From Kiritimatiellia bacterium (GTDB lineage Bacteria > Verrucomicrobiota > Kiritimatiellia > RFP12 > UBA1067), in contig JAFPUH010000001.1 of the NCBI GenBank assembly GCA_017395505.1, forward strand, positions 4,044-68,043: a stretch of DNA of 64,000 nucleotides, read 5' to 3'. A program made the position numbers and the translations under genes. The notes beneath the pieces were generated by a model. The model did not search any database, was not told where the DNA came from, and saw nothing but the letters and a program-made list of their open reading frames with translations. Numbering within the stretch: the first letter of the stretch is position 1; every line of letters begins with the position of its first letter. Below, one piece after another: positions 1 through 64,000 of this stretch.

Positions 1-1982
1 ACCGAGAGTCCGCCATGCAGGAACTGCACGCGCCTTCCGAATCTAGCCTCAAGAGCAGTCTTGAGAGCTGCGCCTACCTTCGCATACTGAGTGAAGACGA
101 GGGCGCTTTCGCCGGAGGCGAATATCGTCTCGACGAGCTCCGTCAGGCGGGCGAACTTTCCGCCTGACGTCCCGTCGCATATCAGCTTGAGGCGGGTGAT
201 GAGCGCGAACACGTCGCCCTGCTTCCTGTCGCTCGTCCTGAAGTCCGCAAGCGCAGTCTCGTATTCGGCGCGTTCCTTCGGCGCGAGTGCACAGTATTCG
301 CGGATCTCGCGCTTCGGGCCAAGCTCCTTCGCGACACCCTCGTCGCTCTTGAGGCGCCGTAGCACGAAAGGTTCGAGAGCGTGGCGCAGCTTTCTGGCGG
401 CGACGCCTGACGGCTCGTATGCGATGGGCTTGAGGAAGCGCTCGGCAAAACTCTTGCGGTCGCCGAGAAATCCGGGGTTTAGATATTCCTCGAGGCTCCA
501 GACGTCTGCGGCGGAGTTTTCGACTGGCGTGCCGGTGAGCGCGATGCGGCGCTTTACGCCAAGCGCCCTGACCGCGCGGGCCGACTGGGTGTCGGGGTTC
601 TTGATCGCCTGGGCTTCGTCCAGCACGAGCGCGCCCCACTCGACTTCGCAGATGTCGCGGTAGTCCTTTACAAGAAGCGAATAGCTCGTCACGACGACAT
701 CCGCTTCGTTTGCCGCACGTCGGAAGCTGATATCCTTGAGGCGACCATCGCCCTGATGGACGCGCACTTTGAGACTGGGCGCAAATCTCTTGAACTCGTG
801 CCGCCAGTTGGAGAGCAGCGTGAGGGGCGCGACGACGAGCGCGGGCTTGGCGGAATCTTTGTTCGCGAGAAGCCAACCTATCGTCTGGATGGTCTTGCCA
901 AGGCCCATGTCGTCGGCGAGCAGTGCGCCGAAACCGTTGTCGGTAAGAAACTTGAGCCACGCGACTCCGCGCCGCTGGTAGTCGCGCAATGTGCCGTTCA
1001 ATGCGGCGAGTTGCGGCGAGTCGGTTTCGAGAAGCGAATCATGTCCTGCGGCGCGAAGCTGGTTGATGAGGCCGCGAAGCCATCCATGGGAGGCGACGCT
1101 TTCCATCTCAAGGTGGCCGATGCGCCCGATGCCACTCGCGAAAGCTATCGCTTCGGCACGGGAGAGCGAGGCAAGGCCGCTTTTCTCAAGTGCGCGAAGG
1201 GCTTCCTTGAGAATGTTGCGGTCTACGTTAATCCAGCGGCCGCGAAAGAACACGAGCGTCGAGCCCTGGTCCAGCAGAAAGCGGATCTCCTCGGCGCAGA
1301 CCTCCTCTCCGGCTACATGTATTTTGAGCCGAGCCTTGACATCTGCAGACTGTTGCAAGTCGCCCTCTTCGATCTCTGCGGACGCAGTCACGGCGGCGGC
1401 GATATCCACGCCTGTAACAGAATAGCCAGCCTCGACAAGTTCGCGTGCGCCGCGCGTGACGAACGCCTCAGCATCGGCGTGGGAGAGGGCGGCGCGGAGT
1501 TCGCCGCCGTTCGACATAAGCCCGCGCAGGGCGCCGAACACATAAGTTGCCTGTCCAAGCGCCCGCAACGCCTTGCGGCCTTTTGGCGTAGCGCACGAGA
1601 CGAAGAAATTTTTCTCCGTCGGCTTGAAGTGGAAGGTGATGGATTTCCTGACAGCCGTGTCCTCCTCGCCGCCTCCATGCCATTCGGCGAGATCGCGAGC
1701 GAACTCCTCGCATTCGCCGTCGGCCCAGCGGACAAGTCCAGTCTCGCTGCGGAGCGCCATCATCCAGGCGTCGTGAAGTGTCTCGTGCTTCTGGTTCTCG
1801 GCGTCGCGCGAAAGGGGAGTCATAGCGGCGGACCTGACATACTCGTCTATCCATGGATTATCGTCCGCGCCGAACGCACGCCAGCGGGCGTACCAACCGT
1901 CGTCCTCCTTGACCAGGTCGGGATAGAAGCGGCCTTCTGCTACAAGTCTCAGCGCCTCGCTCTGCCGTGGCGTAAGCTTCAT
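1..1982 (-). CDS. SNF2/SWI2-family helicase (partial, runs off the left edge of the window)
   Basis: Not in the ORF track because it has no stop in the window. Manual minus-strand translation from ATG 1982 gives ...LNGTLRDYQRRGVAWLKFLTDNGFGALLADDMGLGKTIQT... (SNF2 motif I), VLDEAQAIKN (motif II) and ALTGTPVEN (motif III). Confidence 0.93.
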   Translation of the reverse strand, partial: MKLTPRQSEALRLVAEGRFYPDLVKEDDGWYARWRAFGADDNPWIDEYVRSAAMTPLSRDAENQKHETLHDAWMMALRSETGLVRWADGECEEFARDLAEWHGGGEEDTAVRKSITFHFKPTEKNFFVSCATPKGRKALRALGQATYVFGALRGLMSNGGELRAALSHADAEAFVTRGARELVEAGYSVTGVDIAAAVTASAEIEEGDLQQSADVKARLKIHVAGEEVCAEEIRFLLDQGSTLVFFRGRWINVDRNILKEALRALEKSGLASLSRAEAIAFASGIGRIGHLEMESVASHGWLRGLINQLRAAGHDSLLETDSPQLAALNGTLRDYQRRGVAWLKFLTDNGFGALLADDMGLGKTIQTIGWLLANKDSAKPALVVAPLTLLSNWRHEFKRFAPSLKVRVHQGDGRLKDISFRRAANEADVVVTSYSLLVKDYRDICEVEWGALVLDEAQAIKNPDTQSARAVRALGVKRRIALTGTPVENSAADVWSLEEYLNPGFLGDRKSFAERFLKPIAYEPSGVAARKLRHALEPFVLRRLKSDEGVAKELGPKREIREYCALAPKERAEYETALADFRTSDRKQGDVFALITRLKLICDGTSGGKFARLTELVETIFASGESALVFTQYAKVGAALKTALEARFGRRVQFLHGGLS

Positions 1983-1983
1983 T

Positions 1984-2919
1984 TCAGTTCGCCCACTCTG
2001 GCTTGGGTGTGGAGACGGTGATCTCTTCACCAGTCGTCGGGTGGCGGAACTTCGCGGAGAGCGCGTGCAGGCAGTGTCCCTTCATGCCCTCGATCGCGAA
2101 CGCGCCGTAAAGCCTGTCGTTCACTATGTGCATTCCCGCGAACGCGAGCTGCGCTCGTATCTGGTGAGTGACGCCGGTGAATATCGTAACCTCGAGCAGC
2201 GTTCGCTCCTCGTTCTCGACAATCATGTGCGCAATCGGCTTGAAGCGCGTCACGGCGTGAAGCCGCCTCAGCCTTTCTCGCTGCGCGTTCGTCAGCCTGT
2301 TGTGGTCCGCATCGATCATGCGGCAGAAGGGTAGGGTCGGGTCGTGGGCAAGGTCGCACTCGAGGGCGCCGCCCGCCGCAACAGAACCTTCGACAAGAGC
2401 GAGATACGTCTTTTCGACGGTCTGTTCGGAGAACTGCGCGCGCAGGTTCTCAAAAGCATCCGACGTGCGCGCCACCAGAACGAGACCCGACGTGTCGGCG
2501 TCGATTCTGTGCAGGGCGCCAGCCATTAGCGGCGCATCGCCCAGGGTCTGGCACTCTGGATGGCGCGCGACGACACCGTTCATCAGCGTCGAGAGCTCGC
2601 TGCGCGAAAGCGGCTGCACCGGCATTCCCGCCGGCTTGTCGAAGGCGAGAAGGGCGTCGTCCTCATAAACAGTTCGCGGGGAGATGTCGGCGTTGGGCTG
2701 CACCACGTTGTCCGCGGCTTCGGCCAGGGAGACAACCGACACCTCCTCTCCGCCTCGAAGCTTGAGTCCCTTCGGCGCGACCCTGCCGTTCACCAGCACG
2801 TCGCCAGCGAGTATCGCCTCGCGAACGAACGCGCGCGTCGAAGAGGGAAAGGCGTTAAGCAAAGCGGCGTCCAACCGGACGCCGCCATGCTCCACTACAA
2901 TCTGTGCGCCGCTTATCAT
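1984..2919 (-). CDS. RluA/RluD-family pseudouridine synthase with S4 domain
   Basis: RLDAAL S4-like start, DKPAGM, catalytic HRIDADTSG, TGVTHQIRAQL. Start placed at ATG 2919, overlapping the upstream stop (ATGA). Confidence 0.92.
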   Translation of the reverse strand: MISGAQIVVEHGGVRLDAALLNAFPSSTRAFVREAILAGDVLVNGRVAPKGLKLRGGEEVSVVSLAEAADNVVQPNADISPRTVYEDDALLAFDKPAGMPVQPLSRSELSTLMNGVVARHPECQTLGDAPLMAGALHRIDADTSGLVLVARTSDAFENLRAQFSEQTVEKTYLALVEGSVAAGGALECDLAHDPTLPFCRMIDADHNRLTNAQRERLRRLHAVTRFKPIAHMIVENEERTLLEVTIFTGVTHQIRAQLAFAGMHIVNDRLYGAFAIEGMKGHCLHALSAKFRHPTTGEEITVSTPKPEWAN

Positions 2920-3089
2920 TCGTAGCGATCCATCACAGACGGCGCTATCGGGGCCATACCCTCCCACGAGCGGTTCGAGGACCAGGGGAGGTTGCTGTCC
3001 TCCGCGGTGTCGGCTATGCAGCCCACAAGCACCGACAGCGCGAAGGCGGCCAGAAACGCCTTGGCGAATTTAGTCAGCGAAGACGACAT
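2916..3089 (-). CDS. small lipoprotein
   Basis: Signal peptide with lipobox LVG-C followed by a short PWxxxxxWEG-containing domain. Overlaps neighbours on both sides in an operon-like way. Confidence 0.65.
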   Translation of the reverse strand: MSSSLTKFAKAFLAAFALSVLVGCIADTAEDSNLPWSSNRSWEGMAPIAPSVMDRYE

Positions 3090-4221
3090 CGGTCTCTTCA
3101 ATCGTGGTGCCTTCCTGCTGCCATGCCTCGAGGATGTCGCAAGTCACGTAGTTCTTGCCGCGGACATGCTGCCTCAGGCGGATGCGACCGACGAACTCGC
3201 CGGCCTCGCCGTTGTAGCCGGGACGCCTGACCGCGAGCTCGATGATCGGAAGCGGACGGTCGAGGTTCTCGCCGAAGATCTCCTTCATGGCGTCGTCGTC
3301 GAACTTGACGATCGCGAACATGGCCTCGTTGTCTACACGGGAGATCCTGCCCTTGTCTCCGGCGCTGAGAGAGGTGACCGCGCCAGAAGAGGAGGCGGCG
3401 GACGACGAAGCGCCCCTGGACTGGATGGAATCCTTGAGCGCCTTGGTGAGACGCTCCTTCTCTTCGGTGAGCTTGGCGATCTCTTCCTTGGCGTCTTCGG
3501 TTTCTTCCTTCGCTGTGGCGACAGCGTCGTTGAGCGAGGTGATCTCCTGGTTCAGCTCGTCGATCTGACCCTTGATCTTGATGACCTGGTTCTCGAGGTC
3601 GGCCTTCTCGGTCTCTAGCTTGGAAATCTTCTCATCCTTCGCGACGAGCTGAATCTTGTCCTCGCGGGCCTCGGGCTTGATGCGGTTGACCTCGTTGACG
3701 ACAGAAGCGAGCTTCGTCCTAAGGCTCACGAGCTCGGCGCGGGTCGTATTGAGGCGCGACTGCTGCGCCTTGGCGCTTTCGAACAGCTTCTTGAGAAGCT
3801 CGTCGGCCGTGCCGGGGCCCGTCATCTGGGGCTGGCCGAGATCCATCACGGGGTTGCCCTCGGCATCCATCACATACACCTTGCGAAGCTGGCCGCGGTC
3901 GTTGGCGTTCTCCCAGTTGTATGTATCGAGATTGGCCGTTTCGAGATAGGCGTTGTAGCCGTCGAGCACGTTCTCCATATCAGGCGAATCGACGGGACGC
4001 GCCTCGACAGGCGAGACATCCATGTTGATCGGATCCGCCATCACGTTCTTGTCTGGCTCGACCTTCTCGATCGTTCGCGCGATGCTCACGAAGTAGTTCT
4101 CCTGCTGACGGTTGCGGTCAGTAAGGAGCGAACGCTTGGCGTTCAACTGCAGTTCAAACCAAAGCGCCGCGGCCGCGAGCGCCAAGAACACATAGACGAG
4201 AGCGTGCAATGCTTTATTCAT
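3070..4221 (-). CDS. membrane-anchored coiled-coil hypothetical protein
   Basis: N-terminal TM helix, long heptad-rich region, Ser/Ala linker and a C-terminal beta-rich domain. RBS-like AGGA upstream. Confidence 0.75.
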   Translation of the reverse strand: MNKALHALVYVFLALAAAALWFELQLNAKRSLLTDRNRQQENYFVSIARTIEKVEPDKNVMADPINMDVSPVEARPVDSPDMENVLDGYNAYLETANLDTYNWENANDRGQLRKVYVMDAEGNPVMDLGQPQMTGPGTADELLKKLFESAKAQQSRLNTTRAELVSLRTKLASVVNEVNRIKPEAREDKIQLVAKDEKISKLETEKADLENQVIKIKGQIDELNQEITSLNDAVATAKEETEDAKEEIAKLTEEKERLTKALKDSIQSRGASSSAASSSGAVTSLSAGDKGRISRVDNEAMFAIVKFDDDAMKEIFGENLDRPLPIIELAVRRPGYNGEAGEFVGRIRLRQHVRGKNYVTCDILEAWQQEGTTIEETDVVFAD

Positions 4222-4244
4222 GGTGTGGTTTTCCTAGTTGACGG

Positions 4245-4934
4245 TTATAATAATACTCTTTTTTTCCAAAAAGCGCAACCGTTAACTTTAAAGCGGTTCT
4301 TTCTGGCGGTCAGCCGCCCGAGACGCGTCAGCTTGCCGATTTCGGCCGAAAGCGCGCTGCGGTCGACGCAAAGGTAGTCAGCCAGACCCTGCCTGTCGAA
4401 GGGTATTTCGAACTCGTTGGAGCCGCATTTCTCGGCGACCGAGTTCAGGTAGGCCATGAGGCGCTCGGATATCGTGCGGTGGGAGAGCACGCCGATCTTC
4501 TCGTTCAGCGCAAGCGTCTTCTCGGCGAGAACCGCCGAGAGGTTGCCCAGCATCCGCAGATGCGCGGGGCATGCGGACCGGCAGGGCGAAAGGACGCGCC
4601 CCGACCTGAGTATCAGCACCTCGCTGTCGGTCTCCGCCTCGACCGACACATCGAACGTCTTGCGCGAAACGGCCTGTGCCGCGGCCGCGACGTCCATCGC
4701 GCCGACGCGCTTGATTATCGAGCGGCGCCCCTCCGCATCGTATGCCGACACGGCGAGCGAGCCCGACAGCACGACGGCGAAGCGGTCAGCCCGCTCGCCA
4801 GACATGAAGAGCGGTTCGCCTTTTCCGAGCGTAACGACGCACGCTCCGAGGCAGTCGAGCATGCGCTCGAGGTCTTGGGCGCGGATTCCGTCGAACAGGC
4901 GGCAAAGCACCGGCAGTGTGGAGATGTTTCGCAT
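4245..4934 (-). CDS. Crp/Fnr-family transcriptional regulator
   Basis: cNMP-binding-like N-terminus and HTH_Crp motif IPFDRQGLADYLCVDRSALS. Start at ATG 4934, 7 nt after a TATAAT. Confidence 0.92.
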   Translation of the reverse strand: MRNISTLPVLCRLFDGIRAQDLERMLDCLGACVVTLGKGEPLFMSGERADRFAVVLSGSLAVSAYDAEGRRSIIKRVGAMDVAAAAQAVSRKTFDVSVEAETDSEVLILRSGRVLSPCRSACPAHLRMLGNLSAVLAEKTLALNEKIGVLSHRTISERLMAYLNSVAEKCGSNEFEIPFDRQGLADYLCVDRSALSAEIGKLTRLGRLTARKNRFKVNGCAFWKKRVLL

Positions 4935-4988
4935 CGTCCATATTATATCAAAAGGACGGGGCTGGCGCGAAGCGGGTGGATATGTTAT

Positions 4989-5030
4989 AATACCCCCAAC
5001 GTCCATATAAATACCCCCAACGTCCATATA
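4989..5030 (+). repeat. perfect 21-bp tandem duplication AATACCCCCAACGTCCATATA
   Basis: Copies at 4989-5009 and 5010-5030, between the TGTTATAAT -10 and the AAGGAG RBS of fabD. Confidence 0.95.
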
Positions 5031-5050
5031 TATTAAGGAGTAAAGACAAC

Positions 5051-5974
5051 ATGTCAGACTGCTGCATCTTTGCGGGCCAGGGCGCCCAGACGCCCGGAAT
5101 GGGCAAGGACTTCGCCGAGGCGGATGCCGAAGCGATGGCCCTGTTCGACAAGGCGAACGCCGTTCTCGGGTTCGACCTGAAGAAGATCTGCTTTGAGGGT
5201 CCTGCGGAAGAGCTGACCAAATCGAACGTCTGCCAGCCGGCCATCTTCGTTACGAGCTATGCTGCGTATCTCGCGCTTCAGAAGGCGCGCAAGACCGATT
5301 TCGCCTGCGCGGCCGGCCTTTCGCTCGGCGAGTGGGGTGCGCTCTGCGTCGCGGGCGTTCTCGACTTCGATTCGACGCTCAAGGTTCTCGAGGCCCGCGG
5401 CCGCTTCATGCAGGAGGCTTGCGAGGCGACGCCCAGCGGAATGATCGCGATAGTCGGCGCCAGCGCCGAGCAGCTCTCCGCGCTCTGCGAGAAGACCGGC
5501 TGCACGGTGGCGAACATCAACTCCGCCGCCCAGCAGGTGCTCTCCGGCTCGAAGGACGCGATAGCCGCCGCCGCGACGGCCGCCAAGGAGCTCGGCATCA
5601 AGCGCGCGATCCCGCTTGCGACGGCTGGCGCATTCCATTCTCCCTTCATGGCGCCCGCGCGCGAGAAGCTCGCGCCCGTGCTCGATACGGTCACCTTCAG
5701 CGCGCCGAAGTTCCCCGTGCTCTCGAACGTCACCGGCAAGCCGCACTCGAACGATCCCGCAGTCATCAAGGCGACGATGCTCGAGCAGGTCACCGGCACG
5801 ACGAACTGGGCGGCGGATGTCGAGGCCGCCAAGGCGCTCGGCTGCACTCGCTTCGTCGAGTTCGGCCCCGGCAAGGTTCTCTCGGGTCTCGTCAAGAAGA
5901 TCGACGCCGCGCTCGCCACGTGCAACGTCGGCGATCTCGCGAGCCTCGGCGAGACGGTTGCCGCGCTCGGCTGA
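5051..5974 (+). CDS. fabD: malonyl-CoA:ACP transacylase
   Basis: FAGQGAQ, QPAI, GLSLGE, GAFHS and EFGPG motifs. First gene of fabD-fabG-acpP. Confidence 0.96.
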   Translation: MSDCCIFAGQGAQTPGMGKDFAEADAEAMALFDKANAVLGFDLKKICFEGPAEELTKSNVCQPAIFVTSYAAYLALQKARKTDFACAAGLSLGEWGALCVAGVLDFDSTLKVLEARGRFMQEACEATPSGMIAIVGASAEQLSALCEKTGCTVANINSAAQQVLSGSKDAIAAAATAAKELGIKRAIPLATAGAFHSPFMAPAREKLAPVLDTVTFSAPKFPVLSNVTGKPHSNDPAVIKATMLEQVTGTTNWAADVEAAKALGCTRFVEFGPGKVLSGLVKKIDAALATCNVGDLASLGETVAALG

Positions 5975-6019
5975 GCCGCGGCGCCAACATAACGGCTTAA
6001 GAACACGAAAGGAAATACA

Positions 6020-6772
6020 ATGGCAAATCTCAAAGGCAAAGTTGCTATCGTTACCGGCGCCGCGCGCGGAATCGGTGCGGAGATCGCTAAGAAGCTCGCG
6101 TCGTGCGGTGCGGATGTCGCAGTCTGCGACCTCAAGGCCGAGTGGTGCGAAGAGACGGTCAAGGCTATCGAGGGTCTTGGCGTCAGGGCTCTCGGAATCG
6201 GCGTCAACGTCGCTGTGACCGCCGAGGTCGACGCGTGCGTCAAGGAAGTCATCGAGAAGCTCGGCCGCGTGGACATCATGGTCAACAACGCCGGCATCAC
6301 GAAGGATGGCCTGCTCATGCGCATGAGCGACGAAGATTGGGATGCGGTGCTGAACGTCAACCTGAAGGGCACGTTCCTCTTCACGCGCGCGGTGGCGCGT
6401 CCGATGATGAAGAACAAGCCCGAGCCGGGAGGCGCGATAATCAACATCGCGAGCGTCGTCGGCATCATGGGCAACGCCGGCCAGGCCAACTACACGGCGT
6501 CGAAGGGCGGCGTCATCGCGCTCACCAAGACGACCGCGAAGGAGCTTGGTTCGCGCAACATCCGCTGCAACGCCGTCGCGCCCGGGTTCATCCAGTCGAA
6601 GATGACCGACGTGCTGCCCGAAGAGGTGAAGAAGAGCTACATGGATATGATTCCGCTGAAGCGCTTCGGCACCGCCGAGGATATCGCGAAGGCCGTCGCC
6701 TGGCTCGCCGGCGATGATGCGGCCTACGTGACAGGTCAGATAATTTCCGTGAACGGAGGCATGCTGGGCTAA
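6020..6772 (+). CDS. fabG: 3-oxoacyl-ACP reductase
   Basis: TGAARGIG, NNAGITKD, YTASK, NAVAPGFI. Confidence 0.96.
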   Translation: MANLKGKVAIVTGAARGIGAEIAKKLASCGADVAVCDLKAEWCEETVKAIEGLGVRALGIGVNVAVTAEVDACVKEVIEKLGRVDIMVNNAGITKDGLLMRMSDEDWDAVLNVNLKGTFLFTRAVARPMMKNKPEPGGAIINIASVVGIMGNAGQANYTASKGGVIALTKTTAKELGSRNIRCNAVAPGFIQSKMTDVLPEEVKKSYMDMIPLKRFGTAEDIAKAVAWLAGDDAAYVTGQIISVNGGMLG

Positions 6773-6778
6773 CCCCCC

Positions 6779-6808
6779 TTGCAAACCAATCACAAAATAG
6801 TGTATAAT
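6779..6808 (+). promoter_or_regulatory. sigma70-like promoter for acpP
   Basis: TTGCAA (6779-6784), 18-bp spacer, TATAAT (6803-6808). Confidence 0.6.
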
Positions 6809-6840
6809 ACAAACATCCAAACCACAAGGAGCAAAACATC

Positions 6841-7089
6841 ATGGCAGGTAAGCTTGAAGATCGCGTAAAAGATATCATCGTTGAGCAGCTCGGCGTTAAC
6901 GGCGAGCAGGTCACGGCTGAGGCGTCGTTCATCGACGATCTCGGTGCTGATTCGCTCGACCAGGTCGAACTCATCATGGCGTTCGAGGAAGAGTTCGGCG
7001 CCGCGATTCCTGAAGAGGACGCCGAGAAGCTCACGACCGTCGGTAAGGTCGTCGAGTACCTCAAGTCCAAGGGCTATGGCGAAGAGTAA
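6841..7089 (+). CDS. acpP: acyl carrier protein
   Basis: DLGADSLD phosphopantetheine site; acidic 82-aa protein. Confidence 0.97.
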
Positions 7090-7117
7090 TATCCTCGCTC
7101 GAGTCTAAATTCATCTG

Positions 7118-7149
7118 GGCGCGGGTCATCCCGCGCCTGGTGTTTTTTT
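7118..7149 (+). terminator. rho-independent terminator after acpP
   Basis: GGCGCGGG-TCAT-CCCGCGCC stem followed by a T7 tract. Confidence 0.85.
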
Positions 7150-7163
7150 GGTATAATACTCGC

Positions 7164-8039
7164 ATGGACGGATTGTTCAGATTTAGTGTCGCGGGCGCGG
7201 TTGTTATTTACGCCGGCCTTGTGATGTCCGCCGAGAGGCAGCCCTACGAGCGCTACCAGTCGATTGTCGACAGGCAGATGTTCGGTGCGCCGCCGCCCGG
7301 CTTCGATCCGACCAAGCCGCCGAGCGAGGTTTCGAAGGCCGACGCGCGCGAGGCCGAGGCGCAGCTCACGAAAGAGCAGGAGCAGATAAGAAGCGCGATA
7401 CACTTTTCGGTGATAAACGTGACCCCGAGCGGCGAGACGGCCGTCGGCTTCACCGACAACGGCGACTCTAAGAATCCCGTCCACTACTACCTTAAGGTCG
7501 GCGAGCAGCGCAACGGCTGGCTCGTAAAGGAGGCCGACCCCGTCAAGGCAACGATGACCATAGCGAAGGGCGAGGTCGAGGTTTCTCTTTCGATCGGCGG
7601 CAACTCGGCGAAGGGCGGGGCCGTCGCAAAGTCTGCGGCGGCCGGCACGGCGACGGCGACTGCGTCGATACTGCCTGCGCTGGCGAATGACGGCACGAAG
7701 CCCGGCGTGCTGGTTAACAGGCTCCAGTCTGGCGGCGGCACCCAGCTCAACTCCCTGAGGAGCAGGCGGCTTCTCCGCGAGCAGCAGCGCCAGCAGGAGG
7801 CCGCGGAGCGCGAGGCCGAGCAGGTGGCGGCAGAGGAGCGCCGCCGCGAAGACGAGGCCCGCCGCGAAGAGGAGAGGCTTCAGCGCGAGGCCGAACGTGA
7901 AGAGCAGAGGGTTCAGCTGCAGCAGATCAAGGAGGAGCTCAGGAAGGCGAGGGAGGAGCGCGAAGCGACCCAGCAGCAGGAGCAGACCCCACCTCCTCCA
8001 GATTTCGAGGAGGGCCCGCCACCTCCGGACTTCGAGTGA
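7164..8039 (+). CDS. exported hypothetical protein with charged coiled-coil and C-terminal polyproline repeats
   Basis: N-terminal hydrophobic helix, E/R/Q-rich helix, ends PPPPDFEEGPPPPDFE. ATG 6 nt after TGGTATAAT. Confidence 0.7.
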   Translation: MDGLFRFSVAGAVVIYAGLVMSAERQPYERYQSIVDRQMFGAPPPGFDPTKPPSEVSKADAREAEAQLTKEQEQIRSAIHFSVINVTPSGETAVGFTDNGDSKNPVHYYLKVGEQRNGWLVKEADPVKATMTIAKGEVEVSLSIGGNSAKGGAVAKSAAAGTATATASILPALANDGTKPGVLVNRLQSGGGTQLNSLRSRRLLREQQRQQEAAEREAEQVAAEERRREDEARREEERLQREAEREEQRVQLQQIKEELRKAREEREATQQQEQTPPPPDFEEGPPPPDFE

Positions 8040-8111
8040 TTGCGGACGGAAAATTTTGGTATAATACAACAACAAACTTCAGACAGAAACAACAACATAC
8101 AGGAGAACACA

Positions 8112-8687
8112 ATGGGCGAGGTTATTGGAGCTGGTGAACTGCACAAGGGCGTCAAGCTGTTGATTGACGGCGAACCCTGGGAAATCACCGAGTTCGACTT
8201 CTCGAAACCTGGCAAGGGTCAGGCCATCTACAACTGCAAGCTCCGCAACATGATGACCGGCGGCGGAATGTCGAAGAGCTACCGCTCGGGCGACAAGTTC
8301 GAGAAGCCCGATCTTACGCAGCAGGACGTCACCTACTCGTACGACGACGGCACGGCGTTCGTCTTCACCGACGACAACTTCGAGGAGATCCGCGTCAGCT
8401 ACGACGTCATGGGCGACAAGAAGTACTTCCTGATGGACGAGATGCAGGTCAAGGCGCTCTTCTTCAACGAGAAGGTGATCGGCGTTCAGCTGCCTCAGCT
8501 CGTCGAGCGCAAGGTGACGAAGGTCGAGCCCGGCGTCAAGGGCAACACCGCCTCGGGCAAGGTCACGAAGCCCGCGACGGTCGAGGGCGGCTACACGCTG
8601 GCCGTTCCGCTCTTCATCAACGAAGGCGACGTCATCCGCATCAACACCGAAAGCGGCGAGTACAACGACCGCGTTTCGACGAAGTGA
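8112..8687 (+). CDS. efp: elongation factor P
   Basis: KPGKGQA loop, PGVKGNT, KPAT..G, VPLFINEGD. AGGAG RBS and TGGTATAAT at 8057-8065. Confidence 0.96.
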   Translation: MGEVIGAGELHKGVKLLIDGEPWEITEFDFSKPGKGQAIYNCKLRNMMTGGGMSKSYRSGDKFEKPDLTQQDVTYSYDDGTAFVFTDDNFEEIRVSYDVMGDKKYFLMDEMQVKALFFNEKVIGVQLPQLVERKVTKVEPGVKGNTASGKVTKPATVEGGYTLAVPLFINEGDVIRINTESGEYNDRVSTK

Positions 8688-10129
8688 CCCTTGATCAGAA
8701 CTCAACCCCACTGGCGGATGCGCTGGATGCACAGCGCATAAACCGCCTTGCGCATTTCGACGTTCCCGCGCACAAGGGGGGCAGGATGAACGCCGAGCTG
8801 CCGGAGTATTTCGGCAAGCGCTGCATGGAGCTTGATGTCAACTCCATGAAGCCCCTGGACAACCTTGGCCACCCCGTGAGTGTGATCCGCGACGCCCAGA
8901 CGCTCGCGGCCGAGGCTTTCGGTGCGGACAACTCGTTCTTCATGGTCAACGGCACGACATCCGCCGTGCAGACGATGATCTGGACGGCGTGCGGCCGCGG
9001 CGACAAGATCATCCTGCCGCGCAACGTCCACCGCAGCGCGATCAACGCGCTCGTCGTGAACGGCGCGATTCCGATCTACATCAACCCCGGCCGCGACAAG
9101 CGGCTCGGCATCCCGCTCGGCATGTCGGTCGAAGACGTCAAGAAGGCGATCAAGGACCACCCCGACGCGAAGGCGATCCTGGTGAACAATCCGACCTACT
9201 ACGGAATCTGCTCCAACCTTCGCGCGATCGTCAGGCTCGCCCATGCCGCCGGAATGCTCGTGCTCGCCGACGAGGCCCACGGCACCCACTTCTACTTCCA
9301 CGAGCATCTGCCCGTCTCCGCGATGGCCGCCGGCGCCGACATGGCCGCCGCCTCGATACACAAGACGGGCGGTTCGCTTACCCAGAGCTCGATACTCCTC
9401 ACGCGCAAGCCGGTGAATCCCGACTACGTGCGTCAGGTGATCACGCTCACCCAGTCCACCTCGGCCTCTTACCTGCTCCTCTCTTCGCTCGACATCGCGC
9501 GCCGCAAGCTCTACTTCAAGGGCCGCTCGATGTACCAGAAGACGATGGACTTCGCGGACTACGCGCGCGAGGAGATCAACGACCTCGGCGGATACTACGC
9601 GTTCGGCCCCGAGCTGGTCGACGGTGACGCGGCCTTCGCGTTCGACCGCACGAAGCTCTCCGTCCACACGCGCGACATCGGCCTCGCCGGCATCGAGGTC
9701 TACGACCACTTGCGCGACGACTACGGCATCCAGATCGAATTCGGCGACATCGGCAACCTGCTGGCGATACTTTCGGCCGGCGACCGAATGATGGATGTCG
9801 AGCGCCTCATCTCGGCCCTCGCCGAGATCAAGCGTCTCCACGAGCGCAGCGCCGCCGGACTCTTCGACCACGAATACATCGACCCCGTAATCGCCATGGG
9901 CCCTCAGGAGGCGTTCTACGCGAAGAAGCGCCGCGTGCCGATGAAGGAGACGGTCGGCCTTATCGCCGGCGAATTCGTGATGAGCTATCCGCCGGGTATT
10001 CCGATCGTCGCCCCTGGCGAGCGCATCACCCCCGACGTGCTGGAGCACATCCTCTTCGCCAAGGAGAAGGGCTGCTTCATGACCGGTACCGAGGATATGA
10101 ACCTCGACTATCTTCAGGTCGTAGGCTAA
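8684..10129 (+). CDS. arginine/lysine/ornithine decarboxylase (fold-type I PLP, Firmicutes SpeA-like)
   Basis: VNGTT, RNVHRS, DEAHG, SIHKT PLP lysine, YPPGIP. Lies in a polyamine operon. Confidence 0.9.
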   Translation: MTLDQNSTPLADALDAQRINRLAHFDVPAHKGGRMNAELPEYFGKRCMELDVNSMKPLDNLGHPVSVIRDAQTLAAEAFGADNSFFMVNGTTSAVQTMIWTACGRGDKIILPRNVHRSAINALVVNGAIPIYINPGRDKRLGIPLGMSVEDVKKAIKDHPDAKAILVNNPTYYGICSNLRAIVRLAHAAGMLVLADEAHGTHFYFHEHLPVSAMAAGADMAAASIHKTGGSLTQSSILLTRKPVNPDYVRQVITLTQSTSASYLLLSSLDIARRKLYFKGRSMYQKTMDFADYAREEINDLGGYYAFGPELVDGDAAFAFDRTKLSVHTRDIGLAGIEVYDHLRDDYGIQIEFGDIGNLLAILSAGDRMMDVERLISALAEIKRLHERSAAGLFDHEYIDPVIAMGPQEAFYAKKRRVPMKETVGLIAGEFVMSYPPGIPIVAPGERITPDVLEHILFAKEKGCFMTGTEDMNLDYLQVVG

Positions 10130-10140
10130 GGAGGTTTCAG

Positions 10141-10986
10141 GTGGAACTTTGGTATACCGACCAGCATACTGACGATGTCCGCTTTTCCATGAAGGCTTCC
10201 GTGCAGGTCGCCTCGAAGAAGAGCGACGTGCAGCAGATCGACATTCTCGACACTCCTGCGTACGGGCGCGTCCTCGTGCTCGACGGCGGCCTGATGACGA
10301 CCGAGAAGGACGAGTTCATCTACCACGAGATGATCACCCACGTGCCGATGGCCGTCAACCCGAACGTCAAGAACGTTCTCGTCATCGGCGGCGGCGACGG
10401 CGGAACTGTGCGCGAGCTTACGAAGTACCGCAAGATCGAGACGATCGATCTCGTCGAGGTCGACAAGGACGTGGTGCTTCTCGCTAAGAAGTATCTGCCG
10501 TTCACCTCGTCGAAGCTCAAGGACAAGCGCGTCAGCGTCTGGTTCGAGGAGGGGCTGCGCTACGTCCGCGGCAAGAAGGCCGAGTACGACCTCATCATCG
10601 TCGACTCGTCCGATCCCTACGGTCCCGCCGAGGGTCTCTTCACGCGCGAGTTCTACGGTACCTGCTACAAGGCTCTGCGCGACGACGGTATCCTCATCAA
10701 CCAGCACGAGTCGCCTTTCTACTACGCCCACCAGCGCTCGGTGCGCGACGCCCACAAGCACATCGCCGTCGAGTTCCCCGTTTCGACCGTCTACCAGTGC
10801 CACATCCCGAGCTATCCTTCGGGACACTGGCTCTTCGGCTTCGCGTCGAAGAAGTACCATCCTATCGAAGACCTCAACGCGCCGCGATGGAACAAGCTCG
10901 GCATCCGTACGCGCTACTACAATACCGATCTCCACCGCGGTGCGTTCGCGCTGCCGAACTACGTAAAGGATCTTCTCAGCAAATGA
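10141..10986 (+). CDS. speE: spermidine synthase / aminopropyltransferase
   Basis: DEFIYHEM, VLVIGGGDGG, DLIIVDSSDP. Confidence 0.94.
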   Translation: MELWYTDQHTDDVRFSMKASVQVASKKSDVQQIDILDTPAYGRVLVLDGGLMTTEKDEFIYHEMITHVPMAVNPNVKNVLVIGGGDGGTVRELTKYRKIETIDLVEVDKDVVLLAKKYLPFTSSKLKDKRVSVWFEEGLRYVRGKKAEYDLIIVDSSDPYGPAEGLFTREFYGTCYKALRDDGILINQHESPFYYAHQRSVRDAHKHIAVEFPVSTVYQCHIPSYPSGHWLFGFASKKYHPIEDLNAPRWNKLGIRTRYYNTDLHRGAFALPNYVKDLLSK

Positions 10987-11825
10987 GCTTCATCGGCGCC
11001 GACAGCACCTTCGAGGACTCCCGCATCGTCATCTTCGGTGCGCCATACGACTCCACAACGAGCTTCCGTCCCGGCACCCGCTTCGGCCCTGCCGCCGTCC
11101 GCTCCGAGTCGTTCGGCATCGAGACCTACTCGCCCTATCAGGACCGCGACCTCGAGACCGACGTGGCCGTGCATGACGCCGGCGATCTCGAGCTTCCGTT
11201 CGGCGCGCCCGACCGTGCGCTCGCGATGATCGAGGCGAAAGCCGACGAGATACTCTCGGCGGGCAAGATACCTTTCCTATTGGGCGGCGAACACCTCGTC
11301 TCCCTCGGCGCTGTCCGCGCCGCAGCGAAGAAGTATCCCGATCTGCACATAATCCATTTCGACGCCCACGCCGATCTTCGCGAAGACTACCTCGGCGTCA
11401 GGCTCTCCCACGCCTGCGTAATGCGCCGCTGCCACGATCTTCTCGGCGACGGACGAATCTGGCAGTTCGGCATTCGCTCCGGCACGCGCGACGAGTTCGC
11501 CTTCATGCGCGAGGGCCACGTGACGACCGAGCCGTTCTCGGTCAACACCCTCGCCTCGCTCTCGTTTCCCGAAGGTACGCCCGTCTACCTGACGGTCGAC
11601 CTCGACGTGCTGGATCCCTCGGAGTTCCCTGGCACCGGTACGCAGGAGGCTGGCGGACTTCGCTTCACCGAGCTTCTTTCGGCGCTGACCGAGATACTGC
11701 GGCGCCTCAATGTCGTCGCCCTCGACAATGTGGAGCTTTCGCCCGGGCTGGACGCCTCGGGCCGTTCGACGGCGCTCGCGTGCAAGATACTTCGCGAGCA
11801 GCTGCTTTCGCTTGCAAGACGCTAA
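10983..11825 (+). CDS. speB: agmatinase
   Basis: GGEH, DAHAD, DLDVLDP ureohydrolase motifs. ATG 10983 overlaps the speE stop. Confidence 0.93.
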   Translation: MSFIGADSTFEDSRIVIFGAPYDSTTSFRPGTRFGPAAVRSESFGIETYSPYQDRDLETDVAVHDAGDLELPFGAPDRALAMIEAKADEILSAGKIPFLLGGEHLVSLGAVRAAAKKYPDLHIIHFDAHADLREDYLGVRLSHACVMRRCHDLLGDGRIWQFGIRSGTRDEFAFMREGHVTTEPFSVNTLASLSFPEGTPVYLTVDLDVLDPSEFPGTGTQEAGGLRFTELLSALTEILRRLNVVALDNVELSPGLDASGRSTALACKILREQLLSLARR

Positions 11826-11844
11826 CAAGAACCAGGAGTACAAT

Positions 11845-13122
11845 ATGGCCAGGGTAATGCTAATCGGTGCGGGTGGTGTCGCGGGTGTGGCCGCGGCCAA
11901 GATGGCGCAGAATCCGGATGTGTTCGGCGAGCTGCTGATCGCCTCGCGCACGAAGTCCCGCTGCGATGCGATAAAGGCGGATATCGAAAAGCGCGGCTTC
12001 TCGAAGGGCGGCCTCAAGACCGCGATCACGACCGCCCAGCTCGACGCGATGGATGTCGCCGCGACGACGGCGATGATCCGCGAGTACAAGCCTGATCTCG
12101 TGATGAACATTGCCTTGCCGTATCAGGACCTCGCGATCATGGACGCCTGCCTCGCCGCAGGAGTCAGCTATCTCGACACAGCCAACTACGAGCCGCCGGA
12201 CGAAGCGCACTTCGAGTATTCCTGGCAGTGGGCCTACCGCGAGAAGTTCGAGAAGGCCGGGCTTACGGCGATTCTCGGCTGCGGCTTCGATCCTGGCGTC
12301 ACGCAGGTGTTCTCGGCCTACGCGCAGAAGCACTACTTCGACACAATCGAGACGCTCGATATCCTCGACTGCAACGGCGGCGACCACGGCTATCCTTTCG
12401 CGACGAACTTCAACCCCGAGATCAACATCCGCGAAGTCGCGGCCAAGGGCAGCTACTGGGTGGCCGATCCCGCCGCCGACAAGCCCGAGGTCGCCGTCGA
12501 GAACCGCAAGGCGTTCGACAAGGGCTGGTGGGTCGAGACTGCCCCGATGGCGATCAAGCGCGTCTACAACTTCGATCAGGTAGGCGAGAAGGACATGTAC
12601 CTTCTCCACCACGAGGAGCTGGAGTCGCTCGGCTGCAACCTCAAGGGCATCAAGCGCATCCGCTTCTTCATGACCTTCGGACAGAGCTACCTCACCCACC
12701 TCAAGTGCCTCGAGAACGTCGGCATGACGCGCATCGACCCCGTCGACTTCAAGGGACAGAAGATCGTGCCTATCGAGTTCCTCAAGGCGCTCCTGCCCGA
12801 CCCCGCCTCGCTTGGTCCGCGCACGAAGGGCAAGACGAACATCGGCTGCATCTTCCATGGCGAGAAGGCCGGCAAGCCCGTCGACTACTACGTCTACAAC
12901 GTCTGCGACCATCAGGAGTGCTACGCCGAGGTCGGCTCGCAGGCGATCAGCTACACGACCGGCGTTCCCGCGATGATCGGCGCGAAGATGTTCCTTGAAG
13001 GCAAGTGGACCGAGAAGGGCGTTCACACCTGCGAGGAGTTCGACCCCGATCCCTTCATGGCCGAGCTGAACGTCCAGGGTCTCCCGTGGAAGGAGACGTT
13101 CGATCCTGTCAAGGTTCCCTGA
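11845..13122 (+). CDS. carboxy(nor)spermidine dehydrogenase (saccharopine dehydrogenase family)
   Basis: IGAGGV, ALPYQDL, YLDTANYE, GCGFDPG, FATNFNPEIN, HEELESL, YTTGVP. Confidence 0.92.
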   Translation: MARVMLIGAGGVAGVAAAKMAQNPDVFGELLIASRTKSRCDAIKADIEKRGFSKGGLKTAITTAQLDAMDVAATTAMIREYKPDLVMNIALPYQDLAIMDACLAAGVSYLDTANYEPPDEAHFEYSWQWAYREKFEKAGLTAILGCGFDPGVTQVFSAYAQKHYFDTIETLDILDCNGGDHGYPFATNFNPEINIREVAAKGSYWVADPAADKPEVAVENRKAFDKGWWVETAPMAIKRVYNFDQVGEKDMYLLHHEELESLGCNLKGIKRIRFFMTFGQSYLTHLKCLENVGMTRIDPVDFKGQKIVPIEFLKALLPDPASLGPRTKGKTNIGCIFHGEKAGKPVDYYVYNVCDHQECYAEVGSQAISYTTGVPAMIGAKMFLEGKWTEKGVHTCEEFDPDPFMAELNVQGLPWKETFDPVKVP

Positions 13123-13130
13123 CGGATCGG

Positions 13131-13715
13131 ATGAGCCGCAAGAAATATCCCATACGCATACCGCGCTTCGCCGCCGGCATCCGTGCGCAGGAGTCGCGCT
13201 TGGGCGCTGGCCGCAGCTGGTGGTCTCGCCGCTGGCGCGAGATAATGGAGCGCATGGGCCTCGGCGCACGGCTTGGACGCGGCCGCAACTACGCGGCCTC
13301 GGGTCAGGTGGTCTCGCTCAAGATCGCTGGTCCTCACATCGAAGCGAGCGTCGTCGGTACGCGCCCCGACCCGTATTTGATCACGATCGACTTTCGCACT
13401 CCGGCCGACGATGCGCGAGAGCGCATTGTCTCTTCTCTCCGCGCCAAGCCAATGATGGTTGCGCGGCTGTTGGCGGACGATCTGCCCGTCGAGGTCGAAA
13501 CGCTCTTCAAGGCCGAGGGCTGCGACCTCTTTCCTGGCGGCAGGCTCTCTCCCGGAAAATACGACATGACGACGAAGTGCAGCTGCCCCGACTACGCCAA
13601 CCCGTGCAAGCATTCGAGCGCCGTGCTGCTTCTTCTCGGTGAAGAGGTGGCGAGGCGACCCGCGTCGCTCCTGGAGCTGCGCGGCATCACACTCGAGGAG
13701 CTTTATGAAGATTGA
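13131..13715 (+). CDS. SWIM zinc-finger protein (SNF2-partner type)
   Basis: WW..RW, RLGRGRNYA, CSCPDYANPCKH. Confidence 0.9.
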   Translation: MSRKKYPIRIPRFAAGIRAQESRLGAGRSWWSRRWREIMERMGLGARLGRGRNYAASGQVVSLKIAGPHIEASVVGTRPDPYLITIDFRTPADDARERIVSSLRAKPMMVARLLADDLPVEVETLFKAEGCDLFPGGRLSPGKYDMTTKCSCPDYANPCKHSSAVLLLLGEEVARRPASLLELRGITLEELYED

Positions 13716-13881
13716 GACGCCGATACTGAAGCGCCTCGGGCCGGTGCCTTTCTGGCGCGGAGAGCGAAAGTGCATCGACAGTCTCGAGGCCGCCTACCGC
13801 AGAGCCATCGAATACGCCACCGCCAAGCTTTGCGGCGAGGCGCCTACTTCATCGAAGGCAGCACGATCCCGCGCAGTATGA
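13705..13881 (+). CDS. small ORF resembling the C-terminal tail of SWIM proteins
   Basis: GAGGAG RBS, ATG 13705, LKRLGPVPFWRG motif. Overlaps the SWIM gene end. Confidence 0.5.
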   Translation: MKIETPILKRLGPVPFWRGERKCIDSLEAAYRRAIEYATAKLCGEAPTSSKAARSRAV

Positions 13882-15268
13882 CCTTCTGGCAGAGAAGGAA
13901 CACCGCCGCAGTCGGAATCGAAACGAGCACGAAACCGGCCATCACGCACCACGGCTGATGCGCGAACGTCTGAGACATCTGGTACATCCAGACGGCGAGC
14001 GTCCAGTGAGACTCCTTCTGGCAGACGAGGAACGCCCACTCCCACGACGAGTATGCGTGGATGAACGAGTTCAGCGCGTTGACCGCGAGAATCGGCGTCG
14101 TCATCGGCAGCGTGATCTTGAGGAAGACCGTCCATTCGCTCGCGCCGTCGATCGCCGCCGCCTCGTAGAGTTCGCGCGGCAAGGCGTCGAAGAATCCCTT
14201 GAGAATGAAGATCGACATTCCGCTCGCGACGCCCGGCAGCACGAGCGCGGCGAAGGTGTTGAGGAGCCCAAGGTCGCGAATCAGCAGAAAGCCGGGTATC
14301 GCGGTTACCGCCGCAGGAAACGCCATCGTCGCGAGAAGGAAGAGTATGATCTTCTCGGTGGACTTAAGGCGAAAGCGCGAGAGCGCATACGCCGCGAGCG
14401 GGTTCACCGTGAGCGACGCGAGTATCGAGAGAATGACGAGCAGTAAGGTGTTCGCGAAGGCGCGTCCGCGCAGGAAGAGGTAGTCGCCGACGAGCGAGTA
14501 GTTGGCGAACGCGCTCTCCGCGAAGTCGCGCCAGCCGTGCTCGACGAACTGCACCGCGAGCGCGTTGCGTATCTCGTCCGCACTGTCCTTGAGCGGATAC
14601 GGCATCGCCCTCGACACGTAGTCGCCGCGCTCGAGCGAAGACTTCGCGTACCACGACTTGAACGCGAGGAAGGTGGCGTACTTCTCGTCGCCCGGAACAT
14701 CTTTGGCCGGATTCATCTTCGACTCCGCCGAGAAGCTGATCTCGAAGAACGACCTGTGGCGGATGGGCCATGCGGCGTTGAGAGCGTCGATGTCGCCGTA
14801 GCGCGACTTTACGAAAGCCGGAACGTCTCTCGCGTCGTAGTCGCAGACGAGCGCATGCGGATCGGCCTCGGCGAGACGCCCCAGAAAGGCGCGGGCCCGC
14901 TTGCGGCGCTCGCTCCACGGCTCGGCGGTGTCGGCTAGCTCGTGGCGCGCGAACGCCGCAACGCCCTCGTGGTCCTGGGCAACCTGCGACCAGCTCGTCC
15001 ACGAATCGGGCGCGTCGGGATATACCTCTCGCGGAAACACCCTGAAGCGCATCGCGATTGACCGCATGAAGCGGTCGTCGCGGTCGAAGAGCGCGCGGAC
15101 GAACGGACTGTGCCTCTGGTAGTCGTAGGCGGACGAGAAGCTGGCGGAGATCATCACCGCGAAGGGATACACCATCGTCACGGCGCCCAGCGTGAGCAAA
15201 GCGTATACCAAGGCGAGGAATATCCTCGCCTTTGCCGTCTTGCGTTCCGATTCCAGTATCACAGCCAT
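13844..15268 (-). CDS. carbohydrate ABC transporter permease (MalG-like) with large periplasmic insertion
   Basis: EAA loop LPRELYEAAAIDGAS, AAYALSR, C-terminal TM helices. Confidence 0.9.
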   Translation of the reverse strand: MAVILESERKTAKARIFLALVYALLTLGAVTMVYPFAVMISASFSSAYDYQRHSPFVRALFDRDDRFMRSIAMRFRVFPREVYPDAPDSWTSWSQVAQDHEGVAAFARHELADTAEPWSERRKRARAFLGRLAEADPHALVCDYDARDVPAFVKSRYGDIDALNAAWPIRHRSFFEISFSAESKMNPAKDVPGDEKYATFLAFKSWYAKSSLERGDYVSRAMPYPLKDSADEIRNALAVQFVEHGWRDFAESAFANYSLVGDYLFLRGRAFANTLLLVILSILASLTVNPLAAYALSRFRLKSTEKIILFLLATMAFPAAVTAIPGFLLIRDLGLLNTFAALVLPGVASGMSIFILKGFFDALPRELYEAAAIDGASEWTVFLKITLPMTTPILAVNALNSFIHAYSSWEWAFLVCQKESHWTLAVWMYQMSQTFAHQPWCVMAGFVLVSIPTAAVFLLCQKVILRGIVLPSMK

Positions 15269-15317
15269 GATGGCGAGCATTATACCAAAATTGAGGATTA
15301 TTTGGTATAATAGTGGC

Positions 15318-15878
15318 GTGCGGATTCTAATAGCAGGAAGCAGCGGCGGAATCGGCAGTGCGGTTGCACAGGCGGCTCGCACGGCCGGATATGATGTCAT
15401 GGACTGGAACCGCGCAGATTTCGAGAGTGGGGCGGAACTTCCCGATGGACCATACGACGCCTTCGTTTTCGCGACTGGAATGTGCTGCGTAAAGCCTGTG
15501 ACTCAGCTTTCCGACGAGGACTTCCTCGGGGCCGTGCGCGTGAACTGCCTGCTGTTCGTGCGTCTCGTGCGCGAGATCGTTAAGCGCGGCCTGAACTCCG
15601 CAGACGGCATGAAAGTAGTTGCGGTCTCGAGCGTTTCCGCGAACGAGGGCTGGCCGGGCGGCGTCGCCTACTGCGCGTCGAAGGGTGCTCTTTCTGCTGC
15701 GTGCCGCGCGCTCGATACGGAGCTTTCGTGGCGCGGCGTTTCCGTCCGTGCGATAGAGCCGCGGTACGTGAAGACGAGAATGTTCGACGGCTGCGCGGGG
15801 CGCATGGGCGTTCCTGCGAGCGAGGCGAGGGATCCGCGCGAACTGGCGGACGAGATTTTGAAAGGACTGACAAGATGA
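15318..15878 (+). CDS. short-chain dehydrogenase/reductase
   Basis: AGSSGGIG, VSSVS, YCASK. GTG 6 nt after TGGTATAAT. Confidence 0.85.
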   Translation: MRILIAGSSGGIGSAVAQAARTAGYDVMDWNRADFESGAELPDGPYDAFVFATGMCCVKPVTQLSDEDFLGAVRVNCLLFVRLVREIVKRGLNSADGMKVVAVSSVSANEGWPGGVAYCASKGALSAACRALDTELSWRGVSVRAIEPRYVKTRMFDGCAGRMGVPASEARDPRELADEILKGLTR

Positions 15879-16372
15879 GCGAAGCACTGGTCGGCATTGT
15901 TATGGGCAGCGATTCGGACTGGCCCCTGGTAAAGAAGGCGTGCGAGACGCTGGACAAGTTCGGCGTCGCCTACGAGACGCGCGTCATATCGGCGCACCGC
16001 ACGCCCGAGGTCGCGATAGAGTATTCGAAGAGCGCGGAGTCGCGCGGGCTCAAGGTTGTGATTGCGGCGGCTGGCGGCGCGGCGCATCTCGCGGGCGTGC
16101 TGGCGGCGGGAACCGTTCTGCCGGTTATCGGCATTCCGGTCGCGGGTGGTGCGCTTAACGGACTTGATGCGCTCTACGCCACGGTGCAGATGCCGGGCGG
16201 GGTGCCGGTCGCGACTGTCGCTTGCGGCAGTGCGGGTCCGGTGAATGCGGCCCTCCTGGCGGTGCAGATCCTCGGCACGGCCGATGCCGCGCTGCGCGAG
16301 AAGTTTCGTGAACACAAGGAGGAGCTGAAGCGAAAGGTCGCTGCGGCGAACGACAGGATACATGCGTCTTGA
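15875..16372 (+). CDS. purE: N5-carboxyaminoimidazole ribonucleotide mutase
   Basis: MGSDSD, SAHRTP, AGGAAHL, QMPGGVPVATV. Confidence 0.96.
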   Translation: MSEALVGIVMGSDSDWPLVKKACETLDKFGVAYETRVISAHRTPEVAIEYSKSAESRGLKVVIAAAGGAAHLAGVLAAGTVLPVIGIPVAGGALNGLDALYATVQMPGGVPVATVACGSAGPVNAALLAVQILGTADAALREKFREHKEELKRKVAAANDRIHAS

Positions 16373-17141
16373 CGAACTGAGAAGGCTTTACGACGAATAC
16401 GTCGACACGTACCGCGAAGAAGGCGGTGCGCTGCCGTCGATGATGCAGCTTAAGCGCGCGCATACCGGTTTCGTCGTTAAGAACGCGACGCTGATAGCGG
16501 ACGGCGAGGGATTCGACGACCTCACGCGAGAGGTCGCGCTCTCCGCCGCGCTGCTGCACGATACGGGACGCTACGAGCAGCTCAAGCGCTTCAATACGTT
16601 CAAGGATTCCGATTCCGTCGACCACGCCGTATTCTCGCACGACATCGTCAAGGAGAAGGGCTGGCTCGCGAAGGCCGGATCGCCTAGGCCGGATGCGATA
16701 CTCGCGGCAGTGCTGTACCACAACAGGCGCGATCTGCCGGACGGGCTCGACACGGTGACCCTTGCTGCCTCGCACACCGTGCGCGACGCCGACAAGCTCG
16801 ACATCTTCCGCGTACTGCAGCACGAGATCGCGAACACCGACTGGCGCAAGGACTCGCGCGCGTTCTGGAACCTTTCGACGAGGCTGCCGCCGAACCCGGT
16901 CGTCGTGGAGTGCATAGAGAACAGGCTGCCCGTCGACTACCAGAACATAAAGTCGCTTTCTGACTTCGTCATGATACAGGTCGGGTGGATGGTCTCTGGC
17001 CTGCACTATGCGACAACGCGCCGCCTTTGCGCGGAGCGCGGACACCTCGAGTACAGGCGGAGGTTTCTGCACGAGCTGACGGACGATCCGTCCATCGACC
17101 GCGTGTGCGACCTAGCGGCCAAGGAGCTTTCAAAGATATAG
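16362..17141 (+). CDS. HD-domain phosphohydrolase
   Basis: H...LLHDTGR...DH...H...RDADKLDI. Confidence 0.88.
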   Translation: MRLDELRRLYDEYVDTYREEGGALPSMMQLKRAHTGFVVKNATLIADGEGFDDLTREVALSAALLHDTGRYEQLKRFNTFKDSDSVDHAVFSHDIVKEKGWLAKAGSPRPDAILAAVLYHNRRDLPDGLDTVTLAASHTVRDADKLDIFRVLQHEIANTDWRKDSRAFWNLSTRLPPNPVVVECIENRLPVDYQNIKSLSDFVMIQVGWMVSGLHYATTRRLCAERGHLEYRRRFLHELTDDPSIDRVCDLAAKELSKI

Positions 17142-17155
17142 GAAGGATAGTGCAA

Positions 17156-17632
17156 ATGTTTTTTGCTACGATACAGCATTGGGATTTCTGGCAGATATTC
17201 ACCTGCAAATGGTTCTGCTGCGGACTCGGCGGATGGATCGTCGCGTCGATCATAAAGATGATTATCGCCGCGTGGAAGACCCACGAGTTCGATTTCGTCT
17301 ATCTCGTGTCGACAGGCGGCATGCCGTCCAGCCACTCCGCGACAGTCGCGGCGCTCGCCTTCAGCATTGGCTACACGGAGGGCTTTGGAACTCCGCTCGC
17401 GACGCTTGCCGTGGCGTTCGCCGTGATAACGATGTTCGATGCTGCGACCGTGCGCCGCGCGGCGGGCGAGCATGCGAAGGTCTTGAACGCGATCGTCCGC
17501 GACATCAAGGAGCTGAAGTTCAAGCCGCGCAAACGCTTCAAGGAGCTGTTGGGCCACTCGAGACGCGAGGTGTTCTGGGGCATGATAACAGGCATACTGT
17601 GGGCCACGCTCATCTGCCATTTCTGGAAGTGA
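17156..17632 (+). CDS. divergent PAP2-family (DUF212) membrane protein
   Basis: TGGMPSSHSA, MFDA..VRRAAG, KELLGH. Confidence 0.9.
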   Translation: MFFATIQHWDFWQIFTCKWFCCGLGGWIVASIIKMIIAAWKTHEFDFVYLVSTGGMPSSHSATVAALAFSIGYTEGFGTPLATLAVAFAVITMFDAATVRRAAGEHAKVLNAIVRDIKELKFKPRKRFKELLGHSRREVFWGMITGILWATLICHFWK

Positions 17633-17642
17633 GGTGGCGCGA

Positions 17643-18761
17643 ATGAAGATACTGCAGATACTCCCCGCGCTGGGGCAGGGCGGAGTTGAACGCGGAACGA
17701 TCGAAATCGCTGCGGCGCTCGCCAAAGCCGGAATCGAGAATGCGGTCGTCTCGAGCGGAGGCCCGATGGTCGCGCAGCTCGAGAAGCTCGGCGTCAGGCA
17801 CTACACGCTTCAGGTGCAGTCGAAGAATCCGTTAACCGTGTGGATGAACGGGGGCCGCCTCGCGAAGATCGTCCGTGAGGGCGGCTACACGCTGATGCAT
17901 GTCAGAAGCCGTGCGCCGGCCTGGAGCGTTCTCAGGGCTTCGCGCCTGACGGGAGTTCCGTATCTCGCGACTTACCACGGTCTTTACGGAACCAAACCTG
18001 CGTGGCTCAAGAAGCCCTACAACCGCGTGATGCTCAAGGGCGTCAGGGTCGTCGCCGTCTCCGATTGCGTGCGCCAGCACATCCTCGACAACTACGGGCT
18101 CGATCCTGATAGGATCGTCCGCATATACCGCGGCGCCGACATATCGGTATTCAACGGCGAGGCGCCTCATGCCGCCGAGCTGCGCAAGTCGCTCGGCTTT
18201 CCGGAGGGGCTGCCGGTCGTCACGCTGCCTGGGCGCCTCACGTATCTAAAGGGACAGAAGGATCTGATCGCCGCAGCAGGAATGATGAAGACTCGTCCGC
18301 TAGGGTTGCTCTTCGTAGGCAGCGACCAGGGGCGAACCGACTATTCGGCGGAGCTTCGCGAGATGGCGTCTAAGCTACCGAGCGACGTGAAGGTCGTGTT
18401 CCTCGAGCATTCGAGCGACATGCCTTCCATCTACGGAATGAGCGACGTAGTCGTCAGCGCGACGAGCGTCAAGCCTGAGTCGTTCGGGCGGACGATTCCA
18501 GAGGCGCAGGCGATGGGCCGGCTCGTCGTCGGCACGGCGCATGGCGGCGCCTGCGAGACGATCATGGACGGCAAGACCGGCTTTCTCGTGCCGCCGGCCG
18601 ATCCGCCGTCGCTCGCCAAGAAGCTCGACGAGGTGCTCGCGATGACTCCCGAGGCGAAGCGCGAAATGTGCGAGCGCGCGAAGGCCAGGGCTCGCGAGGA
18701 GTTCTCGACCGAGAAGATGTGCGAGCGGACCATCGAGCTGTACCGCGAACTTTCGCTGTAA
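17643..18761 (+). CDS. GT4 glycosyltransferase
   Basis: GGVERG, HVRSRAPAW, PGRL..KG, ESFGRT..EAQA. Confidence 0.92.
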   Translation: MKILQILPALGQGGVERGTIEIAAALAKAGIENAVVSSGGPMVAQLEKLGVRHYTLQVQSKNPLTVWMNGGRLAKIVREGGYTLMHVRSRAPAWSVLRASRLTGVPYLATYHGLYGTKPAWLKKPYNRVMLKGVRVVAVSDCVRQHILDNYGLDPDRIVRIYRGADISVFNGEAPHAAELRKSLGFPEGLPVVTLPGRLTYLKGQKDLIAAAGMMKTRPLGLLFVGSDQGRTDYSAELREMASKLPSDVKVVFLEHSSDMPSIYGMSDVVVSATSVKPESFGRTIPEAQAMGRLVVGTAHGGACETIMDGKTGFLVPPADPPSLAKKLDEVLAMTPEAKREMCERAKARAREEFSTEKMCERTIELYRELSL

Positions 18762-18779
18762 AGGAACGGAGGTGTGGTG

Positions 18780-19817
18780 ATGGATTTTGAACGGCTTCGC
18801 ATTCTTCTTGTGGACAACCTGATGATCAGGCGCTACGGCAACCTCAGGATGGGGCCGGGGCGCAAGTTGATGTGCGGCGCGATACGCAACAACTGGCGGC
18901 TCTGCGAATATTCCGACCGCGACATGGCGAGGCTTCTCGCACCGCTCGGCATAAGATCCATCGGCGGGGTGATCGCGAACAAGAAGCTGGTCAAGTGCGC
19001 GAAGAACTTCCGTCCTGACGTCGTGCTTCTCGGACACTGCGACTACATAACGAACGAGACGCTGTTCGAGATACGCCGGCTGCTGCCTGATGTCAGGATC
19101 GCCCACTTCAACGTCGATCCCATCTGGCAGGAGAACACGCGCAAGCAGATTGCGGACAGGATGGAGAGTTGCGACGGAGTCTTCATAACTACGGCCGGCA
19201 AGGAGCTGAAGACGTGGTGCACGGGCAGGAACTTCATGGCCTACATGCCGAATCCGAGCGATCCCTCGATGGAGCATGGCGACAACTCGAAGATCTATGA
19301 GTTCGAGCGCGACCTCTTCTATGCGGCGAATCCGAGAGAGGGCGATCCGCGGCTCGACTTCCTCAAGGCGCTCAGGCCGAAGATTGACGGCAAGCTCAGA
19401 ACCGATTTCTTCGGCATCGACAAGCCGTCGATCTGGGGCGCGAACTATGAGGATGTTCTCGCGAGCTCGAAGATGTCGCTCAACCTCAACCGCAAAGAGG
19501 GCGACAAGTGGTATTCGTCTGACAGAATCGCGCATCTGATGGGATATGGCATACTGACGTTTCAGAGTTCGCGCAACGAGATGCAGCGATTCTTCTCCGG
19601 CGACGAGACGGTCTATTTCGACGAGCCTGGCGATCTCGCGGAGAAGATACTCTGGTATCAGGCGCACGACGATGCCCGCGCGAAGGTGGCTGGCGCGGGG
19701 CGCGCGAAGTACCATTCGATATTCAGCGGCGAGCGTGTGCTGCGCTTCATGGTCGAAACACTTTACGGTGAAAACTATTCACAGCCCTACGAATGGGCGG
19801 AGGAGGTATACAGATGA
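18780..19817 (+). CDS. GT-B glycosyltransferase (CgeB/Glyco_trans_1_2-like)
   Basis: C-terminal SKMSLN...SDR...G motif and context within an LPS operon. Confidence 0.75.
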   Translation: MDFERLRILLVDNLMIRRYGNLRMGPGRKLMCGAIRNNWRLCEYSDRDMARLLAPLGIRSIGGVIANKKLVKCAKNFRPDVVLLGHCDYITNETLFEIRRLLPDVRIAHFNVDPIWQENTRKQIADRMESCDGVFITTAGKELKTWCTGRNFMAYMPNPSDPSMEHGDNSKIYEFERDLFYAANPREGDPRLDFLKALRPKIDGKLRTDFFGIDKPSIWGANYEDVLASSKMSLNLNRKEGDKWYSSDRIAHLMGYGILTFQSSRNEMQRFFSGDETVYFDEPGDLAEKILWYQAHDDARAKVAGAGRAKYHSIFSGERVLRFMVETLYGENYSQPYEWAEEVYR

Positions 19818-20869
19818 AGAGAGTCTTGTTCTGGGGCAGGTTCGATCCGGAATACTCCCGCAACAGGGTTTACATCTCGCTCTTCAAGGAGCTTGGCTGG
19901 GAGGTCGAGATATTCCAGGTCAAAGTGTGGCCTAGGTTCGGCGACATCGAAGCGCTCTTCCGCGGGCCTAAGCAGAAGCCAGACCTCGTGTGGGTGCCGG
20001 TGTGCCGCCAGCGCGACATTCTCGCTGCGTGCCGTTGGGCGCACAGGAGAGGGATAAAGGTTCTCTTCGATCCGATGATCTCCGCTTGGGACAAGAAGGT
20101 GCTCGAGCAGAAGAAGTGGAAGGCAGGGGAGCCGCGCGCGAAGCGCCTTTTGAAGCTCGAGAAGAAGATGATGAACGCGCCCGACTTCGTGACGTGGGAT
20201 ACGAGCTGCCATGTCGACTTCTGCGCCGAGACCCTCGACGTGCCGCGCGAAAAGATGCGGGCGCTCTTTACGGGAACGGACGAGAAGGTGTTCAAGCCGA
20301 CGGACGTACTGCCGCCTAGCGACGGCACCTTCCGTGTGCTGTATCACGGCGCGTATCTGCCGCTGCACGGCACCGAGACGATCGTCGAGGCCGCTCGCAT
20401 GACGCAGGATCTGCCGATACAGTGGGACTTCCTGGGCTGGGGCGCCTACAAGGCGTCGACAGAGGCGAAGGCGGCAGGACTCAAGAATGTGAGGTTTCTC
20501 GACAAGGTGCCTTATGTCAAGGTTCCGGAGGTCATAGCATCCCACGACATCGTGCTCGGCGTGTTCGGCACGACTGCCAAGGCCGCGCGGGTGATCGGCA
20601 ACAAGGTCTACGAGTGCATGGCGTGCTGCAGACCGACTATCAACGAGTTCTGCACGGGCTATCCTCCCGAAGCGAAAGACTGCAAGGCGATAAAGTTCAT
20701 ACCGCCGGGCGATGCCGCAGCGCTTGTCAAGGCAGTCGAGGAATACCGCGCCGACTGGTCCAACCGCGATATGTATTTCAAGGAGGCTCGCGACTTCTTC
20801 GAGCGGCACCTTTCGATGGCCGTCATAAAGAAGCAGCTTGAAGACATCCTCAAGGAGGTGCTTGGATGA
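19814..20869 (+). CDS. GT4-like glycosyltransferase
   Basis: YHGAYLPLHG, NKVYECMA, PGDAAAL. Confidence 0.85.
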   Translation: MKRVLFWGRFDPEYSRNRVYISLFKELGWEVEIFQVKVWPRFGDIEALFRGPKQKPDLVWVPVCRQRDILAACRWAHRRGIKVLFDPMISAWDKKVLEQKKWKAGEPRAKRLLKLEKKMMNAPDFVTWDTSCHVDFCAETLDVPREKMRALFTGTDEKVFKPTDVLPPSDGTFRVLYHGAYLPLHGTETIVEAARMTQDLPIQWDFLGWGAYKASTEAKAAGLKNVRFLDKVPYVKVPEVIASHDIVLGVFGTTAKAARVIGNKVYECMACCRPTINEFCTGYPPEAKDCKAIKFIPPGDAAALVKAVEEYRADWSNRDMYFKEARDFFERHLSMAVIKKQLEDILKEVLG

Positions 20870-22845
20870 GCATAGACTACAAGAAGGAATTCTTCGACAG
20901 GGAGTATACGGCAAGGGAGGCGTATGGCCGTGTGTGGAAGTATGCGCGCAAATACCGCTTCCGCATTGTGGTCGGCATCGTCTGCGGAATGCTGACTGCG
21001 GGAACCCTGCTGCCGCTGTTCCAGGTCATACAGCCTACGCTCGAGAAGGTTAGCGCCAACGAACAGGCGGCAGTCCAGACGAGCGAGCCAGAAGTCGGAA
21101 TCATCGCGCAGCCCGAGGCTGGGGCGCAAGTTCAGGCGCCAGCCCCCAAGAAGCATGGCCTCGCCAAGAAGATGGACGAGGCGGCCAAGCTGCCTTCGTG
21201 GTATCCGAAGGCCGAGAAGATTGCACGCAAGCTGGGGATTGAGCTTCAGGACGAAAGCGGCGCGATGGGTGGCGCTCTCGTGCTGATGGCGATAGTGATA
21301 ATTCCCTTCGTCGCATTCGTGCGGCTTGGGCTGATATTCCTGAACCAGTACTGCCTGACGTGGTCGGCGTCGAAGGTGGTCGCCGACTTGCGCGTAGACA
21401 TACTGAAGCATATCCAGCGCCAGTCGGTGCAGTTCCACGGGCGCATAGACGTCGGACAGCTCATGTCGCGCGCGACCGGAGATCCGCAGATCGTGCAGTC
21501 GATAATCCAGACCATGCTCTCGGAGCTGGCGAGAGCGCCGTTCGAGATCGCGGTTTCGGTCGGCTTCATCATATGGTTCGCTATCGCAAACCATCAGCTC
21601 CCGACGCTCGCCGTCATATTCATCGGCATGCCGGCTTTCATGCTGCCTGTCGTCTCGCTAGGCAAGATGATACGCAAATGGAGCCGTCGTACGCTCGAGC
21701 GCAGCTCGGTGGTGGGCAGCCGCATACACGAGATACTTACGTGCGTGCGCGTCGTGAAGGCTTACGATACGGAGGACTTTGAGAACGAGAAATACGAGAC
21801 GGTCAACCGCACGCTCTTCAAGACCACGATGCGTGCAGTGCGCTGGGGTCTACTCGTCGGGCCGACGGTAGAGACGATCGGCATTGTGCTCATCTGCGCG
21901 TTTCTCGTTTACTGCTTCGCCGCGCATGTCACGCTCGCCAACGTGATACCGATGATCGCGCCCCTGCTGCTCATCTACAAGCCGCTCAAGCAGATGGCCA
22001 ACCTTCAGGTGCAGATTGAGACGGCTCAGGCGTCGCTGCAGCGTATATGGTCGATACTCGACGTCAACATGGAGCTGCCCGAGAAGCCCGACGCTAAGGA
22101 GAAGACATCGTTCGACGGAAAGATCGTCTTCGACGACGTGTGCTTCCGCTACGACACGGCCGACCACGACGCCGTCAGCCATGCCTCGTTTGAGATCGGG
22201 CGCGGCAAGATGGTTGCCGTCGTCGGTGGTACAGGCTCCGGCAAGACAACGATGTCGGGGCTGCTCGCCCGCTTCTACGATCCGAGCTCCGGACGCGTCA
22301 CAATGGACGGCACGGACCTGCGCGACCTGCGTATCGCAGATCTCCGTCGGCTCGTCGGGTCTGTCCAGCAGGAGACGATACTTTTCAACGACACGATCGA
22401 GGAGAACATTCGCTACGGCACGCCCAACGCAACGCATGAGCAGGTCGTAGCGGCCGCGAAGCTGGCAAATGCCCACGAGTTCATCATGGCGCAGCCAGAG
22501 GGATATTCCCGCTTGGCCGGCGAGAAGGGCTTTGCACTTTCTGGTGGCGAGCGTCAGCGCATAGCAATCGCCCGCGCGATACTTCGCAATCCGCCGATAC
22601 TGATTCTCGATGAAGCGACCAGCGCGCTTGACACCGTCACAGAAAAGCTTGTGCAGGATGCTCTCACCAACTTGATGCAGAACAGGACGGTGTTCGCGAT
22701 CGCACACAGACTTTCGACCATCCGCGATGCTGACCTCATACTCGTGATGGAGCATGGCGAGATCGTCGAGCGCGGAACCCACGACGAGCTCTATGCGGCG
22801 AACGGGGTTTACCGCAGGCTGTGCGACATGCAGCACCAGAAGTAG
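20866..22845 (+). CDS. MsbA-like ABC exporter (TMD plus NBD)
   Basis: GGTGSGKT, LSGGERQR, ILDEATSALD, IAHRLST. Adjacent to a lipid A acyltransferase-like gene. Confidence 0.92.
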   Translation: MSIDYKKEFFDREYTAREAYGRVWKYARKYRFRIVVGIVCGMLTAGTLLPLFQVIQPTLEKVSANEQAAVQTSEPEVGIIAQPEAGAQVQAPAPKKHGLAKKMDEAAKLPSWYPKAEKIARKLGIELQDESGAMGGALVLMAIVIIPFVAFVRLGLIFLNQYCLTWSASKVVADLRVDILKHIQRQSVQFHGRIDVGQLMSRATGDPQIVQSIIQTMLSELARAPFEIAVSVGFIIWFAIANHQLPTLAVIFIGMPAFMLPVVSLGKMIRKWSRRTLERSSVVGSRIHEILTCVRVVKAYDTEDFENEKYETVNRTLFKTTMRAVRWGLLVGPTVETIGIVLICAFLVYCFAAHVTLANVIPMIAPLLLIYKPLKQMANLQVQIETAQASLQRIWSILDVNMELPEKPDAKEKTSFDGKIVFDDVCFRYDTADHDAVSHASFEIGRGKMVAVVGGTGSGKTTMSGLLARFYDPSSGRVTMDGTDLRDLRIADLRRLVGSVQQETILFNDTIEENIRYGTPNATHEQVVAAAKLANAHEFIMAQPEGYSRLAGEKGFALSGGERQRIAIARAILRNPPILILDEATSALDTVTEKLVQDALTNLMQNRTVFAIAHRLSTIRDADLILVMEHGEIVERGTHDELYAANGVYRRLCDMQHQK

Positions 22846-22856
22846 GGGAGGATACG

Positions 22857-23849
22857 ATGGCGACAACGCGCAGCAAGCAGATAAAGCGGGCGATGCGTCG
22901 TCCGTTCGAGTGGCTCGGCATCTTTCTCGCGGAGCTGCTTTTTTCGAACGTGTCGCACAGGATGCTCTTCCGGCTGTGCGACCTGCTGAGTGCTGCGTTC
23001 TATCGCTTCGATGAACGCGGGCGCAAGCAGTCGCTCATTAACCTTCGCGTAATCGAGGGCAAGGGGCCTCCAATCGTCCCCGGCCTTATGCAGCACGCGT
23101 TCAACCCGAAGTATCTCACCTACGACCCTACGTCGCGTGAAGAGAAGATCATCCGCCGCAGCTACCGCAACATGGCGCGAACCATCGGCCACATATTCTG
23201 GACATCGAAGAATGCCGCCAAGAGGGCTGGTTCCATCGCGGAGCTCTCGCCGAAGTGCAGAGCGATCCTCGAGGCCAATCCTGTGGCGATAACCGTGTCT
23301 GCGCACATGGGCTGCTGGGAGGTTCTCTCACAGCTGGTGCATCTCATGGGCCACCCGATGATATCAGTCGCGAAGGACATCGGCTCTAAGGCGATGACGA
23401 AGCTGCTCATGAAGTCGCGCAGATCGATCGGACAGGAGATCGTGCCGGCGCAAGGCGCATTCCGTCCGCTTATGCAGGCGTTGAAGGATGGAAAGGACAT
23501 CGGGCTTCTCGTTGACCAGTTCGTGAACAAGAAGGACGGCGGCATCTGGGTTTGGTTCCTGGGGCGTCCTATGTGCGTGTCAGTTGCTCCGGCGTTCCTT
23601 TCTGCCAAGACGCACGTACCAATCATCGTCGCGTGGTCACGTCCGCTCAAGAACGGACACTACGTCTGCGAACATCTTGCGACGTTCGAGTGGGAGAAGG
23701 GCATGGATATCCGTCAACGGACGATCGACGTGCTCAGAGCAATCGAGCGGACGATCCGCCGCCACCCATCATGTTGGGTCTTGAACTACCGCTACTTCAA
23801 CGAGGGTCCGACCGAAGAGGAACTCTCTGCACTTACGGCCTCGTTGTAG
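22857..23849 (+). CDS. lipid A late acyltransferase (LpxL/HtrB family)
   Basis: AHMGCWE, GLLVDQ, V.FLGRP, E..IR.HP..W. Confidence 0.82.
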   Translation: MATTRSKQIKRAMRRPFEWLGIFLAELLFSNVSHRMLFRLCDLLSAAFYRFDERGRKQSLINLRVIEGKGPPIVPGLMQHAFNPKYLTYDPTSREEKIIRRSYRNMARTIGHIFWTSKNAAKRAGSIAELSPKCRAILEANPVAITVSAHMGCWEVLSQLVHLMGHPMISVAKDIGSKAMTKLLMKSRRSIGQEIVPAQGAFRPLMQALKDGKDIGLLVDQFVNKKDGGIWVWFLGRPMCVSVAPAFLSAKTHVPIIVAWSRPLKNGHYVCEHLATFEWEKGMDIRQRTIDVLRAIERTIRRHPSCWVLNYRYFNEGPTEEELSALTASL

Positions 23850-24649
23850 GCTGCATGGGTCGGGCGGAACGAGTCGTCGTATCTGGCATGGGCGAATATG
23901 CCCTCTGATATCGCGACCCGCACCTTGAGGTTTCGCCAATACTTGCCGTTGATTATGATTTCCGGGACAGGACGACCGTTCAGCGTTCGGGAGTGTTCTT
24001 TGTGCGCATCGGCCCACTCGAGCAGTTCAAGAGTCAGCTTGTGAGATGCCATGAAAGGCTGGTCGGAATAGTTCGTGTAACGCGAGTCGGTTATGAATGT
24101 GAAGCCGTCGCGCTTGAATATATCCGGATAGGCCGTCGCGGGATCCTTCAGCGCGGCAGGTGCGCGGCCGATCATCCTGTTGGCCTTGAAAGGCCGCAAA
24201 AGTCTGCGGAACTTCAGCCTCAAGGTATCCGGCTCCCCGTCCGCCGGCCAGTATTCGAGATACTTCATCTTGTCGGAGAACGTCGGGTCGAACCTGTCGC
24301 GCAGTCTTACCATTTCAGCGGCTCCGCTCGAGAGCAGCCGCTTGGCGTCGGCGATACGCGCCGCCAGCACATCCGGAGGAACATTGACCGGATTGTCGTT
24401 CTGGACGAGCATTACTGTGTCACCCTTGAGGCATTTGACGAGCTCGAGGGTGCCGCCGAGGATGCCAAGATTCTCGGACCCTCCTTCTGCCCTAAAGCCG
24501 AACTCTTCAGCTATCGCCTTGTCTTCAGGCGTAAGCGCATTGAAGTATATGACAGCCTCGTCAACGAGGGGCAGGAGGTGGGTGTATGAGGAGAGGGTTT
24601 TCCTCAAGGTGTCGTGGGCACGCCACGAGAGCATTCCAAGCGACAACAT
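23792..24649 (-). CDS. hypothetical protein, possibly GT-A glycosyltransferase
   Basis: N.GI..G and LVQND (DXD-like) motifs. Follows a GT-like gene. Confidence 0.55.
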   Translation of the reverse strand: MLSLGMLSWRAHDTLRKTLSSYTHLLPLVDEAVIYFNALTPEDKAIAEEFGFRAEGGSENLGILGGTLELVKCLKGDTVMLVQNDNPVNVPPDVLAARIADAKRLLSSGAAEMVRLRDRFDPTFSDKMKYLEYWPADGEPDTLRLKFRRLLRPFKANRMIGRAPAALKDPATAYPDIFKRDGFTFITDSRYTNYSDQPFMASHKLTLELLEWADAHKEHSRTLNGRPVPEIIINGKYWRNLKVRVAISEGIFAHARYDDSFRPTHAAYNEAVSAESSSSVGPSLK

Positions 24650-24650
24650 A

Positions 24651-25412
24651 TCAGACCGCCTCCCAAAGAGCCTTTACCCAAGCGCAGGGCTTGACCCATG
24701 TGTTGAGGTGCTTGCCGCGATAGCCGGCGATCGCTTCATGCGGACTCGGCGCGCCGTGGAAACACAGTATCGATGCACCGCTCGGCTTCTTTGCGCCGAG
24801 GAAAAGGTTCAGCGGGAATATGCGCACGCATGAGCGCTTGAAGGACTTCACCCAGCCAGACGGCCACCAGTTGACCTTGTCGAGACCGACGGCGTGTGTC
24901 ATGAACGCCTGCTCGGTGCGGAAGAAGCGCTGGTCGACGGCGCGGTCCATATCGGCGAGGAACGCCTCGTAGACGTATTCCATCTTGCCGGCCTCGAAGC
25001 GGAAGCAGCTGGAGTTGCCAACCTTGGGGAGCCTGCGGAAAAGACGCTTGCGAAGCTCGATCCAGTTTCTGATGATGCAGAACTCGCCAGGACGGTAGTC
25101 GAAGAAGCGCCCCATGTCGCCGACGATTATCTGGTCGATGTCGAGAAACAGCGTCGGACCCTCAAGCCCAGCGAGGCCTTTGCGGAACAGGCAGAGCTTG
25201 ACGAATATGTTCGGCCAGCCGTACTTCCAGCCGGGCGGAGGCTCGGGGAACGGAGCGGCCTCGACACCGTCTGCGAGCCCGGTCGGATCGTCTGTGAAGC
25301 AAACGAAGCGGAAGGGCCTGTCCATATGAGCCTTGACGCCGTTGTATAGCCTATTAACGTAATCGGGACCGTAGAACGTACCCCACTTAAGGCATATTAC
25401 ATTTACTTTCAT
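24651..25412 (-). CDS. putative GT-A glycosyltransferase
   Basis: ICLKWG..Y, FVCFTD, LFLDID, NSS, EQ.F, CFHG.P motifs. Confidence 0.78.
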   Translation of the reverse strand: MKVNVICLKWGTFYGPDYVNRLYNGVKAHMDRPFRFVCFTDDPTGLADGVEAAPFPEPPPGWKYGWPNIFVKLCLFRKGLAGLEGPTLFLDIDQIIVGDMGRFFDYRPGEFCIIRNWIELRKRLFRRLPKVGNSSCFRFEAGKMEYVYEAFLADMDRAVDQRFFRTEQAFMTHAVGLDKVNWWPSGWVKSFKRSCVRIFPLNLFLGAKKPSGASILCFHGAPSPHEAIAGYRGKHLNTWVKPCAWVKALWEAV

Positions 25413-25578
25413 GCAGTCATTATACCATAATTGAAGCGGGTTGTGCCATATGAAAAACTTTGGTGCGATACTTGCGCATTTATGGATAACCCGATTTTGC
25501 GGCCGTCATCTTGACGAGAGCCGATATTTATGGGATAATACCCCAAACGCGATTGTGCGTTCGAAAGGAGACACTGTC

Positions 25579-26295
25579 ATGAACCTCATAACATCCAGGA
25601 AGTCGTGGCTTACCGCCCCTGTTTTGGCGCTCGTCTGCCTCGCCATATTCGTGTGCATCTGGTCCGCTCTCGACCCGGCTACCGTCACAAGTCTTTTCGA
25701 CAACCACGGCGCCTCGCCCGTCGAACTGATGACGCTTCCTCTCTTTGCGCTGATCATTCCGCTCGTGTGGCTTTGTCCGCCATGCGGCGGCAGCACCAAG
25801 AGGCAGTGCGCTTGGGCCGCGCTCTGGTCGCTGTTGGCGATCATGGCAATCGTGCGCGAGACCGACCTTCACAAGATGCTTTTCGCGTCCATCTGGCCCG
25901 ACATCGCCGAGAGTTTCACAGGCACGGTCTTCAAGATGCGCTTTCTGAAGGCGGGCTACATTCCGTTCATGCCGAAGCTGTTCGTCGTCGCCTTCTTCGC
26001 GCTCTTCTTCGTGGCGGTGATTCTGCCGCTAGTGCGCTATATCGTGCCGCTCGTCAAGGGGTTCTTCAAGCTTGAGCCTGTCGCTTGGACCATGGCAACA
26101 TTCGGTGCGGCGAGTGTCGTCGTGATGATTGTGGACCGCCTGCCCGCGAATCTTCGCCATGCCGGTGTCGAGCTTTCGGAGACGACTCTCTCGCTCTTAA
26201 CCGTCCTGGAGGAGGGCGGCGAAATGACGATGGCCTTGATGGCGCTGTTGGCCGCGCTGCAGTCGCATCTCATTTTCGACCGTCCCAAAGAGTAG
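25579..26295 (+). CDS. multi-pass membrane protein
   Basis: About 6 hydrophobic helices, RE.D and EE..E motifs, AAAGGAG RBS. Confidence 0.75.
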   Translation: MNLITSRKSWLTAPVLALVCLAIFVCIWSALDPATVTSLFDNHGASPVELMTLPLFALIIPLVWLCPPCGGSTKRQCAWAALWSLLAIMAIVRETDLHKMLFASIWPDIAESFTGTVFKMRFLKAGYIPFMPKLFVVAFFALFFVAVILPLVRYIVPLVKGFFKLEPVAWTMATFGAASVVVMIVDRLPANLRHAGVELSETTLSLLTVLEEGGEMTMALMALLAALQSHLIFDRPKE

Positions 26296-26335
26296 GTAAA
26301 TTGCGTGATAATGTTGTTTTTGCTATAATACCTGC

Positions 26336-27253
26336 GTGATGAGCGAGCCAGTATCAATATCGTTCTCAGTATCTGACAACTATTCTCAACATCTTGCTGT
26401 CGTGCTGGCGAGTGTGCTTGTCAACAACCCGTCATCCCGCTTCGTGTTCCATGTGCTTCATCGCAACATAACCGAAGCCAACCAGGCTTGCATACGCGAG
26501 CTTGAGCGGATGTATGGGAATTGCGAGGTGAAGTTTCACCTCATAGACGATTCGCAGTTTGCGAAGTTTCCGATACCGCCGGAGCTTGAGCATGTGACGC
26601 AGGAGATGTATTACCGCTACATTCTGCCTGATGTGCTCGCCGACGAAGACCGCACAATCTACAGCGATGTCGATGTGCTTTGCGTCGGCGATTTGCGGCC
26701 GCTTTGGGAGCTGGATCTCAAGGGCAACATACTTGCGGCCGTGTCGGAAGGCGAGGCTGGCGAGTGGAAGAAAAGCCTGATGGGGATTGAGGGCGACGCG
26801 CCTTATTTCTATTCGGGGCTTCTCGTAATGGACCTCAAGGAGATGCGTCAGGGCGACTATGCGCGTCAGCTGATGGAGAATACTGTAAAGTATGCCGCGA
26901 AAATATCTTGGCCCGATCAGGACATAATAAACCTCACCTTCAGGGATAAGATACTTCAGCTTGGGCCAGAGTGGGACGGAATAAACGTTCGCTACAGTCC
27001 GTTCAGAAAAGACATAGTCATATGGCACTTCCCTGGCTTCACGCTCAAGCCTTGGTGCAATATCTGGAAGAACACTACCTGGCCGCTCTACCTCAAGTAC
27101 CTTCTTAAGTCACCATACAGCTTCAATGCGGCAAAGTTCATGTGGGGCCATGTCAAAGGCTTTTTCTTCTTCAAGTACACCAAGAAGCAAACAACCCGCT
27201 ATCTCGTATGCGGCATCCGCGTCTGGAAGAGCAAGGCGAAGGAGGCGGCGTGA
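26336..27253 (+). CDS. GT8 glycosyltransferase
   Basis: YYRY.LP, IYSDVD, F.SG, PDQDIIN, IWH...KPW. Confidence 0.93.
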   Translation: MMSEPVSISFSVSDNYSQHLAVVLASVLVNNPSSRFVFHVLHRNITEANQACIRELERMYGNCEVKFHLIDDSQFAKFPIPPELEHVTQEMYYRYILPDVLADEDRTIYSDVDVLCVGDLRPLWELDLKGNILAAVSEGEAGEWKKSLMGIEGDAPYFYSGLLVMDLKEMRQGDYARQLMENTVKYAAKISWPDQDIINLTFRDKILQLGPEWDGINVRYSPFRKDIVIWHFPGFTLKPWCNIWKNTTWPLYLKYLLKSPYSFNAAKFMWGHVKGFFFFKYTKKQTTRYLVCGIRVWKSKAKEAA

Positions 27254-27258
27254 GCGAT

Positions 27259-27534
27259 TTATCCATATACCTCGTCATGAGAACCGATGTTGACAAGCTC
27301 AATCTCGGATTCAAGAATGCGCAAAATCAGCGTGATACGATAGGTGTATGTGATACTGACAGCATGAAGTCCAGCAAGATCTCCAGTAAGGGCATGGAGC
27401 CGCAGCGAAGGCGCGAACGGATTTTCGCTCAACATGCGGAACGTTGCGGCAACCTTTTCGCGAAGTTCCGGATGTCTGCGGGCAAACCGGCGGAGCGCTC
27501 TCTCAAAGCCGGTCGTTTGTATCAGACTGAACAG
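27259..27534 (-). CDS. RelE/YafQ-superfamily toxin with non-canonical CTG start
   Basis: Not in the ORF track. Manual translation gives LFSLIQTTGFERALRRF...SLRLHALTGDLAGLHAVSITYTYRI...LVNIGSHDEVYG (91 aa), overlapping the antitoxin end. Confidence 0.82.
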   Translation of the reverse strand: MFSLIQTTGFERALRRFARRHPELREKVAATFRMLSENPFAPSLRLHALTGDLAGLHAVSITYTYRITLILRILESEIELVNIGSHDEVYG

Positions 27535-27794
27535 GAAGCCGTTTCCTCGTCAAACGTTGCCATGAGTTCATCCACCGTTGTGCGCTTGCCGAGCCCCTCC
27601 CTTAGCTCCGCCATCGACTCGTGGCATGCCTTTACGAACATCTCATGTCTCATACGCTTGAAATCGTCGGCGAAGAGAACTACATATTTGGGCGTGTTGT
27701 TTGCAATAACCCACACCGGGCCGTCTTTCAACTGCTCGTTCATAGCGCTCATTCCGCGCCGTTTTATTTCCTGCGCCGCCATTGTCGTCATCAT
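27522..27794 (-). CDS. Phd/YefM-family antitoxin
   Basis: AQEIKRRG...GPVWVIANNTPKYVVL, AAGGAG RBS, acidic tail. Directly upstream of the toxin. Confidence 0.85.
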   Translation of the reverse strand: MMTTMAAQEIKRRGMSAMNEQLKDGPVWVIANNTPKYVVLFADDFKRMRHEMFVKACHESMAELREGLGKRTTVDELMATFDEETASCSV

Positions 27795-27817
27795 GACTTT
27801 CTCCTTCCAGACTCTTT

Positions 27818-27844
27818 TTAGTGCAAAAATCGGCACTAATTATA
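27818..27844 (-). promoter_or_regulatory. TA operon -10 box and palindromic operator
   Basis: TTAGTGC-N8-GCACTAA (27818-27839) abutting a minus-strand TATAAT (27839-27844). Confidence 0.7.
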
Positions 27845-27953
27845 ACACATTCTTGGTGCTAAAATCAAGGGGTAAAGATTTTTCTGCCTATGGCACCAGG
27901 CATAAGAACTGCGTTTTAGAAGTATTTGACAGCGCCATTCCAAAGGAGGCTGC

Positions 27954-28751
27954 ATGATGTTCGGGTGGATGTTTGGCAAGAAGCGAGACAAGCCGCTTAA
28001 GCTCAAGATAACGCGAGGCTCCTTGCGAAGGATTCGCAACAGATGCGGTATTCAGTTTGAGATAGGCAAGTATAAGGTCGGTCCTTACGCCAGACTTGAA
28101 CCGCCGTGCGAAGTTTCGCAGGCGGTCGATCTCAGGGGGCCGTTTTCGCTAGGGGCGTTTTCGACCATTTCGCCAACCGATGGCGTCGGTCATTTTCTGC
28201 ATAATGTCTCCATTGGCCGCTACTGCTCGATAGCCGCCGGCGTGTGGATTGCGCCAGATGAGCATCCTATAGATTGGCTTACGGCAAATCCTGTTTCATA
28301 TGCGCCGGAATGCTTTGAATGGTCTCGCCGTTGGAGGGATCGCGCGCTTCCTAAGGCAATGACGTACAACGCTGCGCGTCCTGTTGAGATCGGCAACGAT
28401 GTATGGATCGGTTCCGGCGCCTTCATAAAGGGTGGCGTGAAGATTGGCGATGGCGCTGTCGTGGCCGCCCACGCAGTAGTCGTGAAGGATGTTCCGCCAT
28501 ATGCCATAGTCGGTGGAGTTCCCGCCAAGGTCATACGTTATCGCTTTGACGCGGCAACGATAAACGAGTTGCTTGAACTCAAGTGGTGGAACTACGATCT
28601 GGCCGACTTCGGCGAGCTCGACTGGTCTGATGTGAAAGGCTGCATCGCGAGAATACGCGAAGGTATCGCTAAGGGTATTAAGCCATACGCCCCCAAGCCT
28701 GTGGTTTCTTCTGACCTACGTAGCGCTGTAAGGTGGATTGCATCCATCTAG
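27954..28751 (+). CDS. CatB/Vat-like left-handed beta-helix O-acetyltransferase
   Basis: [38 protein letters not shown]. Confidence 0.9.
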   Translation: MMFGWMFGKKRDKPLKLKITRGSLRRIRNRCGIQFEIGKYKVGPYARLEPPCEVSQAVDLRGPFSLGAFSTISPTDGVGHFLHNVSIGRYCSIAAGVWIAPDEHPIDWLTANPVSYAPECFEWSRRWRDRALPKAMTYNAARPVEIGNDVWIGSGAFIKGGVKIGDGAVVAAHAVVVKDVPPYAIVGGVPAKVIRYRFDAATINELLELKWWNYDLADFGELDWSDVKGCIARIREGIAKGIKPYAPKPVVSSDLRSAVRWIASI

Positions 28752-28861
28752 CAGATCAAACAGTCGTTTTTAATTTTATCTTGGTCGCTCAAAAAGAAAT
28801 GCTTTGGTATAATATCTGCGTCATATGGATAACAGGATACTAATCTTAGTGAGATTGAGGA

Positions 28862-29587
28862 GTGAAAGATATCTTCTCTAGATTGTTGCCTTGGCGCAAC
28901 CTATGGTGGTGGCCGAGGTGGAAAGTGCCGTCGTTCCTGATGCTGCACAGCGTTGGGGATGATGTCACTGATGAGTCTTGTCCCAACAATACGATTCGCC
29001 CCAGAGAAGTGCGAGATCTCATAGTAGCGTTGCGAAAAGACGGCTACACATTCAAGACTTTCAAGGATGCTATCGAGACAGGTGATCGTTGGACGATGTG
29101 CCTTACTTTTGATGATGGATTTGTCGACAATTATACGTTGCTCTTCCCGATACTCAAGGAGCTTGATGTACCTGCGACTCTGTTTGTTACGAGCAGAGGC
29201 AAAAGCGATAATGGCTTTCTGTCGCCAGACATGATTAGGGAGATGGATGCGAGCGGACTGGTGGAGCTCGGTGGGCATACGTCTGGCCACACGATGCTGA
29301 CTGAAGTTTCCCTTGAAGAGGCCAAGCGCGAAATCGACGAGAACAAGGCTTGGATTGAGGCAATAATTGGTCATCCGATAATAAGTTTCGCCTATCCTCG
29401 CGGTGGAGAGAACGATGATATTGTCGAGTTGGTGAAGGGTGCCGGTTACAGGTATGGCGCAGCCATGGTCAAGAAGATGCGGCCCGTTGAGACTGACCTT
29501 TTCAGGGTTCACCGCCAGATCATTCCGCGCGGAATGCCGACATGGAAGAGCGTGCTTCTTGCGACGAGAGGCAAATGGAAACTGTGA
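28862..29587 (+). CDS. polysaccharide deacetylase (CE4)
   Basis: LTFDDG, HT.GH, FAYPRG. Upstream TGGTATAAT near 28805. Confidence 0.9.
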   Translation: MKDIFSRLLPWRNLWWWPRWKVPSFLMLHSVGDDVTDESCPNNTIRPREVRDLIVALRKDGYTFKTFKDAIETGDRWTMCLTFDDGFVDNYTLLFPILKELDVPATLFVTSRGKSDNGFLSPDMIREMDASGLVELGGHTSGHTMLTEVSLEEAKREIDENKAWIEAIIGHPIISFAYPRGGENDDIVELVKGAGYRYGAAMVKKMRPVETDLFRVHRQIIPRGMPTWKSVLLATRGKWKL

Positions 29588-29592
29588 ATGAT

Positions 29593-30363
29593 ATGAAAAA
29601 AGCATATGACATGATTGCTTCTCTTGGGGGCAATTGCTCTGCAGCGATGCAGTTGAGAAATCGCGGATTGCGCTATGAGTCATATCCTCTAGATTGGGTC
29701 TACATGGAGAGTGAGAAATCCATCCGCTGGCTTTGCAAGGCCTTTGAGAATGGATTCGCCGATTTTGCGCTTCGCGAGAATATGGAGGAGATCCCCAAGG
29801 AATTGCATTCCGGCGTAGCGAAGTATTCCTTCCGCGACACGAATACCGGTTTCTGCTTCATACATCATTTCAACGATCGGATAGATATTGATCAGGCGGC
29901 CTATGATCGCGATATTGCTGTTATCCGCAAAAGAATAGAGCGGTTCCTGTGTAGGATTGAATCATCAAAGGACATCTTTTTCATACTGACCGTGAGGTTT
30001 GCGTTTGATCCAAAGACGGTAATGGACCTCAAGGCGACACTGGAGGGGCTTTATCCAGGTAAAAACTTTGATATACACGTTAAAGAATTCAATGCGAAGC
30101 TGTCCTCGCCATTGGCTATTGCCGAGAAGTGGCCCGAGGAATATCATTTTGCAGGCGGCGAACGGTATTGCTATGACTCATATCCGTATTCATTTGAGTA
30201 TGCGAGCAAAGAATGGGAGTTTCTTGACGACCTGGAAATCAAGGGGTGGACGGTCGCCAAGCCTAAAGGGTGGGCGAAGGTCATATATAAGATATGGAAG
30301 AAATCCAGCAAGTGGCTTAATGAGTGCGGCTATAGGGTTGTGGGGATAAGGTTTGGAGCGTGA
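29593..30363 (+). CDS. DUF1796-like papain-fold protein
   Basis: SLGGNC, SYPLDW, FIHHF, RI.RF. Confidence 0.78.
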
Positions 30364-30947
30364 CGATGAAACGGATTCTTGTAAAGTTCCTTTGCATGTT
30401 CATATTCCCTTCAAAGACAAGGAAGAGAATCCGCAACAACCTTCTAGGCAAGCCGAATACGCCGTTCAAATTGGGGCGCCACTCATATTACGGCGACCAT
30501 AGCTTTTCCATTTCGCCCGATACGGAGGTCGGCAACTTCTGTTCGATTGGCGTCGATGTCATACTTGGGCCGTCGCAACATCCGACAAATTGGTTGACGA
30601 CGCATCCTTTCCCGTATCTTTCATACAAGAAGCTGAAGCGCGTCAACTACGCCCAGAAGGCATTTGAAGCCGTACGCCCGGTAAAGGTCGGCAACGACGT
30701 CTGGATCGGCGATCGGGCGATTGTCATGGACGGACTGACAATCGGCGACGGCGCGATTGTCGCCGCAAACGCCGTTGTTACGAAGGATGTTCCGCCATAT
30801 GCGATTGTGGCGGGAGTTCCGGCGAAGATATTGCGATACCGTTTTGACAAGCCGCTTATCGACAAACTGCTTGAACTCAAGTGGTGGGATATGCCAGACG
30901 AAGAAATCGTCAAACTGCCGCTTGACCATCCGGAGGATCTGCTGTGA
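30360..30947 (+). CDS. CatB/Vat-like O-acetyltransferase
   Basis: [35 protein letters not shown]. Confidence 0.9.
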
Positions 30948-32002
30948 TTAGATACCAATATAGCGGCAATGGTCTTTCGGATTCGTCTTTGCCGCTGATG
31001 ACGATTCATGCGCTGTTTTACAATCAAGCGCAATTTGCGAAGGCGACATTAGAGAGCATGCTCGCCCAGACCTACGGCAATACGGAGGTCGTGGTATCCG
31101 ACGACTGTTCGCCGGATGGAACTGGCGATGTATTGCTAGAGGTTGCAAAAAACTATAAAGGTCCGCACAAGGTAGTAGTCAACATCAACGAAAAGAATCT
31201 GGGCATCGGCGACCACTTTGCGCATGTCTTGTCGCTTTCGCATGGCGAGTGGCAGACTTCTCTTGGCGGAGACGATATCGCCGAGCCCGACTATCTGCAG
31301 ACAATATACGGCTACATCAAGAGATATCCAAATGTCGTCTCCATCGGATCGTCTGCATTGAAGATCGACGAAGAGGATAATGTAATTGGCGAGGCGTATG
31401 TCGTAAGCGAGCCCAAGGTCTATCCTAGATATGAGTCCGGTCCGCTGACTTATTCCTTGAATCCCGGTGATGATGTTGCAGTCGTTCTTGTAACGGGGTG
31501 TGTGGCGACATTCAGCAAGAAACTTTTGGAAGCGCTGCCATTCCCGCGCGGCATAATGGCGGAGGATGCGTTTTTGGGCTTCCGCGCATCGCTTCTGGGG
31601 GATGTATTGTTTATCCCGGAGAAGTGTGTAAGGCAGCGGATAAATGGTGCAAGCATAATGCGAAAGGGTCGGCTTTCAAAAGGCCGGGCGGAGAGAAAGA
31701 AGTTTCGCCGTCGCATGTCGGCAATGACATTTACAACGCTTGATGCAGTACTGAAGGAGGTCCCGCTTTTAAGAGCCGATGTCAATAGCGAAGCTTTAGA
31801 CACACTTTTGTTTGAAGTTTCAGAAAGTCTGCTCGGCTCATTTTACGTGCCCGATCCATTAGGCGCCAATTATCCCAAATACCGTGAGGCGGTGCGCATG
31901 GTTTTGAGACGCAAGAGCATATTTAAGGTGCTGGGTTATGCGAGGGCAAGAGGTCTGTTTTGGCCCACACTTAAGCTGATGGTGAAAGGAATGTTTTCAT
32001 GA
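30944..32002 (+). CDS. GT2 glycosyltransferase
   Basis: [21 protein letters not shown]. Confidence 0.9.
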
Positions 32003-32409
32003 CACCCATTGCAGAGGTTTTGGAGTTTCCTATTCATGGCGACCACACGGGATCGCTCGTAGCGTTGGAGAAGGGGGATGATTTTCCCTTTGAGATAAAG
32101 CGCGTATACTACATTTGGGGGACGGCTCCTCACGTCGTGCGTGGCCATCACGCCCACAAGAATCTCGAGCAGGTCGTCGTCTGCACTTCGGGTTCTTGCG
32201 ACTTCATACTGGACGATGGAACAAGGCGCGAAACATATCACCTCGCCTCGCCTGCGAAAGGGCTTCACATAAAGAACAATGTCTGGCGCGAATTCACCAA
32301 CTTCTCGCCAGACTGCGTCGTCATGGTGCTCGCGAGCGAGCACTACAACGAAGCAGACTACATCCGCAACTACGACGACTTTTTGCGGAGCGTGGGTAAA
32401 GGGGCTTAG
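31999..32409 (+). CDS. fdtA: dTDP-4-keto-6-deoxyhexose 3,4-isomerase (FdtA/QdtA cupin)
   Basis: GSLVALE, PFEIKRVYY, RGHHAHK, VLAS..Y...DYIR.Y. The Fdt versus Qdt stereochemistry cannot be determined from sequence by eye. Confidence 0.88.
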   Translation: MTPIAEVLEFPIHGDHTGSLVALEKGDDFPFEIKRVYYIWGTAPHVVRGHHAHKNLEQVVVCTSGSCDFILDDGTRRETYHLASPAKGLHIKNNVWREFTNFSPDCVVMVLASEHYNEADYIRNYDDFLRSVGKGA

Positions 32410-33281
32410 ATTTTGCCCCAGCGGAAGCCTTTCGTATTGTAGTCGGGATATTTCGCCAGCCAGCTATCGAAGAACGCGCGAGCACGGTGAAGCTGGCGCT
32501 TCGCCTTCGGATCGCCGCCGTGCGTGTGGACGCCTATCGCCAGCGCAACGGGAACGGCCTTTTTCGGGTCCTTCACTTCGGGGTGGACCTCGAAGAACTC
32601 ATGGGTGAAGGCATCCTTCCACGATATTGTCATTCTTCGGCCATCCTCCGATACGCTCACCCCGCTAACGTCATACTTGCCGCTGCTCATGGTCTTGCCG
32701 TTCTGCGTGTAGTACGCGATAGAAAGGCCGTCCTCCGCGCCTATCTTGTCGGGGGAGAATCCCCAGTCAGGCAGAAGGAACAGGTTTTCGCCTTCGATTA
32801 TGATGTCTTCGCCGAAGACCAGGGTGCGGTCGGTCTTTGCGGAGCGGCTGTACATTCGGTTTATCACTACCTTCGGACCAGTGTTCCTGATGTAGGGGGA
32901 TACACCGGTCAGGGCAAGCATCTCCTTCACCCGCTTCAAAGGTCTGATGCAGAGCGAAAGCTTGTGCTTCTCGGGGTCGAACGTCTCGCCAGGTTCGTCG
33001 AAGCGGCCTTCGATGTTGACGCCTATCGAGAAGTAGTCTCCGACGCGGCGCGTGTTGCCGTCCGTTAGCGTTTTGGCGATGACGGTGTCGAAGAAGTGCT
33101 CGATCATCATCTTCATGGCGGACTGCGGAATGTTCAGGAAGCGCGACGCCATCACCTCGGAGAGCACCTCATCATAGCTCAACGTCCGTGAATTGCGCCA
33201 TCTGGCGATGTATCCGCCGCCGCCCGGGAATTTCTCGGGTATCGCCTGAAGCTTTATTTCCTTCTTCGTCTCGGTAAGCAT
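32406..33281 (-). CDS. HU-like DNA-binding protein with C-terminal Ig-like domain
   Basis: Y.A....RTL...E....DG..RVGDYFS...G.F HU-like pattern, then P....N....G.DI.I.GENL. AGGAGG RBS before ATG 33281. Confidence 0.65.
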   Translation of the reverse strand: MLTETKKEIKLQAIPEKFPGGGGYIARWRNSRTLSYDEVLSEVMASRFLNIPQSAMKMMIEHFFDTVIAKTLTDGNTRRVGDYFSIGVNIEGRFDEPGETFDPEKHKLSLCIRPLKRVKEMLALTGVSPYIRNTGPKVVINRMYSRSAKTDRTLVFGEDIIIEGENLFLLPDWGFSPDKIGAEDGLSIAYYTQNGKTMSSGKYDVSGVSVSEDGRRMTISWKDAFTHEFFEVHPEVKDPKKAVPVALAIGVHTHGGDPKAKRQLHRARAFFDSWLAKYPDYNTKGFRWGKI

Positions 33282-33308
33282 ATCTGGTCCTCCTATGGTT
33301 AAAAATCT

Positions 33309-33452
33309 TTTCAACTGACATTATATCATATCTCAACTGACAAAACAACCAAAGTCTACAGATAAATTTTTATATGTCAGTTGACAAATAAAAATCTTTC
33401 AACTGATAAAAAATAATTTGGCAGTTGACAAAATATAGTTTGTCAACTGACA
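33309..33452. repeat. phased array of 7 copies of TGTCAnnTGACA-like palindrome, 22-bp period
   Basis: 10-bp cores start at 33311, 33333, 33355, 33377, 33399, 33421 and 33443. Confidence 0.9.
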
Positions 33453-33523
33453 AATATCTAATGCCTAACGACTATCAAAAGCACCTTAGCTCAAAAGCAG
33501 GGTTGGAAAAGACTGTGACAAGA

Positions 33524-33544
33524 GCATCGCCGATTAGGCGATGC
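33524..33544 (-). terminator. hairpin downstream of the minus-strand GT2 gene
   Basis: GCATCGCC-GATTA-GGCGATGC, 5 nt past the stop; the U-tract is weak. Confidence 0.6.
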
Positions 33545-33549
33545 CGGTT

Positions 33550-34578
33550 TTAGACTAGGCGCTTTTTTTGTAATCTCTTGCGTATTTTATTGTATACGAA
33601 GAGCATTATTCGATATTTCAGCTTGATCTTCTTGCCTTTTGCTCCTGCATCGTTAAAAGCAGAAATCAGCTCCCTGTTTTTATGGCACGACGAGGCAACA
33701 TTGAAGAACATTTCTTTTATATAATCGGCGAATGCAAAATCCTGATTCAATTCGTTTAACGCCACAACGCACAAAGATAGGTTTTTATACGCCTCGTAGA
33801 AGAAAAATGCATTGTATTTATCTTCAAAATATGCATTGTAATCCAAATAGCATTGTGCCTGTATGATGTTTTTCTCAAATTCCGTCAGTCGAGACCAAAT
33901 GCCCGATGTCAGAAGACGATAAATGCCACTTGGCTTGGGGTCGTAGTGGGCTTTACCATATTTCAGATGCATCAGATACCTGTCAAAATCTCCCTCAAAT
34001 GAACGTTCCGAAATTGTGCCCACGGCCTTTTCCATTATACTGGGAACGCCGTTGATAAAAATCACATTCCGAAAAAACGTCCCTGTGGTTTGCGTCATGC
34101 AGATGCTGCGCTTAAAGTAATCGTCCAACGTAAAATCAGAAGAAGAGATATTTTGCGGGACAAACAAATGCTCGCTGCCATCTTCTGCCTGACAAACGAC
34201 ATTCCTGGAATATATGACATAATCAGGATGTGAGTCCAAGAAGTTGACAGCACTTTGCAGATAATCCATATCAGTCCAACAGTCATCCGCATCAAGCAAA
34301 CAGAAGTATGGGGTTTTTGTTATGGCCTTGGCTCTTAATACATTCTTGAGATACCCACCATTCTCCTGATTGTAAAGCACCTTTATCTTTTCTGGAAATT
34401 TGGCTTCGTATTGCTTAATTATTTCAACGCTTTTATCTTTTGTCGAGAAATCATCAGTAATAAGCAACTGGAAAGCGAAATCCACCTTTTGGTTTAAGAC
34501 GGATTCAATTGCACAGGAGACATATTTCTCCTGATTGTAATTGGACATAATTACGGTTACTTTGCAGTCTCCGCGCAT
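33550..34578 (-). CDS. GT2 glycosyltransferase
   Basis: YNQEKY..AIESVLNQ, DDFST, LDADD.W. Confidence 0.92.
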   Translation of the reverse strand: MRGDCKVTVIMSNYNQEKYVSCAIESVLNQKVDFAFQLLITDDFSTKDKSVEIIKQYEAKFPEKIKVLYNQENGGYLKNVLRAKAITKTPYFCLLDADDCWTDMDYLQSAVNFLDSHPDYVIYSRNVVCQAEDGSEHLFVPQNISSSDFTLDDYFKRSICMTQTTGTFFRNVIFINGVPSIMEKAVGTISERSFEGDFDRYLMHLKYGKAHYDPKPSGIYRLLTSGIWSRLTEFEKNIIQAQCYLDYNAYFEDKYNAFFFYEAYKNLSLCVVALNELNQDFAFADYIKEMFFNVASSCHKNRELISAFNDAGAKGKKIKLKYRIMLFVYNKIRKRLQKKRLV

Positions 34579-35960
34579 ATCTTCTTCCTCCGGCGCCTGT
34601 AGCTGATCTTTATGAACCCAAAAATAACAATCGTCCGGCGCTCCCCGTTTTTTATTTTTTCAAACACCTTAACTCTAAAAGGTGCGCCTGCACATCCCCA
34701 CCTTTCAAACCTCTTGATCATTTTGCAATCTTTGACATCCTTAGGGACTTCATGTCTCTTTTGCTTCATACTAAGCAAGACATCAAGTGTTATAAATTTT
34801 AATCCATGATAATAAAAATGATAATTGGGATTTTCAATGATCTTTTTCTTGGGGAAAGGATAATACTTTAACTCGCTATCATGATTTGATAGGGTTTCGG
34901 TCTGAACATCAAACGAACAGGGTCCATTATATAGGAAGTCAAAATCACTGCATTGCCTTAGCCCATATACACCAAATGGTGTGCTACCTGCTCCACATAG
35001 GCATTCAATGTCTACATTGTTTGAGGCTGCCACCACTTTCAGATCTTCAATCATTTGATCAAATCTGATATCCTCGTAGATAAACGGGCGACGGTTTATC
35101 ATTCTCAATGAATTTTCATTGAAATATGTCTCTGCCAACCATATTGCCTCTTCGCGCGAATCATTTATATGTATGCTGAAATTGCCTATTTTAAATAAAT
35201 CTCGGATTTCACTCTTTGCCTTAATAACCTTCTGAATATCATCGCATACAAAAACAAACACTCTTAATGGACTCTTGCCCATGCATTCTCTTGCATGCAT
35301 TTGGGCGCCGGCAAATTTATTCGAAACAGTGCCGATCCACGGCTCTTTTTCCCAAAATGAACCGTATGAAAGCTTCTTAAGATTGACATAGCCGTCGAAA
35401 GTGAGGCGGACACTTTTCTTATAATAAACAAAACCATACTTCTCCAGAATACTGACAACCTCTGTGTCTTTTGCTTGGTCAGTTACAGAATGAAGGTTTA
35501 CGATATATGCATTGGGGTTTAGTTTTACATATTCCAGTGCGCCAAAATCCATGATCTTAGGATCCATCTTCTGACAGATGAAGAACCTATAATCATATAG
35601 ATCACGCCTCCCGTCTGGTTCCGTTGCAACACCTTTGTTTAAATATGCACAAACAGAAAGCCTATGTGCGCCATCGCTTATCTCACCATTATCGCCAATA
35701 GGAACGAGCCCCTTTGATTCATTATATCCTACACCTTTTATAGACTCATATAAAGCATCAAAACTTTTTAGGAAATCGGCGGGGGAATTTTTGGGCTTTC
35801 CATCACTAGGCTCATCTTCGTGAAAATCGTTAAACGCCCTGATGCTTTCTAAATAAGCAGCTCTTACAAATTGATTATCAGGATACTTTAAATATAAAAA
35901 CTTGAAGATCAGGTCGAATCTTCTTTGCTTAAGAAATAACAGTCTCGCATCATGTATCAT
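34557..35960 (-). CDS. multi-domain hypothetical protein (ParB/Srx-like motif plus nucleotidyltransferase-like motif)
   Basis: DGAHRL near the N-terminus and GS......GLR...DFDF in the C-terminal third. ATGA-coupled to the upstream GNAT gene. Confidence 0.65.
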   Translation of the reverse strand: MIHDARLLFLKQRRFDLIFKFLYLKYPDNQFVRAAYLESIRAFNDFHEDEPSDGKPKNSPADFLKSFDALYESIKGVGYNESKGLVPIGDNGEISDGAHRLSVCAYLNKGVATEPDGRRDLYDYRFFICQKMDPKIMDFGALEYVKLNPNAYIVNLHSVTDQAKDTEVVSILEKYGFVYYKKSVRLTFDGYVNLKKLSYGSFWEKEPWIGTVSNKFAGAQMHARECMGKSPLRVFVFVCDDIQKVIKAKSEIRDLFKIGNFSIHINDSREEAIWLAETYFNENSLRMINRRPFIYEDIRFDQMIEDLKVVAASNNVDIECLCGAGSTPFGVYGLRQCSDFDFLYNGPCSFDVQTETLSNHDSELKYYPFPKKKIIENPNYHFYYHGLKFITLDVLLSMKQKRHEVPKDVKDCKMIKRFERWGCAGAPFRVKVFEKIKNGERRTIVIFGFIKISYRRRRKKICAETAK

Positions 35961-36892
35961 AGAGATATCTCCCAAGTATTATAGACCGCAGTTCTTCCAC
36001 CAAAGCCCTCCTTTTGGCTTATCAGGCCTTCGTTCAGAATACGCCCATCGTCTTCAGTGGAAATTCCAAAGTCGAAATACGCCTTTGTCTCAGCAAAACG
36101 ATCCATCAAGGTTTTGATCAACAAGTCTAAACCGCCGATTTCACGTGCGCTTTCGTCGGCTGCCATATATTGCGTATGCACCACATCGCCGTAAACAAAA
36201 AGCAATGTCGCCGCAATCATCCGCCCCTGCCATTCCGCAGACCAAAGTTGTATGTTGTCGCAGAACCTTGATTTCAACAGGTGCAACTCTTCGGAATTAT
36301 GAACGGCTTTTGTCGCATGGCGTTCGCCCAATACGCTGTTCTCCAGCTGGATGAAGCCGTCGAAGTCTGTTGACTCCTTTACGGACACCCCCTCACGCTT
36401 CGCCCTGGAAACTTGCGCCTTGCGTCCCTTCGGCATCTTGAAGGGCCTTTTCAGCGCCACCGTGGTGGAAGGCTCGACCTTCAGGAGATGGGCGCCGCTT
36501 CTGTATAGTGCATATAGATCCTCTTCTGCAGGGCTATGATGGAATATGTGCGGAATTGTCTTATATATGATTGTCTTCACGCCGCATTCGCCGTAATGCC
36601 GCTTCATTGCGTCAAAGCATTCCAGCATGGTATGCTGCTTCATCTGCTCGCCGTATATCATGCCGCCATACGTAAGTCCGCCGTGTGAGATAATCTTCTC
36701 ACCATGCGCGGAGGCAGGCAATACCGCCATCAGATCATTGTCCCTGTATAACATGAGCGAGGCATCTTTAAACCTGTCGGAATGATAATCCATATAGCCG
36801 CGTTCAAACATGAACATCGGCATCCTTGAATTCTGGACGAATCTGTCCCAGATTTCTAGGTCGTTGGATGTGTATGGCCGTATGGCAATCAT
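35957..36892 (-). CDS. FemAB-like double-GNAT N-acyltransferase
   Basis: W..FV..S, YMDYHSDRF.D.SL, SHGGLTYGG, HTQY, FDFGISTE, KEGFG. Confidence 0.85.
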   Translation of the reverse strand: MIAIRPYTSNDLEIWDRFVQNSRMPMFMFERGYMDYHSDRFKDASLMLYRDNDLMAVLPASAHGEKIISHGGLTYGGMIYGEQMKQHTMLECFDAMKRHYGECGVKTIIYKTIPHIFHHSPAEEDLYALYRSGAHLLKVEPSTTVALKRPFKMPKGRKAQVSRAKREGVSVKESTDFDGFIQLENSVLGERHATKAVHNSEELHLLKSRFCDNIQLWSAEWQGRMIAATLLFVYGDVVHTQYMAADESAREIGGLDLLIKTLMDRFAETKAYFDFGISTEDDGRILNEGLISQKEGFGGRTAVYNTWEISL

Positions 36893-36935
36893 CGTTTAGC
36901 GATCCTTTATATTGCGCCATATTCATCCGGCCTAT

Positions 36936-36953
36936 GTCTTCTGTAGCACAGAA
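36936..36953 (+). repeat. left inverted repeat (IRL) GTCTTCTGTAGCACAGAA
   Basis: Exact reverse complement of 38033-38050. Confidence 0.95.
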
Positions 36954-37020
36954 CCGTGAGGCTGATGCGCACACGGCGTAGAACATAGGACGTAGGTGTG
37001 GTTTGTTATCATCACTGCGT

Positions 37021-37029
37021 ATTATACCA
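37021..37029 (-). promoter_or_regulatory. extended -10 promoter TGGTATAAT inside the invertible segment, facing IRL and the GNAT operon
   Basis: ATTATACCA on the + strand; the same motif precedes many genes in this window. Confidence 0.8.
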
Positions 37030-37058
37030 AATTTTACAGCGTGGTGGGGAAAATAATT

Positions 37059-37067
37059 TGCTATGAT
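37059..37067 (+). promoter_or_regulatory. extended -10 TGCTATGAT for the recombinase
   Basis: Near-consensus TGnTATAAT about 30 nt before the ATG; AAAGG RBS. Confidence 0.55.
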
Positions 37068-37098
37068 GGACTGAACTTGAATCGAAAGGAATTACATC

Positions 37099-38016
37099 AT
37101 GAATCCAGATAAAACAACGTTTGCAGACATACTGTCCGCCTACACAAAAGCCGCGAGAGCAGAACGAGCAGCCACTGGTTCGCCCTGCGAATCAACCGTC
37201 AAGACAAACATTGGCACCACAAGGAACATATTGAAGAGGTGCAATATCTCAGAGGATGCGCCTCTGTCAAGTCTCACGCGGCAGATGTTGGCGGATTATG
37301 TAGTGCAATGCTGCGAGTGCGGTAGGCCATTGATATCGATCAAAAGCGACATTGAGCGTCTGAACGCGCTTTTTGCAATATGGACAGAGCCGCATTACGA
37401 GTATCTGCTTGGAGCGGAGTTGGGCCGCGCATTCCGATTTCCGGTACCGAGAGTGAAAGCTAGCGCTCAACGCTACACGCGCCCTGCGAGGGAGCTGCTG
37501 ATGGCGGTCAAGGCATGGTATGCAAATCTTCAAATGAACGCCAGATGCGAGGGGAAATGGATCGCGGCGACGTTGATGCTTGAGTTTGCTATGCGCAATG
37601 GTGACATCGGGCGTCTCAGATGGGACAATATAGTGGAAAAGGACGGCCGTTGCTATCTGTCGTATACGCCGCACAAGACCAAGCTTTCGTCTGGGCGCAT
37701 CGTGGTTTGGCCGGTGCATGACGACATATGGAAAGTGCTCAAGGCAATCAAAGCCAAAAGCCGTAACGAACTTGTCCTTCCCAGGGCGGCGGGGCAGATC
37801 GCACGCATAACGAGAGAGCTCCGAAGCATGGGCTTCAGAGGCAGCAAGGGAGCGTATGAACTTCGAAAAATCTGCATTGATCATGTCTACCAGAACTATG
37901 GAGCGGAAATGGCAACATCCATCAGCGGAGACAACCTAAAAACGATTTTGCGCTACTATGCCGATCCGTCCGCCCTCAATGTGATGGGCGTGCGCATATT
38001 CGACCTGATCAAGTAG
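37099..38016 (+). CDS. tyrosine recombinase (integrase/invertase)
   Basis: AMRNGDI..L.WDNI (box I Arg), PHKTK (Lys), YELRK (HxxR variant), SGD...ILRYY (catalytic Tyr). Confidence 0.85.
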   Translation: MNPDKTTFADILSAYTKAARAERAATGSPCESTVKTNIGTTRNILKRCNISEDAPLSSLTRQMLADYVVQCCECGRPLISIKSDIERLNALFAIWTEPHYEYLLGAELGRAFRFPVPRVKASAQRYTRPARELLMAVKAWYANLQMNARCEGKWIAATLMLEFAMRNGDIGRLRWDNIVEKDGRCYLSYTPHKTKLSSGRIVVWPVHDDIWKVLKAIKAKSRNELVLPRAAGQIARITRELRSMGFRGSKGAYELRKICIDHVYQNYGAEMATSISGDNLKTILRYYADPSALNVMGVRIFDLIK

Positions 38017-38032
38017 GTCGTCTGTATTATTC

Positions 38033-38050
38033 TTCTGTGCTACAGAAGAC
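38033..38050 (+). repeat. right inverted repeat (IRR) TTCTGTGCTACAGAAGAC
   Basis: Exact reverse complement of 36936-36953. Part of the perfect palindrome TCTTCTGT-GCT-ACAGAAGA (38031-38049). Confidence 0.95.
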
Positions 38051-38080
38051 GGGGGCTGAGATTTGCGGGAGCGACGATAA

Positions 38081-38524
38081 ATGAGCGCATTCATACATCC
38101 ATTATCTGACGTGCAGTCGCAGAATATTGGTGATGGTACTCGCATTTGGCAGTACTGCGTTGTGCTCCCAGGTGCGAGGATCGGCAGGAACTGTAATATC
38201 TGCTCGCACTGCTTTATTGAGAATGATGTTGTCATTGGCGACAATGTTACAATAAAATGTGGGGTTCAGATCTGGGATGGGATGCGCATAGAAGATAATG
38301 TCTTCATTGGTCCCGATGCGACATTCTGCAATGACCGCCATCCAATTTCTGGCAATGGGGCTAACTATAAGCTCGAGCCTGTAATTATCCGGAAAGGGGC
38401 GATGGTTGGCGCTGGGGTTACAGTATTGCCAGGCGTTGAAATTGGGGAAGGGGCTGTGGTTGGCGCGGGGACTACAGTTGTGAAGAGTATTCCTGCTACG
38501 GCGACATTCTTGGGGGGCAGATGA
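38081..38524 (+). CDS. FdtC/WxcM-like left-handed beta-helix amino-sugar N-acetyltransferase
   Basis: [50 protein letters not shown]...FIGP..TF.ND. Confidence 0.88.
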
Positions 38525-38985
38525 AAACGATACCCATATTCTTTAGTTTTGATGACAACTATGTAAAGCCGGCGGCAGTTGCATTTTGGTCTTTACTGGA
38601 TAAGGCGGATAAAAATGTTTCATACGATATGTATGTATTGCATCATGACATATCTAAGGAGAATCAGGCGTTCCTTTCATCGATTGTGGAAAAGGCCGGC
38701 AATGCAAGGCTGATATTTAAGGATACTGGTGGGTTTTTTTTAAATGAGTGGCGGGAGGGCAACTATGAAGGGCACCAGACTCGAACGCAATTTACGTCTG
38801 ATACCTTGGTGCGATGTTTTGCCGCCACTATGTTCCCCTATCTTGATAAAGTGATATATTCAGATGTTGATGTCGTGTTTGCTGACGACATTTCCGAACT
38901 TTGGAACATAGATGTTTCCGAATCAAGGACAGCGTGTCCGAAAATCTATCAGTCAAAGTGCCGAAAATCTATCTGTCAAGCTTGA
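38521..38985 (+). pseudogene. 3'-truncated GT8 glycosyltransferase
   Basis: IPIFFSFDDNY...KVIYSDVDVVF..DISELW, then the sequence runs into repeats at ~38915. It lacks the NSG, DQD and KPW half. Confidence 0.78.
38938..38979 (+). repeat. direct repeat CCGAAAATCTATC(A/T)GTCAA, two copies
   Basis: 38938-38956 and 38961-38979. Confidence 0.9.
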
Positions 38986-39022
38986 CACCCGACGCCACCC
39001 CCGCCCATACCGAAATTCACGG

Positions 39023-39106
39023 TTGACACGCAGATACTAAGAATGATATAATTCGCGTATCTTCAAATACTAAAACTGGGATAAAAATGGAAGTCGCAGA
39101 TACTAA
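39023..39106 (+). promoter_or_regulatory. sigma70 promoter with three CA(G/A)ATACTAA boxes at 33-bp period
   Basis: TTGACA 39023-39028, TATAAT 39047-39052; boxes at 39031, 39064 and 39097. Confidence 0.78.
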
Positions 39107-40298
39107 ACAGCTCTTGGCGGCGTCTGATCGCCTTATTTCACGCGTTCCCATGGAACGCAAGAGATACCTGTTCCCTCGCGTTGACTGGAATGACCGCCTG
39201 ATTTGCATAAAGGGTCCGAAGGGGACCGGGAAAACGACCCTGATTCAACAACACATACGTGAAACGTTTGGTATCGGCAGCGACAAATGCGTCTATATGT
39301 CGGCCGACCACATTTGGTTCGCTAAACATGACATTTTGGATGCCGTTGATTATTTTAATTCCCATGGTTTCACACACATATTTATAGATGAAATTCATCA
39401 TGCCGATGAATGGTCTCGGCTTGTTAAGACAATTACCGACACATATCCCGACCTGAATGTCGTTTACAGCGGTTCTTCCATACTCAAACTTTCATCGGGA
39501 GAGGCAGATCTCTCAAGACGCCAAGCCTCGTATAATCTGAAGGGGCTTTCTTTCAGGGAATTCCTCTCGTTTGAAGGTGTCATGGATGAGAAGGTTCTTT
39601 CTCTTGAGGACATCATATCCCACCATCGTGCCATTGCAACCGACATCTCTTCACGCACAAAGATTCTTCCGTCGTTCGAGAAGTATCTCAAGATTGGGTA
39701 TTATCCGATCTATAAAGGCGTCTCAAGCCAATTCGAGGAACGGTTAGTAGAGATTGTCAACAGCGTCATAGATGTGGATTTCCCGATAATAGAAGACTTC
39801 ACCCCGGCAACGCTACGGAAAGCCAAGAAGATGCTTATGGTGCTTGCGGAAAGTTGCCCTCAGCATCCGAACATGTCGAACCTTTATCGGGAGCTTGAAA
39901 CGAATCGAAATCTCGGACTGAAAATGCTTGAAGCCCTCGAAAGAGCGGAACTCGTCATGTCAATAGATTCTGGTAATGCAAAACTCAAGCATCTCTCGAA
40001 ACCGGAGAAACTGTTCCTCGGCGATACCAATCTGATGAATGCAATCGCCCCAAGCACGAACTCAGGGGCAATAAGGGAAACCTTCTTCGCCTCTCAACTT
40101 CGTGCCGCATCACACAAGGTCGTTGCGCCGCTTGCCGGTGACTTCTGCGTTGACGACAGATATCTCTTTGAGATTGGCGGCCCAAGCAAGGGTTTCGACC
40201 AAATCAAGGACATCCCGGATTCCTATGTGGCTCAAGATGGGGTGGAGACAGGAATTGGCAACAAAATTCCGCTTTGGCTATTTGGCTTCCTGTATTGA
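39087..40298 (+). CDS. AAA ATPase (AAA_14/DUF4143 type)
   Basis: GPKGTGKTT, IFIDEIH, SGSS...DLSRR, GYYP, KLFLGDTNL, RETFF, DF.VD....FEIGG. Confidence 0.9.
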   Translation: MEVADTKQLLAASDRLISRVPMERKRYLFPRVDWNDRLICIKGPKGTGKTTLIQQHIRETFGIGSDKCVYMSADHIWFAKHDILDAVDYFNSHGFTHIFIDEIHHADEWSRLVKTITDTYPDLNVVYSGSSILKLSSGEADLSRRQASYNLKGLSFREFLSFEGVMDEKVLSLEDIISHHRAIATDISSRTKILPSFEKYLKIGYYPIYKGVSSQFEERLVEIVNSVIDVDFPIIEDFTPATLRKAKKMLMVLAESCPQHPNMSNLYRELETNRNLGLKMLEALERAELVMSIDSGNAKLKHLSKPEKLFLGDTNLMNAIAPSTNSGAIRETFFASQLRAASHKVVAPLAGDFCVDDRYLFEIGGPSKGFDQIKDIPDSYVAQDGVETGIGNKIPLWLFGFLY

Positions 40299-40388
40299 GA
40301 CTCTGCGAGGGTGGGGTGGAGAGTGGCGGAGTAGCCCGCTTGGGGCAGGCGATTCCCACCCGATGGTTTTGCGAAAAGCAACAAATGA

Positions 40389-40485
40389 TAGGTTCACCTA
40401 AAGGCAGAAATCCTGTTTAGGTGAACCAAAAGTGATGCCGAAAATTGGTTCACCTAATTACCAAAATCGCAAATAGGTGAACCTG
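40389..40485. repeat. four TAGGTnnACCTA-like palindromes
   Basis: 40389, 40418, 40445 and 40474, in alternating orientation, directly upstream of TTGACA (40492) and TATAAT (40516). Confidence 0.88.
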
Positions 40486-40549
40486 CGCCTATTGACATAA
40501 CAGAAAGATTAATGGTATAATATGCACGATTTATGGAGGAACTACGGAT

Positions 40550-41986
40550 ATGAATTTCTTTGGCAGGGATGCTGAGATGGCGGATCTAATGTCGCTTTGG
40601 GGGAAACGAAGCGGATCTCTTGTGACATGTCGTGGTCGCCGTCGCATAGGTAAGTCTACATTGATTGAGGCTTTTGCCAACAAGTCAAAAGCTCGGTTTA
40701 TACGGATTGAGGGATTGCGACCCAAGCCAGAGTATTCTAACAAGACGGAGTTGATGACATTTGCGAGGGAGCTTGCCACGCAGACGCAGGCGGAAGACAG
40801 CATACCAGACAATTGGCTTAAGGCGTTCATTCGGTTGGATCGCGAGATAAACGACAAGGAGAGAACGATCGTCTTGCTTGATGAAGTGTCATGGTTAGGG
40901 CATTATGAGGCAACATTTGCTGACATGGTCAAGGTAGCGTGGGATGAATATTGGTCCAAGCATGATCGTCTGGTCGTTGTCGTGTGTGGTAGCGTATCGG
41001 GCTGGATCAAAGAGCATTTTGTTGACAACGGTGCATTTTTCGGACGGCGTTCGCTTGACCTTGTTGTCAAGGAGCTGCCGCTTAGGGAGTGCACTAAGTT
41101 TTGGGGTAGTGCGGCTGGCCGGGTTGAGATTCGGGAAATTATCGATGTGCTGTCTGTGACTGGAGGCGTGCCAAGGTATCTACAAGAAATAGATCCGGGG
41201 ATGTCTGCTTCTGCAAATCTTGCAAGGCTGGCGTTTCGGCCTAGTTCAATCCTGCGTATCGACTTCGACGAGATGTTTTCGGATGTGATTACAAAGCTTC
41301 CGACGCTTTCGGGGAAGATTATTCGAGCGCTTGTGAAATGTCCACTTACCGTTTCTGAAGCCGCGATTGCTGTTGGTGCCGGCAAAGGAGGCAAGATAGG
41401 CGAGGCCCTGGAGCAGCTTGAAGAGGCTGGCCTTGTTGCATCGGATGCCGGCAAGAATCCTGAGACGGGTCGGATTGCACGAGAGGTCAAATATCGCCTG
41501 AAGGATAACTATTCGCGTTTTTACTTGCGGTACATCGAGCCGAGAAAGGAAATAATAGACGCCGGAGCCTATAGGTTCGTATCGTTGGATGCTCTGGATG
41601 GATGGGACTCTATCATGGGGCTTCAGTTCGAGAATCTCGTGCTGAATCATTACGAGGCCTTGATTGAGCCTCTTCACATTGGCAATTCTTTAATCGAGTC
41701 GGCAGCCCCGTATTCGAGGAGGAGAATGGGAAATGGTCCTGATGGACTTCAGATAGATCTTCTTTTGCAGACCAAGTACAGCAATTATATAATTGAGATA
41801 AAGCGCAAGCGCGAGATTGGAATGGATGTTATTGGCGAGGTAGAGAGAAAGATTCGTAAGCTGTCGACTCCTCGCGGCAAGTCGACACGTGCTGCGCTTG
41901 TCTATGATGGAACTCTTGCGCCTGGGATTGAGACGGACGGATATTTTGATGCAATAATACCATTCAGTATGTTGTTGGGCCTATAA
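40550..41986 (+). CDS. AAA ATPase (ATPase_2 type) with HTH and C-terminal PD-(D/E)xK-like domain
   Basis: FFGR..E, GRRRIGKST, LLDE, CGS, TGGVPRYL, QIDLL...IIEIK. Confidence 0.88.
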   Translation: MNFFGRDAEMADLMSLWGKRSGSLVTCRGRRRIGKSTLIEAFANKSKARFIRIEGLRPKPEYSNKTELMTFARELATQTQAEDSIPDNWLKAFIRLDREINDKERTIVLLDEVSWLGHYEATFADMVKVAWDEYWSKHDRLVVVVCGSVSGWIKEHFVDNGAFFGRRSLDLVVKELPLRECTKFWGSAAGRVEIREIIDVLSVTGGVPRYLQEIDPGMSASANLARLAFRPSSILRIDFDEMFSDVITKLPTLSGKIIRALVKCPLTVSEAAIAVGAGKGGKIGEALEQLEEAGLVASDAGKNPETGRIAREVKYRLKDNYSRFYLRYIEPRKEIIDAGAYRFVSLDALDGWDSIMGLQFENLVLNHYEALIEPLHIGNSLIESAAPYSRRRMGNGPDGLQIDLLLQTKYSNYIIEIKRKREIGMDVIGEVERKIRKLSTPRGKSTRAALVYDGTLAPGIETDGYFDAIIPFSMLLGL

Positions 41987-42104
41987 TCCTGTGGACTCTG
42001 CGAAAAACCTATTCAACTTTGCGCTATTCATCTGAATAGAAATATGGTATAATGCTCACATTCTGGAGTTTCACGATATATAGTATTAATGGAGTAAACA
42101 CGCT

Positions 42105-43196
42105 ATGATACCGTTTCTATCGTTGAAAGACCTCAATAACCGCTTCCGCGCCGAAATCGATGCGCGGATAAAGACCATCCTCGACAAAGGGTGGTATTTG
42201 CAGGGCGAGGAGAACGAGCGCTTCTCCAAGAACTTTGCGGCCTACTGCAGGGCGAAGGGTGCGGTCGGCGTTGCAAACGGACTCGATGCCCTCAACCTCA
42301 TAATCCGTGCATACGGTTTCGGTCCTGGCGATGAAATCATCGTTCCGGCCAATACATTCATCGCGACGATTTTGGCCATAAGCGAAAACGGCTGCACGCC
42401 TGTGCTAGTCGAGCCGGATATCGAAACCTATTGCATCGACCCGGAAAAGATTGAGGCGGCGATCACGCCGAAGACGAAGGCCGTGATGGTTGTGCATCTC
42501 TATGGACAGGCCGTGCCGATGGAGAAGATATGGGCATTGCAGGCGAAATACGGATTCAAGATTATTGAGGACGCCGCCCAGGCTCATGGCGCAATCTATC
42601 AAGGGCGCAGGACAGGCAATCTCGGCGATGCCGCAGGGTTTTCGTTCTATCCCGGCAAGAATCTCGGCGCAATGGGTGACGCCGGCGGAGTGACGACGAA
42701 CGATCTCGATATTCTCGAGAAGGTCAAGGCGATCGGCAACTACGGCAGCGACAGGAAGTATCATCACATCTACAAGGGCGTCAATTCGAGGCTCGATGAG
42801 ATTCAGGCTGCGGTCTTGGATGTTAAGCTTGCGCATCTTGACGCCGACAACGCAAGGCGCCGCGAGATATCGAAGCTCTACCGCGAGCGCATTACGAATC
42901 CACGCATAATCCTGCCGAAAGCCTATGACGAGATGGCCCATGTCTGGCACCTGTTCGTGATTCGCTGCGATGATCGGGACGGCCTGGCGGCGTATCTTAA
43001 GGAGCGCGGAATCGAGACGAACATACATTATCCGATGCCGCCTCACAAGCAGGGCGCGTATGCCGAATGGGCCGAGAGGTCTTATCCGATAACGGAGAAG
43101 ATACACCGCGAAGTCTTGAGTTTGCCGATAAGTCCGACAATGACGGATGAAGAGGCTCAGCGTGTTATCGACGCTGTGAATATGTGGAATGCCTAG
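42105..43196 (+). CDS. fdtB: DegT/DnrJ/EryC1/StrS aminotransferase, FdtB/QdtB-like
   Basis: NGLDAL, VPANTFIAT, EDAAQAHG, FSFYPGKNLGAMGD, NSRLDEIQAA. Own TGGTATAAT near 42045. Confidence 0.9.
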   Translation: MIPFLSLKDLNNRFRAEIDARIKTILDKGWYLQGEENERFSKNFAAYCRAKGAVGVANGLDALNLIIRAYGFGPGDEIIVPANTFIATILAISENGCTPVLVEPDIETYCIDPEKIEAAITPKTKAVMVVHLYGQAVPMEKIWALQAKYGFKIIEDAAQAHGAIYQGRRTGNLGDAAGFSFYPGKNLGAMGDAGGVTTNDLDILEKVKAIGNYGSDRKYHHIYKGVNSRLDEIQAAVLDVKLAHLDADNARRREISKLYRERITNPRIILPKAYDEMAHVWHLFVIRCDDRDGLAAYLKERGIETNIHYPMPPHKQGAYAEWAERSYPITEKIHREVLSLPISPTMTDEEAQRVIDAVNMWNA

Positions 43197-43221
43197 CAAT
43201 TGTCTGATTCCTTAACCGCCG

Positions 43222-44052
43222 ATGGTTTTTATTTCCGTAGTTCGCGATTTTGCGATGTATGACAGGCTTGTTCGGAACAATCCGAGCAATGCTGGCGCCG
43301 AACTTGTTGCCTTCGACAACAATGCCGAGAACAAGACCATACCGGTAAGATACAATTCGTTCCTCAACTCCTACGACTACTCCAAGGAAGCGTGGTTCGT
43401 CTTCTGTCATGAGGACTTCCAGTTTCTGGAGCCCGTTGCGCCAAAGCTCGAGTCTCTCGATAAGGGGGCGATTTACGGCGTGTTCGGCGCGAAACTGCGC
43501 GTTCCTGGCGTCGGCCTGCAGATAGACTCCAACAAGGATGGTTCAGACATGAGCTTCCGGGGCGCGCCGGTTTCGAAGCCGACGACTGTCGATACGATAG
43601 ACTGCGCCTGCCTGATCGTCCATTCGTCGCTTGTTGCGAAGCATGGCCTACGGTTCGATGAGAATTTGACGTATGACCTCTATACCGAAGACTTTGGCAT
43701 AGCCGCGAAGGAACAATACGGCATAGATACGAAGGTTCTGCCGATACGCTCGCATCACTACTCTTACGGCAATGTTGTGCCGCGCTTTCACGACCAGCTG
43801 CGCTACCTGAACGAAAAATTCGCGACTGCTTCGCGCGTCTATGTTACGACGACCTGCTACGCCATCGGCAAGGCTACGGAATTGCCTTCGGTCGCGGCTC
43901 TAATAAACTCCAAGCGCCGAATCCCGCATAAGTGGCTTTTCTATAAGAAGATTTCGCACAAGGGACGGCTGACCGTAAAGGTGCTGGGCGTTCCCGTATG
44001 GCGCAGAAGGGCGTATTCAATGGAGGCATGGCACAATGGAAAAGACATATGA
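43222..44052 (+). CDS. GT2-like glycosyltransferase
   Basis: YN, VFCHED, T.D..CLI, FDE....DLY..D. Confidence 0.75.
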   Translation: MVFISVVRDFAMYDRLVRNNPSNAGAELVAFDNNAENKTIPVRYNSFLNSYDYSKEAWFVFCHEDFQFLEPVAPKLESLDKGAIYGVFGAKLRVPGVGLQIDSNKDGSDMSFRGAPVSKPTTVDTIDCACLIVHSSLVAKHGLRFDENLTYDLYTEDFGIAAKEQYGIDTKVLPIRSHHYSYGNVVPRFHDQLRYLNEKFATASRVYVTTTCYAIGKATELPSVAALINSKRRIPHKWLFYKKISHKGRLTVKVLGVPVWRRRAYSMEAWHNGKDI

Positions 44053-44797
44053 TATGATAGTTTCCCTAGGCGGCAACTGCTATGTTGCGGTGCAGCTTCG
44101 CCATCGCGGAATGCGGCCATATTCACTACCTTTGGATTGGACATATATCAAGGGGGCGGAGTATGTCGCAAAGCTGCCGGAATTGATACGCACGAAATTT
44201 GCCGACTTCTGCATATACGAAAACATGAAGGATATCGGCGAGCCTGGGATGGAAGCCGGTAAGCCCACATATAAATTTGAGGATACATTTTCTGGATTCG
44301 GCTTCGTACATCAATTTCATGCGCCGCTTACGGACAAGGAAGGGTTTGCCGTCGACAGGGCAATTATCCAAAAGCGCATCGACCGGATGTATAAGAATGT
44401 AAGCCAGTCAAAAAGGGTGCTTTTCGTTCTTGAGACTTCGTTTACGTTTGATGAGGCAATTATTAGGTCGATATATGAAGCGCTTAGGGATACGTTCGCC
44501 AATACGGAGGTTGATCTGCGCGTGATGCAGTTTGGCGGCAAGAGTCTTGTCGATGCCGATATCGGGCCGCACATCCATTTTACGAGGCACATAAGGCCCT
44601 CCAGCCTCGAAAGCGATGTGTATGGAACAGCGGCTGAGTGGAACTGGCTCGACGAGCTACGCCTGACGAACCGTCCAAAGGCGGCGGAGTTGCGAAAGCG
44701 CAACCTGATCGTCAAATGGAAGTATTCGCTTTGGAAGGCGTTGGGCAGGTCGCTTCAGAAGGACGGCGCAGGTTGCGTAAGTCTTGTATTGCCGTAG
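44036..44797 (+). CDS. DUF1796-like papain-fold protein (paralogue of 29593..30363)
   Basis: YDMIVSLGGNC, SLPLDW, FVHQF, KRIDR. Confidence 0.78.
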   Translation: MEKTYDMIVSLGGNCYVAVQLRHRGMRPYSLPLDWTYIKGAEYVAKLPELIRTKFADFCIYENMKDIGEPGMEAGKPTYKFEDTFSGFGFVHQFHAPLTDKEGFAVDRAIIQKRIDRMYKNVSQSKRVLFVLETSFTFDEAIIRSIYEALRDTFANTEVDLRVMQFGGKSLVDADIGPHIHFTRHIRPSSLESDVYGTAAEWNWLDELRLTNRPKAAELRKRNLIVKWKYSLWKALGRSLQKDGAGCVSLVLP

Positions 44798-45033
44798 CAT
44801 TCTGATTCGAAGCATAGCCGCTTGGCGGCGGATTATGGCACCCTAAGCCTACGCTTGTCATACCCCCCGACATCAGGTACAATACCCCCCCCCCCATGCT
44901 TCCCTCATTTCTGGAGTATATGGACAAAATCTTCACCATGGCGAAGGCGCAATCGGCTTTCATAAAACATGTTACATAAAACATGAAATTTGTAATTGCG
45001 GTGATTGCTCTGAAATATCAAATATGATATGAT

Positions 45034-45129
45034 ATAAAAGTGTATGACTCAGAGATTGCGGGCGTAAAGGGCATTGAGCCTGATGTGTTCAAGGATGCAC
45101 GCAGATATTTCTGCGAGACCTACAACGCC
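45034..45129 (+). pseudogene. rmlC: 5' remnant of dTDP-4-dehydrorhamnose 3,5-epimerase
   Basis: Manual translation IKVYDSEIAGVKGIEPDVFKDARRYFCETYNA matches the RmlC N-terminal pattern (I.GV..IEP.VF.D.RG.F.E.YN). It has no valid start codon and the similarity ends abruptly. Confidence 0.7.
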
Positions 45130-45145
45130 GTAGCGAGCGCAGAAT

Positions 45146-46255
45146 TTATTGTTGGCGCAGATATTCGGCAAAAAGATAATCATAGACCATATATCCATCG
45201 GGAGACTGATAGATAAGGTCCAGATTTTCAAGCACCGGTAGCGCACCTCGAACCGATGAAGGCGCAGTTAGAGAATGCCGCTTGATAAACTCACCTGCTG
45301 TCAATTCGCGCACTTTACCTTCGTGAGCGATTGCGCGAAGAAGCTTCTTGCCAACTTCGCTTTGGGCGGCAAAAAGATCGTGGAATGTAAGGGCCCTGTC
45401 TTCTACAAGGCTTGCAACCGCAGCGTTGACATCATCTTCTGATCCAATTGACCCGCCTTCACCCCATATCCTGTTTAGAACACTCTGCAAATACCAAGTA
45501 ACTCCATCGAATCGGTCATAGAGGGCAAGGAAGGCTTCGGAAGAAAACGCCCTATCAGATTTGCGGAAGAAATGTTCTGCAAATGCGGAATAGGTGTTTC
45601 GCGGGATGACATCAAGAGACATCATGTCTGTCGATTGGTAAAACGGATGGCGCGGAGATGTGAACATTTCGCCCATCATATGGTGCCTCGATCCGGCGAA
45701 GATGAAATTGACGTTATCAAGGAACTGTATTTTACTGCGCAGCAAAGCCTCCGTTCCCTTTTCCGGATAACTCATAATCTGCTGGAACTCATCTATCGCC
45801 ACGACTATATGCTTATCTTTTGACGCTAGATACTCAAAGGCTCCTAGCAAAGTTGACGATGTCGCATCCTTATCGACTGTAATGGAAAACGACACGCCGC
45901 CAGTCCCGTCGGGTGTAACGGTTGGGCGCACGGCCTTGAAGAATCGTCCAATAGAAGATAAAGCCTTGTCAACGGTGTTGTCCAAAGCACCAATTACGGA
46001 TGAGGCAAACGCTTGTGTAAACTCCTGTAGATTGGTAGTGGAATAAATATCCACATAAATTGATGCGTAGTCGTTTGGCAAAGCATTGAAGACATTGCGG
46101 ATCAGCCCGGTCTTTCCATAGCGCCGCGGTGCCATGAGCGTTATATTTCGCTCATTGGCTAGTGCTGAAATGACTTTGTTGGTTTCCTGAATACGGTCGC
46201 AGAAATACTCAGGGCCGCGGTAGCCATTGATAACAAACGGGTTGCTGGGTTTCAT
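45146..46255 (-). CDS. AAA ATPase with C-terminal winged-helix-like region
   Basis: NPF...GY.GPEYFCDR..E, APRRYGKT, AIDEFQQI, FAGS. Confidence 0.88.
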   Translation of the reverse strand: MKPSNPFVINGYRGPEYFCDRIQETNKVISALANERNITLMAPRRYGKTGLIRNVFNALPNDYASIYVDIYSTTNLQEFTQAFASSVIGALDNTVDKALSSIGRFFKAVRPTVTPDGTGGVSFSITVDKDATSSTLLGAFEYLASKDKHIVVAIDEFQQIMSYPEKGTEALLRSKIQFLDNVNFIFAGSRHHMMGEMFTSPRHPFYQSTDMMSLDVIPRNTYSAFAEHFFRKSDRAFSSEAFLALYDRFDGVTWYLQSVLNRIWGEGGSIGSEDDVNAAVASLVEDRALTFHDLFAAQSEVGKKLLRAIAHEGKVRELTAGEFIKRHSLTAPSSVRGALPVLENLDLIYQSPDGYMVYDYLFAEYLRQQ

Positions 46256-46384
46256 AAGTGCGTAGTATAGCACATTTATGCCATGGCGTAAAGTACGAAA
46301 CGTAAATTACGCCATCTGGCTTTGCGCTTTTTTGTGCGGCTTCTGCTAGCACAGCAAGGTAAAGATATGCTATAATATACGTCT

Positions 46385-46870
46385 ATGGCAGGGTTTCGCG
46401 TAGGCTTTGGCTACGACTCGCACCGCTTTGAGGCGGGGCGCAGGCTCGTATTGTGCGGAATCGAAATCGAGGGCGAAACGGGGCTCAAGGGCCATTCGGA
46501 TGCGGATGTCGTTCTGCATGCCGTGATCGACGCTCTTCTCGGCGCTGCGGCTCTCGGCGATATCGGCTCGCACTTTCCCGATACCGACGAGAAATGGCGC
46601 GGCGCAGATTCCGCCAAGCTGCTTTCGTCCGTCGTCGACGAGGTGTCTGCCGCCGGCTGGCGCGTAGGCAACGTCGATGTGACCGTCATCTGCGAGCGCC
46701 CGAAGCTGAGGCCCCATGTCGAGGCGATGCGCTTAAGGCTCGCCGGTCTCTTGCGCTGTCCCGTCGGCGGCGTTTCGCTCAAGGGCAAGACGAACGAGAA
46801 GATGGATGACGTCGGCGCCGGCGTCGGCATAGAGGTGCATGCGGCGTGTCTTTTGGAGGGGATAAAATAA
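46385..46870 (+). CDS. ispF: 2-C-methyl-D-erythritol 2,4-cyclodiphosphate synthase
   Basis: GYDSH, GHSDADV.LHA..DA.LGA..LGDIG.HFPD. Confidence 0.96.
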   Translation: MAGFRVGFGYDSHRFEAGRRLVLCGIEIEGETGLKGHSDADVVLHAVIDALLGAAALGDIGSHFPDTDEKWRGADSAKLLSSVVDEVSAAGWRVGNVDVTVICERPKLRPHVEAMRLRLAGLLRCPVGGVSLKGKTNEKMDDVGAGVGIEVHAACLLEGIK

Positions 46871-48318
46871 TGAGCTGGTTCATTGGCGGTATCGCGTTTC
46901 TGGTGTTTGGCTACCTCACATACGGCAGGTTCGTAGAGAAGGTGTTCGGTCCTGACGACCGCAAAACTCCGGCTGTCAGTTCGCCGGATGGAGTGGACGT
47001 CATACCGCTGCCGCAGTGGAAGAACCTCCTTATCCAGCTGCTCAACATCGCAGGCGTCGGCCCCGTGATCGGCGTCATTCTCGGCATAAAATTCGGCAAG
47101 ATCGCGCTTCTGATAATCCCCGTAGGCTGCATACTCATGGGCGCCGTCCACGACTTCGCCGTCGGCATGATGTCGCTCAGGATGGGCGGCGCCAACATGC
47201 CTAAGATCGTCAGCCGCTATCTCGGCGAGACGTATTCCAAGGTGTTCTCCGGAATGATGGTGCTGCTCCTCCTGCTCTGCGTTACGGTGTTCATCAACGT
47301 GCCGGCGAATCTCATCGACAAGATGATGTTCCCCGACATGTCCTTCTTCTGGTGGATTGTGTCGGCGATATTCGTCTACTACATTCTCGCGACGCTCTTT
47401 CCCGTCGATAAGGTCATCGGCCGCATCTACCCCCTCTTCGGCGCGCTTCTGGTAATCGGCTCGCTGGCGATCTCCGTCGCGCTAGTCATCGCCGGCTTCA
47501 AGGATCCCGCGATCCTCGACGACTGCGCCGGCTTCGCGAGCTTCCAGGCGAAGAATCCGCTCTTCCCCTGCCTCTTCGTCACTATCGCCTGCGGAATCAT
47601 CTCCGGCTTCCACGCGACCCAGAGTCCGATAGTCGCCCGCACGATGACGAGCGAGCGTCAGGCCCGCGCGACGTTCTACGGCATGATGGCGGCCGAGGGC
47701 GTGATCGCCATGATCTGGGCGGCGTCCGCGCTCGCCATCTACAACATCGCCCCCGACAACCTCAACCTCCCCGGCCCCGCCGTGCTCGGCAACATCGCCA
47801 CCCACTTCCTCGGCCCCTGGATGGGCGGCGTCACGGTGCTCGCGATCGTCGTTCTCGCCGTCACGAGCGGCGATACCGCCTTGCGCAGCTCCCGCCTCAG
47901 TGCCGGCGAGATGTTCAAGGTCGACCAGATAAACGTCGGCAGGCGCATCGCCACGTGCGTTCCGCTTATCGCCATCGTAACGCTTCTTCTCTGGTGGTCG
48001 AACATGAGCGCAAAGTCGTTCAACAACCTCTGGAACTATTTCGCGTGGGGCAACCAGGTGGTTTCGGCCACCTCGCTCATGGCGGCGACCGTCTGGCTCC
48101 TTAGAAGCGGACGCCGCTGGACCTCTCTCGTGACGCTTCTCCCGGGCGCGTTCATGACCGTCGTCGTCGCGTCGTTCATTCTCTGGACTCCCGGTACCGG
48201 CGGACAGCCCTGGGGCCTCGTCCCGGGCGGGCTTCCCCTTTGGATCTCAATCGTGGTCGGCGTGCTCGTCGCGGCCGGTTTCGCATTCTACGTCTTCAAG
48301 CGCAGCAGGAAGGACTGA
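46870..48318 (+). CDS. cstA: carbon starvation protein A family transporter
   Basis: LNIAGVGP, GAVHD, TIACG.ISGFHATQSP, TSGDTA.RS. Confidence 0.92.
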   Translation: MSWFIGGIAFLVFGYLTYGRFVEKVFGPDDRKTPAVSSPDGVDVIPLPQWKNLLIQLLNIAGVGPVIGVILGIKFGKIALLIIPVGCILMGAVHDFAVGMMSLRMGGANMPKIVSRYLGETYSKVFSGMMVLLLLLCVTVFINVPANLIDKMMFPDMSFFWWIVSAIFVYYILATLFPVDKVIGRIYPLFGALLVIGSLAISVALVIAGFKDPAILDDCAGFASFQAKNPLFPCLFVTIACGIISGFHATQSPIVARTMTSERQARATFYGMMAAEGVIAMIWAASALAIYNIAPDNLNLPGPAVLGNIATHFLGPWMGGVTVLAIVVLAVTSGDTALRSSRLSAGEMFKVDQINVGRRIATCVPLIAIVTLLLWWSNMSAKSFNNLWNYFAWGNQVVSATSLMAATVWLLRSGRRWTSLVTLLPGAFMTVVVASFILWTPGTGGQPWGLVPGGLPLWISIVVGVLVAAGFAFYVFKRSRKD

Positions 48319-48321
48319 CCT

Positions 48322-50373
48322 ATGAAGTACTACGGCGAGGATGTCTTCTCGGAGAAGGCGATTCTCAAGCACATGCCCAAGACCGTCGCGTCCAAGCTGA
48401 TCGCGACGATGCGTGAGGGCAAACCGCTCGATCCGTCGATCGCCGACGAGGTTGCCCACGGCATGAAGGATTGGGCGATCGAGAACGGCGCGACCCACTT
48501 CACCCACTGGTTCCAGCCCATGACCGGCGGAACCGCCGAGAAGCATGACGCCTTTCTCGAGCCTTGCGGACCCGCCCAGGCCGTGCAGCGCTTCTCCGGT
48601 AATAACCTGATCGGCGGCGAGACCGACGCCTCGTCTTTTCCCTCGGGCGGACTGCGCTCCACCTTCGAGGCGCGCGGCTACACGGCGTGGGACCCCACCA
48701 GCCCCGCTTTCATCAAGCGCCACGAGAACGGCGCGACGCTCTGCATACCGACTGCCTTCTGCGCCTACACCGGCGCCGCCCTCGACATGAAGACGCCTCT
48801 TCTCAGGTCGATACAGGCTGTGACGCGCGCGACCGAGCGCCTGATGAAGAAGTTCAAGAAGCCGAAGGCCCACGTCTCGATAACCCTCGGCGCCGAGCAG
48901 GAGTATTTCCTCATCGAGCGCTCGTTCTACCTGAAGCGCCCCGACCTGCTGCAGACCGGTCGCACCGTCTTCGGCGCGGCCCCCGCGAAGCATCAGCAGC
49001 TCGACGACCACTACTTCGGCGCGATCAGGCCGAGGATAATCAAGTTCATGTCTGAGGTCGAGGAGCGTCTCTGGAAGCTCGGCATACCTGCCAAGACGCG
49101 CCATAACGAGGTCGCGCCGGCCCAGTTCGAGCTCGCCCCGATGTTCGAGGATCTAAACCTCGCCGTCGACCACAACATGCTGATAATGGAGGTGCTTCGC
49201 CAGACGGCCGAGGCCAACGGACTCGTCTGCCTGCTGCACGAAAAGCCTTTCGAGGGCGTCAACGGATCGGGCAAGCACTGCAACTGGTCCATCGCCTATG
49301 GCGGCCGCAACCTGCTTTCGCCCGGCGACAACCCCCGCGACAATGCGATCTTCCTTACGTTCCTCTCGGCCGTCATCCGCGCGGTCGACCTTCACTCCGA
49401 CCTGCTCCGCATGTCCACCGCCGGCGCCGGCAACGACCATCGTCTCGGTGCCCACGAGGCGCCGCCCGCCATAATCTCGATCTTCCTCGGCGACGAGCTT
49501 TCCGCCGTCATGAAGGAGATAGAGACCGGCCACGCCGAGAAGAAGACTGGGCGTACCGCGATGAAGATCGGCGTCGATACCATGCCGCCGATTCCTCGCG
49601 ACGCCACCGACCGCAACCGCACCTCTCCCTTTGCGTTCACCGGCAACAAGTTCGAGTTCCGCGCCCCCGGCTCGTCGCAGAACTGCGCACTGAGCCAGAT
49701 GGTGCTCAACACCATCGTCGCCGAATCCATCGACGCGATCTGCGACAAGCTGGATGCCGCCGGCGGCGACTTCAACGAGGAGCTTCAGAAGCTTCTGCAG
49801 CGCCTCATCCGCAAGCATAAGCGCATCCTCTTCTCCGGCGACGGCTATGGACAGGAGTGGCCGAAGGAGGCCGAGGCCCGCGGCCTGCCCAACCTGCGCA
49901 CCACCCTCGAGGCGATATCTCCGCTTGAGAATGCGGCGAACATCGCGCTCTTCTCGAAGTACGGCGTGCTGAGCGAAGGCGAGATGGCCAGCCGTCACGA
50001 AATCGCCGCCGCCGACTACTCGAGCCGCATACTCATCGAAGGCAAGGTCGCCCTCGAGATCGCGAGGTCTATGATAAGGCCTGTCGTTGCAGACGAGTTC
50101 AGCCGCCTTGCGACTGCCATCGGACGCGCCACGCGCGACGGACTCAAGGTCGGAATCGCCGGTCTGCGCGCCCTCTCCCTGAAGCTTGGCGCCGGCCTCG
50201 ACGACCTGCACGTCAAGTGCGAGAAGATCGAGAAGGCGATCGCCAAAGGCTCGCCCGTCGCCATACTCCGCGAGATGGAGTCGCTGAGGAAGACGGTTGA
50301 CAAGCTCGAGACCCTCGTCGACGACGGCAAGTGGCCGCTTCCCAAATACCGCGAAATGCTGTTCATCTACTGA
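48322..50373 (+). CDS. glutamine synthetase type III
   Basis: [61 protein letters not shown]. Confidence 0.95.
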
Positions 50374-50384
50374 GGAGGGTCGAC

Positions 50385-50972
50385 GTGAAGAAAGCCGAGA
50401 AGAAGACGTCCGTTTTCGTCCCTGACGAACAGAAGATCGCCTCGCTTGTGCGCCAGCTCCTCGTGGAGCTCGGCGAAGATCCCGAGCGCGACGGACTCAA
50501 GAAGACGCCCGCTCGAGTCGCCAAGGCTATGGCCTTCCTTACGCGCGGCTACCGCCAGAACATGAAGAGCGTCATAAACGGCGCGTACTTCAAGAGCGGC
50601 ACGAACCACATGGTGATCCTGAAGGATATCGAGCTCTATTCCCTTTGCGAGCACCACATGCTGCCTTTCTACGGCAAGTGCTCGATAGGCTACATCTCGA
50701 AGGGAAAGGTTCTCGGCGTCTCGAAGCTCGCCCGAATCGTCGACATGTTCGCCCGCCGCCTCCAGATACAGGAGCGCCTGACCGAGGAGATCGCGACCGC
50801 CGTAATGAAGGAGGTCGGTGCCGAGGGAGTAGGCGTGGTCATACACGCCAAACACCTCTGCATGATGATGCGCGGCGTGGAGAAGCAGAACAGCGAGATG
50901 ACGACTTCTGCGGTGCTGGGCTCGTTCCGCAGCGACGAGAAGGTGCGGCAGGAGTTCCTTTCGCTCATATGA
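50385..50972 (+). CDS. folE: GTP cyclohydrolase I
   Basis: [32 protein letters not shown]. Confidence 0.96.
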
Positions 50973-51898
50973 CGAAAGCGCCTCCATACGTAAACGAAGA
51001 GGTCGCGACGCGCGACTTCAAGTACTACATCTTCGATTGGGACGACAACATACTTCACATGCCCACGAAGATTCGTATGGAGCACAAGGGCGAAGACGGC
51101 GAGTGGTCTCCCGTCGAGGTCTCGACTGCGACCTTCGCCATGATCAGAAGCGACGTCGAGCACTACCGTCCGCCGAAGGACGGCGGCTGGGACGCCGCCT
51201 TCCGCAATTTCGCCGACCAGCCGGGACGCAACACCTTCATCGAGGATACGATAACCGCCCTTGAGCGCATTGAGCACGGCGAGATTCCGGGTCCAAGCTA
51301 CAACGCTCTCAAGAAGACTCTGCGCGAAGGCCGAATCTTCGCCATCGTAACCGCCCGTGGCCACTCCCCCGAGACGATCGAAAAGGCCGTGCGCATCTTC
51401 ATCCGCTACGCCCTTACCGAGGATGAGCGCCAGCAGATGTTCTCGAACCTGCGCGGCTACCGAAAGTGCTTCGACGGCGTCACGGAGTTCGGCACCGACG
51501 CCGAGGAGCTTGACTACTACCTCGGCATGTGCCGCTATTCGGCCGTCACCCACGACCGCTTCAGGGAGCGCATGGAGGCCGATCCCATCTATCAGGAGAA
51601 GCTCGCCACCGCCACAAACGCCTCCAAGCCGGAGCTCGCGAAGGAGTTCGCGATACGCGATTTCGTCGAGCATATCTTCCATACGCTCCAGCGCAACGGA
51701 GGGCTTGGCCGCTCCGTTTCGATCGGCTTCTCCGACGACGACAAGGGTAACGTGAAGAGCGTGTCGAGCTACATCCGCCAGGAGCTCTCCAAGCGCTTCG
51801 ACGGAATCAAGTTCGTCGTCTACGATACTTCCGACCGCACGCTTTCGAAGGGACGCAAGGTGTGCGTCTCGGGCCAGCTCAACCTGCCGGGGTTCTGA
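50969..51898 (+). CDS. HAD-superfamily-like hypothetical protein
   Basis: FDWDDNI (DxD), IVTARGH, K, GFSDDD..N. Confidence 0.75.
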
Positions 51899-51899
51899 C

Positions 51900-52625
51900 A
51901 TGGCTGAAGAGAGGCTACAGAACGTGCTTGCTCACGCCGGCGTCTCGTCGAGAAGGGGAGCCGCCGCGATCATCGAGTCTGGACGGGTCACCGTCGACGG
52001 CATCGTCGTCAAGGAGCCGGGCGCGAGGGTCGATCCGGCGTCCGCCTCGATATCGGTCGACGGTCGCCCCCTCTCCGCCCCCGAGCTCAAGCGCACGATA
52101 ATGCTATACAAGCCAGTCGGCGTGCTCTCGTCGATGTCCGATCCGTTCGGCGGCAGGACTGTCGCGGACCTCATACGCGGTAAAGTCGCCGAGCGCGTCG
52201 TGCCCGTCGGACGCCTCGACAAGGATAGCGAAGGCCTTCTTCTGATGTCCAACGACGGCGAGCTAACCCTCAAGCTCACCCATCCCCGCTACGACCACGA
52301 AAAGACATACGAGGTCAGGGTCGCGGGACGCTGGAGCGACGACAAACTTCGCATTTTGCGCTCTGCCGTCAAGATGCCGGACGGCTATGTGATACGCCCC
52401 GTGCCTGTCGATGTCGTCGACGTCGGCCGCGACAATGTGCACCTCCTGCGCTTCAGGCTTCGCGAGGGACGCAAGCGCCAGATCCGCTACATGTGCAGCG
52501 CGGCCCATCTCGTCGTGCTGTCGCTAAAGCGCGTCGCCATCGGCTCGCTCGCCCTGCCCGCCGATCTGAAGCCCGGCGAATGGCGCGACCTCACAAGGGA
52601 GGAGTCGGATGGCCTTCTTCGTTGA
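51900..52625 (+). CDS. RsuA/RluB-family pseudouridine synthase
   Basis: S4 domain, PVGRLDKDSEGLLL, EGRKRQIR.M. Confidence 0.93.
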   Translation: MAEERLQNVLAHAGVSSRRGAAAIIESGRVTVDGIVVKEPGARVDPASASISVDGRPLSAPELKRTIMLYKPVGVLSSMSDPFGGRTVADLIRGKVAERVVPVGRLDKDSEGLLLMSNDGELTLKLTHPRYDHEKTYEVRVAGRWSDDKLRILRSAVKMPDGYVIRPVPVDVVDVGRDNVHLLRFRLREGRKRQIRYMCSAAHLVVLSLKRVAIGSLALPADLKPGEWRDLTREESDGLLR

Positions 52626-52899
52626 GACCCCCGACGGCATCGTCCTCAATGTCAAGGCTCAGCCGCGTTCATCCAAGGCTGGAGTCGATGGTCTCCTCGG
52701 CGACGCCGTCAAGGTTCGAATCCGTTGCGCCCCTGTCGACGGCAAAGCCAACAAGGAACTGGTCGAGACTCTCGCGGACGCCTTTGGCCTGCCCAAGTCG
52801 TCCGTCGTCTTCAAAAGCGGCGAGACCTCCAAGACGAAGCGCATCCTGCTGCGCGGCTTCGTCGACGCCGCCGCCGTCAGAAAGGTGTGTGGCGCATGA
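52609..52899 (+). CDS. DUF167 family protein
   Basis: APVDGKAN.EL, GETSK.K. Confidence 0.9.
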   Translation: MAFFVETPDGIVLNVKAQPRSSKAGVDGLLGDAVKVRIRCAPVDGKANKELVETLADAFGLPKSSVVFKSGETSKTKRILLRGFVDAAAVRKVCGA

Positions 52900-53441
52900 G
52901 GCTCGTGAAGTGCGATGACGCCGGCCTCGCCGAGACTGCCGCCGTGCTCAACTCCGGCGGCGTCGCCGTGATACCGACCGACACGGTCTACGGACTCGCC
53001 GCCCACCCTGCTTTCCCGTCCGCAGTCGACCGCCTTTATTCCATAAAGTCCCGTGAGGCCGCGAAGCCGATCGCGCTTCTTGCGTCCGATTACGAACACG
53101 CCGAAGCCTTCGTGGGCGGCTTTCCCGATTGCGCCAAGGCCCTGACCAGCCATTGGCCCGGCGGCTTGACGATCGTCGTGAATGGCGAGGGACTCCGCGT
53201 GCCGGACCACCCCTGGACCCGTCGCCTGATCTCCGCCTGCGGCGGAACGCTGCGCGTTACGAGCGCGAACCTCTCCGGCCGGCGCCCCGCGACAGATGCG
53301 CCCGCGGCCCTGGCAGACGTCGGCCTATCCGCCGATGTCGTTGTCGACGATGGCGTCAGCCCTGGCGGGGTGCCCTCCACTGTCGTCAGGGTGTCCGGCG
53401 AAAAGATCGAAATCTTAAGGCAAGGAGCTATCGAGATATGA
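52896..53441 (+). CDS. tsaC: threonylcarbamoyl-AMP synthase (Sua5/YrdC)
   Basis: PTDTVYGL, K.R...KP, WPG.LT, TSANLSG. Confidence 0.92.
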   Translation: MRLVKCDDAGLAETAAVLNSGGVAVIPTDTVYGLAAHPAFPSAVDRLYSIKSREAAKPIALLASDYEHAEAFVGGFPDCAKALTSHWPGGLTIVVNGEGLRVPDHPWTRRLISACGGTLRVTSANLSGRRPATDAPAALADVGLSADVVVDDGVSPGGVPSTVVRVSGEKIEILRQGAIEI

Positions 53442-53851
53442 CTACAGTCACAAAGTCCGTAAAGTTCGACGCGGCCCACATACTGACGAACCATCAGGGA
53501 CTCTGCAAGAACCTTCATGGCCACACGTATCGCGTCGATGTCTCTGTCACCCAGCCGGACGACGATCCCCGCGACATGGTCATCGACTTCAAGGACCTCA
53601 AGTCCGTCGCGACCTCCGTCATCTGCGACCGCTTCGACCATGCCTTCATCTATTCCACCGCCAGCGAAGGCGAGCGCGAGATCGCCTCCGTCGTTGAGAA
53701 GCACGGCATGCGAACCGTCGCCCTGCCTTTTCGCTCCACGGCCGAGAACCTCGCCCGCTACTTCTTCGGCGAGCTGAAGCCGCGAATCCCCGGCCTCGTG
53801 TCCGTAAAGGTCTGGGAGACCGCCGACAGCTGTGCGGAGTTCTGCGAATGA
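53438..53851 (+). CDS. queD: 6-carboxytetrahydropterin synthase
   Basis: FDAAH, C.NLHGHTY, DF..LK, FDH, TAENLA, VWET. Confidence 0.93.
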   Translation: MTTVTKSVKFDAAHILTNHQGLCKNLHGHTYRVDVSVTQPDDDPRDMVIDFKDLKSVATSVICDRFDHAFIYSTASEGEREIASVVEKHGMRTVALPFRSTAENLARYFFGELKPRIPGLVSVKVWETADSCAEFCE

Positions 53852-54513
53852 AGGCGGTTGTCGTTCTATCCGGCGGACAGGACAGCGCGATCGCCCTCGC
53901 CTTGGCCGTGCGCAGATATGGCGCCGGCGAGGTGGCCGCCATGACCTTCGAGTATGGACAGCGCCACGCGCTCGAGACGAAGTTCGCCCGCTCGCTCGCC
54001 CGCCGCTTCAAGATCGCCGCCCACAAGATCGTCCGCCTCGACTTCTACCGTCACCTCACCAGCAACGCCCTGATGTCGAAGGACGCCCCAATCGAACGCA
54101 AGGCCGGCTCGAAGTGTCCCACTACCGTCGTCGAGGGACGCAACGCCTTCTTCCTCTTGGCGGCCTCGGTCTGGGCCAAGGAGCTCGGCGCGCGGCTTGT
54201 CTACACCGGCGTGTCCGAGGCGGACTTCTCGGGCTACCCCGACTGCCGCGAAGCCTTCATCAAGGCGCAGCAGAAGGCGATTCGCCTCGCCCTCGACTGC
54301 GACATCCGGATCGTCACGCCCTTCATGCACATGACGAAGGCCGACGAGTGGGCCCTCGCGGACGATCTCGGCATCTTCGACGTCATCGACAACCATACCC
54401 TCACGTGCTACAACGGCGTTCCGGGCAAGGGCTGCGGCGAGTGCCCCGCTTGCCTCCTGCGCAACCGTGGACGCTCCGAATACCTCGCCCGCCGCGGGAA
54501 GGGGACGCGATGA
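53848..54513 (+). CDS. queC: 7-cyano-7-deazaguanine synthase
   Basis: SGGQDS, YGQRH, GYPDCR, TCYNG...GCGECPAC.LR. Confidence 0.95.
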   Translation: MKAVVVLSGGQDSAIALALAVRRYGAGEVAAMTFEYGQRHALETKFARSLARRFKIAAHKIVRLDFYRHLTSNALMSKDAPIERKAGSKCPTTVVEGRNAFFLLAASVWAKELGARLVYTGVSEADFSGYPDCREAFIKAQQKAIRLALDCDIRIVTPFMHMTKADEWALADDLGIFDVIDNHTLTCYNGVPGKGCGECPACLLRNRGRSEYLARRGKGTR

Positions 54514-55061
54514 GGATCACCAGCGGAGAGCTGGGCGGCCGCACCCTCGCCGTGCCGAAGACCGGTGCCATACGCCCTACCCAAGACCGCGTTCGCGAGG
54601 CCCTGTTCTCCATGCTCCAGTGCGAGGTTCCCGGCTCCGCGTTCCTCGACCTCTTCGCCGGCACAGGCGCCGTCGGCCTCGAGGCCCTCTCCCGTGGAGC
54701 GTCGAGGGCAACCTTCGTCGAGCTATCCCCGAATCATGTCGACGTGCTTCGCCGTAACGTCGAGACCTTCCGCAAATCGTCCGTCGCCGAAATCGTCCGC
54801 TCCGACGCCTACCGCTACCTGGCCTCCTACTCCGGCCCCGGCTTCGACATTGCCTTCGCCGATCCGCCCTACGCCCTGGGCGAGGAGCGCGGCTACGCCT
54901 CGGTGCTCGCGACCCTCGCTGAAAGGGGCGTCGTCAAGCCCGGTGGACTCTTCATCGCCGAGATGACGTCCGTCCAGCGCTCCGAGGCCACTCCCGGCTG
55001 GGAGCTCTTGAGAGACCGCACCTACGGCAAGACCCGCCTCTGCGTCTGGCGCCGCGTCTGA
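54510..55061 (+). CDS. rsmD: 16S rRNA m2G966 methyltransferase
   Basis: MRI.SG, RPT..RVREALF, LDLFAGTG..GLEALSRGA, DPPY. Confidence 0.93.
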   Translation: MRITSGELGGRTLAVPKTGAIRPTQDRVREALFSMLQCEVPGSAFLDLFAGTGAVGLEALSRGASRATFVELSPNHVDVLRRNVETFRKSSVAEIVRSDAYRYLASYSGPGFDIAFADPPYALGEERGYASVLATLAERGVVKPGGLFIAEMTSVQRSEATPGWELLRDRTYGKTRLCVWRRV

Positions 55062-55111
55062 GGCCAGCACTTGCAATAATTGCAATATTGCGCTATAATA
55101 CAGTCACAACA

Positions 55112-56782
55112 ATGACAAGCAACGACGAATATGTGCTTCAGCTGCTGACCGAGCGCGGGTTCCTGACCCCCGAGCAGATAGATGCGGCTTCGAAGTCGAT
55201 GAAGGCCGAAAACGAGACTACGCTCGACGTGCTCGTTTCGGGCGGTACGATTGGCGAAGACGAGGTTCTGGGCACTGTGGCCGACCAGTTCGGCCTCAAG
55301 TACTGCCACGTCAACGCGGAGGCCATCAACCCCGAGATCGTCAAGGAGATCCCGGCCGAGATCGCCAAGAAATACGGCGTCGTGCCTGTCGTGGCTGACG
55401 AGTACGCCATAACCGTCGCGCTTTCCGATCCGATGGGCTACGACGCCATCGACTCGCTCAGATATGTCCTGCACGGGCGCGACGTCGAGGCCGTAGTCTC
55501 GCCGAAGAGCGAGGTGATGGCCGCGATGGCCAAGCTCTACGAGGGCGGCGAAGATGCCGCCGACGTCCAGACCCGCGACGAGTTCGCCGACCTCAACGCC
55601 GACGCCACCGGCGACGACGCCCCCGTCGTCAAGCTCGCCACGATGCTCATCGTCAACGGCATCAAGATGAAGGCTTCAGATATACATCTCGAGCCGATGG
55701 AGAAGGAGTTCCGCGTACGCTACAGAATCGACGGCGCCCTCAGAAAGATGGATTCGCCCCCCAAGCGCCTTCAGGGCGCGATCATCTCGCGAATCAAGAT
55801 CATGTCGAAGATGAAGATCTCCGAGAAGCGCATTCCGCAGGACGGGCGAATACAGATCAACGTCAACGGCAAGGACCTCGACCTCCGTGTCTCGACGGTG
55901 CCCACGAACCACGGCGAATCGATCGTCATGCGTGTGCTCGACAAGTCGAACCTCGCGCTCGGCCTGCCGCAGCTCGGATTTCTCTCCGACGACCAGACGA
56001 CCTTCGAGCGTCTCATAAAGCTGCCTGACGGCGTCGTGCTCGTCACCGGCCCCACGGGCTCCGGCAAGACCACTACCCTCTACGCCTGTCTCGGCCAGAT
56101 CAACACTCCCGACAAGAAGCTCATCACCGTCGAAGACCCTGTCGAATACCAGATGAGCGGTATCAACCAGGTGCAGGTCAACAAGGATGTCGGCCTCGAC
56201 TTCTCGGCGGCCCTGCGCTCGATTCTCCGCCAGGCGCCGAACATCGTCATGATCGGCGAGATCCGCGATGCCGAGACCGCCGACATCGCGATGGAGGCCG
56301 CCCTCACGGGCCACCTCGTGTTCTCGACCCTCCACACCAACGACGCTCCCTCGGCCGTTACGCGTCTTCTCGATATCGGCGTCAAGCCGTTCCTCGTCGC
56401 CTCGGCCCTCCGTGCCGCGATGGCCCAGCGTCTCGTCCGTGCGATCTGCGAGCAGTGCCGCGAGGCCTATACGCCGACCGACCGCGAGCTGAAGATGCTC
56501 GGGCAGTTCTCTTCGACCCTGCCCGACAAGATGTACCACGGCGCCGGATGCGACCGCTGCGGCAAGAGCGGCTACAAGGGGCGAAAGGGCATCTTCGAGA
56601 TCTTCAAGGTCGACGACGCCATCCAGCGCCTCATCTTCGACCATGCCCCCGCGACGCTCCTCAGGCAGCGCGCCCGCGAGATGGGTATGCGCACCCTGCG
56701 TGAGGACGGTATGCTCAAGGTCGCCAACGGCATGACCTCGCTCTCCGAGATTCTGCGCGTTACGATGGGTGATGCCGACTGA
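55112..56782 (+). CDS. PilB/GspE assembly ATPase (copy 1)
   Basis: ASDIH.EP, PQDGR, TGPTGSGKTTT, TVEDPVE, GEIRD, LHTND, tetracysteine motif. Confidence 0.94.
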   Translation: MTSNDEYVLQLLTERGFLTPEQIDAASKSMKAENETTLDVLVSGGTIGEDEVLGTVADQFGLKYCHVNAEAINPEIVKEIPAEIAKKYGVVPVVADEYAITVALSDPMGYDAIDSLRYVLHGRDVEAVVSPKSEVMAAMAKLYEGGEDAADVQTRDEFADLNADATGDDAPVVKLATMLIVNGIKMKASDIHLEPMEKEFRVRYRIDGALRKMDSPPKRLQGAIISRIKIMSKMKISEKRIPQDGRIQINVNGKDLDLRVSTVPTNHGESIVMRVLDKSNLALGLPQLGFLSDDQTTFERLIKLPDGVVLVTGPTGSGKTTTLYACLGQINTPDKKLITVEDPVEYQMSGINQVQVNKDVGLDFSAALRSILRQAPNIVMIGEIRDAETADIAMEAALTGHLVFSTLHTNDAPSAVTRLLDIGVKPFLVASALRAAMAQRLVRAICEQCREAYTPTDRELKMLGQFSSTLPDKMYHGAGCDRCGKSGYKGRKGIFEIFKVDDAIQRLIFDHAPATLLRQRAREMGMRTLREDGMLKVANGMTSLSEILRVTMGDAD

Positions 56783-56812
56783 GGCACGACAACTTAAAAG
56801 AGGAGTACGACA

Positions 56813-57943
56813 ATGGATATTTCGATGAAAGACCTGCTCGCCGCGATGATCGACGAAGGCGGCAGCGACCTCCACATCCGCGCCTACATGCCGCCGGAGC
56901 TTCGCGTGCACGGCGAGCTTCTGCCGCTTGCCGACGAAGACCTCACAGAAGAGGACAGCTACAACCTCTGCCGCGAGATTTCGACCGACGAGCACATGGC
57001 CGAGGTCGAGAAGAACGGCGGCGCCGACTACGCCATCGCCTTCCGCGACCTCTGCACTCCCGAGGAGCAGGAGGCCGAAGACGAGAAGCGCCTCGCCACG
57101 CGTTTCCGTGTCTCTGTCTTCAAGGAGCGCAAGCGCTACGGCATGGTCCTCCGCCAGATTCCGGCGACCCTGCTTACGATGGAGCAGCTCGGCCTGCCGC
57201 CCGTCGTCAAGGAACTCCTCTTCAAGCCGCGCGGCCTCATTCTCGTCACCGGCCCCACGGGCTCGGGCAAGTCCACGACCCTCGCCTCGATGCTGAATGT
57301 CATCAACCACGAGCGCAGCGTGCACATAATCACGATCGAAGATCCTATCGAATTCTACCACAAGTCTGCCAAGTCGCTCATAACCCAGCGCGAGGTCGGC
57401 GACGACGTGCCGAGCTTTGCCGAGGCCATCCGCCGCGCCCTCCGCCAGGACCCCGACGTCATACTCGTCGGCGAAATGCGCGACATCGAGACGATCGGCG
57501 CCGCCGTGACGGCCGCCGAAACCGGCCACCTCGTCTTCGGTACCCTCCACACGACCGGCGCCGCAGAAACCGTCGACCGCATAATCGATGCCTTCCCGAC
57601 CAACCAGCAGGCACAGGTCAGAACCCAGCTCGCCGCGGGACTCCAGGCCGTCATCTCCCAGATACTCCTGCCGAAGCTCGACGCCAACGGCGAGGTTCAC
57701 GGTCGCGTCGCCGCCTTCGAGATCATGACCTCCACCGACGCCATACGCTCGCGTATCCGCGACGGAAAGACGAACATGATCAAGAGCGACCTGCAGACCG
57801 GCGCGAAGTACGGCATGCAGACCCTCGACTCCCACCTTACCCAGCTCTACAAGTCCGGCCTGATCGCCTATGACGAACTCATCACCAAGTCGCAGGATCC
57901 CGACAGCGTCGTCCAGAAGCTTAAAGAGGAAATGGGGCGCTAA
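56813..57943 (+). CDS. pilT: type IV pilus retraction ATPase
   Basis: SDLH, TGPTGSGKSTT, IEDPIE, QREVG, ALRQDPD.I.VGEMRD, AIRS.IR, GMQT. Confidence 0.93.
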   Translation: MDISMKDLLAAMIDEGGSDLHIRAYMPPELRVHGELLPLADEDLTEEDSYNLCREISTDEHMAEVEKNGGADYAIAFRDLCTPEEQEAEDEKRLATRFRVSVFKERKRYGMVLRQIPATLLTMEQLGLPPVVKELLFKPRGLILVTGPTGSGKSTTLASMLNVINHERSVHIITIEDPIEFYHKSAKSLITQREVGDDVPSFAEAIRRALRQDPDVILVGEMRDIETIGAAVTAAETGHLVFGTLHTTGAAETVDRIIDAFPTNQQAQVRTQLAAGLQAVISQILLPKLDANGEVHGRVAAFEIMTSTDAIRSRIRDGKTNMIKSDLQTGAKYGMQTLDSHLTQLYKSGLIAYDELITKSQDPDSVVQKLKEEMGR

Positions 57944-57946
57944 ACG

Positions 57947-59638
57947 ATGCTAGACCCGATACTCCAGATTCTTGTCCAGAACGGATACCTCGACGAGGCC
58001 TCCGCCCAGGACGTGCAGGATGTCGCGAAGTCCGAGGGCAAGAGCGTCCGCCAGACCGTCCTCGACCAGGAGATCCTCTCCGAGGACGACCTGCTGGCGG
58101 CGATGGCCGCCTATCAGGATACCGAGGCCATCGACCTCGCCTCGATGACGATCGAGACCGACGTGACCGAGGCCATCCCCGCCTCGACCGCCCGAATGTA
58201 CAACGTCTTCCCCGTGGCCGCCGACGACGCGTCCGTGACCCTCGCGACGTTCGACCTCGTCGACCCCAGAATCTCCGACGAGATGCTCTTCACACTCTCG
58301 AAGGAGGTGCGCTTCGTCTTCGCCCGCGAGAAGGACGTGATGGACCGCATCTCCCAGTACTACGGGGACTCGAACGATTCCGTCGCCGACATGATCAAGT
58401 CGCTTGGCGAGGGCATGACGGACGATGAAGGGCTCGCCGGCGCCGACGCCAACGACATCGCTTCGATGGAGAGTGCCGCCAACTCGTCCGCGATCATCCG
58501 CTTCGTCAACCTCATCCTCTACCAGGGCGTCGTCGACCGCGCGGCCGACATCCATATCGAACCCTTCGAGAACGACTTCAAGATCCGCTACCGTGTCGAT
58601 GGCGCCCTCTACGCCATGAAGGCGCCCGACGTGAAGATGGCCCCCGCCATCATCTCGCGCATCAAGATCCTTGCGAACCTCAACATCTCCGAGCGCCGCG
58701 TGCCGCAGGACGGCCGTATCGCCCTGACCGTCGCCGGCAAGCCTGTCGACCTTCGTGTCAGCTGCCTCCCGACCGCCCACGGCGAGTCCGTCGTCATGCG
58801 TATTCTCGACCAGTCTGCGACCTCTCTCGACCTCGAGAACGTCGGCCTGCCCGAAGACGTCTATGAGCAGGTCACGATGGATGTCGAGAAGCCTAACGGA
58901 ATCTTCATCGTTACCGGTCCTACCGGCTCCGGCAAGACAACCACCCTCTACTCGATCCTGCGGCGCATCAACCAGATCGACACCAAACTCCTCACCGCCG
59001 AGGAACCTGTCGAATACAATGTGGACGGAATCGTCCAGGTGCCGATCGACCCGAAGGCCGGCAATACGTTCGCCAAGGTGCTGCGCGCCTTCCTGCGTCA
59101 AGACCCCGACGTGATGATGATCGGCGAGATCCGTGACCTCGAGACGGCCGAGATCGCCATCCAGGCCGCCCTTACAGGCCACTTCGTCTTCTCGACCCTC
59201 CATACGAACGACGCCGCCGGCGCCGTTACCCGCTTCGTCGACATGAACGTCGCGCCCTACCTGCTGTCGTCCACCCTCGAGGGTGTGCTGGGCCAGCGTC
59301 TCGTCAGAACCTGCTGCAAGGAGTGCAAGACCCCCTACGAGCCCGACGACGAGACCCTCGAGCGTATCGAGATGACCCGCGACCAGATCGGCGGCCGCCC
59401 GTTCTACTTCGGCAAGGGCTGCAAGGTCTGCAACGGTACGGGCTACAAGGGACGCAAGGCCGTCGTCGAATACCTGCGCGTCTCCAACCCCCTGCGCGAG
59501 CTTATCAACAACCGCGCCCCGACTCTCATCCTCCGCGAGAAGGCTCGCGAGCTCGGAATGCGCACGATGCGCGAGCATGGCATACAGGCCATCCTCGACG
59601 GCTACACAACCGTCGACGAGGTGCTGCGCTACACTTGA
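57947..59638 (+). CDS. PilB/GspE assembly ATPase (copy 2)
   Basis: Same motif set as copy 1 with Asp-box variant TAEEPVE. Confidence 0.93.
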   Translation: MLDPILQILVQNGYLDEASAQDVQDVAKSEGKSVRQTVLDQEILSEDDLLAAMAAYQDTEAIDLASMTIETDVTEAIPASTARMYNVFPVAADDASVTLATFDLVDPRISDEMLFTLSKEVRFVFAREKDVMDRISQYYGDSNDSVADMIKSLGEGMTDDEGLAGADANDIASMESAANSSAIIRFVNLILYQGVVDRAADIHIEPFENDFKIRYRVDGALYAMKAPDVKMAPAIISRIKILANLNISERRVPQDGRIALTVAGKPVDLRVSCLPTAHGESVVMRILDQSATSLDLENVGLPEDVYEQVTMDVEKPNGIFIVTGPTGSGKTTTLYSILRRINQIDTKLLTAEEPVEYNVDGIVQVPIDPKAGNTFAKVLRAFLRQDPDVMMIGEIRDLETAEIAIQAALTGHFVFSTLHTNDAAGAVTRFVDMNVAPYLLSSTLEGVLGQRLVRTCCKECKTPYEPDDETLERIEMTRDQIGGRPFYFGKGCKVCNGTGYKGRKAVVEYLRVSNPLRELINNRAPTLILREKARELGMRTMREHGIQAILDGYTTVDEVLRYT

Positions 59639-59651
59639 TTTTATGAGGTAA

Positions 59652-60683
59652 ATGGAAATGCCAAGAAACGATATCGACTGGACAAATCTGGGCTTCGGCT
59701 TTTCGGATGTCAACTGCCACATCCGCTATACGTGGAAGGACGGCAGGTGGGGCGAGCCCGAGTTTCTGAAGGATCCCTACATAACGATGCATATCGGCGC
59801 CTCCTGCCTTCACTACGGCCAGGAGTGCTTCGAGGGTATGAAGGCCTTCCGCCAGAAGAGCGGCAAGATCGTGATCTTCCGTCCCGAAGAGAACGCGAAG
59901 CGTATGTACCGCACCGCCGTCCGCTGCGTGATGCCGCCCGTCCCCGAGGAGATGTTCCTCGAGGCCCTCGACAAGGTCGTCGCCGCCAATGAGGAGTTCG
60001 TGCCGCCCTACGGAACCGGCGGCTCGCTCTACCTGCGTCCGCTCCTCATAGGAACCGGCCCCCAGATCGGCGTCGCCCCCGCGAAGGAGTACACCTTCAT
60101 GGTGATGGTGATGCCCGTCGGCGCCTACTACAAGGGCGGACTCAAGCCCGTCCGCGCCGTGATCCTCGACGATTGGGACCGCGCCGCCCCCAACGGAATG
60201 GGCGACGTCAAGGTCGGCGGCAACTACGCCGCCTCCCTCTTCGCCCACGAGAAGGCGAAGCACGACGGCTGGCCCGTCGAGCTCTACCTCGACGCGAAGA
60301 CCCATACATATGTGGAGGAGTTCTCCACCTCGAACTTCCTCGGTATCAAGGCTGACGGAACCTACGTGACGCCCGACAGCCATTCTGTCCTGCCCTCCGT
60401 CACCAACATGTCCCTCAAGCAGGTCGCCGCCGACCTCGGCTGGCCCGTCGAGTGCCGTCCCGTGCCCTATGAGGAGATAAAGACCTTCTCCGAGGTCGCC
60501 GCCTGCGGAACGGCCGTCGTAGTGACCCCCGTCTGGGAGATCACCCGCGGTTCGGAAGTCATAAAGATCTCCAAGCCCGACGCCGTCGGCCCTCACCTTC
60601 AAAAGCTCTTCGAGACCGTTCAGGGCATACAGTACGGCGACCTTGAAGACACCCACGGCTGGTGCCACGAGGTTCCTCTCTGA
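59652..60683 (+). CDS. ilvE: branched-chain amino acid aminotransferase
   Basis: LHYGQ..FEG.KA, LYLRP, KVGGNYA, LPSVT, GTA.VV.P. Confidence 0.95.
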   Translation: MEMPRNDIDWTNLGFGFSDVNCHIRYTWKDGRWGEPEFLKDPYITMHIGASCLHYGQECFEGMKAFRQKSGKIVIFRPEENAKRMYRTAVRCVMPPVPEEMFLEALDKVVAANEEFVPPYGTGGSLYLRPLLIGTGPQIGVAPAKEYTFMVMVMPVGAYYKGGLKPVRAVILDDWDRAAPNGMGDVKVGGNYAASLFAHEKAKHDGWPVELYLDAKTHTYVEEFSTSNFLGIKADGTYVTPDSHSVLPSVTNMSLKQVAADLGWPVECRPVPYEEIKTFSEVAACGTAVVVTPVWEITRGSEVIKISKPDAVGPHLQKLFETVQGIQYGDLEDTHGWCHEVPL

Positions 60684-62413
60684 ACTCCTGGCTCGAGCGG
60701 GAAGCGCCTGAAGCGCTGGTCGGCGGTCTCGTAGCCGCCGGCTACTCCCCGCTCCTCTCCAGACTCCTTGCCTCGAGGGGCGTCTCGGCCGAAGAGGCGC
60801 CCGCCTTCTTTTCTCCCTCGATCGCCAACCTCGCGCGCCCTACCGACCTGCCCGGCGTCGAGGAGGCCTCCGAAGTGATTCTCGACGCCGTCTCGCGCGG
60901 CGAAAAGATCGTCATCTTCGGCGACTACGACTGCGACGGCGTCTGTGCGAGCTCGATCCTTGCGATTGCGATCGGCGCCATATCCAAGCCCGGCTCCCGG
61001 CCCTCGGTGTTCCTCCCGGAACGCCTAAAAGAGGGCTACGGCATGACCTCCGCGAGCGTCGCGCGCATGCTCTCGGAGAATCCCTCCGTAAAGCTGGTCA
61101 TCACCGTCGACAACGGCATCAACTCCATCGAAGAGGTCGCCCGCCTCAAGTCCCGCGGTATCTCCGTCGTCGTAACCGACCACCACCTGCCGGGCGACGA
61201 ACTGCCCGCCGCCGATGCCCTCGTCAACCCCAAGGTGTCCGCCCCGCCCCACCTCGAGCCCCTCTGCGGCGCCGGCGTTGCCTTCATGCTGGCCAATGCC
61301 GTCGTCACCAAGGCTCGCAAAAGGGCTCTCTACTCGGGGCCTAATGTTGGCGGACCCCTCCTCGTGCTCGCGGGCCTTGCGACGGTGACGGACATAATGC
61401 CCATCGTCGGACAGAACCGCATCCTCGTCTCCGAGGCCCTCAGGCGCTTCCGTACCCTCGCCCCCGCCGGACTCAAGGAGCTCTACGCCCGCGCCGCTCG
61501 CTCCGCCGTCCAGCCCCTCACCTCCCGCGACTTCGGCTTTCTGATAGGCCCGCGCATAAACGCCGCGGGACGCATGGCGACGGCGATGGACGCCCTGCGC
61601 TTAATTCTCTCCACCGACCGCGAGAAGTGCCGCGCCTATGCCCAGATCGTCGACATCCGCAACATCGAGCGCAAGAACATCGAACAGACCATGCTTGACG
61701 AGGCCCTCTCAAAGATCGTCCCCGGCGCCCCGGCTCAAGTCATAGACCTGCCTGACGGACACCAGGGTGTCGCCGGTATCGTCGCTTCGCGCATTCTCGA
61801 GCGGCTCGTTGACGATCCGTCATCCGGCGGACCCAGGCCCGTCTGCGTCGTCGTCGCCGGCCACGGCTCGGCCCGCGCCCCCGAGGGATATAACGTCCGC
61901 GAGGCCTTCCTGCATGCGGCGGACGCCCTCGAGCGGTTCGGCGGACACGCCGCCGCCGGCGGTTTCTCCGTGAAGCCTGGCGAAGTCGACAGATTCCGCA
62001 AACTTTTCTGCGAGGGATGCGCCAAGCAGCTCGTCGACCGCCCGCCCGAGACATGCGGAGCCTCCTACCTCGACGCGTGGGTCGAGCCAAGCGACCTCAC
62101 CCTCGAGTTCGCCGAGGCCGTCCAGCGCCTCGAGCCCTTCGGCGAGGGCAATCCCGAGCCTCTTTTCGGACTCCGCGGCGTCTCTCTCAGCGAAGTCAGG
62201 CAGGTCGGCGATAAGGGACGCCACCTCGCCGTCTCCTTCAAGCAGAACGACATCCCGAAGTCCGTCTGGTGGAACAAGGGCGAGCGCATAGAGTCCATCC
62301 GCGCCGCCTCCTCGAGTCCCTGCGACGTCGTCTTCACCCTCGAAGTCAGCGATTACATGGCTCGTCACGCCGAACTTCGCATAGTCGACATCTCGCCATG
62401 CAGTCGCTCGTAA
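60662..62413 (+). CDS. recJ: single-stranded DNA exonuclease
   Basis: GDYDCDG, TVDNG, TDHH, GPRINAAGR, GSAR, FGGH..A.G, PFGEGN.EP. Confidence 0.94.
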   Translation: MPRGSSLNSWLEREAPEALVGGLVAAGYSPLLSRLLASRGVSAEEAPAFFSPSIANLARPTDLPGVEEASEVILDAVSRGEKIVIFGDYDCDGVCASSILAIAIGAISKPGSRPSVFLPERLKEGYGMTSASVARMLSENPSVKLVITVDNGINSIEEVARLKSRGISVVVTDHHLPGDELPAADALVNPKVSAPPHLEPLCGAGVAFMLANAVVTKARKRALYSGPNVGGPLLVLAGLATVTDIMPIVGQNRILVSEALRRFRTLAPAGLKELYARAARSAVQPLTSRDFGFLIGPRINAAGRMATAMDALRLILSTDREKCRAYAQIVDIRNIERKNIEQTMLDEALSKIVPGAPAQVIDLPDGHQGVAGIVASRILERLVDDPSSGGPRPVCVVVAGHGSARAPEGYNVREAFLHAADALERFGGHAAAGGFSVKPGEVDRFRKLFCEGCAKQLVDRPPETCGASYLDAWVEPSDLTLEFAEAVQRLEPFGEGNPEPLFGLRGVSLSEVRQVGDKGRHLAVSFKQNDIPKSVWWNKGERIESIRAASSSPCDVVFTLEVSDYMARHAELRIVDISPCSRS

Positions 62414-63033
62414 TAGCTCCGTATCTCGTCTGGATGGCGCTGATGCTCGCCCTGCCTTCGTCAGCGGCGGCGTATGCCGTCAGAACCGCCGCCGCCGGAA
62501 CCCTGCTCGCGACCCTCGTGATCTTCGGCGGCAGGCTCCGCATGCCGTCCCGCGCTTCCATCCTCTGGGGCGTCGGCGCCGGACTTCTCGTCTGCCTGCT
62601 CTGGATATGGCCCGAGAGCTTCGAATTCTACCGCCGCTTTTTCATCGTCGGCCCGGCCGCACCCCCCGATGCCCCCTCGCCCTACGATCCCGCGGTCTGC
62701 GGCTGGACGCTCACCCTCATAAAGCTCGCCGGCAGCGCCTTCGTTATCGCCCCGGCCGAAGAGCTCTTCTTCCGCAGCTTCCTCTACCGCTGGATACAGG
62801 GCGGCGACTCCGCCGGCGCCCGCCTCGACCGCTTCGACCTCACCGCATTCCTCTGGACCGTCGGCCTCTTCGCCCTCGAGCACGACCGCTACCTTGCCGG
62901 AGCGATCGCCGGCGCCGTCTACGGCCTCCTCGCCATCCGCAAAGGCCTCGCCTCCGCCATAATCGCCCACGTTGTCACCAACCTCACCCTCGCCCTCTAC
63001 ATTCTCCTCACCGCCTCCTGGCAATTCTGGTAA
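62398..63033 (+). CDS. CPBP/CAAX-protease family intramembrane metalloprotease
   Basis: EELFFRSFL.R, FALEH, AHVVTN. Confidence 0.87.
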   Translation: MQSLVIAPYLVWMALMLALPSSAAAYAVRTAAAGTLLATLVIFGGRLRMPSRASILWGVGAGLLVCLLWIWPESFEFYRRFFIVGPAAPPDAPSPYDPAVCGWTLTLIKLAGSAFVIAPAEELFFRSFLYRWIQGGDSAGARLDRFDLTAFLWTVGLFALEHDRYLAGAIAGAVYGLLAIRKGLASAIIAHVVTNLTLALYILLTASWQFW

Positions 63034-63038
63034 ACCGG

Positions 63039-63504
63039 TAGTCCTTTCTACGACTACAACTATTAACTACGGCTTTTAATTGCGCTTCGCGCGACCACGA
63101 AAAGCTGTGACTCAACTTTACTCATCATTGCCAATTAGCGAAGTAACGCTGATTTTCGATTATGGGTTAAGTAGGCTTGTTTCCCAAGCGAGATGCGCCT
63201 GCGACGAAGTCGTCAGGTTGGGTGAGCGAAGCGAACTGCGAAGCATATCCACCGACCAATGGTCGCTGCCGAAGGCAGTCGCTAGAGTGGTGCCGCAAGG
63301 CCCCGCGGCGAGCATCAAGAGGCGGGGCAGCATTTCGGCGCATGATGTAATGGTCGCGAAACCGAGTGGTGAAGACCCGATTTGTCGAAGGCGCCTAGCG
63401 GCCATAGTTAGGCTCTCCAAGCTAAGCCGCGTAAGGCCCGGAGCAAATCGATGTCGAATCCCGAAGGTTTCACGAATTGCCAGACTGTATCCAGGCTGGC
63501 AATA
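63039..63504. other. hairpin-rich non-coding element of unknown type
   Basis: Many short stems with GAA/GCAA loops plus longer stems at 63069-63108 and 63477-63504. No convincing protein. Confidence 0.4.
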
Positions 63505-63568
63505 ATGAAATCACTAGCGCCGAAACGATGCACCGCCTCGAAATTTATGGTATAATACATTCATAAAC

Positions 63569-63964
63569 ATGAGTGGTTCTCTGCCCATGTTCGCGCCTGT
63601 CGTACAGAAAGTGAAGTATTCCCCGCATACTCCACGGGGCGAGAGCTTATGCTCGAGCCCCGGTACGGATGCGCCGAAGAAGCTTTGCTTCGGAGGGAAG
63701 CCGCACGCAGTGCGTCCGAAGGACCCGCAAGGGGCCGCGCGAGAGCTTGGGAGGAATGAACTTTTGTTCGTCTCTTTCTGCATAGAGATGTATGCGCGTC
63801 GTCATGGAATGGATGGCGGCTCTGTATTGCGTCTTTTCGATGAAAAGGGCGTTTGCGACTTTCTTGTCGATTGCTACGACCCGCTTCACTCCCAAGACAG
63901 GGAGTACATAGTGGATGAAATAGAGCTGTTTATGAAAGGCGCCGCAAACAATGCCAACGCTTGA
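63569..63964 (+). CDS. DUF3791-like protein (true start uncertain)
   Basis: C-terminal FVSFCIEMYA...F...GV..FL..CYD.LHSQ...YIVDEI pattern. TGGTATAAT at 63548. Confidence 0.75.
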   Translation: MSGSLPMFAPVVQKVKYSPHTPRGESLCSSPGTDAPKKLCFGGKPHAVRPKDPQGAARELGRNELLFVSFCIEMYARRHGMDGGSVLRLFDEKGVCDFLVDCYDPLHSQDREYIVDEIELFMKGAANNANA

Positions 63965-64000
63965 TCTATATCATGGCGGCGAGTCGCCAGTTTTCGCGCC
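63951..64000 (+). CDS. start of a probable DUF3990-like protein (partial)
   Basis: MPTLDLYHGG... overlapping the end of the DUF3791-like gene; these two families are usually paired. Confidence 0.5.
   Translation, partial: MPTLDLYHGGESPVFA

Follow-up and report, generated by a model that had tools for sequence, protein, structure and literature searches.

A probable promoter inversion switch with its own recombinase between two divergent glycan-modification units of ruminant-gut Kiritimatiellae

Segment 36936-38050 of the 64,000-nucleotide stretch of DNA analyzed here (the window) is probably a site-specific inversion switch that carries its own recombinase and a single outward promoter and that selects one of two glycan decorations (A or B) in ruminant-gut Kiritimatiellae. 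An initial annotation had proposed that two divergent units for glycan modification are separated here by a promoter cassette that can invert and that brings its own recombinase, and public assemblies bore this out, as the inversion was seen in sequencing run X12 and both junctions in run X1.

Results

Inverted repeats enclose a recombinase gene and a promoter motif

The segment comprises the following features.

36936-38050: invertible segment, 1115 bp with both repeats counted in
36936-36953: left inverted repeat, proposed recombination site, GTCTTCTGTAGCACAGAA
37021-37029, minus strand: putative outward-facing promoter element TGGTATAAT within AAAATTTGGTATAATAC, called from genome-wide motif use
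37059-37067, plus strand: extended -10-like motif TGCTATGAT, weaker, possible recombinase promoter read from the sequence
37099-38016, plus strand: divergent tyrosine recombinase, 305 aa, assigned by fold and conserved residues
38001-38020, plus strand: tentative, weak hairpin of terminator type that spans the stop codon of the recombinase gene and leads into a T-rich tail (-10.1 kcal/mol, z -1.85)
38033-38050: right inverted repeat, exact reverse complement of the left one

The perfect 18-nt inverted repeats with an asymmetric core that the initial annotation had described are indeed present, and they are the sole two matches in the window at up to 3 mismatches (chance expectation, 0.01; at least two matches in 0 of 100 shuffles). 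Each arm, TTCTGT-AGC-ACAGAA, is palindromic in a 6-3-6 layout whose centre is asymmetric, and the only exact copies of the 15-nt repeat core in the whole 1.8-Mb genome are these two sites. Because the sites are mutually inverted and their centre is asymmetric, recombination between them is expected to cause inversion, not excision. The contents of the segment also agreed with the proposal, the repeats enclosing one 305-aa ORF, which is the recombinase gene, and the outward-facing motif TGGTATAAT on the minus strand (37029-37021). When metagenome contigs were searched with the 18-mer, 12 loci with one match each and 0 pairs were obtained; these matches were judged to be chance and are therefore uninformative on orientation.

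The segment is found in both orientations in public assemblies

The orientation of the segment was read throughout from Logan assembled contigs; in runs X8 and X12, where parts of the compared stretch are without cover, the inference is limited to joints bridged by a contig. In X12, a run from a different study, the segment is inverted relative to both flanks. Record 9 of this run follows the plus strand over 35957-36874 and then the minus strand from 38055 down to 36994, and record 10 passes from the reverse complement of 38343-38062 straight into 36936 and the letters after it. Each of these joints was reported as 'opposite strands' and is positioned at a repeat, so that the left flank continues into the 3' end of the recombinase gene and the right flank is attached to the end that carries the promoter. 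The window and X12 could be two strains fixed in different orientations. In X8, the segment is colinear with the window across 35957-38049, and the resemblance breaks off at 38049, a single base short of where the right repeat ends on its outer side.

X1 is the probable source sample, and its contigs are interrupted at the repeats: one ends at 36965, the segment forms a contig of its own (36936-38062), and another starts at 38033. They overlap by 30 nt, which is the length to be expected where a k=31 graph branches. Moreover, a 12-letter loose end before 38033 (TCAGCCTCACGG) is the reverse complement of 36954-36965, which indicates an inverted right junction, and both junction types are thus present in X1. 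The case for both orientations within this one sample rests on the contig breaks and the 12-letter loose end. In X4, contigs break at the left repeat. Taken together, these data revealed a segment that is bounded by short inverted repeats and seen in both orientations, as is characteristic of invertons.

The enclosed gene encodes a divergent tyrosine recombinase

The 305-aa protein reaches 19.4 bits against Pfam Phage_integrase (PF00589), below the cut-off of 27.1 (E 9.6e-4, residues 156-230 only), no NCBIfam recombinase model matches it, and a profile of its family found no match among the PDB sequences at E up to 1. The AF2 model of the protein (pLDDT 81.3) has the two-domain fold, core-binding plus catalytic, of tyrosine recombinases, and a Foldseek search with it gave 61 matches at E up to 0.001, with the best at E 5e-7 to 1e-5; the top matches listed are all tyrosine recombinases, namely lambda Int (1z1g, E 5.4e-7), XerH, Cre, XerA, Tn1549 Int and an integron integrase. 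Tyrosine recombinases carry the catalytic motif R...K...H-x-x-R...H/W...Y. In an alignment of 11 sequences, R166, K193, Y253-E-x-R256 and Y287 are invariant, and the spacing from R256 to Y287 is 31 residues; the catalytic residues were assigned from spacing and conservation, not from structural superposition, and the H/W position was left unassigned. The invariant Y253 stands where tyrosine recombinases usually have His before the second Arg. The enclosed gene therefore has a tyrosine-recombinase fold and does not encode a serine recombinase as in the Hin, Gin and Cin invertases.

The recombinase's own family has a single copy in the genome, which contains five PF00589 genes and one resolvase as its other recombinases, the sole PF00239 gene lying on another contig (C47). 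These five genes and the resolvase could in principle act on the segment in trans, but we infer that flipping is done by the enclosed recombinase. The motif TGCTATGAT, located 32 nt upstream of the recombinase start, is possibly the promoter of this gene, as judged from its letters. The hairpin that would insulate the non-promoter end is weak, and transcription of the recombinase gene may therefore run on into the opposite unit.

Relatives of the recombinase share a core site

Relatives of the recombinase in gut Kiritimatiellae have a common core site, CTGYGCYRCAG, which was found 13 times in 0.51 Mb of homologue loci versus 4 times for the reversed control pattern in the same loci. In loci L027 and L069, inverted gene cassettes beside the homologue have this core at their boundaries, and the inverted duplications start abruptly at TCTGCGCC(G/A)CAGTAGG; the window arm reads TCTGTGCTACAG. 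The L027 site falls within a signal-peptide coding region (MIAASAAL / CAAVGFG), and a start-less inverted copy adjoins the recombinase. The site beside the recombinase in L033 resembles this start-less cassette, and the contig ends inside it; a second L033 site (2734) was set aside as probably due to chance.

Whether homologues lack flanking inverted repeats had been named as a check on the proposal, and the answer was divided. Inverted sites of the related core lie beside the gene in L027 and L069, but tight repeats around the homologue gene itself were found in L043 only, among 65 analysable loci. Repeats of at least 16 nt were present in 17 of 55 homologue loci versus 31 of 395 random pieces of G000, a one-genome control, the count of 17 being inflated because it includes copies of an IS200-like palindrome. 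The inverted repeats of L049, L052, L055 and L059, which have CTTCTGTAG in common with the window repeat, were considered as related recombination sites and rejected, since they are palindrome copies flanking an IS200-like Y1_Tnp gene. Neither TTCTG-N5-CAGAA nor longer pieces of the window arm had a match in 70 homologue loci. When 17 window proteins were compared by tblastn with 86 homologue loci, no glycan-gene relatives were found nearby, and the only matches were an AAA_14 ATPase in L038 and a weak ATPase_2 in L070. A search of metagenome contigs with the single recombinase protein found no relative. The homologues occur in varied contexts, often near contig ends and IS200-like genes.

A single putative promoter motif would serve two flanking units

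The genes adjacent to the segment are listed below.

33550-34578, minus strand: family-2 glycosyltransferase (GT2), third gene of the left unit (Glycos_transf_2, E 2.9e-24)
34557-35975, minus strand: 472-aa soluble protein, second gene of the left unit, no Pfam family, Atlas lead 'WbfN family' with a very high score
35957-36892, minus strand: FemAB-like GNAT, 311 aa, first gene of the left unit (Acetyltransf_6)
38081-38524, plus strand: FdtC/WxcM-N-type sugar N-acetyltransferase, 147 aa, first gene of the right unit (Hexapep)
38521-38985, plus strand: cut-short GT8 glycosyltransferase of which the N-terminal ~134 residues are left (positions 1-130 of the 253 in the Pfam profile)

As assembled, TGGTATAAT faces through the left repeat toward the GNAT unit. 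There are 182 copies of this motif in 1.8 Mb, and its one-letter variants number 2-10; 104 of the 182 copies are located in the ~10% of the DNA that is non-coding, and 74 lie within 200 nt upstream of an ORF on the same strand. The switch copy agrees with the extended consensus derived from the genome, AAATTTGGTATAATAC. Judging from this distribution, TGGTATAAT is the predicted dominant -10 promoter element of the genome, and its use genome-wide strengthens the promoter call for the switch copy. The initial annotation had placed the first flanking genes 43 bp (GNAT, left) and 30 bp (acetyltransferase, right) outside the repeats and had seen no clear promoter of their own. The distances proved right, and no TGNTATAAT was found in the two short spacers checked, i.e. 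in 36893-36935 or ahead of 38081. These sequence data suggest that neither flanking unit has a start site of its own and that the switch motif would fire.

On the left side, the GNAT matches Pfam Acetyltransf_6 with E 1.9e-9 (38.3 bits, cut-off 22) and the FemAB model TIGR03019 with 47.8 bits (cut-off 260) over residues 15-283, and a sequence search of the PDB retrieved no solved relative of it. The gene for the 472-aa protein varies between strains, X8 and X12 carrying 1052 other letters instead. On the right side, the acetyltransferase shows full-length close similarity to solved enzymes of the FdtC/QdtC/WxcM-N type, the best PDB matches being 7s3u (E 7e-60, residues 4-143) and the WxcM-like 4mzu (E about 5e-54), followed by the WlbB-like 3mqg (E 1.2e-23) and QdtC (3fs8, E 6e-15). 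We take 7s3u and 4mzu to be N-acetyltransferases of the FdtC/QdtC/WxcM-N group that act on dTDP-3-amino-3,6-dideoxyhexose. The right-hand enzyme is thus FdtC/WxcM-like, as had been suggested, and it is predicted from its sequence to be a dTDP-3-amino-3,6-dideoxyhexose N-acetyltransferase.

Each operon had also been thought to include its own glycosyltransferase, which holds only in part: the left unit has its GT2, and in the right one GT8 is cut after about residue 134. Its translation ends ...LWNIDVSE and then continues with unrelated residues, and the X4 and X12 contigs carry other sequence past 38921. With its GT8 gene truncated, this strain has an incomplete B state. Downstream of GT8 there are strain-variable ATPase genes with consensus promoters of their own. 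In X8, 4111 other letters stand in place of the whole right flank from 38049 on, and both the spacer 38051-38061 and the gene 34652-35957 differ between runs.

The genes that would supply the amino sugar lie outside the repeats.

31999-32409, plus strand: FdtA-type 3,4-ketoisomerase (Pfam FdtA, E 6e-49)
42105-43196, plus strand: QdtB/FdtB-type sugar 3-aminotransferase (PDB 7n63, E 3e-157; 5u1z, E 2e-140; QdtB 3frk, E 1e-126)

Their separate promoters, also expected from the initial annotation, were recognized as TGGTATAAT motifs at 28805, behind which the FdtA gene is the last of its unit, and at 42045, ahead of the aminotransferase gene. RmlA and RmlB are encoded elsewhere in the genome, both above cut-off.

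Discussion

The most likely course of events would be that the enclosed 305-aa recombinase recombines the two 18-bp sites and thereby reverses the promoter. In the assembled orientation TGGTATAAT, at the end opposite the recombinase 3' end, would transcribe the leftward GNAT, 472-aa protein and GT2 genes, and in the inverted state it would be directed rightward into the unit of the FdtC-type N-acetyltransferase and GT8. Since both units lack a promoter motif of their own, expression would be confined to one of the two at a time. The outcome would be an A-or-B choice of surface-glycan decoration, the chemistry of the two states being deduced from the encoded proteins.

A genuine inversion that merely turns the left unit ON and OFF, with the right side as a decayed remnant and the flipped state yielding nothing useful apart from an orphan acetyltransferase, is an unlikely but serious alternative. 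The cut in GT8, the strain-variable ATPase genes that follow it with their own consensus promoters, and the wholesale replacement of the right flank in X8 are what such decay would look like. However, the right unit retains an intact 147-aa acetyltransferase that resembles characterized enzymes very closely (E 7e-60) and starts 30 bp from the repeat without a promoter motif of its own. In X12 and X4 the GT8 frame runs on beyond 38921, and in X12 the promoter end faces this intact unit. We regard it as very improbable that the 18-bp site is instead a cassette-exchange point similar to an integron attI, with a recombinase that mainly captures or swaps glycan cassettes and inverts the segment as a side reaction. 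A recombinase gene divergent from an outward promoter, then a site and then variable genes do form an integron-like layout, and the break of X8 at 38049, the differing spacer and the variable gene 34652-35957 could be read in that way. Nevertheless, a replacement starting at the repeat was seen in one run only, the layout as read showed neither a second site nor anything resembling attC further downstream, glycan loci are commonly mosaic by ordinary recombination, and two identical, inverted sites fit inversion.

A piece of DNA of 1.1 kb with terminal inverted repeats and a single enzyme gene resembles an insertion sequence, and homologues scattered over varied contexts, often near contig ends and IS200-like genes, would suit a small mobile element whose recombinase acts as transposase and whose two orientations are independent insertions. 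We give this explanation hardly any credence: the genome has a single copy, the site core is nowhere else, and the related sites of L027 and L069 bound inverted gene cassettes, not the ends of an element. Furthermore, X12 has the same two flanks on opposite ends of the segment, and the junctions in X1, X4, X8 and X12 are located at the repeats; swapped flank joints and repeat-located junctions are predicted by inversion in place and are unexpected from independent insertions.

Beyond the two-way promoter switch itself, a broader reading can be offered tentatively, and we think it rather doubtful as a whole. A lineage-specific clade of Kiritimatiellae recombinases, with Tyr for His in box II, scores below the Pfam cut-off and a CTGYGCYRCAG core, might run two variation programmes, i.e. 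coding swaps of PEP-CTERM secreted proteins, with the site in the signal peptide, and a two-way promoter toggle by which the same dTDP-3-amino-3,6-dideoxyhexose would be acetylated by the FdtC-type enzyme in one state and would be given another group, possibly an aminoacyl one, by the FemAB-like GNAT in the other, a separate glycosyltransferase belonging to each state. A description of such a recombinase clade was not found in the literature searched.

Phase variation of surface glycans is a main route by which gut bacteria evade phages and host immunity. To our knowledge, the cases that have been worked out are nearly all from Bacteroides or from a small number of pathogens. The locus described here is most likely a natural toggle of small size that works in two directions, in a phylum of the ruminant gut that is uncultured, with both orientations in public assemblies, and it provides a handle on a recombinase clade missed by standard models, together with a candidate core site. 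If the two states do yield two N-acyl forms of one amino sugar, the phase-variable trait would be sugar chemistry rather than the presence or absence of a capsule. The parts of the literature accessible to our search contained no work on invertons or phase variation in Kiritimatiellae, and supplementary catalogues (e.g. PMC11602134) could list similar elements. Within the same coverage, a search for bidirectional inverton promoters found nothing related, and other searches retrieved known Bacteroides and Clostridioides switches and synthetic ones.

Comparison with known inversion switches

The arrangement recalls the Salmonella H-segment with Hin, in which an invertase gene and an outward promoter likewise share a segment of ~1 kb that has short inverted sites at its ends. 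As a serine recombinase, Hin differs in type, and it needs an enhancer and Fis; its promoter drives genes on one side only, the A-or-B outcome being achieved by a co-expressed repressor; here, in contrast, the enzyme has a tyrosine-recombinase fold and there are genes on both sides of the segment. The Mpi and Tsr systems of Bacteroides share with the present one a gut bacterium as host, short inverted repeats and a flipping promoter for surface-glycan or surface-protein loci. These Bacteroides switches are ON/OFF devices of one locus each; the serine recombinase Mpi reportedly acts globally in trans, and the genes of the Tsr tyrosine recombinases are said to lie beside the DNA they flip. The segment in Kiritimatiellae differs from them in its host, in its promoter type (TGGTATAAT) and in having the recombinase gene inside the flipped DNA.

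Tyrosine recombinases also invert a short promoter-bearing element between inverted repeats in the E. coli fimS system with FimB and FimE, although fimS measures 314 bp and encloses no gene, its recombinases are encoded elsewhere than within it, and one operon is turned ON or OFF. An A-or-B logic is also known from sap of Campylobacter fetus, where a single invertible promoter is aimed at one of two opposed flanking genes. Inversion of sap reportedly proceeds through long homologous 5' regions and RecA, and it differs from the present case in that no dedicated site-specific recombinase is located inside and that S-layer protein genes, not glycan genes, are controlled. A synthetic 'exclusive switch' (also a rewritable data module), whose promoter is flipped to face one or the other of two reporters, has been described (bioRxiv 10.1101/068759). 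It too has one promoter between inverted sites that drives either of two divergent outputs, but it is engineered, and a phage integrase and excisionase are supplied from outside the flipped DNA. The locus is therefore most likely a real inversion switch, a natural and self-contained relative of promoter switches that are already known.

Inversion of the Segment in Public Assemblies

The initial annotation held that the segment at 36936-38050 can be inverted, and this was supported when Logan contigs of four sequencing runs from four studies were compared with window 33000-41000, in which most of the following features lie.

Features of the segment and its surroundings
28805, + strand: TGNTATAAT, before the deacetylase-to-FdtA unit
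33328, - strand: TGNTATAAT, before an HU-like gene
Left unit, third gene, - strand: GT2 glycosyltransferase
Left unit, second gene, - strand: 472-aa soluble protein, member of no family
35957-36892, - strand: FemAB-like GNAT of the left unit (Acetyltransf_6, E 1.9e-9)
37029-37021, - strand: TGGTATAAT, putative promoter motif directed outward across the left repeat
37059-37067, + strand: weaker TGCTATGAT motif, candidate promoter for the recombinase gene
37099-38016, + strand: recombinase ORF, 305 aa, sole long ORF between the repeats
From 38081, + strand: hexapeptide acetyltransferase of the right unit, 147 aa
After the acetyltransferase, + strand: GT8 ORF of the right unit, covering only profile positions 1-130 of 253
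39044 and 40513, + strand: TGNTATAAT, before the two ATPase genes
39087-40298, + strand: AAA_14/DUF4143 ATPase, after the truncated GT8
40550-41986, + strand: ATPase_2 gene, after the AAA_14/DUF4143 gene
42045, + strand: TGNTATAAT, before the aminotransferase unit

In run X12, record 9 (4420 nt) matches the left unit on the + strand up to 36874, after which it switches to the minus strand and runs from 38055 down to 36994. In record 10, the reverse complement of 38343-38062 is followed by 36936 onward; at each joint the match changes to the opposite strand. This is the junction pair expected of an in-place inversion, with the promoter end now beside the acetyltransferase gene. Record 25 of run X8 retains the window orientation, being colinear with 35957-38049 before 4111 other letters and a return to the window at 40310. 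The different orientations of X12 and the window could reflect fixed strain differences. Within a single run, X1, from which the assembly may derive, contigs covered ...-36965, 36936-38062, and 38033-39740, with overlaps of 30 nt exactly at the repeats, as a k=31 graph produces at a branch; ahead of 38033 one loose end, TCAGCCTCACGG, matches the reverse complement of window 36954-36965 exactly and constitutes the inverted right junction. The break points and this loose end indicate that both orientations appear to be present in the X1 sample, on evidence that consists of one short unitig and the contig break points and, coming from contigs, gives no orientation ratios. The runs containing the stretch are animal gut metagenomes.

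The perfect 18-nt inverted repeats with an asymmetric core that had been described are present at 36936-36953 and 38033-38050. Even at up to 3 mismatches the window contains no match besides these two (chance expectation 0.01), and a search of the whole genome (1.8 Mb, 56 contigs, 90% complete) found exact copies of the 15-nt core at the two repeat sites only. In this genome the window corresponds to C17:4044-68043. Each arm reads TTCTGT-AGC-ACAGAA, i.e. two 6-nt half-sites around a centre, the arrangement typical of tyrosine-recombinase core sites; because the centre is asymmetric, the site has direction. Other perfect inverted repeat pairs of this genome are found on contig C47 (29 nt, 40141-40169 and 41341-41369, spacing 1.17 kb), contig C29 (80 nt, 24258-24337 and 25597-25676, spacing 1.3 kb), and contig C40 (52 nt, 53671-53722 and 54369-54420, spacing 0.65 kb). 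The C47 pair, about 1 kb from the sole resolvase-family gene of the genome (C47:42436-42870), is a candidate second inversion switch.

A Divergent Recombinase and Its Relatives

The 305-aa protein scored 19.4 bits against Pfam Phage_integrase, below the cut-off of 27.1, and matched nothing relevant among the NCBIfam models. When it was aligned with ten homologues from related genomes, R166, K193, Y253-E-x-R256, and Y287 were invariant, and the protein carries the Arg...Lys...Arg...Tyr pattern with Tyr replacing the usual His. The best solved matches of an AlphaFold2 model built from this alignment (pLDDT 81.3) were lambda Int, XerH, Cre, Tn1549 Int, and integron integrase (E 5e-7 to 2e-5). Since the fold and most catalytic residues agree and the score falls short of the curated sequence threshold, the tyrosine recombinase proposed to lie between the repeats is, as modeled, a divergent one. 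The TGCTATGAT motif may serve its gene.

Recombinase matches were found in 13 of 60 related genomes, with 25-47% identity over the full length and up to 58% in partial alignments, and a family-alignment scan with one genome per species yielded 70 loci. The closest relatives come almost all from ruminant or other gut MAGs labeled Kiritimatiellae or Kiritimatiellia; a few loci are labeled Verrucomicrobia or Lentisphaerae, and some look mis-binned. None of the 86 homologue loci compared contains relatives of the window glycan genes, and the neighbors are varied housekeeping genes; the gene arrangement of the window is not a conserved synteny.

The expectation that homologues would have flanking inverted repeats held only in part. 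Within 500 bp on each side of the gene, in the 65 analysable loci (five lay too near a contig end), the window (18 nt) and locus L043 (27-nt heptamer array) alone have tight repeats around the recombinase gene, the remaining loci showing repeats of 5-12 nt, which is the chance level. In L043, on a 3.2-kb contig, the homologue (417-1400) lies within inverted AAACTCC/AAACTCT heptamer arrays at 265-388 and 1410-1516. Inverted sites do, however, stand beside the gene in L027 and L069, where the similarity of the inverted arms starts abruptly at TCTGCGCC(G/A)CAGTAGG, resembling the window arm TCTGTGCTACAG. Long inverted duplications of genes for secreted or PEP-CTERM proteins adjoin the homologues at L027:254-3800 and L069:4905-7648 and in L042, L064, and L048. 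In L027 a complete ORF has the site within the part that codes for its signal peptide (MIAASAAL followed by CAAVGFG...), and the inverted copy adjacent to the recombinase shares the body of this ORF but has no start (NRYLSGSY followed by CAAVGFG...); in L069 the gene neighboring the recombinase carries a PEP-CTERM motif. The L027-type layout looks like the architecture of a coding-sequence-swapping inversion, and the L027/L069 layout supports a role of the family as invertases and the window repeats as its cognate site type. Homologue loci totaling 0.51 Mb contain 13 copies of the degenerate core CTGYGCYRCAG, against 4 of the reversed control, and the 1.8-Mb genome of the window contains 13, two of these being the window sites; in L033, L053, L060, and L067 one copy precedes the recombinase gene by about 80-350 bp.

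Further features were seen around the homologues. That of L013 (genome G026, contig C24) has a long APSTAHQ/APSTKPQ repeat insertion, read through, between its two domains. Genes flanked by copies of a palindrome (up to 40 nt) encode an IS200-like Y1 transposase with a fused winged-helix/Fic-like C-terminal domain; they are located directly upstream of the homologue in L049, L052, and L055 and directly downstream in L059, and in L052 a Phd/YefM antitoxin gene separates the transposase gene from the homologue. Many homologues lie close to a contig end, at a distance of a few hundred bases or less (e.g. L034, L071, L074, L091, L092, L051, and L073), perhaps because assemblies break at variable or repeated DNA.

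The Promoter Motif

The genome contains 182 copies of TGGTATAAT, compared with about 14 expected from length alone and 2-10 for each single-letter variant; 104 of them lie outside a crude ORF set, in about 10% of the genome, and 74 precede the start of a same-strand ORF by no more than 200 nt. Their aligned contexts give the consensus AAATTTGGTATAATAC, with no conserved -35, and the segment's copy in context reads AAAATTTGGTATAATAC. This motif-level evidence argues strongly that 37029-37021 is a promoter, and, in the context AAATTTGGTATAATAC, TGGTATAAT would seem to be the organism's standard promoter. Window examples stand at 7149, 8057, 15303, 28805, 40513, 42045, and 63548 (+ strand) and at 15287, 25427, and 37029 (- strand). 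At 15279-15311 two motifs stand back to back within 33 nt (ATTATACCA...TGGTATAAT), and a similar pair is found in L007:1897-1951. A motif map of the neighborhood showed no TGNTATAAT ahead of 38081 or within 36893-36935, as anticipated for flanking genes said to have no clear promoter of their own.

Flanking Units and Sugar Pathway

The GNAT protein gave 47.8 bits against TIGR03019, far below the cut-off. For the 472-aa protein, the Atlas lead was "WbfN family" with a very high score; in X8 and X12 it is replaced, at window 34652-35957, by 1052 other letters. The 147-aa acetyltransferase matches the solved N-acetyltransferase 7s3u (E 7e-60) and WxcM-like 4mzu (E 5e-54), QdtC being more distant. 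Each operon had been credited with a glycosyltransferase, which is so for the left GT2 but not fully for the right GT8, whose translation runs to ...LWNIDVSE and then into unrelated letters. Contigs of X4 and X12 have other sequence beyond 38921, and GT8 is therefore truncated in the window strain; the right side, which the flipped state would serve, is damaged in this strain. Both ATPase genes have a 12-of-12 consensus promoter upstream (TTGACA-18-TATAAT), and they appear to be strain-variable modules (38921-41986), because in other runs contigs connect 40374 back to 38921 or pass from about 40341 directly to the aminotransferase promoter region.

As initially proposed, the genes for FdtA and the FdtB-type enzyme, here a QdtB-type aminotransferase (3frk, E 1e-126), lie outside the switch behind separate motifs (28805 and 42045); RmlA and RmlB are found above cut-off elsewhere in the genome. 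The FdtA unit encodes a second hexapeptide protein, similar to xenobiotic (CatB/Vat) acetyltransferases and not to FdtC, and this leaves the switch-controlled gene as the sole FdtC-like gene in the window part examined (about 28-48 kb).

DISCUSSION

In the mechanism that we propose, the recombinase gene, carried inside the segment, would be expressed in both orientations, and its product would pair the two inverted sites, so that 1115 bp are inverted. In the assembled state the single strong promoter would feed the GNAT/472-aa/GT2 unit, and in the flipped state the acetyltransferase and GT8 unit. Read-through into the unit facing the recombinase 3' end may, tentatively, be limited by a weak hairpin that spans the stop codon of the recombinase gene (-10.1 kcal/mol, z -1.85). 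FdtA and the aminotransferase would produce dTDP-3-amino-3,6-dideoxyhexose, to be acetylated by the FdtC-type enzyme in the flipped state and given another acyl group by the GNAT in the assembled state. The acetyltransferase part of this chemistry is plausible; the whole reading, in which one amino sugar receives acetyl or another acyl group according to orientation, is possible but less likely than not.

In the part of the literature that was searched, we found no work linking Kiritimatiell* with inverton or phase variation and none describing a natural promoter toggle that works both ways and encodes its own tyrosine recombinase. Invertons are common, and the parts of the window switch are all known in kind. 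Invertible promoters control surface structures in Bacteroides and in fimS; Hin is an invertase, a serine enzyme, that travels with its promoter; in Campylobacter fetus sap a promoter is pointed at one of two opposed genes by homologous recombination; and synthetic flip switches with two reporters have been built. The window switch joins these systems with real evidence of inversion.
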